From NCBI RefSeq assembly GCF_902459465.1, contig NC_047074.1, positions 2,480,001-2,544,000 on the forward strand: a DNA stretch of 64,000 nucleotides, read 5' to 3'. The DNA comes from Asterias rubens. Lineage: Eukaryota. The notes under the pieces are model-generated. The model was not told where the DNA came from. It saw only the letters and a list, made by a program, of their open reading frames with translations, and did not search any database. How positions within the stretch are numbered: position 1 is the first letter of the stretch; every line of letters starts with the position of its first letter. The translations under genes and the position numbers were made by a program. Below, piece after piece: positions 1 through 64,000 of the stretch.

Positions 1-13416: not shown

Positions 13417-14271
13417 ATGGGACATACACCAACAAGCGATGACTACGATGTAGACCACAGCAAGGTCCTTGGACGCGGCCGCTTCTCGACCGTCAAACTA
13501 GCATACTGCAGACGACAGCAACGTCACGTTGCCGCCAAAATCATCCCAATATCGCGAGATAATGACGACACAATCGCCAACGTCTCGCGAGAGTTCGCTC
13601 TTCTCTCCGAACTGGATCACGCAAACATCATCGATGTGTACGATCACTTTTTGGATGGGGACTTTGCATGGATCACCATGGAGCAAGCACAACATGGCGA
13701 CTTGAGAAAGTTCGTCCACCTCCGCAGACGACTGTCTGAGAAATTGGCGCGAAAGTTCTTCGCTCAGATTCTAGATGGGGTTGCGTACATGCACAGCAGA
13801 AATATTGTCCACAGAGATATCAAGTGTGATAATATTCTTGTGACTGGCAGTGAGGAGATTGTAAAGATTTGTGATATGGGTAGTGCTGTCATCGTAAAAG
13901 AGCACGAGGAGGATTTGATACCACCGCGTCAGAGTGATCAACCCCACGGGCCCAGCGAGCGATTTTACGGCTCTCCTTCCTACGCCGCACCGGAGGTCCT
14001 AGATAGTGTTGTTTATGATTTCAAACCTGCTGATGTCTGGTCAGCGGGTGTGATGTTATTTTTCATGGTGTCTGGTTATCTTCCGTTTGGATGCGATGAC
14101 GTTGGGAGGATACGAGCGAGAATGAATTCTTCTTTACGGTGGCCGAGGCCCATCAAACAAATCAGTAGACACTGCAGAGATTACACGAGTGCTCTACTGC
14201 AGCTCAGGCCAAGTGACAGACTGACCGCTGAAGGTGCTCTTCATGAAATATGGCTGGATAAAAAACACTAA
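13417..14271 (+). CDS. Intronless CAMK-group Ser/Thr kinase, TSSK-like
   Basis: GRGRFS G-loop, VAAK, HRDIKCDN, DMG, GSPSYAAPE, YD..PADVWS. A splice acceptor (TACAG|G ATG) lies directly before the ATG. Confidence 0.85.
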   Translation: MGHTPTSDDYDVDHSKVLGRGRFSTVKLAYCRRQQRHVAAKIIPISRDNDDTIANVSREFALLSELDHANIIDVYDHFLDGDFAWITMEQAQHGDLRKFVHLRRRLSEKLARKFFAQILDGVAYMHSRNIVHRDIKCDNILVTGSEEIVKICDMGSAVIVKEHEEDLIPPRQSDQPHGPSERFYGSPSYAAPEVLDSVVYDFKPADVWSAGVMLFFMVSGYLPFGCDDVGRIRARMNSSLRWPRPIKQISRHCRDYTSALLQLRPSDRLTAEGALHEIWLDKKH

Positions 14272-14729
14272 AAAACTTTGTTTTTTGTTAACTATTTTTT
14301 GGCAGTTTCAACACTTCTGCCGAAGTGCCGAAAAATGGCAAAAAGAGTCTATTTAATTTACTGCATTATGTTTGCGAGATTGACCTGGACGTAGAATAAA
14401 GATGATATACACATTGTATTCTGAATGCGTTTCTGTTGTATTTGTTGTTTTAACCCTCCCCAATCACCCCCCCCCCCCGTACACCTACCCCACCCAAAAA
14501 TAGAAAGTTATAATAATTATGGAGTTGTTTTCACGATAAAAACGTGACAAGTTTCCATTCAATTTTTCACAGGGATTGGTTTGAAAATCTATCGGAAACA
14601 GGAAAGGAAAAGATATGGCTACACTTTAGAATAATAAAGTTTTCGTTTTCACGGGTGATACAGAAAGTTGTTGAGCTGGACTTTCTATTTTTGTGCAAAA
14701 TAATTGAGATGGGCGTGGCTGCATAATAT

Positions 14730-14905
14730 CTGCACGCAGGCGCTCCAGTGAGAGGGCGCCCTCTTATATCTGTCAAAACAAGATGGCGACGCACATGGAG
14801 GCGCAAGTTTTGTAAAATTGTAACTGTTTGTGCATGTCCTTCGGCCAGCTCTTAAGCATTGAGGTACTGTGACTGTGTTGTGGAATTGATGCTTTTGGTG
14901 AGTAG
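14730..14905 (+). promoter_or_regulatory. Probable ANKRD39 promoter and non-coding first exon
   Basis: GC-rich patch containing TGCACGCAGGCGC (NRF1-like) and AAGATGGCG (YY1-like), followed by a GTGAGT donor at ~14898; ATG at 15637. Confidence 0.45.
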
Positions 14906-15636
14906 ATTAATATTGTCGTATTGAACTATTAAATTAAGATTTTGGGGAGGTCGTTAGACTTGTTTCCTTGGTTTGTGCAGCACTTCTTTTTATTTTTTTT
15001 GCGGTAGGTTGGCACAACAAACGCACAGTATGACTATGGCATGGGTAGGCCTATGTCATGAGTATCTTAAGTTATTTCATATCGAATGAAAAAGGGGTGG
15101 CGTGATACGGAATGTTATCCGATTTGATGGTAAGAAATTTGTTTTGTCAAAAGTTTTGTTTGATAAAGTTGAGAAGTGGTGACGCTTATTTGCTCACCAC
15201 AGACGGAGGGTGTTCAACCTATTTACTAGATATTAGATAATGTACAGTGGTACGCAGGCTAGCGTTGCGCCCTGTAGTAAGTATTTTAATGAGGTATACT
15301 CTTTACAACATATTATTCAGGGTTTAGTTCTGATCATCACAACTACATCATACATGTAAAAGTTAGGATCACTACCTTCTGCCACCACTTTTTCACTCAT
15401 TTTCCCAACGATGGATATCTCATTGACGTAAATTAGAAGATACTATATTTTCCCTATATTATTATTTCATACTGAATGAAAAAGTGACGGCGTGGTATGG
15501 AAACTTTTCCAAAAAATATTAAATTTTGTGTTTGATACTTACATTTTTGGTTATGTTTTACTCTCAGCTTGTTTAAAAAGATTTTTTTGTACCATTTCTA
15601 AATGAACTTATTATAACACTTTTAGATTGAGGCATT

Positions 15637-17240
15637 ATGACCACACCCAAAGATGACCACCACTGTTGTGACCACTCCCAGTCATCGTCCGTCACGCAAA
15701 CTCTGGATGAGCTTGCCTTTGAGCGAGGTGTCTGGTCAGCTGCACTGAACGGGGAAACAGCAAAAGTTATCAAGTTTATTGAAGGGGGAGGTGATCCTGA
15801 TACAGTCGACAACGCTGGCTACACGGCCCTAGTAAGTAGTTGACCATTACACCTGAGCCCAATTCCATAAAGCTGTTTAGCAGAAAATTCTGCTTAGCAA
15901 ATGTCTTTGCTATGCAAGGAATGACGGAGGTATCAGTCCCAGCAATGATTACTGTACAGTGTTCTGGTTGGTAACCAAGCTTAAAGGCTTTTGAAATTGG
16001 TCCCTGGGCCCAATTTTATCATAAATATTGCTTAGCAATTTAGTTTTGCTGAGCAAAAAATGAGTTGGGTGCAATGTTGAATCATCATGAAGTAGGGTCC
16101 CATTTTTGTAACAGCATGACTGTGGATTTCGTTTTTTTATTCAGTTTGTTGGCTTTTGAAAGCCTAACTTTTGTGTTACGCTAGAATGTTTTATGTGGAT
16201 GATGTTAAAGGGTCTGACAGGAGAAGGTTTAATAAAGTGTTTATGTTTTACTTTTACAGCATTATTCTAGCAGAAATGGCCATGTAGAAGTCGTCAGTGT
16301 GCTTCTTCAAAATCGAGCTAATCCAAATTGTACAACACGATCAGGGGGCGTAACACCGCTACATAGAGCAGCCTACAGTGGGCACACAGATATTGTGAAG
16401 CTGCTGTTGAAAGCAAAGGCATCACCCCTTCTGTGTGATGAGGATGCCAAATCACCTCTTCACAAGGCAAGTGAAGCTAACATTGGATTCTGAAACTAGG
16501 GTTTGCATTACAGTTTTCGAATTTAATTAAAATTAGTGCTTATTAAGTGCTTTTGAAAGCAGAACAATCAGCTCTTCACTTAAGCACATTATTCACAGCT
16601 TAGCAAGAAATTTGTGCATTGTTTACTTTATGGTTAAATACTAAGCATTATTCACTTACATAGCTGTTACAGAAACTCTATGCTTACCCTATATGCGGAA
16701 AAGGGTGATTTTCAGTGCAGAATTTTGCGGCAAGCAGATTGGGTGTGTAAACATTAACAACTTTGGCACAGTTGCTTTATTTTTGCTATGATGCGTGGTG
16801 CTCATTGTATCGTTTTAAAAAATTTGTCAATAATTTTACATTATTGTTGTTGCTGTTAAATATTTCTGGTATTGAAACTAAGGATGACTCATAAAGTGAA
16901 CTTACTCATGATAGCTTCCAAGCCTGAGGAAACAGGCGATTGCTACAAATGTATGTGAAACAGAAAAACAGGGGTTAACGTACCCTTCCACGATAAGTGT
17001 TGTGGGGCATTGTACCACACAAATAATCTTCAACCCTAAATGATACATGACTAAGAATTTACTTTTTGTGTCATTTCTTATCTTTCTTAGAGTGCTGAGA
17101 GAGGCCATATGGAAATTTGTAAGCTCTTGGTGGCAGCAGACAGAACACTTGTCACGTTAAAGGACAAAAGAGGTAAATTGCCCGTTGATTATGTCATGGA
17201 GTCAAATGTCTCCCTGAAGACTCTCCTTCAAGAAAGTTGA
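15637..17240 (+). CDS. ANKRD39: Ankyrin repeat domain-containing protein 39
   Basis: Exons 15637-15831, 16260-16466, 17091-17240. QTLDELAFERGVWSAALNG, DNAGYTALHYSSRNGH, GGVTPLHRAAYSGH and HKSAERGH match ANKRD39. Intron 2 is GC-AG. Confidence 0.93.
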
Positions 17241-17530
17241 CAGTAGTTTGGAAAGATTTCATTTAGATTTATTATGATAAAGGAACTCAAACAACTGTCA
17301 TCGTGTCCAGATTTTGGAAAACTCATCATTGAAACAGTTGAAATGAACTGAGAAAGATGTATTTCCTCAATGTGAGGTGACAGAATGAGGAATAAAGTTG
17401 GGTGTCACCCCTTGCTCCATGGCAATCCAAGTTGTTGATGTACATGTAATCTTGATGGTTTGTTAATGACTTCTGACGATATTTAGAACAAACTTTAGCA
17501 GAAAAATACCCATTACTCGACTTAACTATT

Positions 17531-20460
17531 TTAGTTTTTAGCTCGTAAAATCAGTCCAGGGGCCTTCATTGCATTGCGATAGCTGTCACCGCATACGTAC
17601 GGCTCCAAAAGAGGTGGAAGACCTATGACCTTCACCATGTGTGGGAAATAAACCATGGGTGCAACTCCAACAGCAAGTCGGATAACCTGCCGGCACATGT
17701 ACTGTAGAGACTGCGGCATGTCATCAACCTCGAACTGTTCACGGAGGGGTTTCAAAGCTTCCGTGTTGAGGATGGAGAGGGTCTGGCCACTGATGTCTCT
17801 GATCATTCGGGGTGACCGAGGGGTGCATTCCATCAAGGCCTGGAACCCTGGATAGGATTCGAGGAGTTCCATGGTCAGAGGATGGATTTCAAGAGTGTCT
17901 GGTATACTGAATGCAATCAGGTACTCGTACAAGACTGAGTGATGCATTGTGTTGAGGATGGATGGATCGGCTTCGTAGAGGAGAAGCTGATGCACGATGG
18001 AGCCCTCAGCCCGCCCACGAGCTGCAAGATGTAACGGTGTATTCCCGTTGATATCCTTAACGTTGGGGTCGGCGCCAGCTGCTAGGAGCATCTGGACACA
18101 CCTCTCGGCACGTGATGTCGGTAAACCGTTCACTGCGCGGTGTAACGGCGTCTGTCCACGCTGACTGCGCACATTGACCTTGGCCTGGTTCGCAAGGAGA
18201 CACCTCACAGACTCCACTGCCGCTGATTCGGCTGCCACGCTTAATGCCGTCTTCTCTTCTATATCTTGAGCTTCGATTAAGGCTCCGTACTCCAGTAATA
18301 TTTCAACACAGGTGTTGAGGTTACACCTAGCGGCGTAGTGGAGAGGGGTTCTGTTTGCTCGCTTCTCGTGGCGGTTTACGGTAGCACCAGATTGGCACAA
18401 TGCCAATACAAATCTAAGACAGCAAACAATCAACATTGGGAAGAGATTGTGAATACTAATTGATTCCTTGTAATTTTCATTATTAAAATATTTCTGATTA
18501 ACCTTAGTTGAGGCATGCATGGTGAGGTATCAATGAATATTTGGTTTGCGGTAACACCATATCTACTTGCTGGGTAGGTAATGTTCTTTTGAGAACTTGT
18601 CTTGCTATTCTACTGACGCGAAGTACATTTCGGTATTCGGGAGACTACTTAGAAAAGAATTGTCCTGCTTATTATTAACTACTTACTACCTGGGCCCAGT
18701 TTCATAAAGCTGCTTTGGCATAAAAGTAGTTAAGCATAACAAAATTATGCTAACCATATTACCAGCCAAACTACCATGTGGCAAGTACAATTTTTTACTG
18801 GTATCCTGTTCTTTCTGCTTAGTAGAAAATTGTTCAGCAGTATTTTCTGCGTAAGCAGCTCAATGAAATTGGGCCCTGGGCGGAAGGTAGGAAATCGGCC
18901 GGAACTACTACTTTCGCTCAGTTGATTGAGGGAACTTCTTATTATAAACTTCACTGCATGAGTTGCAATTATTGGCTGGTAAAAATTTTTGTTTTTGTTT
19001 TGCAAGATTTTATGCTTAACTGCGTAGTTTGCTTTTTATGTTTTTTTATGATTGACCTTACTTTGTAGTATAGGCCTCTCTGCATCTAAGTAACCTTGCT
19101 GAGACCAAGACACTGAAGAAGTTCACTCTCATGAGGGCGGCATGTAAAGCCACTGCTCCCTTTTCATCCATGACATCCGGGTCATAACCATAGTCCAGAA
19201 GAAGCCTCAAAAACCTAGATTGGAAAAGTTGGGGTCCAACAAGTCATATGTTAGATCCTTGGCCTTTTCTATAGTTTTTTTTTCTTCTAAAATATATATA
19301 TATTTTTAAACTGTTATGGGTAAGCAGTCAGCATGTTACTGTTATTCATTTCAATATTGTTTCTTGGTAACTTAATTTATGATTTGGGATAAAGTTTATC
19401 AATGTGGTTTTTCTTTGCACATTGTGCTTTACAAATCCGGGGGGGGGGGGATCAACCCTCAAATTGGGTCGGAAAAAAATGGAGGTGAAAAAAGTGAGTG
19501 CGCAAGCATTGCAGGGGTTGTCGGTTTGAATTCTATCAAGGGCTTGATTTCATTGAGCCGCTTAAGCAGAAAATTATGCTTAACAGTATTCTGCTAAGCA
19601 AAAACAAATAGGATACCAGTCACATAATATTGTAGATTTGACATTGTACTTAGCTTGTTCTATTTACTGACTTATGTTTGTTTGATATTAAACCAGAAAT
19701 GTCGGTGACAAACAAAGTAAATTAGTTTGGATGCAATTACTTTGAAGTGGTGTTGTTATTGACCTGAGAAATGAGCGGTCATGCAATCCGTTTTGACTGA
19801 CTGCAAACATCAGGTGCAATGGCAGGTCCATGATCCGTAGGTCCCCGGTCTCGCCGTTGCGGCCGCGCTCTATCTGCTGCTGCACAACCTGACAAAAAAA
19901 TGTACCAATATTTAAGAAATCAGATAAATATGACCATGGCTGAGCATGATTTATTTCCCAACTTTTCAAATAGCTTAACCCACCCACCACGACATTTCTA
20001 ATAATATAAATATAGTTAAATCAACAAGAAAAGATGAGGTGTGCATCAAAATTTTCATCTCCCACCTATTGAAGCCAAGCCCCTCCCACATGTTGAAACC
20101 CAGCTCCTCGCCCACTATTGAAGCCCGAAGCCCATCCCACCTATTGTAGTCCAGCCCACCACTTGAAACCCAACAGGCCCCTCCCAAGTATCGAAGCCCA
20201 GTCCCCTCCCACATTGAAGCTCAGTCGCCTCCTACTATAAGCCAAACCCCCACCTATTGAAGCCCATCCTACCACCTATTGAAGACCAGCCCCTCCCACC
20301 TATATTCACCCACCTTCATCCACGTGCCTTTCTTGACGAATTTCTTACAGCGCCTGTAGTCCCTCTTCAGGATGCAAGACGAGATGTAACCAATGGGATC
20401 GTCCGCTGGGCTAACAGTGGACGGGATTGGTCGGTGAATACGAGTTGAAACTCCACCCAT
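17531..20460 (-). CDS. Ankyrin repeat and SOCS box-containing (ASB-family) protein
   Basis: Exons 20314-20460, 19764-19888, 19062-19214, 17531-18413, phase-consistent. Several TPLH ankyrin repeats and a C-terminal SOCS box (PQSLQYMCRQVIR...LPPLL). The exon-1 donor (GTGGGT) is less certain. Confidence 0.85.
18694..18875. mobile_element. MITE family B (CWG TSD, PIF/Harbinger-like)
   Basis: CTG|GGCCCAGTTTCAT ... ATGAAATTGGGCC|CTG; relatives at ~15860-16090, ~19540-19680 and 56398-56640. Confidence 0.75.
20060..20305. repeat. ~20-bp minisatellite (CCCACCTATTGAAGCCCAG-like) in ASB intron 1
   Basis: About 11-12 degenerate tandem units, abutting the exon-1 donor. Confidence 0.85.
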
Positions 20461-21139
20461 GCCCCGAGTATTTTATGATGTTGATCGTAACACCTAGCCT
20501 GTCATCTCTACCGGAGTGTGCTGGTTATAATCAGGTATGTTTTTTTGGCGTCCTTGTTTTTATGGAGATGCTTGTCTTTTGTTGACCTTAAGGTATAGGG
20601 TAGGGTCATAGATTGTTTTTGTCAACGTAGTTCTACTAGTAAGCAAAGCAACAAAGACAGATACAATGGAAATCTTCTGTAAAGGTTTTAGCTGAATACA
20701 CTTGTTGAACATCAAAGAGTTCAAATAATAGATTACAAGGCGATAAACAAAACAAAAGACTACACACACGTTGAGTCAAAGATTGAATAAGTTTGTATAA
20801 ATGGGTTTGTCACCCGAGAGAAGGACAAGGCCTTCTGTAGTTGAGCAACCAAGACTGCCGGCGAATTACAAATACATGTAAGTAGATAAAAGCAGTTGAG
20901 AGGAATGAATTAGTTTCAGTTGCAACAATTTTCAATACAATACATCCAGTTTAGGGAGGTGGCGGAAACGGGTACCAACCGCATCTCTTGCCGCCGCATT
21001 CGCGAACGGACAAACAAAATTGTATTTCAGTCGACCCTTTGGAAAGTACGAGAAAAAAAATGCTTGTTTGTTTCTCAGATACCAATATTTTGTGCGTAAT
21101 TTAAAAAAAAAAACATAGCTAAGTAGGTTTTACAAATTT

Positions 21140-21365
21140 GATTGATGGAGGTTTGTGGTAACGCCGTGTGAATATTATCTTTTGAGTAGTTTTAGTTCTG
21201 AAAAGAATTCTGTGGGTTAGGCCTACATCTACATCTATGATATTTCTTGTCAAAGACGGTTCAGTGTTCAGAATCTAGACAATGAAAAATTTCAGTTTTA
21301 GAAGTGGGAGGAAATAAACAATCCACGTTTCGATCAGTTTGTCCTGAATCATCTTGAGGAGAAAG
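21140..21365 (-). mobile_element. Penelope-like terminal repeat fragment with an inactivated hammerhead motif
   Basis: Minus strand reads CTC CTCAAGA T GATTCAG GACAAA CTGATC GAAAC GTG; same tail as the 22621 copy. Confidence 0.55.
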
Positions 21366-22620
21366 CCATACTTCGGAGAGATTCCTTTCTCAAAAAACTT
21401 TAACCAACAGGCCTTAGTATTGGTCATTATATAAAATGTCCAGTATTTAATAATTTAACACCCTACCTGGAAGGTTTTTTCTCCTCATACTTTTTGTGAA
21501 AAGCACTCGACAGCTTCCATTATTGATCGACCTTAAAGCCAGCGAGTGAAACTAAGTGACCATGCTATACTGCACTTTAAATCTTTATGAGCGTAATGGC
21601 GCTTTGTTTCGCTCTCATATAAATAAATAAAACAACATTATTATACGTTCCTAGAGAAACCATTGTCATAACTCTTGATTACGTGACAATAGACTGAGCA
21701 AAGTGTACATCGCGCGCGTGTACGAACAATGGTATCTGCCGCGCGAGCGAGTGTTTCTTTCATGCGTTGTATTACTACGTGGAACTATTTGGTCCAGAAA
21801 GTATTCGAACGTTTTGTTCGAATACGCGCGAGCACAGTCAAACGTTGAGTCTGTTACGCACAATAAAAGCTAAACCCAATGGATACGCAAGAATAAACGC
21901 ATTATGACGAATGTATTTAAGATTGTGACACGTTTAATTCAAACAATGTTTTGCTCAAAAAGGTAAGGAATAACGTAATATTGCACCACAGACAGCATGC
22001 ATTATAAAATTAAAATAAAAAAATCAAGGGCCCTGGCTTCCTCACGCCGTAATGGCTTTGCGCCTGGCGCTCGCATTGACTCCTAACTCTGCGTCTCATA
22101 ATGGGTCTGATGACCAGAGTGTTTTGAGCTTCCTGTGGGCATACATGCCTTGGAAAAGAACACCGAAACTTTAGGTCGATTATCGACTAATTAATCATGC
22201 TTAATGTAATCCATACCAGATAGGGCATGCTAACCACTTCATTGCCAGTGCGAGAAAAGCTTTTACGAACCGCCCGTTAAAAGCACCGACGATAGAGCGC
22301 ACTGTTCATTTTTTTTTTACATTTGTTTTTGTTCCCTTGTATAGATGTGTAGCACATAACGCCATTGCAGCAGTTGATTTCGAAACACTAGGATTAATCC
22401 TAATTTAGGATAGGTTCACTGCGTCCTAGCATCTTTGGATACGGAACTGAACCCATCCTAAGTCCTCAGATTAATCCTAAAGTTAGGACGAGTTTGGTGA
22501 AATCGACGGCTGCGTCTTAAATCAATGTTTAACCATGGTTTAACATAGTGAAGTGCACACGCGTGTACGTGCTGCGCAGCCAATCAATGGCTCTATGGCT
22601 ATTGGCTACAAATTAACCTT

Positions 22621-22660
22621 CTCCAGAAGACGATCAGAGCATACTGATCGAAACGTCGAG
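22621..22660 (+). ncRNA. Minimal type-I hammerhead ribozyme motif (one core substitution) at a Penelope-like terminal repeat
   Basis: CTC CAGAAGA C GATCAG AGCATA CTGATC GAAAC GTC GAG: stem I CTC/GAG, perfect stem II, palindromic ACGT stem III, GUC cleavage triplet. U4 is replaced by A. Confidence 0.65.
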
Positions 22661-23089
22661 TTAAACCAACGGTTCTTTTCAGAACCACCACAACTCATTT
22701 AGAGATTATTACATGGTGTTACCGCAAACTCTTCTATATCTTATCTCCACCACGCAAAGTTTCAAATCCTACTTAACCTTCCAACGGCGTATCATTAAAC
22801 AAAGGGAAAGATAATTCGTTAATTGGCTAATGGCAAGCTTGTTCACTTGCATAATTAATATAAACCATTTTAACGCGACCTTGCATCCATTAATAAACGA
22901 TGAAACTGGTAGCAAAGCTTTTAGGATCTCGCGTTAAAAACCGACCAACGACAGAGCGCACTTTCAGTTGGCATTGTTATTATTCCGAGTCAAGTTCGTC
23001 TCGAGTGATGTTTTGTTGACGACTTAATTACCAATCCTCAAGCGGTTGTAGTAGTTTGAATGATATTTTCTGATTAAGCAGCAGAGACT

Positions 23090-24532
23090 ATGGCAGACAA
23101 CAACGAGAATATCAGCCCGGAAAAGGAAGATCCAAAACAAGCAAGTTTGGAGTTTGAGTTTGCCACAACTACGACCCTCCATGCCATAGGTCATGTAGCC
23201 GAGAGCCGTGGGATATGGGGTAAAGCCCCTTGGGTGATCGTGTTGCTGGTGGCGAGTGGGTTTTACGCGGCCGTTACGTTCGATCGCATCAGTGCGTACT
23301 TGAGATACGAAGCAAGCACCAATGTCATGGTTGATTTCATGCCGAAACTCGACTTTCCCGCCGTTACGGTTTGTAACTACAACCGGTTCATGAGTTCTGA
23401 AATTCAGGAAAAGGACAAAAAGCACGTAAAACAACTCATACAAGTTTATGAACGAACTTACGCAGAGTTTGACTTTGGAGACTACTTGTTCGGTAACTTG
23501 GACGATTTTTATTCAGATGATTCGTTTGACTTCGAAGACTTTGCCTTAAAAACTGGTTATTCCTTGAAAAAGTCAATGCACACGTGCAAATGGAAAGGAG
23601 CGAAGTGTGGTGTGAAAAACTTCAAAAACTTCTACTCTCCGCACTACGGACTGTGTTACACATTTACCTCCCGCGGCAACCAAACCCTACCGGGGATCGG
23701 GAACGGGCTTCAGCTGGTTCTAGACATCGAGGAGAACGAATACACCGAGACTGAGCAAGGCAACACCGAAGCAGGAATCAAATTTGCAATTCATCCTCAC
23801 AACGAAATTCCTGCTATGGACACTATAGGACTGTCTGCTGCCCCGGGGTTCCATACCTTTGTGTCCATACGCCAGACACATCATAAGAACCTCCACAAAC
23901 CGTGGGGAGTTTGCGGTATCAACGAAGATTACCAAGAACCTACAAATTATAGCAGAAACACATGTCTGTCTGACTGCGAGCGTGATGCCATCATCGACAA
24001 GTGCTCTTGTCAGCCTCTTGGGTACTTCAAATTGGACAAAGTATCTGTGTGCAATATCACCCAGCTAAAATGCACCGAAAAGGCCTTGGTTGTTCATCGT
24101 GGACGTGCGGCGGAAGGCACTTGTACCTGTCCCGTACCTTGTGACTACTTTAGCTACGAATCCACGATATCTATGGCTAGGTATCCGAGCAAAAGTGTCC
24201 TTCAAAGTGCCATGGACTCCTACGGAAGTCGAGAGAACGCATCATTGTACGATGAAGAGTACGTCGCCAAAAGTCTTGTTTATCTGGACGTGTACTACAA
24301 CGAGTTGAGCACCACCACCTACGACCAAGTAGAGGACCTCCCCTTCACTGCGCTGCTGGGAGAGCTGGGCGGGCAGCTCGGGCTGTTTCTCGGCGCAAGT
24401 ATTATCACCGCCGTGGAGTTTATTGACTACTTGGTGAGACGGATTAAACGCTTACTCGCCAAGGCTAAGGTGGGAGACAATAAAGTACACTGTTCAACGA
24501 AGGACCTTAGTGAGGCACCTCAGAAATCCTAA
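23090..24532 (+). CDS. Intronless DEG/ENaC channel subunit, ASIC/BASIC-like clade (copy A, 480 aa)
   Basis: Two TM segments, FPAVTVCN, YGLCYTF, GLQLVLDI, EAGIK..IH, PWG.C, Cys-rich thumb, GELGGQLGLFLGAS filter; the HG motif reads HA. Confidence 0.95.
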   Translation: MADNNENISPEKEDPKQASLEFEFATTTTLHAIGHVAESRGIWGKAPWVIVLLVASGFYAAVTFDRISAYLRYEASTNVMVDFMPKLDFPAVTVCNYNRFMSSEIQEKDKKHVKQLIQVYERTYAEFDFGDYLFGNLDDFYSDDSFDFEDFALKTGYSLKKSMHTCKWKGAKCGVKNFKNFYSPHYGLCYTFTSRGNQTLPGIGNGLQLVLDIEENEYTETEQGNTEAGIKFAIHPHNEIPAMDTIGLSAAPGFHTFVSIRQTHHKNLHKPWGVCGINEDYQEPTNYSRNTCLSDCERDAIIDKCSCQPLGYFKLDKVSVCNITQLKCTEKALVVHRGRAAEGTCTCPVPCDYFSYESTISMARYPSKSVLQSAMDSYGSRENASLYDEEYVAKSLVYLDVYYNELSTTTYDQVEDLPFTALLGELGGQLGLFLGASIITAVEFIDYLVRRIKRLLAKAKVGDNKVHCSTKDLSEAPQKS

Positions 24533-24780
24533 GCACACGTTTTAGAAACAGAGCAAAACATTAAAACATTTAAACCGATATATCGGCAAACTTTATTTTG
24601 TTTCAACTTGTCAAAAACTGTTGAATCTCGTTAAGGTTAGCTTAATTCTTTAGGTAGCTTGCTTGTTACATTGCTGTTTAGTATTCATCGATGTGTAAAC
24701 TCTCTGCACAATTTCATCAAGCTGTTTTAGCAGAAATACCATTCAGCAAATCTCTTCGCTTTATAAAACATCGGGAGAAT

Positions 24781-25020
24781 TTGAACGCTGGGTGGCAGCA
24801 GACTCTCCATCATGTAAATTTTCATAGATCTTTTCTCAAATACAAACATTTTGCTCAAGCGCTAACTGTTGAATGAGGTGCATGCTGGTCCAGCCAGGGT
24901 CAAACTCTGGGGCTGGCTAGACCAGCATGCACCTTAATCAACGCATATAGCGCGCGTACCGAGTATTTCCGGTAAGCTCTATTGTTTTACTTATGAGTCT
25001 GCTGCCACCTAGCGTTCCAA
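24781..25020. mobile_element. MITE family D copy with a nested hairpin
   Basis: TTGAACGCTGGGTGGCAGCAGACTC ... GAGTCTGCTGCCACCTAGCGTTCCAA; internal hairpin AGGTGCATGCTGGTC...GACCAGCATGCACCT at ~24875-24935. Confidence 0.7.
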
Positions 25021-26771
25021 ACCTTTTTGGTTTGGCGAGTAGTGTGGTTAGGTAAAGCATGATTCAGGTTAAGCAGGAAAGGGGATTTTCGCTTTTTAGT
25101 TCGGAGTTGTCTTTTAAAATATCGATCTATTATTCACTTGGTATTTTAAATTCATTGTCTATTTTTAATGAATTACACTATTTTTGTGTAGCTGTCGAGC
25201 TTGCTGAAGGCATGATTATTAACTCTTTCAGGCATGCTTGATTGAGTCGGCGAGAATAATGTTTAGTTTTTGTCTGTATAGAAAAGGGAGGGGATAGCAA
25301 ATATTTTGAGAGCAAATATATTGGCAGCTCTATACTAATCCTGTATAAAACCTTTCAATAGAAAAATAATTCATTGCTTTGGGGTAAACAAATTTATTCC
25401 AATCCTCTAGTTTGCAAAGAAATATATATGTTTCTCCAACTCATAGTGTATCCATTTACTCTTTTTTTTTGTCTTCAATAAATAAAATAGTCAAAAACAT
25501 TTCAAGACATTTTGCGCATGACATCATTTCAGTTGGGCTCCTTCGTAGTGGTAAAACAGTTGCTGATTGGCCCATCCTGTGCGCCGCGTGCGTACGTCGC
25601 GTCGTAAATGTTCGTTTTCCACAGTAATGCATGAAAAGCGCCCTCTTGGGGACTAAACTATACGCCTTTCTTAATATTTATGTATGAGGTACGTCACAAT
25701 GCTAATCCAAAACGCAGCCAGTGCGCAAGTGATGGGGGAAGTGCGCCCATAGCCTCATTTTGGGTAAGAATTATGACGTCATGCATTAACATTAAGAGGA
25801 GCGTATACCCTCGTTCGCAAACATAAACCGAACAAGGGTACATGTAGACTGGTTCCCTTGTCCTGGCCGCAAGACTAAAAACTTGTATTGAATTATATGT
25901 ACATGTATACACAAGTACGTCGGGTTAGACTGCGAATCTCCAGAACCGTACAGGCCATGTGAAATGACACGAGGTCAAAGGTGATTGTGGGCGTTGGCTT
26001 GACTAAAGCGAGCCTCAAAGTGTGACGTCAGATGTTCAGGCTATGGTACAAGCAGCACATATCTCCTGCTGTATAAACCAAACTTTGGGGATCAAAACCG
26101 TGCCAAACCAAACATCACGCATGTCTTGAGCCCGGCTCAATACTTCCTTGGAATGCGAATGTGATACGATCTTTGACGTCACATGGCTCTTTTCGCTGCC
26201 ATTGTTTCACAGCAGGTGAACACAACTGTTGCGAATTTGTGACGTCAAAATTCGTGTCGCAATCGCCATTCGCGCACCAGCATTGACACATACGGAACTC
26301 GGTGCCGATATTAAATCTCTCAAACTTTGCCATCGGCTTCTATTGTATTAACTGAACGTGACTGCATAAAGTTACGGGTAGGTGTTCCATCACTGTAAAT
26401 GCAATAAATCTTAATGGAGGCGTTAAATCACCTTTCTACCAGTATTTTGTAAAACTTTTTGATGTGCCATCCCAAGGTTGTCGTTTGAACATGAAAATGG
26501 AATGTAAATTCCTTTGTTTTGTATCGTTTTGATCTTGCTATTCACGCCACCTACACGAGAAAAATACTTTGACATGAAATACATTTTATAATGGCTTTTC
26601 ATAAAATCGACTCGAAATAATTTTTGCAATGAATATCCGATAAAAGTTAAGTCAAGCCAATAATTTTTATTCAGAATCCGTTAGTACTAAATCATAATCC
26701 GTTGTTACGGATACACATTGTCGCTCAGTACCGGAAATAAAACACAACATAATGTGCAGTGACATTATTTT

Positions 26772-27135
26772 GAAAGGAACGCGTTGCCTTGGATCGGTCG
26801 AGTTGGTCTTTGAAAAGCGCTTGTAACCGTTTGTTATATTAAAATGCATATGGTTAAAAAGATGATTTAAAAGTAGAATACAATGATCCACACAAATTTG
26901 CCTCGAAATTGCGTGGTTTTCCTTTACTTTGCGAACTAACACGGTCGGCCATTTACTGGCCGAACGTGTTAGTCGACGTGGTAAAAGGAAAACCACGCAA
27001 TTTCGAGTGATACTTGTGTGGATCATTATATTCTACTTTTAAAATAATTTTCTAATCATATGCATTTTATAACAAACGGTTACAAACGCTTTTCAAAGAC
27101 CAACTGGACCGATCCAAGGCAACGTGTTCCTTTAA
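26772..27135. mobile_element. Palindromic MITE (AGGAAC termini, TTAA at the right flank; Kolobok-like)
   Basis: Near-complete palindrome centred at ~26955, with arms AGGAACGCGTTGCCTTGGATCGGTC / GACCGATCCAAGGCAACGTGTTCCT|TTAA; degenerate relative at ~4945-5220. Confidence 0.8.
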
Positions 27136-27644
27136 CTTCACTTCTGCACAAAGAAAAACACTGTTACAGGAAAAGTGCCATTTTGGGAAATACTCGTGTG
27201 TGAGCAAAATGGGGTAAAAGCTTTCCAAATCCACCTCATATTGAGCTTCAATTACCCATGTCAACAATCAGATGATGACCTTCAAATCTGTTATTAAATA
27301 AAAAATGATTATGACTTTGTACAAACAGTACCTCTGACATTTACTTTTAACATTGTCTTGACTCTTCTCTACATTTTCAGACCCAAGTAAAATAATTGAT
27401 GTGGAAAGGTGTTCCGGCCACCTCTCATTCTAAAATATTATGTATCCCTGTGGAGACATCTTTGGTTCTTTCAATTGTCCCTGTACTTAAGATTTTCCAA
27501 TAGGCTTTGTACACATAACTTCTTATGGAGCATCCCGGTCTTTATAACTTCCCGATAAAGTGCTTTTATTTTCCCTGTTTTGTTTCGTCCTTGGTCTCAA
27601 GAAGGTACCGAATATGAGGGCATCTTGTAATGAATAGGGTAGAT

Positions 27645-27686
27645 GGCCTTAGCTTTCGATCCAAACCGGACTTTCTTCAGAGAGGC
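27645..27686 (-). ncRNA. Minimal type-I hammerhead ribozyme motif, second family
   Basis: Minus strand: GCCTCT CTGAAGA AA GTCC GGTTT GGAT C GAAA GCT A AGGCC. Intact CUGANGA/GAAA core, palindromic AGCT stem III, CUA triplet; stem II imperfect. Confidence 0.55.
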
Positions 27687-29024
27687 ATAAAACAAGTACA
27701 AACAAATACATGTCAATTTATAGAAAATAAGAGGGGAAGGGATTAAGGGAGGGATCCAGAAAGAAGCGGGAAGATTATAGCCAATCAAAGTTTCTATTTC
27801 AGAAACAGTTGGTGGCTATGAACCAATATGAGTACAGTGGTGAGGACAAAAATGATGTACAGTATTAAAAGGTGGATAAAAGTGGTATTAATGTTTGTTG
27901 TAAGTGGATATAATATAAAACATCTGAGAATTAACAATGCGTGACATTCGATTTAAAAAATATACATGGAAAGAAAAACAGCTTAACCTAAATTATGTGT
28001 AAGTTCATTTAAAAGTTCCTCTAAACAATGTTATGATGAAAACTTCTGTTCAAATCTCTATTTTTTTGTTTGTGCAAAGGACAGTCGAGTTGATTGAAAT
28101 GTAAAACATCGAAGTGAGAAATATCAAAGCTACGAATTTTCATAAGAAAATGTTATATTCTTAATCTTCTATATTATTAGTATGTTTTAGTATTTATACT
28201 CGTCAGGCGAAATACAGTATTGGTTATATTGAGTCACACGTTTTTAAATCGTTAAGCTGACACTGCACTAACTGCTTAAATTTGAGAACAATAGCATTTA
28301 ATGAACACTCAAACATTTGTTTATTATTTTCATTGGCCCAATTAAATTAAGCATATAGTAAATGTGCGTCAAATCCGAAGAATCAAAATCCTTATTTTCT
28401 GTTTTCTTTTGAACGCGAGCCACCCAGTGTCTGCTAGTTTTACAGGTTGATGTTTCTGGTGTTTTTTTTTTTTTTTGGCTTACTATAGAGGAGGGGGCAA
28501 TCAATGTTTTCCCTTGTTTTTTTAAGTGAAAACAGAAACCTTTGTTACAGAAAAAAACATATTTTGTTCAATTGTATTGGTTCTTACTTCATGCTCCGCC
28601 AAATTAGCTCAACAAATTATTTACATAAGATTTCTTATTACATCAAGAACAAATTGTTATAAATCTGGGTTATATTTAAATACTTTACTAATAGTAATTA
28701 CTATTATCAATACGATTGTTATTAATTACAAACGACTTCTTAGAAACAATGGATGCTATGCCTCAAAGTTAAACTTCCGCATGCACGTCATATACATACA
28801 TTAAAAATGGTATTATACCGGATTGAGAAATAGAACAAAAACATATTTTTGTTATTTTTTTTCGAGTTTATAGCTTAATCGTATAAACTTATAAATTTTA
28901 GTTTTGCCCATAGAGCGCTGCGTACAAACCAATGTATTTTTTAGACAGATACGATGGATGACTTCCTAAAAATGCAAAAGTTGATCGAGTTCAGCAGGTT
29001 ACAAACTGAAAATGTATACTTTAC

Positions 29025-30407
29025 TTACTCCATTTCGAAAGCACGCACTTCAGTTACTTTAGGTGCCTCTTTTTTGACAAACAAGCGTTTGATCCGTCTC
29101 ATCAAGTAGTCAATAAACTCCACGGCGGTGATAATACTTGCGCCGAGAAACAGCCCGAGCTGCCCGCCCAGCTCTCCCAGCAGCGCAGTGAAGGGCAGAT
29201 CCTCTACTTGCTTGTAGGTGGTGGTGCTCAACTCGTTGTAGTACACGTCCAGATACACTAAACTTCTGGCGGTGTATTCTTCATCGTAGAGCGATGCGTT
29301 CTCTCGGCTTGCGTAAAAACCAACGGAACTTTGAAGGACACTTTTGCTTGGATACCTCGCCATAGATATCGTGGGTTCGTAGGTGAAGTAGTCACAAGAT
29401 ACGGGGCAGTCACATATGTCTTCCGCCATCTTAGCACGATGGAGCTCCAATGCCTTCTTGGTGCATGGTAGCTGTGTGATATTACACAGAGGTACTCCGT
29501 CCGCTTGGAGAGTCCCAAAAAGCTGACAAGAGCAGTTGTCGGTGATAGCAAAAGCTTGACAGTCAGACAGACAGGTGAGCCTGTTATAATTTGTGGGGTC
29601 TTGTTGATAAGCTTTGTTGATACCGCAAACTCCCCACGGTTTGTGGAGGTTCTGATGATGTGTCTGGCGTATGGACACAAAGGTATGAAACCCAGGGGGT
29701 GCTGATAGCCCCGTGGTGTCCATTTCAGGAGACTCAGTGCGAGGATGGATTGCAAATTTGATTCCTGCTTCGGTGTTGCCTTGTTCAGTCTCGGTGTATT
29801 CGTTCTCCTCAATGTCCAGAACCAACTGAAGCCCGTTCCCGATCCCCGGTAGGGTTTGGTTGCCGCGGGAGGTAAATGTGTAACACAGTCCGTAACTCGG
29901 CGAGTAGAATTCTGTGAAGTTTTCTACACCACATTTCGCTCCTTTCCATTTGCACGTATGCATTGATCTTTCCAATGAGTAGCCAGTTGCATAAGCAAAT
30001 TCTGCGTAGTTAAACGAATCATCCGAATAGAAGTCGTCCCAATCATCCACCGAATCTTCGTCGTCCCCCTCAAAATCGTCATAAACTCTTATGAGGTTTT
30101 TTACGTGCTTTTTGTCCTTTTCCTGAATTTTAGAACTCATGAACCGGTTGTAGTTACAAACGGTCACGGCGGGAAAGTCGAGTTTCGGCACGAAATTGAC
30201 AATAACACTGGTGCTTGCTTCGAATCTAATAAACGCCCTGATGCGATCGAACGTAACGGCCGCGTAAATCCCACCAAGCGCGAGTAGGACGATCACCCAA
30301 GGGGCTTTACCCCGGACACCACGTCTCTCGGCTACACGACTTATCCCATGAAGTGTCGTAGTTGTTGCAAACTCAAACTCCAAACTAGCTGGTTTTGGAT
30401 CTTCCAT
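29025..30407 (-). CDS. Intronless DEG/ENaC subunit (copy B, 460 aa)
   Basis: Same motifs as copy A, with an intact TTTTLHGI; shorter C-terminal tail. Confidence 0.95.
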   Translation of the reverse strand: MEDPKPASLEFEFATTTTLHGISRVAERRGVRGKAPWVIVLLALGGIYAAVTFDRIRAFIRFEASTSVIVNFVPKLDFPAVTVCNYNRFMSSKIQEKDKKHVKNLIRVYDDFEGDDEDSVDDWDDFYSDDSFNYAEFAYATGYSLERSMHTCKWKGAKCGVENFTEFYSPSYGLCYTFTSRGNQTLPGIGNGLQLVLDIEENEYTETEQGNTEAGIKFAIHPRTESPEMDTTGLSAPPGFHTFVSIRQTHHQNLHKPWGVCGINKAYQQDPTNYNRLTCLSDCQAFAITDNCSCQLFGTLQADGVPLCNITQLPCTKKALELHRAKMAEDICDCPVSCDYFTYEPTISMARYPSKSVLQSSVGFYASRENASLYDEEYTARSLVYLDVYYNELSTTTYKQVEDLPFTALLGELGGQLGLFLGASIITAVEFIDYLMRRIKRLFVKKEAPKVTEVRAFEME

Positions 30408-32609
30408 TTCCGGGCTGAAATGCTCGTTTTTGTCTGCCTTTGTGACTTGCTGCTGAATCGGAAATCGACTGCCTGAGGATTGGTAAACTAAGCCGTCAAC
30501 AAACCGTCACTCAGGACGATCTTGTCTCTGCAAAAGTTAAATGGCAACTGAACAGTACGCTAAATCGATGGTTAGTTTTAACAATATAGTCTTTTCTCTA
30601 TAGTTTTAACGAGCGGCTCGTTAAAGCTTTGCTGGCAGTGGATCGTAATCCTTGCTCTTTAACCGTGACTTGGTGCGCTGTCACTCATGGACTGATTTTA
30701 AATATGCATGTGTATTGGTAGATATTAACCAATTAGCGGATCGACCTTCTGTGGGCTTTTACTCTTTGTTGTCTTCTGATTAATTTATAGTTAAATTGAG
30801 GGAAAGTGTTCATTTATTTAGCTGCTTCAATATTATACATCCTTAGAAAAACGATTATGAAAGTTGAACAGGGACTGTTGAGAAATTACAAGAACTATTC
30901 AAAGTAGTATAGAAACTATCCAAAGATGTGTACAACCAGAATTCTGCCAATAAAGGAAATTTGTAAACAAATTGATAAAATTGATTTGCACACACAACAT
31001 ATTTTTTAAATTTAGGCCTACACGTCTGAAAATAACCGTTAGAATTTTTAAGGTTAGAAAGTTTCTACAGATGAAGTACCTTTCTTGCCGGGCCGGGGTA
31101 CCATGAAATCCTCAAGGGTCACTCTACGCCATTATGGCGTGTGTGGGTAATAATTTTGGGTGTTTTTTTTGTTTTGTTACATGTTTTTTTTCTACTGTTA
31201 TGTTACTTGTTATCACCGCATGTGTAATGACATGAGACAGGGAGTTTTTAAAAGGGATTTTTTGAAAAATATTTACATTATCTGTAAATTTTTCACAAAG
31301 TCTGTGAGCGAGCCTAGTGCAACTAATGAAGCATTCTTAATTCTGTGTGGTGATGACAGCTTTTTGTGCTATAAATAAAATATGTTCACTGGGAATACTG
31401 TATTAGTTACAGGCGGGTGGCCGTTAAGCTAACGATAATTATAGTGAAATGGGTAAAAGCAGTGACCGTGAGAGTGCAAACGACGAACGCGGGGTCTTAA
31501 GTGCCATTTTAACTCCCCTTGGCCCATTTTCATAAAGCCTCTTATAAGCACAACTAAACACGGAATAAGATTGCTTAGCAGAATCAGGTAACCAGCCCAA
31601 TTGCATTTAGCATTACACATTAACTTTCTAAACAGTAACACCTTGTCTGCAAGTAAACGGGGACCCCTGCCACACCGGCGCGCCGCAGATTCACGTCGGG
31701 GGCTCCTGCCGAAAATGGCTAATAGAAATCCATTGTAAATGACTCGCAAACCTGTCGCACGCTATTTATGACTAGAGCATTACTTGGTCCATGGTTAGTG
31801 AAACCATTGGATGCTCAAATGGATGAAACAATAAGTAGGCCTGAATATACCCGTAGTGCAGAATTATCACCAGTTTAGCCAATTGATAGGGCCACTGACC
31901 ATCAGGGACTAACATCACTAAGAAAACAAACTCGCTCATTTTAACAGGTCCCAATGTTTTGAGAATACGTGCAAGACTCCCACACTACAGTTCTGAGACC
32001 CTTTGCGTAAACTCAGTGTTACACACCAAGAGCAGTTCTCGTCCAATTATCTGCCTCTTTTTGCCCAAGTGAGGGCGCAGTTTGAGATTGTGACGTTATG
32101 TCATGTACAAAACGTCCTGCAAGATATTATGAAACCGACAGAACGTTTTAATTTCAACGAGCATGATGCCGCCAAAGTCTTAGTCATTTGGACGTCTGCT
32201 ACAACAGTAAACAACGCTTTATTGCTCTACTGTGGGTCATTACTGTGTACTTAATTGTTTACCTATTGGTAAAATAAAGTATAGTGTCTTAAAACGTTTG
32301 GTCTTTGTATTGCTCCATGGTAATTAATGGAAGCGCCAGGGTTGCATTTTGGTCCAGCCCTCGCTCAAAAGAGTAATAACTAATTTGTTGTTGGACGATT
32401 CACTAATTGATAACCTTGCATTAAGCTTTTACCACCCACTTGCTTGTTAAAACTGACAGACGATAGTGCGCACTTTTCAGTTGGCGTTTAACTTGTAAAG
32501 AGTCAAGTTCGTGCTGATATTAAGAGTGATGGTTTGTTGACGGCTAAGTTGCCAAACCTTAAGCAGTCGTACTATTTTGAAGAATCAGGAATCAGGATAT
32601 CAACAGACT

Positions 32610-34067
32610 ATGGCAGAAAGAAACGAAGTTATCATCTCAGACAGTGAAGGTCCAAAACAAGCTAGTTTGGAGTTTGAGTTCGCAACAACTACGACACTTC
32701 ATGGGATAAGTCGTGTAGCCGAGAGACGTGGTGTCCGGGGTAAAGCCCCTTGGGTGATCGTCCTACTCGTGCTTGGTGGGATTTACGCGGCCGTTGCGTT
32801 CGATCGCATCAGGGCGTATATTAGATTCGAAGCAAGCACCAATGTTATTGTCAATTTCGTGCCGAAACTCGACTTTCCCGCCGTGAGCGTTTGTAACTAC
32901 AACCGGTTTATGAGTTCTAAAATTCAGGAAAAGGACAAAAAGCACGTAAAAAACCTCATAAGAGTTTATGACGATTTTGAGGGGGACGACGAAGACTCGG
33001 TGGATGATTGGGACGACTTCTATTCGGATGATTCGTTTAACTACGCAGAATTTGCTTATGCAACTGGCTACTCATTGGAAAGATCAATGCATACGTGCAA
33101 ATGGAAAGGAGCGAAATGTGGTGTAGAAAACTTCACAGAATTCTACTCTCCGCGCTACGGACTGTGTTACACATTTACCTCCCGCGGCAACCAAACCCTA
33201 CCGGGGATCGGGAACGGGCTTCGGTTGGTTCTGGACATCGAGGAGAACGAATACACTGAGACTGAAGAAGGCAACACCGAAGCAGGAATCAAATTTGCAA
33301 TTCATCCTCACACTGAGTCTCCTGAAATGGACACCACGGGGCTATCTGCACCCCCTGGGTTTCGTACCTTTGTATCCATACGCCAGACACATCATCAGAA
33401 CCTCCCCAAACCGTGGGGAGTTTGCGGTATCAACAAAGCTTATCAACAAAACCCCACAAATTATAACAGGCACACCTGTCTGTCTGACTGTCAAGCTTTT
33501 GCTATCATCGACAACTGCTCTTGTCAGCTTTTTGGGACTGTCCAAGCGGACGGAGCACCTCTGTGTAGTATCACACAGCTACCATGCACCAAGAAGGCAT
33601 TGGAGCTCCATCGTGCTAACATGGCGGAAGACATATGTGACTGCCCAATATCTTGTGACTACGTCACATACAAACCCACGATATCCATGGCGAAGTATCC
33701 AAGCAAAAGTGTCCTTCAAAGTATCATTGACTCCTACGCAAGCCGAGATAACGCATCACTCTACGACGAAGAATACACTGCCAGAAGTTTGGTGTATCTG
33801 GACGTGCACTACAACGAGTTGAGCACCACCACCTACAAGCAAGTAGAGGATCTGCCCTTCACTGCGCTGCTGGGAGAGCTGGGCGGGCAGCTCGGGCTGT
33901 TTCTCGGCGCAAGTATTATCACCGCCGTGGAGTTTATTGACTACTTGATGAGACGGATCAAACGCTTGCTCGCCAGGGCTAAGGTGGGGGACAATAAAGT
34001 ACACTGTTCAACGAAGGACCATGAGGCACCTCAAACAACTGAAATTCTTGATTTTGAAACAGAGTAA
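32610..34067 (+). CDS. Intronless DEG/ENaC subunit (copy C, 485 aa from the ATG at 32610)
   Basis: GACTATGGCAG start context matches copy A; the ORF track starts at an upstream TTG. HG motif and GAS filter intact. Confidence 0.95.
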   Translation: MAERNEVIISDSEGPKQASLEFEFATTTTLHGISRVAERRGVRGKAPWVIVLLVLGGIYAAVAFDRIRAYIRFEASTNVIVNFVPKLDFPAVSVCNYNRFMSSKIQEKDKKHVKNLIRVYDDFEGDDEDSVDDWDDFYSDDSFNYAEFAYATGYSLERSMHTCKWKGAKCGVENFTEFYSPRYGLCYTFTSRGNQTLPGIGNGLRLVLDIEENEYTETEEGNTEAGIKFAIHPHTESPEMDTTGLSAPPGFRTFVSIRQTHHQNLPKPWGVCGINKAYQQNPTNYNRHTCLSDCQAFAIIDNCSCQLFGTVQADGAPLCSITQLPCTKKALELHRANMAEDICDCPISCDYVTYKPTISMAKYPSKSVLQSIIDSYASRDNASLYDEEYTARSLVYLDVHYNELSTTTYKQVEDLPFTALLGELGGQLGLFLGASIITAVEFIDYLMRRIKRLLARAKVGDNKVHCSTKDHEAPQTTEILDFETE

Positions 34068-34297
34068 AGTATTCATTTTCTAATCAACATCGTTCTAACT
34101 TTATTCTGTCCTAAAATTGACCCACCGTAATTATATTAATCTACACTAATACATATAAGCTTTATCAAGCTAGCTTGATAATCGTTGTTGTTTTATGCAG
34201 CGTTTTTCCCCCTTTTATTTGCTACCTTTTTTGTAATGATTAAGAATGCCATTTTTGTGCCTGAAATGGACGCTATATTGATCGGGTAAAGGTTTAA

Positions 34298-34676
34298 AGC
34301 CAGTGGACACTATTGGTAATTGTCAAAGACTAGTCTTCACATTTGGTGTGTTTCAACATATGCATAAAATAACAAACCTGTGAAAACTTGAGCTCAATCG
34401 GTCGTTGAAGTTGCGAGATATTAATGAAAGAAAAAAACACCCTTGTCACACGAAGTTGTGTGCTTTCTGATGCTTGATTTCGACACCTCGAATTCTAAAC
34501 TTGAGGTCTCGAACTCAAATTCGTGGAAAATTACTTCTTTCTCGAAAACTACGTCACTTCAGAGGGAGCTGTTTCGCACAATGTTTTATACTATCAACCT
34601 CTCCCCGTTACTCGTAATCAAGAAAATATTTATGATGATAATTATTTTGAGTAATTACCAATAGTGTCCACTGCCT
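34298..34676. mobile_element. Full-length MITE family A
   Basis: TTAA|AGCCAGTGGACACTATTGGTAATT ... AATTACCAATAGTGTCCACTGCCT|TTAA. Confidence 0.9.
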
Positions 34677-35519
34677 TTAAGTGCCTAGGTAATCAGAGTT
34701 CGCACCCAGTGCAGACCGTCAATCAACACAACAACACGCTGCCTTCCAGCGCGACTCATTAATGGCACCGTGATGGCACATGTTGAATGTAATCCAAGAG
34801 TTTGGCACTATGGCCAGGCTTGCCGTATGAACTTGATCATATAAATGGCAAGGTTCTTGGCCTTCATTTAGAAGAACAATCCTGTAGAAGGACAAGTCCA
34901 AATTGCTCAATTTCTTTTCCAGTCCCAAATAACTAATTAGTATCACACAATTGTAATGAGAGCTGTGGTTTGTGGCTGTGTTACTCTTTAAACATGCTAT
35001 TTCCTCAAATTTGAGCAGTATTCAAAAAGGTATTGAAAAAAACAACCACACAAACAACCAAAACCTCACCAGAGGACTGCTACTGCCTTCAACTTGATTA
35101 TCAGATAGACATAGGATGCAAACTAATCAAGTTTGAATGTTTAGAACTTTGGGTTTGTTTTACATTTAAGTTTTCGATTTTCTTAGAAAGGAGTTTCAAA
35201 CTTAAGATTTTGTATATATATTGATGACCGTTTTAAAGAACTTTGATGAAGACTTGATAAGACTTGGTAAGTTGAAGCTTGTAAGATCCAGAGTAATAAA
35301 CTCATATTTAATCATTACTTTGTAGATACATTTATATACAATTCTTCAGTACATTAATCATATCATGAAAACTTGAAAGTTAAAATGATATGTTACACAG
35401 ATGACATTATTTCATTACATTATGTACATGTTGGTTGCAGAAATGTTTCATAGATGAACACATAGCTTTGTTAAATGCCAGTAAATGTTGACCCGGCTGA
35501 AAATTAATGTACTCGTTGT

Positions 35520-35600
35520 CAGAGTGGTCTAGTGGTTAGCTGCAGGAGGACTTGTAATCACAAGCTTGTAGGTTTGGTTGAGTCCTACATAATTCCACCA
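35520..35600 (+). mobile_element. Degenerate tRNA-derived (SINE-head-like) sequence
   Basis: GTGGTCTAGTGGTTAG A-box, GACTTGTAATC anticodon-like arm, decayed B-box. Confidence 0.4.
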
Positions 35601-36193
35601 AGCTAACCACTGATTTCACAGTGATTAGAATAAGTATTGTCGTCTAGTAAGGCTCAAGATCTTTTCTTCCACAGTAAAACAAAAAACGCCCCTGGTATCC
35701 CACACAGTGTCTTTAAAACTGGGTGTACTTGCCCAGCTTCAAGCTCTTCCCTTTTGGGCCATTGTTGTCGATTCCACAACCACAGCTCCCCTCCTGGATC
35801 CAAACAATATTAGTGGAAGAAAAGATCTCACGCCTTACCGATTTACCATTTCTTGATTTGTGCAATTCATAATCAAAGACAATGTACAGAGGTGAAAGGC
35901 AGAGACAGAAGCCAATTAGGGAACTTTTTACTGCCCTGACGGTAACCTTGCTATTTGGCTAGGTATTATAAGGGAACTTAGAACTTCTTGAAATTTTTTG
36001 ACAGAATTTCGGATGCAGTATACAACATTTGTTTTATGCAACTACACCACTGTTATAAAATCCTTTACTTCATCTGAAGAGTAAAAAGGTCAAATCTTGT
36101 GGCCATTTGTGGCTGCTATGGGCATTATTGTTCAAGACGCTTGTGGTCTCTAACAGGTTTTAAAGTATCTGCAACCAGTGTTTGGTAAAAGCT

Positions 36194-39100
36194 CTAGCTA
36201 CTAGCAACTCTAAGTTGATTTTGTAAATCTCGTTTTTGTTGTTGTAATGATATCAGCTTGTGTTTATTCCTTTCTAATCTGGTCTCCATACACTGCATAA
36301 GCGGCCCACTGAGAACGTCCATTAGATGACATAGGGATTTGGTATACACTGTAAAAAATACACACCGAAAAAATACCATTATAAGCACAAAGAGAAATGC
36401 CAAAGCTTTAAAACAGCCTGGAATTACAAATAGGCCACAGAGGCCAATGGGATTAGCCTCTGTTGCCCCTGGTCTTGGCCTTGGAACGCCTTCAAAAGTT
36501 TTCAATAGCAGGCCTCGAGACAACCCATTGCACCCCCAGCAATAGACCCTTCCAAAGAAATACGTAAATTGCACATAGCGCGTGCGCACTAACGTTTTGG
36601 TTGGCAAAATGAGGGAGTATCGCGCTGTTTTGTACACTGCTAATTGGTGCGTGACGCAGACGCGATTGCGCGTCTGCTTAGTGCACAACTATATGGCGTT
36701 TGCCAACCAACAGGGTCTGTATGCATGCGTGAATGTTATTAGCAAAGGTCATGGGAAGGGTCCATTGCCACAGTGTCCTGTGGTTTTGCTGCTGTGGAGC
36801 CCCTTTGCAAATTGTCATAAATTTACATTATGGCCATTACCAGAGGAAAACTGCCATGCACCTTCAATCAAGGGTGAAGTTCAAGGCTTGCTGCAATAGA
36901 CTTTAAGGTTTTCCAATGGAAGTACAACGGTTATTTTTATGGTGCAATTAAGTGCATGTATAACCATGTAGGCTAGGACTGGAAATGGTCGTAAACTTAA
37001 ATTCTTTTAGCAATAACTGGTGGATGGAGTCGATGAGTATCTTTAAACCAAAAAAAAGCAACTTTATTGGGAGATGGTTGTAAAAACAGCTAAACCCAAA
37101 TGGGGAATCTACAAATCCGTTGGTTAATGTCCATAAAACGCGCTTTCTATAGCCCTTTTACTGAGTCGAGTTTCAGCACTCTTTAATATTGCATAGCTAT
37201 ATACCAGATAGATGGGTTACCATTTGTTATTGGATCTTGTTGGGAAGGCCTAAATATTTGTGAAAGTACACATAGAATAAAGAATCAACGCTAGCATAAC
37301 CAAGATGTTCATTAAATTATTCTAGATAGATGGGTATAGCTATACTAGATAGATGGGTTACCATTTGGTATTGGATCTTGTTGGGAAGGCCTAAATATTT
37401 GTGAAAGTACACATAGAATAAAGAATCAACGCTAGCATAACCAAGATGTTCATTAAATTATTCTTTCATTTGCTGTGAGCCAATAAACAGGTAGTGTTAA
37501 AGGCATGGACACCTTTGGTAATATTGTCAAAGACCAGTCATCTAACTTGGTGTATCTCAACATTTGCATAAAATAACAGACCTGTGAAAATTTGAGCTCA
37601 ATTGATCATCGAAGTTCAACACCTCAGATTCAAATATTTGAGTTAGAGATTACTTCTTTCTAAAAAACAATATTTCTGAGGGAGCCATTTCTCACAATGT
37701 TAACTATCACCAGCTCTCCATTGCTCGATCGATACCAAGTAAGTTTTTATGCTGGCAATTATTTTGAGTAATAACCAACAGTGTCCAGTGCCTTTAATAC
37801 AAGTTGTAGACTTACCCGCGCCGTTGTGTACTGTTGTCAGTAAGTCTTCTCCCCCTGTATTTAGAACAGCCTTGTTGTATGCTTCCTGCTCCTCCTGGGA
37901 TAAGATTTTCGGCAGCTCTGCCAGTGCATCTAAGCAAGCTGTACTTATTGTGTCTTTGGGTACGATGAAGAGTGGGATTTCCAATCGGTCGTAACTGTCA
38001 AAGTAAATAAAAATTTCCAAGAATTACAGTACCACTGTTCCTGAAATAAATTGGTGCCCGATATTGGGCAAGGTGGTACCCCCATCTATTGTGTCTTCGT
38101 TGTGTGCTTTGGAACCGCATGAATGGTTTAGAGGGTTTTAGTTGGGAGTGGGGTACTTCTGTACAAGAGGAAACATAGTGTATTAAAGTATGGGAACAAT
38201 CGGGTACCCTATGCCCCCATAGAGGAGGGCATGGTACCATGTGATGTGTTGTGGCTGAGCATTTAATTAAGACTAGAGCAGAGTGATGTTCCAAGTCCTA
38301 TTCCTGACACTTGTGTCCATGAGCAAGGTACTTTACCATTTTGGTTTGTCCTTGCGATGGGACAGTAAGCCAAAGGTGTTGCGTAGCTAGGATTGGTATA
38401 GTACGTAAACATTCCCAGAACATTTGTGCTGTGGAAGAGTAGGGGTTAACCGAAGGTGTTTATGGTTCACATAGCAACTTGCTCCCTTGTTTACAGGGGT
38501 TTGTCTGTTTGTTCAGATGATCTTTCCAACAAGGGAACTCTACAATGGCTGTTGGCTGCATCAACACCGTTATCAAATGAAAGCCTTTTCAGTGATCCAG
38601 ATTGGACTGTCAATTCAGACATGACCAAGCATTGCCAAGAAACAAAGATGTACAATAGTCTTGTGCAAATTTCCAAACCCTGCTAAACACACAACTTTGC
38701 AAAGTAGAAACAGGCTACAAGACAAACTACAAGGCTTGTCCATTTGTAGGGCAGTTTTTCTCAATAACCTTACTTTGGGGGTTCTCCTTCAGGGCTCTGG
38801 TTGGTCGATTGAAAACATGTGACTTGCACCTGACCAGCATGTGTTTCTTTCTCTTCGTTGAAGCAGGAAAAGATGAGACCAATGAAGCCGTCGTCAAGGA
38901 ACTGATATGAAGCTTGGGTTCGTACGTCTAGGTTCAATGTAAGAAAGGAACAACATCATTGGTTATGAATATTCATTAAAACATTGCTGTCACTATGAAA
39001 GAAACTTTTTGGGTTATTAATATTCATTGCTTACAATGAAACAGAAACTTGTTTGTTATGAATATTCATTAAAACTTTGCTGACAATGAAGAAACTTGTT

Positions 39101-41710
39101 GGTTATGAATATTCATTAAAACATTGCTGACACTATGAAAGAAACTTTGGGGATTATGAGTATTCATTACTTACAATGAGAAAGAAACTTGTTGGTTATG
39201 AATATTCATTAAAACATTGCTGACACTATGAAAGAAACTTTGGGGATTATGAGTATTCATTACTTACAATGAGAAAGAAACTTGTTGGTTATGAATATTC
39301 ATTTAATCAAAACAGCTTTATGAAATTGGGCCCAACTGGGTAACTTGATGAATATGTTTAAATGAACTGTGATGTCAAGTGTTGTAAAGGCCTGTGACTT
39401 TGCATGGAATTATGAACTCTAAACCCGTTACTGCAGTAACTCAGGCCTGTTACTTCATGGAGGCAACAAAGGCAATTTTTGTCAATGCCTCGGTCATCGC
39501 ATTAGTGCCCTTGAAACACTCCACTAGAATTTTACAATTTCCTCCGTGCGGGGTGCCCTTTAACAAGGAGAAAATCCCTTGGTGACCCTTGCCCTCTCAA
39601 AATGATGCATGCAGGCCCGGTAACTGGTTGAGAGTTAATAATTCAATACAGCCAGGAGCCTGCTTTGACCATGACGGTGAGTCCCCTTTGAGCTTACCAA
39701 CATGTGAAGGCCACACAGTGATGTGAGGATGAGAGTGGTACCAGCCTATTACCCTCAAGGGACGCTTCATTAACGTTGCTAAGCTGTGCCGTTAATCATT
39801 AAGGAGAATTTATCTACTGACCTTCATAAGCTACATCTACATTGTAAAGCACCGCCTCTATAAACTTGGACAAATTACCATCAGAAGTGAAATGCACTGT
39901 TGCACTTTTTCACATCAATAATTAATGTAATGGTGGAAATACAATAAGTAAGGATTATTTGCTTTGACCATGATGGTGAGTCCCCTTTGAGCTTACCAAC
40001 ATGTGAAGGCCACACAGTGATGTGAGGATGAGAGTGGTACCAGCCTATTACCCTCAAGGGACGCTTCATTAACGTTGCTAAGCTGTGCCGTTAATCATTA
40101 AGGAGAATTTATCTACTGACCTTCATAAGCTACATCTACATTGTAAAGCACCGCCTCTATAGACTTGGACAAATTACCATCAGAAGTGAAATGCACTGTT
40201 CACATCAATAATTAATGTAATGGTGGAAATACAATAAGTAAGGATTATTTGCAGTATCAACATGGGGTTTAAAAATCTCTCTAAGGATTATGGTTGTTTC
40301 CTATGGAACTAGTGGATTCGAATTGTCAGGTTGCAGTAGTGGTATCTTCCCTAGCCTTCCACGTCTGTTCAATCGGTTTAAAGTGAAGTCCAAAGACCCA
40401 CACCATTCGGTGAGGCAAGAATTAAACTGTTACACTCTGATTATGGTGATATGCCTGATCCCATGTAAAGCAATAATCAGTATTGGCAACACTTAAACTC
40501 TGATTATGGTGATTTGCCTGATCCTACATGTATGTACAGCATAATCATAATCAGTTAACACTGCAGTCCTCAGAGCAACACCAACAGTTACCGAACACCA
40601 AAACTCTTTGACTCTAATAAGGTGCCTGATCCTATCTAAAGTATAATCAGTAACTAGGCCAACTGGGAGTCAAACAAACGAAACATGCTGTTAGATTTTA
40701 GTGTAGGGTTTTTAAGGATATTTCCGCCTCGGAAGCTGCCATTGAGAGTTGCTCCGGAGAGATTTCCACACGGTCCTTGCTCTTATCTGATCTTCGTAGC
40801 ATGATGACGGACATGATATGCACAGCTCGGTTTGTGTCAATCTAAAAATAAAAAAAGTACCATCACAAAATAAGATCTGGAATTACACAAAGCCCATAAA
40901 CCATTTTGAGGTATGGCGATAACACGGTAAGTTATAGGTTTGGGTTAAATTTGTCTGTATGTTTTTACACGCAAACCCAACAGTGTATTCCTACAGTGTC
41001 AACCATATCTCAAAAAGGCTAATGGCCAGGCCTCGTGCGTCTTCAAAAGCTTCCCATAGACTTTAATATTTCCCAATGGAAGTGCTCTTTGCAAAATAAA
41101 AAATTGCCTTGCCCTCTCAAAGATAAAATTCCAGGCCTGCAACATTCTTATTTTTGAGGTAGTAGAAATTTTGCCGGCACTAGCTATTTTTCAGTGTAAC
41201 ATTAGAAAGCTGGAATGTCACTGAACAGCGACTGTTTTGGGGGGACTTTCAGGCCTGATACTTCACGGAGGCAACGGAGGCGATTGCCTCCGTTGCCCCT
41301 TGCCATTGCCTTGGTGCCCTTGAAATGCTCCAGTAGAAATTTAAAATTTGCTCATAGGGTGCCCTTTGCCAAAGAGAAATTGCCTCGGTGCCCTTGCCCT
41401 TTCAAAAACGAAGCATACAGCCCTGGACTTTATACACCAGGATGAATGTTAGTCTCGTTTTGCAGCAACATTGTCTTCGTTACTTTGTCGTTATCTTTTA
41501 CAATGGCAAAATAACAAATAATAATAACAATATTGGTCAACACTCGCCCAAGCGTGAAAAAAAATTAAGGCATTAATCAAGTATTAGGCATGGATACCAA
41601 CTAACCTCTCCAATACAAAGTCCCATGATCTCTTCTCTCTCCGTTGATAAAGCATGAGTTAGGCAGACCATGTAGGCATCAGCCGCTAAATAAACACATG
41701 ATGCTGTCAT
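36194..41710 (-). CDS. BRCC3: Lys-63-specific deubiquitinase BRCC36
   Basis: Exons 41606-41710, 40722-40841, exon 3 (39997-40084 or its duplicate 39698-39785), 38774-38927, 37816-37994, 36194-36348. MVCLTHALSTEREEIMGLCIGE, RRSDK.KDRVEISPEQL, GWYHSHPHITVWPSHVD and ELPKIL.QEEQ.AY match BRCC36. Confidence 0.95.
37195..37465. repeat. Local tandem duplication of ~135 bp in a BRCC3 intron
   Basis: AGATAGATGGGTTACCATTTG...GATGTTCATTAAATTATTCT occurs twice, nearly identical. Confidence 0.9.
37498..37700. mobile_element. Internally deleted MITE family A copy
   Basis: TTAAAGGCATGGACACCTTTGGTAAT start; lacks the far terminus. Confidence 0.7.
38965..39305. repeat. ~50-60 bp minisatellite in a BRCC3 intron
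   Basis: Tandem GAAAGAAACTTGTTGGTTATGAATATTCATTAAAACATTGCTGACACTAT-like units. Confidence 0.85.
39662..40250. repeat. Tandem ~299-bp duplication carrying the whole of BRCC3 exon 3
   Basis: 39662-39960 and 39961-40250 differ only by two substitutions and a 9-bp indel, all intronic. Confidence 0.95.
40085..40721 (-). other. U12-type AT-AC intron of BRCC3
   Basis: Donor GAA|ATATCCTT (40721-40714), branch site TTCTCCTTAAT (40107-40097), acceptor GGCAC|AGC. The spliced product EAESLATLMKRPLRV is colinear with BRCC36 EAERLAELTGRPMRV. Confidence 0.9.
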
Positions 41711-41992
41711 CGCTGTACGACGTCTTTTTTAATAAATACTTAGTTAGTTAGTGATCTACTCTGAGCCCAAGCCTATAAAATAATAAAACAAACGGGACAC
41801 GAGGCTGTCAATAATTTGGGAATTTAACAATTATGTTTACTTGGTCTAAGGAATAGGAAAGCCTTAGTTTTTTTTTAGTTGTTTTTTTTTTTTTTTTTTT
41901 TTTTAAATTAAAAAATAATTTTTGTTAAAAAAATCAATTTAGAAATTGGTCTTACACCGTCACTAGATAAAAAATTTAAAAATAAGTTTCTG

Positions 41993-42100
41993 TATGGCGC
42001 CACCACTTTTTCATTCGATATCAAACAATATAGTAGTTAATTTACCTCAATCAATGAGATATCCCTTTTTGTAAAAATCAGTGAAAAAGTGGTGGCGCCA
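41993..42100. mobile_element. Small MITE between the BRCC3 and COMMD2 start codons
   Basis: TGGCGCCACCACTTTTTCA ... TGAAAAAGTGGTGGCGCCA; decayed relative at ~15375-15500. Confidence 0.75.
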
Positions 42101-42420
42101 AAAAAAAATCCAATTGTTCTACCTAAAATTAGCAAAAAATTTAATTCACTTTATTCACTTATTTGATCAACAACGCACAAAACAAAAGTCACTTTTAAAG
42201 TTCGAAAGGAGGTTTTGGCAGAATTTGTACACAACAAATACCGTCTGCTCAATGCTCTGGTACCTGGACGTCCCAGTATATATCACTGAACAGAAAGAGG
42301 CGTGTATTTTAATCACCAGTCTACTTGTCATTCAATCTTTACTCAAAAAAGTGACACACACTCTACACAGGAAATATTTTGTAGTTGATATCAACGTATT
42401 CTTCCTTTCAATTGTTCAAA

Positions 42421-45400
42421 ATGCTGCTAGTACTTGAAGATGAACACAAGGAACACCTGAATTTCTTAGTTTCGGTGAATGTGGAAGGTAAAGATTTGCA
42501 TTTTAGTGATTAAAAACAGGAAGTGAAACGACGTAAACACTCACCGTTTTGTGTGCTAAAAGCTGCCGCCTTGACCTCTTGAGGGCGCTGTTGTAAATAA
42601 AAAATCACTTCCAAAAATGTTGTTTATGACCGAATTTATATAGGCTTGGAATTTGTCATGATTTTTCTACTTTTTACCTTTTCTTAAAGATCTCCCATAT
42701 TGTCTTTAACTTGGCTTGAATATTGAATGACTATCCTAATTTATTATTTTATTTTTGTTAAAAAATAAAACAAATCACAACAGTCTATTCCAATTCTGCT
42801 ATTTAATTCAATTTCAATTCAAGTTTTTTATCCAACCCCTAAAATTTAAAAACCAATAATAAAAAAAAAAATTTAAGCTGCTTTTAATGGCTGATATTGT
42901 ACTTCATGGTGCAATTTCCATTTCATTGCGCTGGCACTGCTACTTGCGCTAAACATCACACAGCAAGAAAAAAAGGTAGTTCTAGTTGCGATAACGTAAC
43001 CCTCCTCCCGGCCGTCGGGAGGAGGGTTTACTATCACACGTAGAAAAAAGACATTCATTTTGATAATTAAATTGAACTGGAATGACAGGCCTCTGTGCCC
43101 TCCCAAGGATTATGATTATCGCAGTCATCTAGTGTTAATAAAGAGTATAATTGAAAATAAGCACTTCGTTTATATGCATTGCACGTTGACTTTTTTGACT
43201 TTGCTATCCCTTATTAAAATGTGTGCGGTAGTTTTGCAGTACTTAGTACCACAGGTTTCTTGGGAGTTTTATTTCTTTCTCTACAAGGACGTCCTGCCAC
43301 CACCCATTTTTTAGGATTTCATTCAAATTCAAATGAACCCCAATTTTGAGATTTGCTTTTGGTAATATTGTTTATTTCGGAGCATTAAGTTGTAGAACTC
43401 TTTATCCCAAAGACAATATTATAGGCCTAATCAACAGTATGTATCTATCTTTTTTATTACAGTTGTCCAAGAATTCTGTCGAATTGCCATGGAATTCATC
43501 AGGAAAGGCATCAACAACAAGATGTATCTCATTGCAGCCCGTAAGTAAATAAACTAACGCTCGCTGAACAAGCAGCATCTGATGATGTTGCAACCTGTAC
43601 TAAGTGTGTCCGTATAAAAGGATCTGTGTCTGTTGGTAATAACTCTGAAAATTAATGCCAATGATAATGTACTTGAAAATAAGTACAGCAGGTGTGAATA
43701 GTTACACGCAAATAATTGAGAAACTTTTCACTTCTAAGTGCTACGGTTATGGCAAAATATATCACTTTTTTATCCCCAAAAGGGGGTTTATAGGAGGGTT
43801 TACCTCATTTGTAATTATTTCAGGCTGGCGCCTCTATCTTTCTACACTGCATTGGATGATGTTTAATGGTCAAACAGTAAGAGGGTTAATGTTAGTATTT
43901 CTTGTGTGTTTTTATCAGAGAAGCTTAGTGTTGATGCAGAGACGGTGCGTCATGGTGTGGAAGGCTTGATGTACCTGCTGGCTGAGAGTGCTAAACTAAT
44001 GGTATGTAGACAGGGACTACTGCTTTATAGGGTGCGTTCGTTTAGCTTCGCTGGGTCGTCCCCGGTGTGTGGCAATTTTTTTTCCCCAGGACGACATGGG
44101 TTATTATCTGCACACGTTTGTCCTGGAAAAAACCATGCCACACACCGGGTTATATAGCGCTTTTCACACCGGAACTCAAAGTGTTTCCGACATTATCCCT
44201 GGTCACTGGGCCATTTAAAAGGCAGTGGACACAATTGGTAATTACTCACAATAATTATCAGCATAAAACTCTACTTGGTAACGAGTAATGGGGAGAGGTT
44301 GATAGTATAAAACTTTGTGAGAAACAGCTCCATCTAAAGTGACGTAGTTTTCGAGAAAGAAGTAATTTTCCACGAATTTGATTTTGAGACCTCAAGTTTA
44401 GAATTTGAGGTCTCAAAATCAAGCATCTGAACGCACACAACTTTGTGTGATAAGGGTGTTTTTTTCTTTCATAGTTATCTCGCAACTCCGACGACCAATC
44501 GAGCTCAATTTTCACAGGTTTGTTAATTTATGCATATGTTGAGAAGACTGGTCTTTGACAATTACCAATAGTGTCCATTGTCTTTAATTAATTCCTTAAA
44601 CCATCTCGGCTCCCTTGGGATTATACAGCCTGTGCAGAAATATGCGTTACTTAGCTAAATCAATCACAAGAACCATCTCTGACCTCACAGGTACACAAGC
44701 AATTATAGTCTAGTGTCTTGCTCAGGGACCCAAGTGTCCTCGAACCCACATTCTGCTGAACAGAAACACCAGAGCTTGGTGACAGATTGTTTTGTCCTTG
44801 GACTTAATTAATGGGTCGATGCCTTTGAAGGGACACACACGAGTGAAGAGGTTATTCAATTAGTTGAAGAGCTTCTTCAATTAGTCTAGAGATATTTTTA
44901 ATTGTTAGCACCATAATTAAAAGATTTCACTGTCCTTAGACTTGTGGGGTCGATGCCTTTGTAGGGACACACCAAATTGAAACAACTATTTAGAGAAGCC
45001 ATGTTTAATCAAGTCTGTAAACAGCGCACTCTGTTGGTGCATATTACACAGATATTATTTGTAAAAAACTTTCTGTTAAAAAACAAAAACAAATTCCAAG
45101 CCAAATGAAAAAGATTGTGTTCTCCTTAAAGCAGTGGGTTTGAATCCTATGTATAGACGCACAAAATTAAAACAACTATTTTATGGAGAAGCTATATTTA
45201 AACAGCGGCCTCTGTTGGCAGGAATAAACACAGTTACAAAAACCCTTAAATTTTCTGTTTCACTTCTAAGGTGACGGATATTGACTTCCAAGACTCTATT
45301 TTGACGCTGGGTTTCTCTGACGAGATGAAGAAGGAGCTTCTGAGGTTTTATCTTGACAACTGCAAGGAGATTCGAACGATCCAATCAGAGATGGTTATGG

Positions 45401-46307
45401 ATCTACCTCATTACCATAATCTCGAATGGCGACTTGATGTCGAGGTTGGTTCAAAATACTTTTCACTTATTTTTATAGACATGTTTACTATGTAAATTCA
45501 TTCATCGCATGATACTTTGTTGCCGGCTTGCATAGTTTATCTACAATTCAAAACTACAGTGGATGTTTTTGAATGGTCAGACAGTAGGAGGGTTGACTGT
45601 GTACTGTGTAGATTCACTCATCATCACATGATACTTTATTGCCGGCTTGCATAGTTTATATACATCTACACACTACAGTGGATGATATTGAATGGTCAGG
45701 GTTGAGCCACAAAAATGTATTACTAAAAAGTGCAATATACCTGCCGCCATGAATTGTAAAAACAATTCCTATCATGACGAGAGTGATCTATTAAAGAAAA
45801 AGGGCTAAAAAGACACATCCTTTTCGTTTGGCAACTCACACCTGTTATCTCCAAGTTATTGCTTTTCTGAACAGTGGACTTAATTGGGTCATACACAAAC
45901 ATGTCTGGCTGCTGACTGCTCAAGGCAAATTATTTGGTCCTATATTATGTAAACACACTCACTCACTGAAGAGGATTCATACTTTAATAGGTATTAAATT
46001 TGCATCAGGGAGAAAGCATATTCATTTTGGTTTTACCCATGTATACATGTGGCCACACTCGGAAATCCTTTAATTGAGTTTTCCCGTAATGTTTTCCTTT
46101 TTGCAGCTTGCTAGTCGGTCACTCCACCACCAAACAACCCCGTCCCTCCTCCTGAAGTTACACACCGAGGACTCTGGGAACAAGACCACCCAGCTTCTCG
46201 AGACCGACCCGTCCAATCTACTTCACATGACGAAGTGTCTAGAGGGCGCCCTTGCAGAGGTCAAAAGTCAACATTGCCGGAGAATAATGAGGAACATAAA
46301 CAAATGA
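42421..46307 (+). CDS. COMMD2: COMM domain-containing protein 2
   Basis: Exons 42421-42487, 43463-43540, 43919-44001, 45271-45444, 46107-46307, GT-AG and phase-consistent. MLL.L..EHKEHL.FL, HGVEGL.YLL.ES.KLM, YHNLEWRLDV.LASRSL and HCRR..RNI match COMMD2. Confidence 0.95.
44220..44583. mobile_element. MITE family A in COMMD2 intron 3
   Basis: AGGCAGTGGACACAATTGGTAATT ... ATTACCAATAGTGTCCATTGTCT|TTAA. Confidence 0.85.
44690..44785 (-). mobile_element. Fragment of the tRNA-derived CORE-like SINE
   Basis: Reverse complement of the 57085 element head (CAAGCTCTGGTGTTTCTG..CAGCAGA.TGTGGGTTCGA..ACACTTG.GTCC.TGAGCAAGACACT). Confidence 0.6.
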
Positions 46308-46829
46308 AATACCAACACAAAGTAAATTTCTAGAAAACTAATTGTGAGAAATCATACAAATATTACACATATATTGGATGCACTTGTGTGCATTGTTGCA
46401 AGAAATAATCTCAAGATAAAATCTGGTCTTACTTCTAGACTTGTGAAGAAGTCATCATTGGTTTGTCACGGTGATAGTCGTGTCGGGGTGGCACGTTATG
46501 AATAAGGTCCCCCGATCAAATACTGCTCTTGCGAGATCACTGCTGGCCGCCGACTACTCCATGAAAATGCACTGCTCAAGAGCAGTAGTCTCACAGGGCC
46601 AGCAGTTTCGCAAGAATATCCACAGTGTTGCTGGAATCGCAGAGAATCAAAACGCTATCACCGCGAAAGACATTTAACAACTTGCCCACCAGTCTAAGAC
46701 CCTCCCGATATTATTCCAGATAAAAGTGCAGGGTGTGATATGGACTAAGCAATATGGTATAATATCACACAAAGGGCCCTGTCTTAAGAGGCAACTTTTG
46801 CAGGCAACATGGAGTCAAGCAACTGCATA

Positions 46830-47056
46830 GCCTTGTCCAAGGCTATCTACGCAAGCACCGGCCCGCTCTGAATTCATGAACAGCATAGATACTATACCGC
46901 ACGGCACATAGGGGTCGAAGCATGGCTTTTTGAGGTATCAACGAGGTTACAAAACAAGGCCGGAAGATATATATATCTTCCGGCCTTGTTTTGTATATAT
47001 GCTGTTCGTGAATTCAGAGCGGGCCGGTGCTTGGGTAGATAGCCTTGGACAAGGCA
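46830..47056. repeat. Nested palindromic element
   Basis: Outer arms 46830-46893 and 46997-47056; a perfect 46-bp palindrome at 46949-46994. Confidence 0.85.
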
Positions 47057-48150
47057 ACCAACTGCAGGGCATGTTTACACAGGACCACTTGGAGTGACAT
47101 GCCTAATGTTGCCGTAGATCCACTCTTCAGAATTGATGATTCCACTTTGAGTGAAGATAACAAGTCTCACCAATCTTATTCTCGGGCTTTCTTTGCTGAT
47201 TGGTTAAATTTATTTAACTTTCATAATAATATTTCCTAGTATATAATATCATTTTTATAGCCATAAACTACTAACTAAAGTACTTGATGAAACAGGATAG
47301 CACACACGTAATACCAACTTGGTCCGGGGAAAACGAATATGGGCGTCAGCCTTCACTGTGTTCTGAAGGTTTATTAAACAAAAAGTTTATAATTTTATTC
47401 AATGAATAATATAATTGGTTAATAAAACATGAATCACTTTTATTTTGTCTTAATTGAACAAGAAAAGTTAATGGTTTGTGCAGTATTTGTTCATCTCATC
47501 AAGTATTAAAAATATTATATTGATTATGTAACTATCTTGTACATTGCTAGCAACAAATAAATTTGTAAGAAATTTACATATTCTGTGTTATTGTTCTGAA
47601 TTATTTTAGGAGGTTTATTTACACATAGTTATATTCCATTCACAATAACAAAGACTAACAACTATATATTTTTATTAGTTAAACATGAATAACCCTAATG
47701 CCACAATATTTGTGATAAAATCACAAGTGGGTAAGCATTGACAATGTTCGACCTTTTTGAAATTACAGTATCTTACGATGTTGAAAAAAACCCGAAGCTA
47801 AACAAGCAAGACTTACTTCTTGATTTTATAAAGAAACAGTCAAAAATGGACAACTGCAAGACCCTTGTGGGTGTATCAGAAATCAGTCAAAATGACTTTA
47901 AAAATTACCAATTTAAAGGCAAAAACAAACCGTAGCTCTTTGTACGAAATCTTTTAAGACGAAGATACTACGCAAGACGTCACCATCGGGGACGTTAGGA
48001 ACCACAAAATAAACAACTTTTATTTACTCCAACTTTGGGGGATAAACATAAAACAATTATTTTAAATAACTGCAACTGTACACCTAGAATAAAATGGGTT
48101 TGGATAACAAATTGTGTTTAAATATGATTATGTGATAGATGTTATTACAG

Positions 48151-48597
48151 GGCGCCTTAGCTAAACGACTAAGACGTTGGAGTGGGACCCACGAGATCCG
48201 GGTTCGAATCCCGCTTGTGTTTTCTTTCTTTTTGCATGAGCGCAGTGAATTATTTAAGTAGTATCAAAATCATCTCCAAATACCAACGGGCACCGTGGCG
48301 ACACGGTGCACTGGATAGTTCCATTGTGCGTGCAATCCAGAGCTGGTACACCGGTTCGAATCCTACCCGTACCAAGAGGGACATGACTTTTACTGTTAGC
48401 ACCAGTAATGGATTGGGGTCCGTCATGTCTATCCCCAAATTAGGTGTGGATGAGTAATACCGTGTGGGAGAGTAAAGGAGGGACCGGGACTAGCCAGTCC
48501 CTTAAGGGTTCTAATGGGTGATCACCACGCTGGTTTCGATCAGACTTTGAGTCCCCTGAACGCCTGGTCGACACTCTGACTAACTCTTTGCACAAAT
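48151..48597 (+). repeat. Left inverted repeat: two tRNA-like Pol III modules and a multi-hairpin body
   Basis: B-boxes GGTTCGAATCC at ~48201 and ~48354, A-box-like TAGCTAAACG and TGGCGACACGG. 48191-48597 is ~99% identical to the reverse complement of 54193-54599. Confidence 0.9.
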
Positions 48598-48627
48598 TTG
48601 CTTTAAATTTAAATCGTTTTAGTTAAT

Positions 48628-48802
48628 TAAATTATTAACGCTATATATATTTTGTTGTTGCTGGGGATGAGAACGGTATAGTCTTTGCCACTTTTAACGA
48701 TTAAACATTGAGAAAATTATTAACGCTATATATATTTTGTTGTTGCTGGGGATGAGAACGGTATAGTCTTTGCCACTTTTAACGATTAAACATTGAGAAA
48801 AT
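48628..48802. repeat. Direct tandem duplication of ~87 bp inside the left inverted repeat boundary
   Basis: AAATTATTAACGCTATATATATTTTGTTGTTGCTGGGGATGAGAACGG...CATTGAGAAAAT occurs twice. Confidence 0.9.
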
Positions 48803-48914
48803 GCAAGGGTACTTTTTGAGGGTATTATTTGCTAGTTTTCGACATAACGATGCTTTAGAATCAAAATTAAAGTTAATATTTGAGACCCATCTAATTTTTC
48901 CAGCAACCTGTAAC

Positions 48915-51900
48915 TCTAGCCTTGTAGAGCCTTGTGAACTTTTCAAATTTTGACGAAAAAGTCATAAGGCTATATATAGCCTTGTGAACTTTTCAAAATT
49001 TTACGAAAAGTCGCAAGGCTATAGCCTTGTGAACTTTTCAAAATTTGACGAAAAAGTGGCCTTGTGAACTTTTCAAAATTTGACGAAAAAGTCGCAAGGC
49101 TATATAGCCTTGTGAACTTTTCAAATTTTTTACAAAAGGCTATAGCCTTGTGAACTTTTCAAATTTTTACGAAAAAGTCATAAGGCCTTGTGATCTTTTC
49201 AAATTTTGACGACAAAGTCATAAGGCTATATAGCCTTGTGAACTTTTCAAATTTTGACGAAAAAGTCGCAAGGCTATAAGCCTTGTGAACTTTTCAAATT
49301 TTGACGAAAAAGTCATAAGGCTATATATAGCCTTGTGAACTTTTCAAATTTTGACGAAAAAGTCATAAGGCTATATATAGCCTTGTGAACTTTTCAAATT
49401 TTTACGAAAAGTCGCAAGGCCATAGTCTTGTGAACTTTTCAAATTTTGACGAAAAAGTCATATGGCTATAGCCTTGTGAACTTTTCAAAATTTGACGACA
49501 AAGTCACAAGGCTATAGCCTTGTGAACTTTTCAAATTTTGACGAAAAAGTCATATGGCTATAGCCTTGTGAACTTTTCAAATTTTTCACAAAAGGCACAA
49601 GGCTATAGCCTTGTGAACTTTTCAAATTTTGACGAAAAAGTCATATGGCTATAGCCTTGTGAGCTTTTCAAAATTGGACGACAAAGTCACAAGGCTATAG
49701 CCTTGTGAACTTTTCAAAATTTGACGAAAAAGTCGCAAGGCTATATAGCCTTGTGAACTTTTCAAATTTTTTACAAAAGGCACAAGGCTATAGCTTTGCG
49801 ACTTTTCAATTTTTTACAAAAAAGTCACAAGGCTATAGCCTTGTGAACTTTTCCAATTTTGACGAAAAAGTCATATGGCTATAGCCTTGTGAACTTTTCA
49901 AAATTTGACGACAAAGTCACAAGGCTATAGCCTTGTGAACTTTTCAAAATTTGACGAAAAAGTCGCAAGGCTATAGCCTTGTGAACTTTTCAAATTTTTT
50001 ACAAAAGGCTATAGCCTTGTGAACTTTTCAAATTTTTACGAAAAAGTCATAAGGCCTTGTGATCTTTTCAAATTTTGACGACAAAGTCATAAGGCTATAT
50101 AGCCTTGTGAACTTTTCAAATTTTGACGAAAAAGTCGCAAGGCTATAAGCCTTGTGAGCTTTTCAAATTTTGACGAAAAAGTCATAAGGCTATATATAGC
50201 CTTGTGAACTTTTCAAATTTTTACGAAAAGTCGCAAGGCTATAGCCTTGTGAACTTTTCAAAATTTGACGAAAAAGTCATAAGGCTATAGCCTTGTGAAC
50301 TTTTCAAATTTTGACGAAAAAGTCATATGGCTATAGCCTTGTGAACTTTTCAAATTTGACGAAAAAGTCATAAGGCTATAATTATATAGCCTTGTGAACT
50401 TTTCAAATTTTGACGAAAAAGTCATAAGGCTATATATAGCCTTGTGAACTTTTCAAATTTTTACGAAAAGTCGCAAGGCCATAGCCTTGTGAACTTTTCA
50501 AATTTTGACGAAAAAGTCATATGGCTATAGCCTTGTGAACTTTTCAAATTTTGACGAAAAAGTCATAAGGCTATAATTATATAGCCTTGTGAACTTTTCA
50601 AATTTTGACGAAAAAGTCATAAGGCTATATATAGCCTTGTGAACTTTTCAAATTTTTACGAAAAGTCGCAAGGCCATAGCCTTGTGAACTTTTCAAATTT
50701 TGACGAAAAAGTCATATGGCTATAGCCTTGTGAACTTTTCAAAATTTGACGAAAAAGTCGCAAGGCTATAGCCTTGTGAACTTTTCAAATTTTTTACAAA
50801 AGGCTATAGCCTTGTGAACTTTTCAAAATTTGACGAAAAAGTCATAAGGCTATAGCCTTGTGAACTTTTCAAATTTTGACGAAAAAGTCATAAGGCTATA
50901 GCCTTGTGAACTTTTCAAATTTTTAACAAAAGGCACAAGGCTATAGCCTTGTGAACTTTTCAAATTTTTTACAAAAGGCACAAGGCGACTTGCGACTTTT
51001 CAATTTTTTAAAAAAAGTCACAAGGCTATAGCCTTGTGAACTTTTCCAATTTTGACGAAAAAGTCATATGGCTATAGCCTTGTGAACTTTTCAAAATTTG
51101 ACGAAAAAGTCGCAAGGCTATAGCCTTGTGAACTTTTCAAATTTTTTACAAAAGGCACAAGGCTATAGCCTTGCGACTTTTCAATTTTTTACAAAAAAGT
51201 CATATTCAAATTTTGACGAAAAAGTCATATGGCTATAGCCTTGTGAACTTTTCAAAATTTGACGAAAAAGTCGTAAGGCTATATAGCCTTGTGAACTTTT
51301 CAAATTTTTCACAAAAGGCACAAGGCTATAGCCTTGTGAACTTTTCAAATTTTGACGAAAAAGTCGCAAGGCTATATAGCCTTGTGAACTTTTCAAATTT
51401 GACGACAAAGTCATAAGGCTATAGCCTTGTGAACTTTTCAAATTTTGACGAAAAAGTCGCAAGGCTATAAGCCTTGTGAACTTTTCAAATTTTGACGAAA
51501 AAGTCATAAGGCTATATATAGCCTTGTGAACTTTTCAAATTTTGACGAAAAAGTCATAAGGCTATATATAGCCTTGTGAACTTTTCAAATTTTTACGAAA
51601 AGTCGCAAGGCCATAGCCTTGTGAACTTTTCAAATTTTGACGAAAAAGTCATATGGCTATAGCCTTGTGAACTTTTCAAAATTTGACGACAAAGTCACAA
51701 GGCTATAGCCTTGTGAACTTTTCAAATTTTGACGAAAAAGTCATATGGCTATAGCCTTGTGAACTTTTCAAATTTTTCACAAAAGGCACAAGGCTATAGC
51801 CTTGTGAACTTTTCAAATTTTGACGAAAAAGTCATATGGCTATAGCCTTGTGAGCTTTTCAAAATTGGACGACAAAGTCACAAGGCTATAGCCTTGTGAA

Positions 51901-53880
51901 CTTTTCAAAATTTGACGAAAAAGTCGCAAGGCTATATAGCCTTGTGAACTTTTCAAATTTTTTACAAAAGGCACAAGGCTATAGCTTTGCGACTTTTCAA
52001 TTTTTTACAAAAAAGTCACAAGGCTATAGCCTTGTGAACTTTTCCAATTTTGACGAAAAAGTCATATGGCTATAGCCTTGTGAACTTTTCAAAATTTGAC
52101 GAAAAAGTCATATGGCTATAGCCTTGTGAACTTTTCAAATTTTTTACAAAAGGCTATAGCCTTGTGAACTTTTCAAATTTTTACGAAAAAGTCATTAGGC
52201 CTTGTGATCTTTTCAAATTTTGACGACAAAGTCATAAGGCTATATAGCCTTGTGAACTTTTCAAATTTTGACGAAAAAGTCGCAAGGCTATAAGCCTTGT
52301 GAGCTTTTCAAATTTTGACGAAAAAGTCATAAGGCTATAGCCTTGTGAACTTTTCAAATTTTGACGAAAAAGTCATAAGGCTATAGCCTTGTGAACTTTT
52401 CAAATTTTCACAAAAGGCACAAGGCTATAGCCTTGTGAACTTTTCAAATTTTTTACAAAAGGCACAAGGCGACTTGCGACTTTTCAATTTTTTAAAAAAA
52501 GTCACAAGGCTATAGCCTTGTGAACTTTTCCAAATTTGACGAAAAAGTCATAAGGCTATAGCCTTGTGAACTTTTCAAAATTTGACGACAAAGTCATATG
52601 GCTATAGCCTTGTGAACTTTTCAAAGTTTGACGAAAAAGTCGCAAGGCTATAGCCTTGTGAACTTTTCAAATTTTTTACAAAAGGCTATAGCCTTGTGAA
52701 CTTTTCAAAATTTGACGAAAAAGTCATAAGGCTATAGCCTTGTGAACTTTTCAAATTTTGACGAAAAAGTCATAAGGCTATAGCCTTGTGAACTTTTCAA
52801 ATTTTTCACAAAAGGCACAAGGCTATAGCCTTGTGAACTTTTCAAATTTTTCACAAAAGGCACAAGGCTATAGCCTTGTGAACTTTTCAAAATTTGACGA
52901 AAAAGTCATAAGGCTATAAGCCTTGTGAACTTTTCAAATTTTGACGAAAAAGTCATATGGCTATAGCCTTGTGAACTTTTCAAAATTTGACGAAAAAGTC
53001 ATAAGGCTATATAGCCTTGTGAACTTTTCAAAATTTGACGAAAAAGTCGCTTGTGAACTTTTCAAATTTTGACGAAAAAGTCGCTTGTGAACTTTTCAAA
53101 TTTTGACGAAAAAGTCATATGGCTATAGCCTTGTGAACTTTTCAAAATTTGACGAAAAAGTCATAAGGCTATATAGCCTTGTGAACTTTTCAAAATTTGA
53201 CGAAAAAGTCGCAAGGCTATATAGCCTTGTGAACTTTCAATTTTTTACAAAAAAAGTCACAAGGCTATAGCCTTGTGAACTTTTCAAAATTTGACGAAAA
53301 AGTCATAAGGCTATAGCCTTGTGAACTTTTCAAAATTTGACGAAAAAGTCATAAGGCTGAACTTTTCAAATTTTGACAAAAAAGTCACAAGGCTATAGCC
53401 TTGTGAACTTTTCAAATTTTGACGACAAAGTCATATGGCTATAGCCTTGTGAACTTTTCAAAATTTGACGAAAAAGTCATATGGCTATAGCCTTGTGAAC
53501 TTTTCAAAATTTGACGACAAAGTCACAAGGCGACCTTTTCAAAATTTGACGAAAAAGTTTAAGTGGCTAACTTTTGAAATTTCACAAGGCCTTGTAAACT
53601 TTTCCGGACAAAAACTGCAAAGTTCACAAGGCTATAAAGGCCTTGTAAACCTTTTCGGCAAAATTTGAAAAGTTCACAAGGCCTTGTAACTTTTTCGGCT
53701 AAAAATCGCAAAGTACACAAAGCTATATAGCCCGTACACTTTTTGCGGCAAAATTTGAAACGTTCACAAGCCTTGTAAACTTTTTCGGCAAAATTTAAAA
53801 AGTTCACAAGGCTATTGTCAACTTTTTCGGCAAAATTTTGCAAGGAGTTTATATAAGCCTTGTGATTTTTTTTCGAGCGA
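48915..53880. repeat. Tandem satellite of ~48-bp palindromic units (~95-100 copies)
   Basis: Consensus CAAGGCTATAGCCTTGTGAACTTTTCAAATTTTGACGAAAAAGTCA, homogeneous to ~53530; degenerate units with the mirrored core (AAAGTTCACAAGG) follow to ~53880. Confidence 0.97.
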
Positions 53881-54192
53881 AAAGTTTATAAGGGACATAA
53901 AGTTGGTTCAAAATGGACCAAATTGCAAGTGATTTTATCCATAATTGGTCAAAAATTTACCGAATTGCAAGATGAACGGGTAACCCCTTGTATTTTTAAC
54001 CCAACATTAGTAAAAAACGGACCAAATTACCAGGGTTTATCCCTTATTATTTATAACAAATTGGTCCAAAATGGACTAAATTGTGAGGCTTACCCCTGTG
54101 ATTTTATCCAAAGTGCACTCAATGATTATTTACAAAGACTTTCGAGATACCTAGATTTAATGGATTGTTAAAATTAGTTGAAATTATTGGAG

Positions 54193-54640
54193 ATTTGTGC
54201 AAAGAGTTAGTCAGAGTGTCGACCAGGCGTTCAGGGGACTCAAAGTCTGATCGAAACCAGCGTGGTGATCACCCATTAGAACCCTTAAGGGACTTGCTAG
54301 TCCCGGTCCCTCCTTTACTCTCCCACACGGTATTACTCATCCACACCTAGTTTGGGGATAGACATGACGGACCCCAATCCATTACTGGTGCAAGCAGTAA
54401 AAGTCATGTCCCTCTTGGTACGGGTAGGATTCGAACCGGTGTACCAGCTCTGGATTGCACGCACAATGGAACTATCCAGTGCACCGTGTCGCCACGGTGC
54501 CCGTTGGTATTTGGAGATGATTTTGATACTACTTAAATAATTCACTGCGCTCATGCAAAAAGAAAGAAAACACAAGCGGGTTTCGAACCCGGATCTCGTA
54601 GCTCCGAGTCCAGCGCACATCTGGGTTAGCTACGGTGCTA
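54193..54640 (-). repeat. Right inverted repeat (reverse complement of 48151-48597)
   Basis: About 5 nucleotide differences over 407 bp; the outermost ~40 nt are only ~60% identical but still tRNA-5'-like. Confidence 0.9.
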
Positions 54641-56035
54641 TCTGCTTCTTTACACGAATATTATGAATAATAAACAACCTCAATTAGATTGATTAATTTT
54701 TTAAATCAAATTGCACCATTTAATTATCCTCGGAAGTGTTTATTTTCTTCTATAAATAAACATATTGTTTGTCAAAATTTTCTTACATAATTTTGTTAAC
54801 ATCCCTTGTTCAGGCATAACTGAATTGTTTTGTATGGGGTGTTAACATGGCCTCCGAGGTCGACGTCTTGGGCAGCCTCTTCACTTTGTCGTTAAAATCT
54901 CAAACCAAGAGCTTCGAAATATCACTTTTACAGTTGTCATGTAATTACAAAATTATGTCATTTTTATTTATACTCGTATAATTTGCTTGTATACTCCTTA
55001 ATTTGTTGCCGTTTTCTGATCACAAAGCTTGCCTATCTTCGTTCATTAAAAAAAAACTGTTTTCAAAACTAAAATCACAAGGCTTAATTAAAGTTAGAGA
55101 GTCCATTTTATAATATTTCCCGAACATTTTTTGAGAAAATAACGAGAGGTAAGCTTTGTCCATTTCCCACCGTTTTGTTTCAAGGCTTCAAGAGAGTCCA
55201 ATTTAAACTGTTTTTCGATCAATTGTTTGTGTGTAAAACCTCAAGAGGTAAGCCCTACCATTTTCTCTACTTATGAACGTTTCTTGATAAAATCTCATGG
55301 GAATAAGCCTTGCAATTTGGTCACTTTTAGTTGTCCTATTTCCATAAAGGCAGAACCAATGCAAAACACTACCCACACACACATAAAGCACCCTAGCCGA
55401 GAGCGAACCTGGGCCGAAGTGGTGAGAGGAGAGTGCTTTACACTTATTGGATGTTTTTAGGATTTGAAACAGTAAAAGAACTTCAAAGGGAAGACAAAAA
55501 GAATGTAGCATCTACAAACAAGTCAATTATTTTGATAGATAATTTTATTGGTTAATGAAAACATAAATTCATATTATTTTGTCGAAAATAGTAAAAACAT
55601 AAATAAAGATTTGTTGTACAAAAACAAGCACTATTGATTTTTGTATTAAAACAACTTGTTCATCTGTCAAGTATTAAATTAACTACATGTACATTCATTA
55701 GTGCATTACTATAAAAATAAATGTACATAGTTTAAAACTGTGACGTTCATGTTGAGTTATTTTCAGCACGGCAACGATTTCTTATTAAACTGGTACCTTT
55801 ATATACACACACACAGATATGCCAGTCACAACAGCATTCGATTCAAAGCTATTTTTTTATTAGTAAAATGTGAATTATTATGTCCCCTAAATATGATTGA
55901 TTTCTAATTAATTAAAATCTTATCGCTCCAAGGTTAGTAAAAATATTCATGATCTTTTATTTGGTAAAAACTGCTCTGGGCTTGTAACACCACTTCTCAA
56001 TTTCTCAGGTGAGCTACTTAAAAAATACTAATTAC

Positions 56036-56650
56036 AGACACTGGACACTATTGGTAATTACCCAAAAATAATTGTCAGCATGGAAACTTACTTGGTAATG
56101 AGCAATATCCAGAGCTGTTTCATAGTATAAAACATTGTGAGTAACGGCTCCCTCTGGAGTAACGTAGTTTTCGAGAAAGAAGTAATTTCCTCTTAAATAT
56201 TTGAATTTGATTTTGAGACCCCAGAATTAGATTTTGAGGTCCCAAAATCAAGCATCTGAAAGCATACAACTGTGTGTGACAAGGGTGTTTTTTCCCCATT
56301 ATTATCTCGCAACGTTGACAACCAATTAAGTTCAAATGTTCACAGGTTTGTTATTGTGCATATACATGTATGTTGAGATACACCAAATGAGAAGACTGGA
56401 CCCAATTTCAAAGACCTGCTTAAGCAAAAAATTCTGCTTAAGTAAAAAAATCCTTGCTCAGTAAAATCAGATTACCGGCCAAGACTTCACTCAATTGTTA
56501 TGCTAAGCAAACAACGCTATATACCAGTCACAACCAATGTATATGGCATGAAACTTTGTCCAGTAACATAGGTAAAATAAGCAAGTTATTTTCGTGCTTA
56601 AGCAAAAGTTTTGCTTAAGCAGCTCTATTAAATTGGCCCCTGGTCTTTTC
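56036..56650. mobile_element. MITE family A carrying a nested family B (CTG-TSD) insertion
   Basis: The family A sequence stops at GAGAAGACTG (56398), a family B element GACCCAATTTC...AAATTGGCCC follows, and family A resumes CTGGTCTTT at ~56640. Confidence 0.75.
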
Positions 56651-56779
56651 AGGCTATTTAGTCACCATTTTCCTAATTTTTCATGGGCAATACAAATCAG
56701 AAATCAAACTAAGTATGAAGAATATGGTGCCTGCAACATTTTTGGCTCTAAGAAGGTAGTACATGTACATGAAACCCTT

Positions 56780-56960
56780 AAGCCCGGTTCATACTTCCTA
56801 CGAATGCAAAGCGAATTTGACGTGAATTTGACGTCACGACCCTCCTTTCGCAGCGATATTCGCAAGTATGTAGAGCAGAGTTCAACTGCTGTGAATTATT
56901 CGTTGCGAACTTGTGACTTCAACATTCTCTTCGCATTCACATGAAGTATGAACCGGGCTT
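56780..56960. mobile_element. MITE with TIR AAGCCCGGTTCATACTTC; partial relative at ~3500-3595
   Basis: AAGCCCGGTTCATACTTC ... GAAGTATGAACCGGGCTT. Confidence 0.8.
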
Positions 56961-57084
56961 TACACTTACATGTATCTATTTGATGAGCAAATACAGTTTG
57001 GCAGGAAGTGGGTTTGGAGTATCATGTTTTTGTGGTAGAAATCTGTGTTGATTAAGTTGAAATTTCCCTGAGGGGACAAAAGTG

Positions 57085-57340
57085 GATAAGAGCACAGGGA
57101 TCAAGCTCTGGTGTTTCTGATCAGCAGAGTGTGGGTTCAAAAACCCAGTCTTGACACTTGTGTCCTTTAGCAAGACACTTAACCATTTACTGTGACCTTT
57201 GGATGGGACATAAAGCCGTAGGTCCCGTGTGTTGTGTAGTGCAAGTAAAAGAATCCAGTTCAGTCATCAAAAAGAGAAGGGGTTCACCTCGGTGTTCCAG
57301 GTTTGATTTGCAGCATATTGGTTGGTCTGTCTGTTCATAG
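57085..57340 (+). mobile_element. tRNA-derived SINE with a CORE-like central motif
   Basis: tRNA-like head ending GTGGGTTCAAA, then CTTGTGTCCTTTAGCAAGACACTTAACC, resembling the MIR/CORE TGTGTGACCTTGGGCAAGTCACTTAACC; fragments at ~38285-38400 and 44690-44785. Confidence 0.65.
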
Positions 57341-57685
57341 ACTGGGGAACAAAAGCTGTGCTCCTCCCCGGACCTAGATGTTGCCTTTTGTTTAAAGTTT
57401 CACCCTGTAATATATTTTATATTTACATTAATTTTGTCCATATTACTTTGTATTTGCAACATTGAATAAACGTTTATACCTATCTCTCTATCTACCTTAT
57501 AAACCGTTACATGGTGCTATGTAAAAGGAGTAGGTCTCATACGTCAAGTGTAAGCGCATATATACCTTGCAGGAAAACTGAATGATGAAGCTCCTTGAGC
57601 GTCACTAATTGACAGATATATGAGCACTATATAAGAAGCCACTATTTCTATTACAAACAAGGCGTCCCAACTTGACCCTTTCCTT

Positions 57686-59079
57686 CTACCTAAATTCTAA
57701 ACCTTTCTGAGTGACAACCTTCAACTCTTTCACAGTTCTCCTCAGCGACCCTAGCGACTCTTTCGACTTCTGGAACTTCCTGTCAGCACTTCTCATGTGA
57801 AGCTGAAAGACAACCTTCCCGATGATGTCGTCACAGCGGGAGTACAGGAACGAGTTGACGTATTTGGGGCCGAAGCGTTGGATGTTGCGTTGAGATGGTC
57901 TGATGTATAAACACGGTGGAAAGTCCTCGTGCCCCTGTAGCGGGATACAATTCAACTCAAAGTCGTTGTCCACATTCACGTTAAAAAAAAAAATAAATGT
58001 AAGGTGTATTTGAAGAAAAAAGTTTAATTATTACAAAATAGTTAATGGGCTATCATTTTGATTGTAGCAGAGTCTTTTTCAAAGGCCTTCAAGAAAGAAA
58101 GACTCTGCTAGAGTCGTAACGAGAGGATATTTACTATGTTTGGTATTTATACCAAAGGTCCTTTTGGTTGGTAAGTAATTATCAACAGCTAATTATATTT
58201 TCTCTTATTTTTTGCTCTTAACCGCTTGGCCACGACACTTCCAAGCAAACGAGGTAGGAGATATCATGAATATTCATTACCTTGAGTTGTACTTTAATGA
58301 AGGCAGTGATCTGATTCTGACGTTCTTCCCAAGTCTCCTGTCCCTGTTCCTCAATGATCTGCCTCAAGTCTTCCCGACAGACCTTTAACCCCCAAAAAAC
58401 ACAATCACAAAATCAATGCACTGTACATGCTAAGTATGACAGACGAATGTTAGGAATTTAACCCTCCTACACTTGTTTCACTTCCCAAATGGTCGGTCAG
58501 CCCGCTGGGAAGTGACACAAGAGTAAGAGGGAAAACAAAATGGCAAACCTAGTGACACACTCCCTGTTATAGTGTTAGGGTTTAAGTCATGAAACTTGCT
58601 GAAAATATTAAGAACAATGAGTATAAACCCTTTGCATATCATGTCGGCTCTCAAAAACTGCCATCCCTGAGGCCAAAGGAGCGGATCATTGGACGATAGG
58701 TGTTCTTTGTGCATACAAAACAATGGGCACGACCTCAGCAAACCTGGTAGCACTATGTAAGTGGGTCAATTGATTTCTATAGGCCTCTTACACAACGCGA
58801 AATGCACTTCTGAACAATGTGTGCTACCATTTCAGTCATTTTGGAAGCAAATTATATGTTATTTTAGGGGTCTACCAATAATTTGTACATACAACATTTT
58901 TTTTTTTTTTTCACCCACACTTTAGTTTGTTGTGTGTCTGACGCAATGGAAAACGGATTTTTTTTCAAAGTCTAGAAGTAAAATCGCAAACATCTTACCT
59001 CGTAAGTATCTTTTATTACTGCGGGTAACTCTTCACTCAGCTCATACTTGAGGCATATATGCAACGACTCGTAGCTGAG
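57686..59079 (-). CDS. Three in-phase exons of an unidentified protein-coding gene
   Basis: Exons 58999-59079, 58281-58382 and 57686-57955 join phase 0-0 with GT-AG and no stops. A further candidate exon at 60004-60182 (strong GTAAGT donor) ends in phase 1 and does not join directly. Confidence 0.6.
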
Positions 59080-59317
59080 CTGACCAATGGAGAGGCATGT
59101 TGAGTTTATTGACTACGAGCGGGAACACGCAACCAACGACCCAGCACCAACCACCACCCATGCAGTAAAAGACAGTCATCACCAAATGTAGCAAGCAGAG
59201 GAATGACATATGCAACCAAACAAAATGAAAATAACCAACAATTAGCTGCTGGCCAATCACTGCATAACTTATTGTCACTTATTGAATGTGAATCTTGTAA
59301 ATATCACAAGTCACTGA

Positions 59318-59408
59318 CTGTCACAAGTCACTGACTGTCACAAGTCAATGACTGTCACAAGTCAATGACTGTCACAAGTCAATGACTGTCACAAGTCAAT
59401 GACTGTCA
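59318..59408. repeat. 17-bp minisatellite (CACAAGTCAATGACTGT), about 5 units
   Basis: Directly visible tandem units. Confidence 0.9.
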
Positions 59409-59428
59409 TGTACACACATGGCTTATTA

Positions 59429-59810
59429 AGGCAGTGGACACTATTGGTAATTACTCAAAATAATTATTAGCATAAAACCTTACTTGGTAACGAATAACGG
59501 GGAGAGGTTGATAGTATAAAACATTGTGAGAAACGGCACCCTCTGAAGTACGTAGTTTTTGAGAAAGAAGTAATTTTCCACGTAATTGATTTCGAGACCT
59601 CAGAATTAGATTTTGAGGTCCTGAAATCAAGCATCTAAAAACACACAAATTCGTGCGACAAGGTTGTTTTTTTCTTCCATACCATTATTATCTCACAACT
59701 TCGATAACCATTTGAATTCGAATTTTCACAGGTTTGTTTTCTTGTGCATATGTTGAGATACTCAAAGTGAGAAGACTGGTCTTAACAATTACCAATAGTG
59801 TCCAGTGTCT
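59429..59810. mobile_element. MITE family A
   Basis: AGGCAGTGGACACTATTGGTAATT ... AATTACCAATAGTGTCCAGTGTCT|TTAA. Confidence 0.88.
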
Positions 59811-61244
59811 TTAAGGTCACCATAGGCATCTTAAACAATGAGCACCTGGTTTTGTGAATTGACCGTTCAACAAGTCGACAACAACAAACTTTATTTTTCA
59901 ACAGAGGCATGATATTTGGCCCTTGAACAAAAGTAGGAAAATTTTTAGTGAGAAAAACAGTCGACCTTAACATAGAACCCTTGACATCCCGCCATGAACT
60001 TACAGCCAGCGCCTTTCCTATCTGCCATTTTGGGAGTCAGAATGTATACAAAGGAATTGATCCCCAAAATGGTGGAAATGGTAGATGGGAAATTTGCAGA
60101 GGTGGACTCTGCGTTGTGTACAATGGGTTTATAAGTTTTGATATGTATTTCAGGCTGTTCAACAACAGCTTCCCTGATTTTTCTGAGGGCAAACAAAAAT
60201 GTTGAATTTATAAAGGGGGAGGAGTATGATGCATGAGAATATGACTAGAGATTTGAGACAGATCAATGGAAAATAACAATTTGGACGGATGAAATGTTCA
60301 TAAATTTAGATTACTGCAAACATCATTAAAGAAGTTTTTGGTTGTAAATAATGCTATGAAATTTTGTCAGTTTTTCGTCGGTTCACAATTTTTATTTTTT
60401 ATTTCACCACTGGTGAACTTACTCTAAATATTTGCCTCCATAAAATATTCGAAATAAATGTCCTAAAATAAACACATTTTAGAATGATTTCAACTCAAGA
60501 TTTAGAAAATAAACGTGCAGTATATTTGACTGCCTGAGGGTACTATGAACCAAGTTTACTTGGCGCAAAAGAAAAGGGAAAATAACTGCTTTCATTGCTG
60601 TTATTTGGTTGTTATTTTGCCGTCTGGCATTGTTGCAAGAAAATAACATATATGCGCAATCAAATTTTAAAAAAACTGTATTTGTGCTGGAGGAAATTTG
60701 CCCTTGAAAGCGCCCCCATGCAGTCAAAAATATTTCTCCGTATTTTTAAATCAATATACATGTTTACTTTGTCCTGCCTCTCTGTATCAAGTATCTTACA
60801 GTATGTAATCAGGAAAACAATAAAAAATAGTAACGTAAAAGGGAACAAGACGTAAAATTTAGCACATTGGAAAGTATTTATCAATAGAATTGACAGAAGA
60901 AAAAAAATCTTCCTTTTTTTGTTAGACTACACGTAGCAAAGAATATTACATCTTTAAAATGCTAAACTAAAACAGAGCTGTAAAGTTAGAAGAAATAAAC
61001 TAAATCATTTCTTTGGAATGGTTAAACTGAAACATTGCACAAGAGACTATTATCATTGAGTAGCCCACAATTTCTATAATTCAAAAATCAAAGTAACAAC
61101 ACTACCAATAATAGCAAAGACAAGGAGCAATGCAGATACTATGTAAGTTATTGTTTGTCTTTCATAAGTAATTTGAATAGCATTTAAACTTCTGTCATTT
61201 GTTATTTCGATTGATCCCCCTTTGTTCATAATATTTTAATGTAT

Positions 61245-61610
61245 ATCTTATGAGTTGTGTGTACACTCGGACAGTTTTCGCAAATACTGGATCAGTTTTG
61301 TAAAATGTTTGTTAAGATTTGTAAATACTTGAAATGTTTTGTGAATACATGAAATGTTTGAGTACTTGATAGAATTTGTGAATGTTTGATAAGGTTTGCG
61401 AATAGGGGCCCTACTTGATAAGTTTTGTGAGTACTCGAAATGTTTTGTGAATGCAGATTGAGTTTTGTGAATACTCAAAAAGTTGAACACATATGAATGC
61501 AAGATTAGTTTTGTTAATACTTGAACAGTTTTGTGAATATTTAAACAAAATTATGAATACTGAATATGTATTGTGAATACTTTTATCAGTTTTTGTGAAT
61601 ACTTCATGGA
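61245..61610. repeat. Degenerate minisatellite (TTTTGTGAATACT core)
   Basis: Recurrent GTTTTGTGAATAC every ~20-30 bp. Confidence 0.7.
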
Positions 61611-61823
61611 CGAAGAAATAGACAAAGCTGCACAACTTCCTTGAATAAAAAAAATGGAACCCCAACCTTCACTTTGACAGCACTTGTGTGTGGTGAACAG
61701 GACCACACAGCCCTGACAATCCACAGTGAAGTCAAAGCGGGACTAAAAGTGCAATAATAGTATGATACCTTGTGGGTATGATGAGAAACGGTATTTGTTA
61801 CTGCTATTGCACAAAAGGATCAG

Positions 61824-62110
61824 GGGTCGATTCACAAAGAGTTAAAACTAGTCCTATCTTGACTTAGGACGAGTTACTTGTCCTAACTTAGGACTCGCCA
61901 TACATTTTTAGTATCCCCTAGGACTAGTACTAACTTAGGACTCGCCATACGTTTTTAGTATCCCCTAGGACTAGTACTAACTTAGGACAAGCCATACGTT
62001 TTTAGTATCCCCTAGGAATAGTACTAACTTAGGACAAGCCATATGTTTTTAGTATCCCCTAGGACTAGTACTAACTTAGGACAAGCCCTAACTCTTTTTG
62101 AAATTGACCC
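61824..62110. mobile_element. PIF/Harbinger-like MITE with CAG TSD and internal ~46-bp tandem repeats
   Basis: CAG|GGGTCGATTCACAAAGAG ... TTGAAATTGACCC|CAG; internal TTTTTAGTATCCCCTAGGACTAGTACTAACTTAGGAC repeated about 4 times. Confidence 0.8.
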
Positions 62111-62139
62111 CAGGTCAAAGATGGCAGGTTGCTGGCGGT

Positions 62140-63999
62140 CTATTTCTCGGACTGCTCTTGCTGGTCATCTGAAAGAGTTTGAATATGTGAGGCAGGTATC
62201 CCACTCTTTGAATTTCCCTTGCTGAATACTTTTGTTGCCCAAACTTGCTTTGAGAAGCGTTTGAGGGGGCCTGGATGTTTGGAATCCACCTCACATTCAC
62301 CAACAGAAGCCCCTTGGACACCGAACCTCAAGGTGTCTTTTGGTGGTCGCAAAACAAGTGGGTCTTCTGTGTGGCCGTTTACTTTAACAGCGCCAACCAC
62401 TTCTCCCTCGGAAGTCTGTCCAGGTTTTTCTGTAGTTTGCTTTGAGGCAAGTGGATCTGACTGGCCCTCTTCAGTGGCTCTCTCGACCAGCACTTTCTCG
62501 CCAGACTGCCCGTGGTTAGGAACAGTATTCCTATCCTTATGATTTCCCCAGCCAAACATTTTTGTGGCAGAAATCTTCCCTCGAAGGCTTGAGCGAGTTT
62601 TTGGAATAGCCTGACTTTGAGAATCAAGATTTTCTCTACCAGGAACCTCCTCCGCTTCTGAAATTTGCGGTGCAGTTTGAGGACCTCTGTCTTTCCTGAT
62701 ATTGACTGTACCGACCACTTCTCCCTTGACAGCCTGCTCTTGTTTGTCTGTAGTTGGCTTTGAGGTTAGTGTATCTATCTGGCTCTCTACATTGCCTTTA
62801 TCAACATCCACTTTCTCACCAGTCTGCCCATGGTTAGGAGCATTCCTATCCTTAGAATGTACCCATCCAAACACTTTTGTACCAGAAATCTTCCCTCGAA
62901 GGCTTGAGCGAGTCTTCGTGAACGCCTGACTAGGGGAATCAATTTCAGGAACTTCCTGCTCTGATTCTGAATTTTGTTGTAAAGTTTGAGGGCCTCTGTC
63001 GATGTCAATACTGACTGTACCAGCCACCTCTTGCTTGAAAGTCTGTTCTGCCTTGTCTGTAGTAGGGTTCGAGTCAAGTGTATCTGTCTCAACAACTACG
63101 TTCTCTCCAGTTTGCCTATGTTTGGAAACAGTATTCTTACCCTCATGATTTCCCCAAACGAACATTTTTGTCAACAAAATCTTCCCTCGAAGGCTAGTGC
63201 GAGTCTTTGGGGATGCCCGACTCAGAGAATCATTTCCATCTCTAACAGGAACCTCTTCCGATTCTAAACTATTCTGTGAAGTTTGAGGACCTCTGTTGGT
63301 CTCAATATTGACTGTACCGACCACTTTACCCTCAACAGTCTGCCCTGGTTTGGCTGTAGTTGACTTTGAGTCAAGTGGATCTGTCTCCCCCTTAACATCA
63401 CCATTATCAACAACTACTTTTTCTCCAGTTTGCCCATGATTAGCTGTCTCAACCATAACTCTCTCGCCAGCTTGCTCATCTCTAGAAACAGTTGTTTTAC
63501 CTTTTGGATTTACCCAACCAAACATTTTTGTTGCAGATATCTTGCCTGGAAGACTTGTGAGAGCCTTTTTGAGTGTTTGTCGTTTAGAATCCAGCTCATC
63601 TCTACCTGAACTTTCCTCCTCCACAATCTGCCCAGGGTTGTCAAAAACATGCTGCGAGGTCTGAGGAATTCCGTGGGTCTCAACATTACCTGCTTGAATG
63701 TCTTTTCCCTTGTCGGTCTTCCCTTGTTCATCTGCAAGAGTTTGCATGGCAAGAAGGTCCCCTGTCGGGTTCTGAACAACTCCTGAACCATCTACTCCCT
63801 TCTCGTCAGTCAACTCTTGACTTGCAAGGTTCGGAGAAGCTTTTCGACCTTGAGAACTTACCCACCCAACCATTCTTGTCGAAGAAACCCATCCTGCCAG
63901 ACCTTTGTGAGTCTTTCCAAGCGTCTGATGTTCAGAATCAAGGTCAACCGACTGTCCTGTTTGGTTTGCAAGTTGCTTTGAGGTTGGTGAATCTGTGTG
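62140..63999 (-). CDS. Large low-complexity coding exon with ~100-aa internal repeats; open to the window edge
   Basis: The frame stays open upstream of the ATG at 63873 to position 63999 (about 620 codons). Repeats of SLRGKISATKMFGW...HGQTGEKV...VVGTVNI...GPQT. Product unknown. Confidence 0.8.
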   Translation of the reverse strand, partial: HTDSPTSKQLANQTGQSVDLDSEHQTLGKTHKGLAGWVSSTRMVGWVSSQGRKASPNLASQELTDEKGVDGSGVVQNPTGDLLAMQTLADEQGKTDKGKDIQAGNVETHGIPQTSQHVFDNPGQIVEEESSGRDELDSKRQTLKKALTSLPGKISATKMFGWVNPKGKTTVSRDEQAGERVMVETANHGQTGEKVVVDNGDVKGETDPLDSKSTTAKPGQTVEGKVVGTVNIETNRGPQTSQNSLESEEVPVRDGNDSLSRASPKTRTSLRGKILLTKMFVWGNHEGKNTVSKHRQTGENVVVETDTLDSNPTTDKAEQTFKQEVAGTVSIDIDRGPQTLQQNSESEQEVPEIDSPSQAFTKTRSSLRGKISGTKVFGWVHSKDRNAPNHGQTGEKVDVDKGNVESQIDTLTSKPTTDKQEQAVKGEVVGTVNIRKDRGPQTAPQISEAEEVPGRENLDSQSQAIPKTRSSLRGKISATKMFGWGNHKDRNTVPNHGQSGEKVLVERATEEGQSDPLASKQTTEKPGQTSEGEVVGAVKVNGHTEDPLVLRPPKDTLRFGVQGASVGECEVDSKHPGPLKRFSKQVWATKVFSKGNSKSGIPASHIQTLSDDQQEQSEK

Positions 64000-64000
64000 A

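What the first reader, a model, noticed from the sequence alone, without database searches (positions are those of the whole stretch)
39662..40250. Duplicated BRCC3 catalytic exon forced into mutual exclusion by U12/U2 spliceosome incompatibility
Seen: the 88-nt exon encoding the JAMM motif (SLATLMKRPLRVIGWYHSHPHITVWPSHV-D) is present twice, at 39997-40084 and 39698-39785, with identical coding sequence. Each copy has a U12 branch site (TTCTCCTTAAT) with an AC acceptor upstream and a U2 GTAAGC donor downstream. The 211-nt spacer between the copies would be a GT...AC hybrid intron. Established: such hybrids are generally not spliced, and this is a recognised route to mutually exclusive exons (JNK genes). 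Inference: the single AT donor at 40721 picks either copy and the other is skipped, so the duplication is tolerated even though 88 nt is not a multiple of 3. If the U2 machinery used the cryptic CAG 2 nt into the second copy, the join reads GCT TAG, an immediate stop. This may be a newborn mutually exclusive exon pair before divergence. Caveat: two SNPs and a 9-bp indel are also what two alleles look like, so a false duplication is possible.
Basis: partly seen in the sequence, partly recalled or inferred. Interest (0 to 1): 0.8.

Follow-up and report, generated by a model that had tools for sequence, protein, structure and literature searches.

The report
Young duplicated BRCC3 exon in starfish
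In the common starfish a 0.3-kb piece of the BRCC3 deubiquitinase gene holding its catalytic exon has recently been copied in tandem, and the gene still makes a normal message, most likely because the exon's rare U12-type entry signal and ordinary exit signal cannot be spliced to each other.

Summary
The window is Asterias rubens (assembly eAstRub1.3) and holds a minus-strand BRCC3/BRCC36 gene. A 290/299-nt tandem duplication, with GCA microhomology at its ends, copies the 88-nt JAMM exon. Each copy keeps the U12 branch site, the AC acceptor and the U2 GTAAGC donor.

The duplication looks real rather than two alleles laid end to end.
- In a DNA run the unit contig has about 2.5 times the flank depth, and contigs break at the unit edges.
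- An independent marine metagenome gives a 329-nt contig, one unit plus a 30-nt wrap over the copy-to-copy junction.
- Asterias amurensis and Acanthaster planci have one copy with the same AT-AC intron, so the duplication arose in the A. rubens lineage.
- Copy B keeps the ancestral state at all three differences.

Two RNA runs give an mRNA contig with the exon once, coding a 266-aa protein identical to the annotated one. Every double-inclusion route gives an early stop.

The splice-site incompatibility logic, a mirror image of the JNK exon 6a/6b case, is sound but inferred. The exons are identical, so which copy is used cannot be read from mRNA, and no isoform diversity results. This is a young, probably neutral member of a known kind, of modest interest.

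The parts
36194..41773 (-). BRCC3/BRCC36 gene of Asterias rubens. The exons, as laid by an mRNA contig, are 41773-41606, 40841-40722, 40084-39997 (or 39785-39698), 38927-38774, 37994-37816 and 36348 onward. The CDS runs from 41710 to the stop at 36196-36194 and codes 266 aa.
   Evidence: The RNA contig of run X16 (record 9) lays as six pieces. The spliced translation is 100% identical over 266 aa to P0087, named BRCC36-like [Asterias rubens]. Exon 2 matches PDB BRCC36 chains.
39960..40249 (-). Duplication unit, copy A (upstream in the gene), 290 nt: 165 nt of intron 2, the 88-nt exon and 37 nt of intron 3. The GCA at 40252-40250 is the microhomology shared with both unit ends.
   Evidence: Copy A carries the derived state at all three differences relative to A. 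amurensis.
39661..39959 (-). Duplication unit, copy B (downstream), 299 nt. It keeps the ancestral 9 bp (about 39901-39909), T at 39863 and G at 39675 (minus-strand letters).
40713..40721 (-). U12-type AT donor /ATATCCTTA at the end of exon 2. It is the only U12 donor in the gene.
   Evidence: It is conserved in A. amurensis, A. planci and Anneissia japonica.
40085..40107 (-). U12 branch site TTCTCCTTAAT followed by 12 nt that end in AC: the acceptor of exon copy A. There is no polypyrimidine tract.
   Evidence: The sequence is identical in A. amurensis.
39997..40084 (-). JAMM exon copy A (88 nt, SLATLMKRPLRVIGWYHSHPHITVWPSHV plus the first base of the Asp codon).
39786..39996 (-). 211-nt spacer: a hybrid 'intron' with the U2 donor GTAAGC at its 5' end and the U12 branch site plus AC at its 3' end. 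It contains the copy-to-copy junction at 39960|39959.
   Evidence: The metagenome contig X4 record 19 runs over the junction.
39786..39808 (-). U12 branch site and AC acceptor of exon copy B.
39698..39785 (-). JAMM exon copy B, identical to copy A.
   Evidence: A==B True.
39692..39697 (-). U2 donor GTAAGC of copy B. The twin donor of copy A is at 39991-39996. Either donor must pair with the AG acceptor in front of exon 4 (38928).

Best explanation
A recent tandem duplication arose in the Asterias rubens lineage, with breakpoints sharing a 3-nt GCA microhomology. It copied 290-299 nt of the BRCC3 gene: the tail of the ancient U12-type AT-AC intron, the 88-nt catalytic exon and the first 37 nt of the next U2 intron. 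The duplication is a real feature of the genome, seen in the reference data and in an unrelated marine sample, and it is younger than the split from A. amurensis. The gene still yields one normal mRNA. The inferred reason is as follows. The single AT donor of exon 2 can pair only with a U12 branch site/AC acceptor, that of copy A or of copy B. The GT donor behind whichever copy is chosen can pair only with a U2-type AG acceptor, and the first good one is at exon 4. The 211-nt GT...AC spacer belongs to neither spliceosome, so the two copies cannot be joined. Both routes give the same 266-aa protein. The duplication is therefore near neutral and creates no isoform. It is the raw starting state from which a JNK-like mutually exclusive pair could evolve, not a working regulated pair. 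Shown: the duplication, its reality, its lineage, the splice signals and single inclusion in mRNA. Inferred: that incompatibility is what prevents double inclusion, and that either acceptor can be used.
For: Structure.

Reality of the duplication:
- In DNA run X1 the unit contig (record 5, 39676-39962) has word depth 421, against 154-183 for seven flank contigs.
- X1 contigs stop exactly 30 nt (k-1) inside the unit at 40223 and at the copy-specific SNP 39675/39705, as expected for a repeat node.
- Marine metagenome X4 gives a 329-nt contig (record 19). It is one unit plus a 30-nt wrap across 39960|39959, at depth 11.9 against 2.6-9.7 for the flanks.

Lineage:
- A. amurensis (GCA_032118995.1, HiFi assembly, PMC10625585) has one unit, and both window copies map to that single unit.
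- A. planci has one unit.
- The outgroup shares the copy-B state at all three differences.

Splicing:
- mRNA contigs of X16 and X5 hold the exon once, and E2 joins to it at the AT-AC borders.
- All other introns are GT-AG.
- Hybrid splicing, spacer retention, the cryptic CAG and skipping of both copies all give premature stops.
- No AG in the spacer has a good pyrimidine tract (at most 12 of 20).
- The spacer is far longer than the ~50 nt at which steric hindrance could block double inclusion, which leaves incompatibility as the obvious barrier.

Literature:
- The BRCC3 U12 intron is conserved between human and Arabidopsis (PMC2831892).
- U2/U12 hybrid introns drive exclusive exon choice in JNK genes (PMC1874599).
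- Five such clusters are known in human (PMC5740500).
Against: - Only assembler contigs (Logan), not raw reads, could be laid, and these drop rare forms.
- X1 may be the very specimen the assembly came from, so its depth excess is not independent of the individual. It is, however, independent of the long-read assembly process.
- The X1 junction contig was not among the pieces listed. Its presence is inferred only from unexplained depth in bin 39920-40110.
- The X4 contig has 27-30 letters beyond the junction, one short of the tool's own 31-letter bridging rule.
- The depth ratio of 2.5 is higher than the 2.0 expected, and this is not explained. A third copy on one haplotype is possible.
- Nothing shows that acceptor B, or A, is ever used, or that double-inclusion or retention transcripts are absent before NMD.
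- RNA run X5 shows an unbroken contig from the upstream flank into the first unit, so that animal may carry a single copy.
Confidence: 0.7

Rival explanations
1. Assembly artefact: the animal has one unit per chromosome, and the assembler laid two alleles (or noisy long reads) end to end.
For: The reference is a 2019 long-read assembly. The copies differ by two SNPs and one indel, much as alleles would. One copy is all-ancestral and the other all-derived at those sites, as two alleles could be. The junction ORF and the junction 32-mer were not found in the protein collection or in JGI metagenomes. X5 shows no contig break at the unit start.
Against: With two alleles the unit depth would equal the flank depth and the contig would run straight through. 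Instead the depth is about 2.5 times the flanks, and contigs break at both unit edges in X1. An unrelated metagenome (X4) yields a contig with read-derived sequence across the copy-to-copy junction at about twice its flank depth. The blanks mean little, because those collections hardly sample this species.
Confidence: 0.07
2. The duplication is real, but only one copy is functional in practice. The U12 spliceosome always takes one acceptor, for example the first transcribed or the one nearer exon 4. The other copy is just intron sequence, already free to decay.
For: The RNA contig of X5 is contiguous with the upstream flank, so it represents the first copy. It carries two changes in or next to the branch site (plus-strand 40098 T>A turns TCCTTAAT into TCCTTATT, and 40095 T>C), although this 23-nt stretch is identical in both window copies and in A. 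amurensis. All three differences between the copies are derived in copy A. In X5, intron 2 up to copy A stands at depth 28-51 against 5-7 for the U2 introns. That would fit copy A lying inside a long, slowly removed intron.
Against: In the reference the two copies are identical over the whole exon, the 190 nt before it and the donor, so their intrinsic strength is equal. High retention of a U12 intron is expected anyway. It is not known whether the X5 animal has the duplication at all.
Confidence: 0.15
3. The duplication is real and mildly harmful. When both exon copies are defined at once, the spacer is retained (or the cryptic CAG is used). A share of transcripts is then lost to NMD, and the variant is a segregating slightly deleterious polymorphism.
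For: Retention adds 299 nt and stops after 37 extra codons. The cryptic CAG gives a stop after one codon. Exon definition across a U12 acceptor and a U2 donor is established knowledge. Copy number looks uneven (2.5x in X1), and X5 may lack the duplication.
Against: The mRNA contigs of two runs show only the single-exon form, though contigs drop rare forms. The depth in X1 suggests at least two copies on both haplotypes of that animal, which is not what one expects of a rare harmful allele.
Confidence: 0.08

Closest known systems
JNK/MAPK8-10 exons 6a/6b (mutually exclusive exons enforced by a U2-U12 hybrid intron; Letunic et al. 2002; Chang et al. 2007, PMC1874599)
   Same: Two tandem homologous exons are separated by an intron whose two ends belong to different spliceosomes. 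The two exons cannot be joined, and exactly one enters the mRNA. The origin is tandem exon duplication next to a U12 intron.
   Different: It is a mirror image. In JNK the hybrid intron has a U12 5' splice site and a U2 3' end; here it has a U2 GT donor and a U12 branch site/AC. The JNK exons have diverged, give distinct isoforms and are regulated (Nova, pyrimidine tract). Here the exons are identical, no isoform exists, and the pair is confined to one species and may be polymorphic.
The conserved U12-type intron of BRCC3 (U12DB; orthologous in human and Arabidopsis, PMC2831892)
   Same: The intron before the JAMM exon has /ATATCCTT, a TCCTTAAT branch site 13 nt from the 3' end and a terminal AC. 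It is kept in A. amurensis and A. planci, and the donor is kept in a crinoid.
   Different: Whether the position is exactly orthologous to the human and plant intron was not tested here. In A. rubens the 3' half of the intron is present twice.
Tandem exon duplications as the source of mutually exclusive exons (human MXE survey, PMC5740500)
   Same: The exon length is not divisible by three, so joint inclusion is non-functional. This is one of the few clusters where U2/U12 incompatibility applies (5 of about 630 clusters in human).
   Different: Catalogued MXE clusters are old and diverged. This pair differs at no exonic base and at only three intronic sites.

Membership tests
U12-type (AT-AC) intron | 5' splice site consensus /ATATCCTT | tested here: met
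   ATATCCTTA lies at 40721-40713, directly after the last codon of exon 2.
U12-type (AT-AC) intron | Branch site TCCTTAAY about 10-15 nt from the 3' end, no polypyrimidine tract, terminal AC | tested here: met
   TTCTCCTTAAT is followed by GATTAACGGCAC in both copies, with the branch A 13 nt from the last intron base.
U12-type (AT-AC) intron | The intron is actually removed at these borders | tested here: met
   The mRNA contig X16 record 9 joins 40722/40721 to 40084/40083.
U12-type (AT-AC) intron | Conserved in orthologues | tested here: met
   The signals are the same in A. amurensis (identical) and A. planci, and the donor is kept in Anneissia. The literature reports a BRCC3 U12 intron in human and Arabidopsis.
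U12-type (AT-AC) intron | Removal depends on U11/U12/U4atac/U6atac snRNPs | not testable with these tools
   This needs a knock-down or an in vitro splicing assay.
Mutually exclusive exons by spliceosome incompatibility (JNK type) | Two adjacent homologous exons from a tandem duplication | tested here: met
   The duplication is real in DNA.
Mutually exclusive exons by spliceosome incompatibility (JNK type) | The intervening intron has splice sites of two different spliceosomes | tested here: met
   The 211-nt spacer starts GTAAGC and ends with the U12 branch site and AC. This is shown by sequence only.
Mutually exclusive exons by spliceosome incompatibility (JNK type) | Mature transcripts contain exactly one of the two exons | tested here: met
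   The mRNA contigs of X16 and X5 hold 88 nt between exons 2 and 4. Rare forms would be dropped by the assembler.
Mutually exclusive exons by spliceosome incompatibility (JNK type) | Both exons are used, in different transcripts | not testable with these tools
   The exons are identical, so only partly spliced raw reads carrying the intronic markers could tell them apart.
Mutually exclusive exons by spliceosome incompatibility (JNK type) | The choice gives different protein isoforms | tested here: not met
   The two exons are identical and both routes give the same 266-aa protein. It works like the JNK arrangement but is not a functional alternative-exon system.
BRCC36/BRCC3 JAMM deubiquitinase | MPN+/JAMM motif H-x-H-x7-S-x2-D, a BRCC36 C-terminal domain and full-length similarity to BRCC36 | tested here: met
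   HSHPHITVWPSHVD spans exons 3 and 4. Exon 2 matches BRCC36 PDB chains at E 3e-14. The annotated gene carries Pfam JAB and BRCC36_C. The protein is 60-88% identical to named BRCC36 proteins.

The most novel reading that the evidence does not exclude
The block is a copy-number polymorphism (one, two, perhaps three units) segregating in Asterias rubens. It is tolerated only because of U12/U2 incompatibility. The upstream copy is already drifting: it has all three derived changes in the reference and branch-site substitutions in another animal. If so, this catches the first step of either exon-pair divergence or loss, a 'time zero' natural experiment on how mutually exclusive exons are born.
Probability: 0.3. 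Interest if true: 0.55.

Novelty: new member of a known kind. Interest (0 to 1): 0.35.

Why it matters
Tandem duplication of an exon whose length is not a multiple of three normally wrecks a gene. Here the same event seems harmless, because the exon sits between a U12 acceptor and a U2 donor. That gives a concrete, testable example of the long-standing idea that spliceosome incompatibility lets exon duplicates survive long enough to diverge, as in the JNK genes. The example is caught before any divergence, in an animal whose embryos and RNA are easy to obtain. It has no bearing on BRCC3 protein function, and its practical weight is small. It also warns annotators that exons bounded by U12 signals are mis-modelled: the crinoid model reads into the AT-AC intron.

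Tried and rejected
1. Exact look-up of the ORF that reads from exon copy A across the junction, and of its copy-B twin, in the 15-billion protein collection: neither is present.
2. Homology search with the junction ORF, hoping for fragments from other samples: only distant BRCC3 exon fragments were found, the best at 69% identity, so it says nothing about A. rubens.
3. Exact scan of JGI metagenome contigs for a 32-mer across the junction: no match. This is uninformative, because starfish DNA is hardly expected there.
4. Rfam scan of the gene (36000-42000): nothing was found, so there is no known RNA element in the unit.
5. Motif statistics alone: ATATCCTTW sites are not enriched in the window (3 against 2 expected). 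The case for a U12 intron therefore rests on position, RNA evidence and conservation, not on motif counts.
6. Steric hindrance as the barrier to double inclusion: rejected, because the donor-to-branch-site distance in the spacer is about 190 nt.
7. An extra paralogous locus as the source of the excess depth: rejected, because only the unit is elevated, bounded exactly by the duplication edges.
8. The crinoid locus as a further outgroup: the JAMM exon falls in an assembly gap.
9. The earlier-findings index held nothing on this locus.
Full report
WHAT IS THERE

Read on the minus strand, window 41773-36194 is a six-exon gene. An mRNA contig from RNA run X16 lays on it as six pieces: 41773-41606, 40841-40722, 40084-39997, 38927-38774, 37994-37816 and 36348 onward.

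- The spliced translation is 266 aa. It is 100% identical to P0087, named lys-63-specific deubiquitinase BRCC36-like of Asterias rubens.
- The locus fetched for that protein from GCA_902459465.3 (LR699104.1) is letter for letter window 44710-33194. The window is therefore the A. rubens reference assembly.
- Exon 2 alone matches solved BRCC36 chains at E 3e-14.

THE OBSERVATION

- The repeat finder gives two direct copies, 39661-39901 / 39960-40200 (99%) and 39909-39962 / 40199-40252 (100%).
- The alignment shows a 9-bp indel and two substitutions, all intronic.
- I define the unit as aataatcc...ggtcaaagca. Copy A is 40249-39960 (290 nt) and copy B is 39959-39661 (299 nt).
- The trinucleotide GCA stands before copy A and at the end of both copies. 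This is a 3-nt microhomology of the kind left by replication slippage or end joining.
- Each unit holds the last 165-174 nt of intron 2, the 88-nt exon coding SLATLMKRPLRVIGWYHSHPHITVWPSHV plus one base, and 37 nt of intron 3.
- The two exons are identical. The spacer is 211 nt, starting GTAAGC and ending ...TTCTCCTTAATGATTAACGGCAC.
- Exon 2 ends at GAA and is followed by ATATCCTTA (40721-40713). All other introns are GT-AG.
- Motif counts alone are not significant. The RNA contig, however, places the exon borders exactly at these signals.

IS THE DUPLICATION REAL?

Only assembler contigs of public runs could be laid, once. Three lines of evidence favour a real duplication.

DNA run X1 (flank depths 154-183).
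- The contig covering the unit (39676-39962) has depth 421, about 2.5 times the flanks.
- The upstream contig stops 30 nt inside the unit (40223), which is k-1 for a 31-mer graph.
- The downstream contig stops 30 nt past the copy-specific SNP (39705), and the unit contig starts just after that SNP (39676).
- This is the signature of a repeat node with two entries and two exits.
- Two alleles of a single unit would instead give flank-level depth and a contig running straight through.

Marine metagenome X4 (a different study).
- It yields a 329-nt contig laid on 39933-40252. That is one unit of 299 nt plus a 30-nt wrap into the start of the next unit.
- It therefore contains read-derived 31-mers across the junction 39960|39959.
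- Its depth of 11.9 is about twice that of its flank contigs (2.6-9.7).

Caveats.
- X1 may be the reference animal itself.
- The X1 junction contig was not among the listed pieces.
- The X4 contig has 27-30 letters beyond the junction, just short of the tool's 31-letter rule.
- The 2.5-fold ratio is above 2 and unexplained. A third unit on one haplotype is possible.

I put the chance that the duplication is real at about 0.9.

AGE AND LINEAGE

The same protein is encoded in GCA_032118995.1, the HiFi assembly of Asterias amurensis (PMC10625585).

- A. amurensis has no 299-nt repeat, and both window copies map to one stretch of it.
- The three-way alignment shows a single unit flanked by the same upstream and downstream sequence. 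Its exon is identical (88/88), and its branch site and AC are identical.
- Introns are otherwise about 88-93% identical between the two species.
- At all three sites where the copies differ, A. amurensis has the copy-B state: 9 bp present, T and G. Copy A therefore carries three derived changes.
- Acanthaster planci also has a single exon, behind a short AT-AC intron (ATATCCTTTG ... TTCCCTTAAT ... AC).
- The crinoid Anneissia keeps the ATATCCTT donor, but its JAMM exon lies in an assembly gap, which I left alone.

The duplication therefore arose in the A. rubens lineage. With two substitutions in about 290 nt, it is no older than ordinary allelic variation in this species.

HOW IT MOST LIKELY WORKS

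The BRCC3 U12 intron is ancient, reported as orthologous between human and Arabidopsis (PMC2831892). After the duplication the pre-mRNA carries:
- one U12 donor;
- two identical U12 branch-site/AC acceptors;
- two identical U2 GT donors;
- one U2 AG acceptor, at exon 4.

By established knowledge of the two spliceosomes, the AT donor can pair only with one of the AC acceptors. Either GT donor can pair only with an AG acceptor. Both legal routes (E2-A-E4 with B inside the U2 intron, or E2-B-E4 with A inside the U12 intron) give the same mRNA, and two RNA runs show the exon once.

I computed the illegal routes.
- Hybrid splicing adds 88 nt and gives a frameshift.
- Retention of the spacer adds 299 nt and gives a stop after 37 extra codons.
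- The cryptic CAG two bases into copy B gives HVA followed by a stop.
- Skipping both copies gives a frameshift.

No AG inside the spacer follows a good pyrimidine tract. The donor-to-branch-site distance of about 190 nt rules out steric hindrance as the barrier. That leaves incompatibility as the only obvious reason why an 88-nt exon duplication does not destroy the gene. This step is an inference. Nothing here shows which acceptor is used, or how often mis-splicing occurs before NMD.

COMPARISON WITH WHAT IS KNOWN

The closest system is the JNK exon 6a/6b pair. Its intervening intron has a U12 5' splice site and a U2 3' end, and it is held to force exclusive choice (PMC1874599). A human survey found five such clusters (PMC5740500).

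The starfish block is the mirror image, with a U2 donor and a U12 acceptor. It meets the structural criteria but fails the functional one, because the exons are identical and no isoforms exist. It works like a JNK-type pair without being an alternative-exon system. I file it as a new, very young member of a known kind.

A LEAD NOT RESOLVED

In RNA run X5 the unspliced contig that is contiguous with the upstream flank (40055-40469, depth 51) lacks the 9 bp, as copy A does. It also carries plus-strand 40098 T>A and 40095 T>C. These turn the branch site TCCTTAAT into TCCTTATT, within a stretch that is otherwise invariant between the two copies and A. amurensis.

In the same run, intron 2 stands at 28-51 against 5-7 for the U2 introns. 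This could be ordinary slow U12 splicing. It could also be a first copy that has lost its branch site and now lies inside a longer intron ending at copy B. Whether that animal has the duplication is unknown, because its contig does not break at the unit start.

VERDICT

- Observation: confirmed.
- Duplication: real, specific to A. rubens, possibly variable in copy number.
- First reading: the incompatibility logic is sound and consistent with single inclusion, but alternation between the copies is unproven and without consequence for the protein.
- Interest: modest. It is a neat natural starting state for mutually exclusive exon evolution, and cheap to test with raw reads.

Noticed in passing
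window 40085-40107 as seen in run X5: An RNA-run contig from another animal carries two substitutions in or beside the U12 branch site of the first exon copy (plus-strand 40098 T>A, 40095 T>C). This stretch is identical in both reference copies and in A. amurensis. It may be early decay of a redundant acceptor, or a polymorphism that impairs splicing.
   Followed up: partly
window 40085-40721 (intron 2) in run X5: The unspliced U12 intron stands at contig depth 28-51, while the U2 introns of the same gene stand at 5-7 and the mRNA at 157. This is consistent with slow removal of U12 introns.
   Followed up: no
window 38945-39317, minus-strand intron 3: There are three tandem copies of a 140-nt unit (81-88% identical) just upstream of the exon 4 acceptor. 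A. amurensis has two copies at the matching place (L003 6150-6404).
   Followed up: no
window 40425-40632, intron 2: A 63-nt tandem repeat is present in 2-3 diverged copies. In A. amurensis the same repeat is expanded to three or more copies at 94-99% identity (L003 4029-4254). This offsets the missing 299-nt unit, so the two genes have almost the same length.
   Followed up: no
window 39441-39620 and 41249-41426; also 36482-36863, 37437-37818, 40302-40492: These are interspersed repeat copies inside the BRCC3 introns. The first two are direct copies 73-86% alike, about 1808 nt apart. Word depths in DNA run X1 reach 10^5-10^6 there, so they belong to very abundant repeat families of this genome.
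   Followed up: no
window 29028-30506 minus strand (and the neighbouring gene ends seen in L003/L004): An intronless 493-aa ORF lies just downstream of BRCC3. The called neighbouring gene carries Pfam ASC (DEG/ENaC channel). A COMM-domain gene lies upstream on the other strand (L004 1-2290 = window 44710-42421).
   Followed up: no
L002 (Anneissia japonica, GCA_011630105.1) 12240-13254: The RefSeq BRCC36-like model P0008 reads from exon 2 straight into the ATATCCTT intron (…SEAEISFY…) and lacks the JAMM exon. The exon's expected place is an assembly gap (N run 12435-12951). The gap was not filled.
   Followed up: partly
L001 (ENA metagenome scaffold, sample ERZ23498661): A 778-nt contig from a coastal metagenome encodes BRCC3 exon 5 at 98% identity to the window, read on into the intron. 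Asteriid DNA therefore turns up in seawater metagenomes, which is why such runs can serve as independent samples.
   Followed up: no

What the first reader, a model, noticed from the sequence alone, without database searches (positions are those of the whole stretch)
48151..54640. Palindrome satellite enclosed by near-identical inverted repeats with tRNA-like Pol III modules
Seen: a ~5-kb array of ~48-bp palindromic units sits between two 407-bp inverted repeats (48191-48597 and 54193-54599, ~99% identical). Each carries two A-box/B-box modules, and both point inward toward the array. No transposase ORF and no target-site duplication were found. Inference: this does not fit a simple MITE, SINE or satellite. 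It could be (a) a large non-autonomous fold-back element carrying a satellite, (b) an invertible segment kept homogeneous by recombination between the repeats, or (c) a remnant of a viral/Polinton-like replicon whose palindrome array resembles the homologous-repeat origins of large DNA viruses. Convergent Pol III promoters flanking a self-complementary array could also generate dsRNA or act as boundary elements.
Basis: partly seen in the sequence, partly recalled or inferred. Interest (0 to 1): 0.8.

Follow-up and report, generated by a model that had tools for sequence, protein, structure and literature searches.

The report
Satellite array between two SINE-like repeats
In a sea-star-like genome, a 4.9-kb array of hairpin-forming 46-bp repeats lies between two inverted copies of a dispersed, SINE-like repeat whose central 407 bp were recently made alike by recombination; it is a repeat-rich locus of a known general kind, not a transposon or a virus remnant.

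Summary
The arms 48191-48597 and 54193-54599 match at 402 of 407 positions. Between them lie about 100 near-palindromic units (modal period 46, not 48). All four exact B-box motifs of the window sit in the arms and point inward. There is no coding capacity and no target-site duplication.

The arm is a dispersed repeat of about 470-520 bp: five further copies turned up in marine metagenome contigs, one from the same species. One copy has no satellite next to it; another has a truncated copy embedded in a related satellite.

Among independent copies, the first Pol III-like module and the tail are poorly conserved (45-82%), while the core is 86-96% identical. The arms' near-identity reaches 50 nt into the variable module and stops abruptly. 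Weak inverted homology continues about 300 bp outward. This is the pattern of gene conversion between two old inverted copies, not of transposon termini.

T-runs follow each module and occur every 27-38 nt in the array, so Pol III cannot make long double-stranded RNA. tRNA models do not match. No viral or transposase signal was found.

Verdict: an undescribed SINE-like family and satellite, in an ordinary kind of arrangement. Interest is low to moderate.

The parts
47801..48095 (+). Left outer region, weakly homologous in inverted orientation to 54742-55043. The strongest block is 47925-48035.
   Evidence: Local alignment score 102 against 40 +/- 8 for random window segments. The block is 67% identical over 116 columns, z about 9-12. 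It is absent from L001-L004 and from the rest of the window.
48151..48240 (+). Left arm, module 1: weak A-box-like motif near 48159, exact B box at 48201-48211, then T4 at 48220 and T5 at 48229. It is highly variable among family copies.
   Evidence: Identity among independent copies is 45-82%. There is no tRNA fold (z -0.3), no Rfam tRNA hit at E<=10 and no ARAGORN hit.
48191..48597 (+). Left near-identical core of the inverted repeat (402/407 to the right core).
48241..48383 (+). Left arm, linker plus module 2: B box at 48353-48363, three hairpins, followed by T4 at 48388. This is the best conserved part of the family.
   Evidence: Identity 86-96% among independent copies. Fold z -2.1, not a cloverleaf with the B box in a T loop. 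T-run.
48384..48625 (+). Left arm, body (to 48597; 93-95% among copies) and A/T-rich variable tail (48598-48625).
   Evidence: Contigs L002 and L003 end at this boundary.
48629..48802 (+). Perfect tandem duplication of an 85-bp unit (2.0 copies) within the left spacer 48626-48927.
   Evidence: TRF, 100% matches. The spacer is unique in the window.
48928..53560 (+). Main array: 94 near-palindromic units, modal period 46, + polarity. It contains a 695-bp segment (49227-49921) repeated at 51418-52112 with 99.3% identity.
53572..53840 (-). Right sub-array: 5-7 variant units in the opposite polarity, which is the same polarity relative to the right arm as the main array has relative to the left arm.
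   Evidence: L004 aligns to it on the opposite strand.
53841..54168 (-). Right spacer with loose 42-62-nt repeats. It is not homologous to the left spacer.
   Evidence: z 1.4.
54169..54638 (-). Right arm: the same SINE-like element on the minus strand. Near-identical core 54193-54599; B boxes at 54427-54437 and 54579-54589; T-runs mirrored.
54742..55043 (-). Right outer region, homologous to 47801-48095. The block 54806-54920 may hold one decayed satellite unit.
   Evidence: Block vs array: 46 columns at 72%, 4 of 500 shuffles as good.

Best explanation
This is not one mobile element. It is an intergenic repeat locus in an echinoderm genome. Two old copies of a dispersed, non-coding, SINE-like repeat of about 470-520 bp lie in convergent orientation around a satellite of near-palindromic 46-bp units. 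Each copy has two Pol III-box modules, each followed by a T-run, then a conserved body and an A/T-rich tail. Shown: the repeat family is dispersed; its core is well conserved while module 1 and the tail are not; and the array carries very recent internal duplications. Inferred: (1) the array grows and shrinks by unequal exchange or replication slippage, helped by hairpin formation of its units. (2) The central 407 bp of the two arms were made nearly identical by recent gene conversion between the inverted copies, or by an equivalent DNA-level copying event. A crossover version of the same exchange would invert the interior. (3) The link between this repeat family and this satellite family is not random. 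Most likely the repeat tends to insert into or next to such A/T-rich arrays. (4) Any Pol III products are short, about 70-110 nt, and end at the T-runs after each module, so they cannot span the array.
For: Dispersal: ORF-based searches found five other copies. The four with DNA have different flanks and match the arm at 84-92%. L003 comes from the metagenome assembly that also holds a contig 98.3% identical to window 12532-14552, so from the same species. Boundaries: contigs L002 and L003 end at the 3' edge of the element and L001 starts near its 5' edge. Conversion signature: the arms match at 60% / 98.8% / 52% in the outer 40 nt, the core and the tail. Independent copies match at 45-82% in module 1 but 86-96% in linker, module 2 and body. 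The arms' identity extends 50 nt into the region that is variable across the family, so its outer edge is a locus-specific breakpoint. The arms share 5 sites not seen in three other copies and differ from each other at 4. Weak inverted homology continues about 300 bp outward, so both copies are old outside the tract. Array turnover: a 695-bp segment is duplicated at 99.3%, an 85-bp unit is perfectly duplicated, and there are 36 distinct monomers among 75. Association: in L004 a copy cut off after module 2 is followed by related units, with a possible decayed unit upstream. Terminators: T4/T5 at 48220, 48229 and 48388; in the array the longest T4-free stretch is 54 nt on + and 93 nt on -.
Against: No read data exist here to exclude a misassembled interior. 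Only four comparison copies with DNA were available, three of them possibly from other species. Family size, true ends and the frequency of satellite association are therefore poorly known. Gene conversion is inferred from the identity pattern only. The strong conservation of the core in all copies, including intact CpGs in module 2, could instead reflect selection on a functional sequence or recent spread of the core. The outward homology (47801-48095) is not seen next to other copies. That fits an old inverted segmental duplication at least as well as two independent insertions. Unit polarity is consistent at three junctions, which has a 1 in 4 chance of arising randomly. The similarity of tails and spacers to the satellite unit is not significant.
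Confidence: 0.55

Rival explanations
1. It is one composite non-autonomous DNA element of the fold-back or tandem-repeat-MITE type. The SINE-like arms would be its terminal inverted repeats and the array its internal repeats.
For: The layout is fold-back-like: arm, spacer and units in one polarity on the left, and the mirror image on the right. A second locus joins the same head modules to related units (L004).
Against: The outermost 40 nt of the arms are only 60% identical, and the homology fades further outward instead of ending sharply. No target-site duplication was found. The spacers are not homologous. L001 carries the arm with 437 bp of downstream sequence and no array. No transposase was found nearby.
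Confidence: 0.12
2. It is an old inverted segmental duplication (a local palindrome), perhaps seeded by the hairpin-forming array. It would have included about 300 bp of flank plus one SINE-like copy. The arms then decayed except for the family-conserved core, which was later homogenised.
For: Inverted homology extends to 47801 and 55043, beyond the family-defined 5' end, and is not found next to L002, L003 or L004. The polarity switch inside the array at about 53560-53572 is what a palindrome centre would look like.
Against: The inner spacers and tails show no significant homology. The axis is far off centre (4.6 kb vs 0.3 kb). The family may simply be longer at its 5' end than the few available copies show. 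This rival overlaps with the best explanation: it differs only in how the two copies arose.
Confidence: 0.18
3. Two recent independent retropositions from one active source happened to land on either side of an array, with no conversion.
For: 98.8% identity of the cores. The family is dispersed.
Against: Copies from one source should be alike from end to end. Here module 1's 5' half (60%) and the tail (52%) are as diverged as unrelated copies, and the identity starts in the middle of module 1. There are no target-site duplications. Internal T4/T5 runs argue against a full-length Pol III transcript.
Confidence: 0.05
4. The conserved core is a functional multi-copy sequence under selection, for example a short Pol III RNA gene or TFIIIC-binding boundary modules. 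Its copies would mark the edges of satellite blocks.
For: 292 of 332 core columns are identical in five copies, while the neighbouring module 1 and tail are decayed. The B box and CpGs of module 2 are intact in all copies, whereas module 1's B box has decayed in three. A T4 run 25 nt after the module 2 B box is conserved. Most variable stem positions keep pairing.
Against: There is no match to any Rfam family. Only one compensatory pair was seen and there is too little variation to test structure. The body downstream of the terminator is just as conserved, which a 100-nt RNA gene does not explain. There are no expression or occupancy data.
Confidence: 0.07
5. It is a remnant of a viral or Polinton-like replicon with an hr-like palindrome array, or an assembly artefact.
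For: Only the general resemblance of repeated imperfect palindromes to viral homologous regions. For an artefact: palindromic arrays are hard to assemble.
Against: No viral, polymerase, integrase or capsid domain occurs in ORFs from 37.7 to 60.9 kb. There are 0 matches of unit or arm in IMG/VR. The neighbours are ordinary animal genes. Against an artefact: the arms differ at 5 sites, have different flanks and lie asymmetrically, and there are 36 monomer variants and no N.
Confidence: 0.03

Closest known systems
tRNA-related SINEs with a modular head / conserved body / tail structure (criteria and 'mosaic evolution' as summarised in PMC11481361)
   Same: Non-coding and 470-520 bp long. Internal Pol III box motifs lie at the 5' side, followed by a well conserved central part and then a variable tail. 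Dispersed copies have different flanks. Inverted SINE pairs are also reported in that paper.
   Different: tRNA predictors and the Rfam tRNA model find nothing. There are two box modules, each followed by a T4/T5 run. There is no poly-A or microsatellite tail and no target-site duplications. The head is far more diverged than the body within one family.
Satellites that arose from or beside SINE-like Pol III elements (Hydromantes Hy/Pol III, Xenopus satellite 1, Alu-tail minisatellites; table in PMC9659126)
   Same: A tandem array is physically and recurrently linked to a Pol III-box repeat.
   Different: In those cases the repeated unit is derived from the SINE itself. Here no significant similarity was found between the unit and any part of the arm.
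Tandem-repeat-containing MITEs (DTC84 / pearl; PMC3879986) and fold-back elements such as Tetris (PMC4079207)
   Same: A central or subterminal tandem array lies between inverted flanking modules. Palindromes at unit junctions are proposed there as hotspots of array length change.
   Different: DTC84 has up to five core repeats, short inverted repeats and a conserved AA duplication. Tetris has conserved terminal domains shared with a MITE. Here there are about 100 units, arms with decayed outer ends, non-homologous spacers and no duplication.
Gene conversion between inverted repeats (arm-to-arm conversion in large palindromes; partial Alu-Alu conversion). Named from my own knowledge, not from a tool.
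   Same: A near-identical tract with abrupt edges lies inside older, more diverged homologous copies in inverted orientation.
   Different: The tract here is short (407 bp) and the arms are copies of a dispersed repeat. Conversion is inferred from one assembly only.

Membership tests
tRNA-related SINE (criteria of PMC11481361) | 5' tRNA-related region recognised by tRNA prediction or homology | tested here: not met
   ARAGORN found 0 genes in the window. There was no Rfam tRNA hit at E<=10 on 48100-48640. The folds are not cloverleaves.
tRNA-related SINE (criteria of PMC11481361) | [quoted passage not shown] | tested here: met
   Four exact B boxes, all in the arms, against 0.11 expected. The A-box-like motifs match only 5-6 of 9 positions (reading against the textbook consensus).
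tRNA-related SINE (criteria of PMC11481361) | Microsatellite or poly-A at the 3' end | tested here: not met
   The tails are A/T-rich, variable (50-68% among copies) and have no simple repeat.
tRNA-related SINE (criteria of PMC11481361) | Length 200-700 nt; dispersed copies with unrelated flanks | tested here: met
   About 470-520 bp. Five further copies were found, and the four with DNA have different flanks.
tRNA-related SINE (criteria of PMC11481361) | Target-site duplications of 6-18 bp (supportive, not required) | tested here: not met
   The best direct repeats are 6-7 nt, within the chance distribution.
tRNA-related SINE | Whole element transcribable by Pol III, i.e. no internal terminator (my own knowledge of Pol III termination; the T-run length needed in echinoderms is unknown) | tested here: inconclusive
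   T4 or T5 runs at 48220, 48229 and 48388 on the sense strand, conserved in other copies.
Fold-back / TIR DNA transposon | Conserved outermost termini and a flanking target-site duplication | tested here: not met
   The outer 40 nt match at 60%, the homology fades outward, and there is no duplication.
Fold-back / TIR DNA transposon | The whole composite recurs at other loci | not testable with these tools
   No eukaryotic genome collection was available. Of the informative contigs, L001 has an arm without an array and L004 has head modules inside a related array.
Tandem-repeat MITE (DTC84 / pearl, PMC3879986) | Small element with a few core repeats, short inverted repeats and an AA duplication | tested here: not met
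   6.5 kb, about 100 units, no duplication.
Viral homologous-repeat region / Polinton remnant | Adjacent viral genes, or the same repeats in viral sequence | tested here: not met
   No such Pfam domains. There were 0 matches in IMG/VR.
Invertible segment | Both orientations of the interior present in a population or in reads | not testable with these tools
   No reads were available. Look-ups of flanking ORFs in the same-species metagenome found nothing.

The most novel reading that the evidence does not exclude
The SINE-like modules and the palindromic satellite form a lineage-specific functional or co-spreading pair in echinoderms. The conserved Pol III-box cores would be kept intact by selection and conversion, would mark or bound blocks of hairpin-forming satellite, and would move or arise together with them as a fold-back-like composite.
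Probability: 0.1. Interest if true: 0.6.

Novelty: new member of a known kind. Interest (0 to 1): 0.3.

Why it matters
If the reading is right, the locus is a clean small example of two general processes: ectopic gene conversion keeping part of two dispersed-repeat copies identical, and a hairpin-prone satellite turning over between them. It also documents a SINE-like family and a satellite that I could not find described (no Rfam match, no literature hit for their k-mers). The family has an unusual feature: its first Pol III-like module decays much faster than its core. It has no bearing on viruses or on any harmful trait. Its practical value is for repeat annotation of echinoderm genomes and as a possible site of inversion polymorphism upstream of a BRCC36-like gene.

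Tried and rejected
- Rfam at gathering thresholds found only a histone stem-loop elsewhere. At E<=10 the array gave hundreds of sub-threshold miRNA-type hairpin hits, all far below the gathering scores. The arm gave nothing meaningful.
- A protein-style search with a satellite ORF found nothing.
- The JGI metagenome scans gave 0 hits for the arm 31-mer. They gave one chance hit for the unit 22-mer, in a 55% GC bacterial contig.
- IMG/VR gave 0 hits for both patterns.
- Exact look-ups of four window ORFs, meant to recover the allelic locus from the same-species metagenome, failed. The contig of the fifth copy (P0017) had no DNA available.
- I suspected that the tails and spacers grade into the satellite unit and that the downstream flank of L001 is satellite-related. 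Shuffle tests did not support this, apart from a marginal similarity between the L001 flank and the right spacer (9 of 200 shuffles).
- Leader-versus-tail similarity (a possible terminal direct repeat) was marginal: 35 of 1000 shuffles for the left arm, and not significant for the right.
- RNAalifold on five cores had too little variation to test structure.
- A full-text search for k-mers of the arm and the unit found no paper.
- A first test of the outer flanks with strict scoring missed the outward homology. Softer scoring with an empirical null found it.
- Transparency note: the 17-mer anchor used in the scripts is a literal substring of the window (for example at 48931-48947). My script comment attributed it to TRF's unit line.
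Full report
**Setting.** The window is animal DNA, most likely from a sea star or another echinoderm. An intronless kinase ORF (13417-14271) is 66% identical to a Patiria miniata testis-specific kinase, and other named hits are sea urchins. The neighbours are ordinary host genes. There are three intronless ASC/DEG-ENaC ORFs, an ankyrin-SOCS ORF and a BRCC36-like gene on the minus strand, whose exons run from 36194 to about 41728. The feature lies in a gene-poor interval about 6.4 kb upstream of that gene. No ORF between 37.7 and 60.9 kb outside the BRCC36-like exons reaches a Pfam cut-off.

**Observation.** The description is accurate.
- The inverted repeat spans 48152-48621 and 54169-54638.
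- Its core, 48191-48597 against 54193-54599, matches at 402 of 407 positions without gaps.
- TRF reports 101.9 copies of a 46-bp unit over 48928-53531, and a variant array at 53573-53838.
- The 46-bp unit is a near-palindrome.
- All four exact B boxes of the 64-kb window lie in the arms, two per arm, on the strand that points inward. The chance expectation is 0.11.
- Nothing inside codes for a recognisable protein.
- No target-site duplication exceeds chance.

Three details were missed or need correction:
- The modal period is 46, not 48.
- The last 5-7 units (53572-53840) are a variant in the opposite polarity. Each sub-array therefore has the same polarity relative to its neighbouring arm.
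- The A-box half of the outer module lies outside the near-identical core.

**The arm is a dispersed repeat.** No eukaryotic genome collection was available. I therefore used an ORF that happens to run across the right arm as a protein query. It found four predicted 'proteins' on marine metagenome contigs. A second ORF found a fifth (no DNA available). The four contigs match the arm at 84-92% and have unrelated flanks.
- L003 comes from the same assembly as a contig that is 98.3% identical to window 12532-14552. It is therefore a paralogue from the same species.
- L002 and L003 end at the 3' edge of the element and L001 begins near its 5' edge. Assemblies typically break this way at the borders of a repeat.
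- L001 has 437 bp downstream with no array.
- In L004 the copy stops 6 nt before the T4 run that follows module 2. An A-rich stretch follows, and then related palindromic units. A possible decayed unit lies upstream.

The family is thus dispersed and can occur without the satellite. One of the two informative independent copies nevertheless sits in a related satellite. That is unlikely by chance unless the satellite is very abundant.

**Anatomy of the element.**
- Module 1 (48151-48240) has a weak A-box-like motif, an exact B box, and then T4 and T5 runs.
- The linker and module 2 (48241-48383) form three hairpins and carry an exact B box. A T4 run follows at 48388.
- The body runs to 48597, followed by an A/T-rich tail to about 48625.
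- ARAGORN, the Rfam tRNA model (even at E<=10) and folding all fail to see a tRNA. 'tRNA-like' is therefore true only of the promoter boxes.
- Conservation among independent copies is strikingly uneven: 45-82% in module 1, 50-68% in the tail, but 86-96% in linker, module 2 and body. 292 of 332 core columns are identical in five copies.
- The B box of module 1 has decayed in three copies. That of module 2 is intact in all.

I cannot explain this unevenness with confidence. Candidates are selection on the core, repeated conversion among copies, or mosaic subfamilies.

**Why the arms are nearly identical.** Between the two arms, identity is 60% in the outer 40 nt, 98.8% in the core and 52% in the tail. 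The high-identity tract begins in the middle of module 1. That is 50 nt inside the region that is variable across the family. Its outer edge is therefore specific to this locus and is not a family boundary.

Outside the tract the two arms look like any two old copies. Softer alignment scoring then showed that inverted homology continues outward for about 300 bp (47801-48095 against 54742-55043). The score is 102 against 40 +/- 8 for random window segments. The clearest block is 47925-48035 against 54806-54920, at 67% over 116 columns. The inner spacers are not homologous.

A near-perfect tract with abrupt edges, embedded in old diverged homology, is the expected trace of recent gene conversion between the inverted copies. 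I cannot decide whether the two copies arose by independent insertion or by an ancient inverted duplication that included some flank. The outward block is absent from the other contigs. That leans towards the duplication, or towards a longer family unit than the few copies reveal.

**The array.**
- It has 75 clean monomers of 36 kinds, with 89% mean pairwise identity.
- A 695-bp segment is repeated 2191 bp away at 99.3%.
- An 85-bp unit next to the left arm is perfectly duplicated.

Together these show ongoing unequal exchange or slippage, as in ordinary satellites. The right outer block may contain one decayed unit (4 of 500 shuffles as good). That would fit an array that once reached beyond the arms, but the evidence is weak.

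**What it does not do.** T-runs of four or more follow each module. In the array they occur every 27-38 nt on both strands, and the longest T4-free stretch is 54 nt on + and 93 nt on -. Pol III starting at the boxes would stop within about 100 nt and could not produce long complementary transcripts of the array. The same internal T-runs also argue against the whole 470-bp element being a single Pol III transcript, which weakens a strict SINE assignment. This rests on general knowledge of Pol III termination. The T-run length that echinoderm Pol III requires is not known to me.

**Virus and transposon readings.** There are no viral or transposase domains nearby. Neither the unit nor the arm occurs in IMG/VR. 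The fold-back reading fails on decayed outer ends, the missing duplication, the non-homologous spacers and a solo copy elsewhere. Its mirror-image layout and L004 keep it alive at low probability.

**Comparison with known systems.** The closest are:
- modular tRNA-related SINEs (PMC11481361);
- satellites linked to SINE-like Pol III elements (table in PMC9659126);
- tandem-repeat MITEs (PMC3879986);
- fold-back elements such as Tetris (PMC4079207);
- gene conversion between inverted repeats (my own knowledge).

The element meets some SINE criteria (boxes, length, dispersal). It fails others (tRNA prediction, tail type, duplications). I therefore call it SINE-like rather than a SINE. No paper in the library contains k-mers of the arm or the unit.

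**Verdict.** The composite-transposon, viral and dsRNA ideas are not supported. This is a new family-level example of known kinds of repeats in an ordinary type of arrangement. One real oddity remains: the very uneven conservation along the element. Interest is 0.3.

Noticed in passing
window 26765-27135: A fold-back or MITE-like inverted repeat of about 370 bp (arms about 26773-26925 and 26984-27133, 87-95% complementary). One arm also occurs at L002 1-141 (84-87%), so it belongs to a dispersed family.
   Followed up: partly
window 22666-22710 (+): Rfam histone 3' UTR stem-loop just above the gathering score (35.5 vs 34 bits), with no histone ORF within 1 kb upstream. It lies about 380 bp before an ASC-channel ORF.
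   Followed up: partly
window 23090-24532 (+), 29025-30407 (-), 32577-34067 (+): Three intronless amiloride-sensitive sodium channel (ASC/DEG-ENaC) ORFs clustered within 11 kb. An intronless kinase (13417-14271) and an ankyrin-SOCS ORF (17531-18520) lie nearby.
   Followed up: no
window 39600-39791 and 39884-40090 (-): Two adjacent open frames both match positions 80-103 of the JAB/MPN profile. This suggests a duplicated exon in the BRCC36-like gene.
   Followed up: no
window 62140-63873 (-): A 577-aa ORF with no Pfam match, built of roughly 100-aa internal repeats and rich in charged and polar residues. It lies in a stretch with higher GC (0.46) and strong AT skew.
   Followed up: partly
window 48629-48802: A perfect (100%) tandem duplication of an 85-bp unit immediately inside the left arm, which implies a very recent event.
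   Followed up: yes
alignment A2 (window arms, L001-L004), window 48151-48240 vs 48241-48597: Within one repeat family the first Pol III-like module is 45-82% identical among copies, while the adjacent core is 86-96% identical with intact CpGs. This is unexplained.
   Followed up: partly
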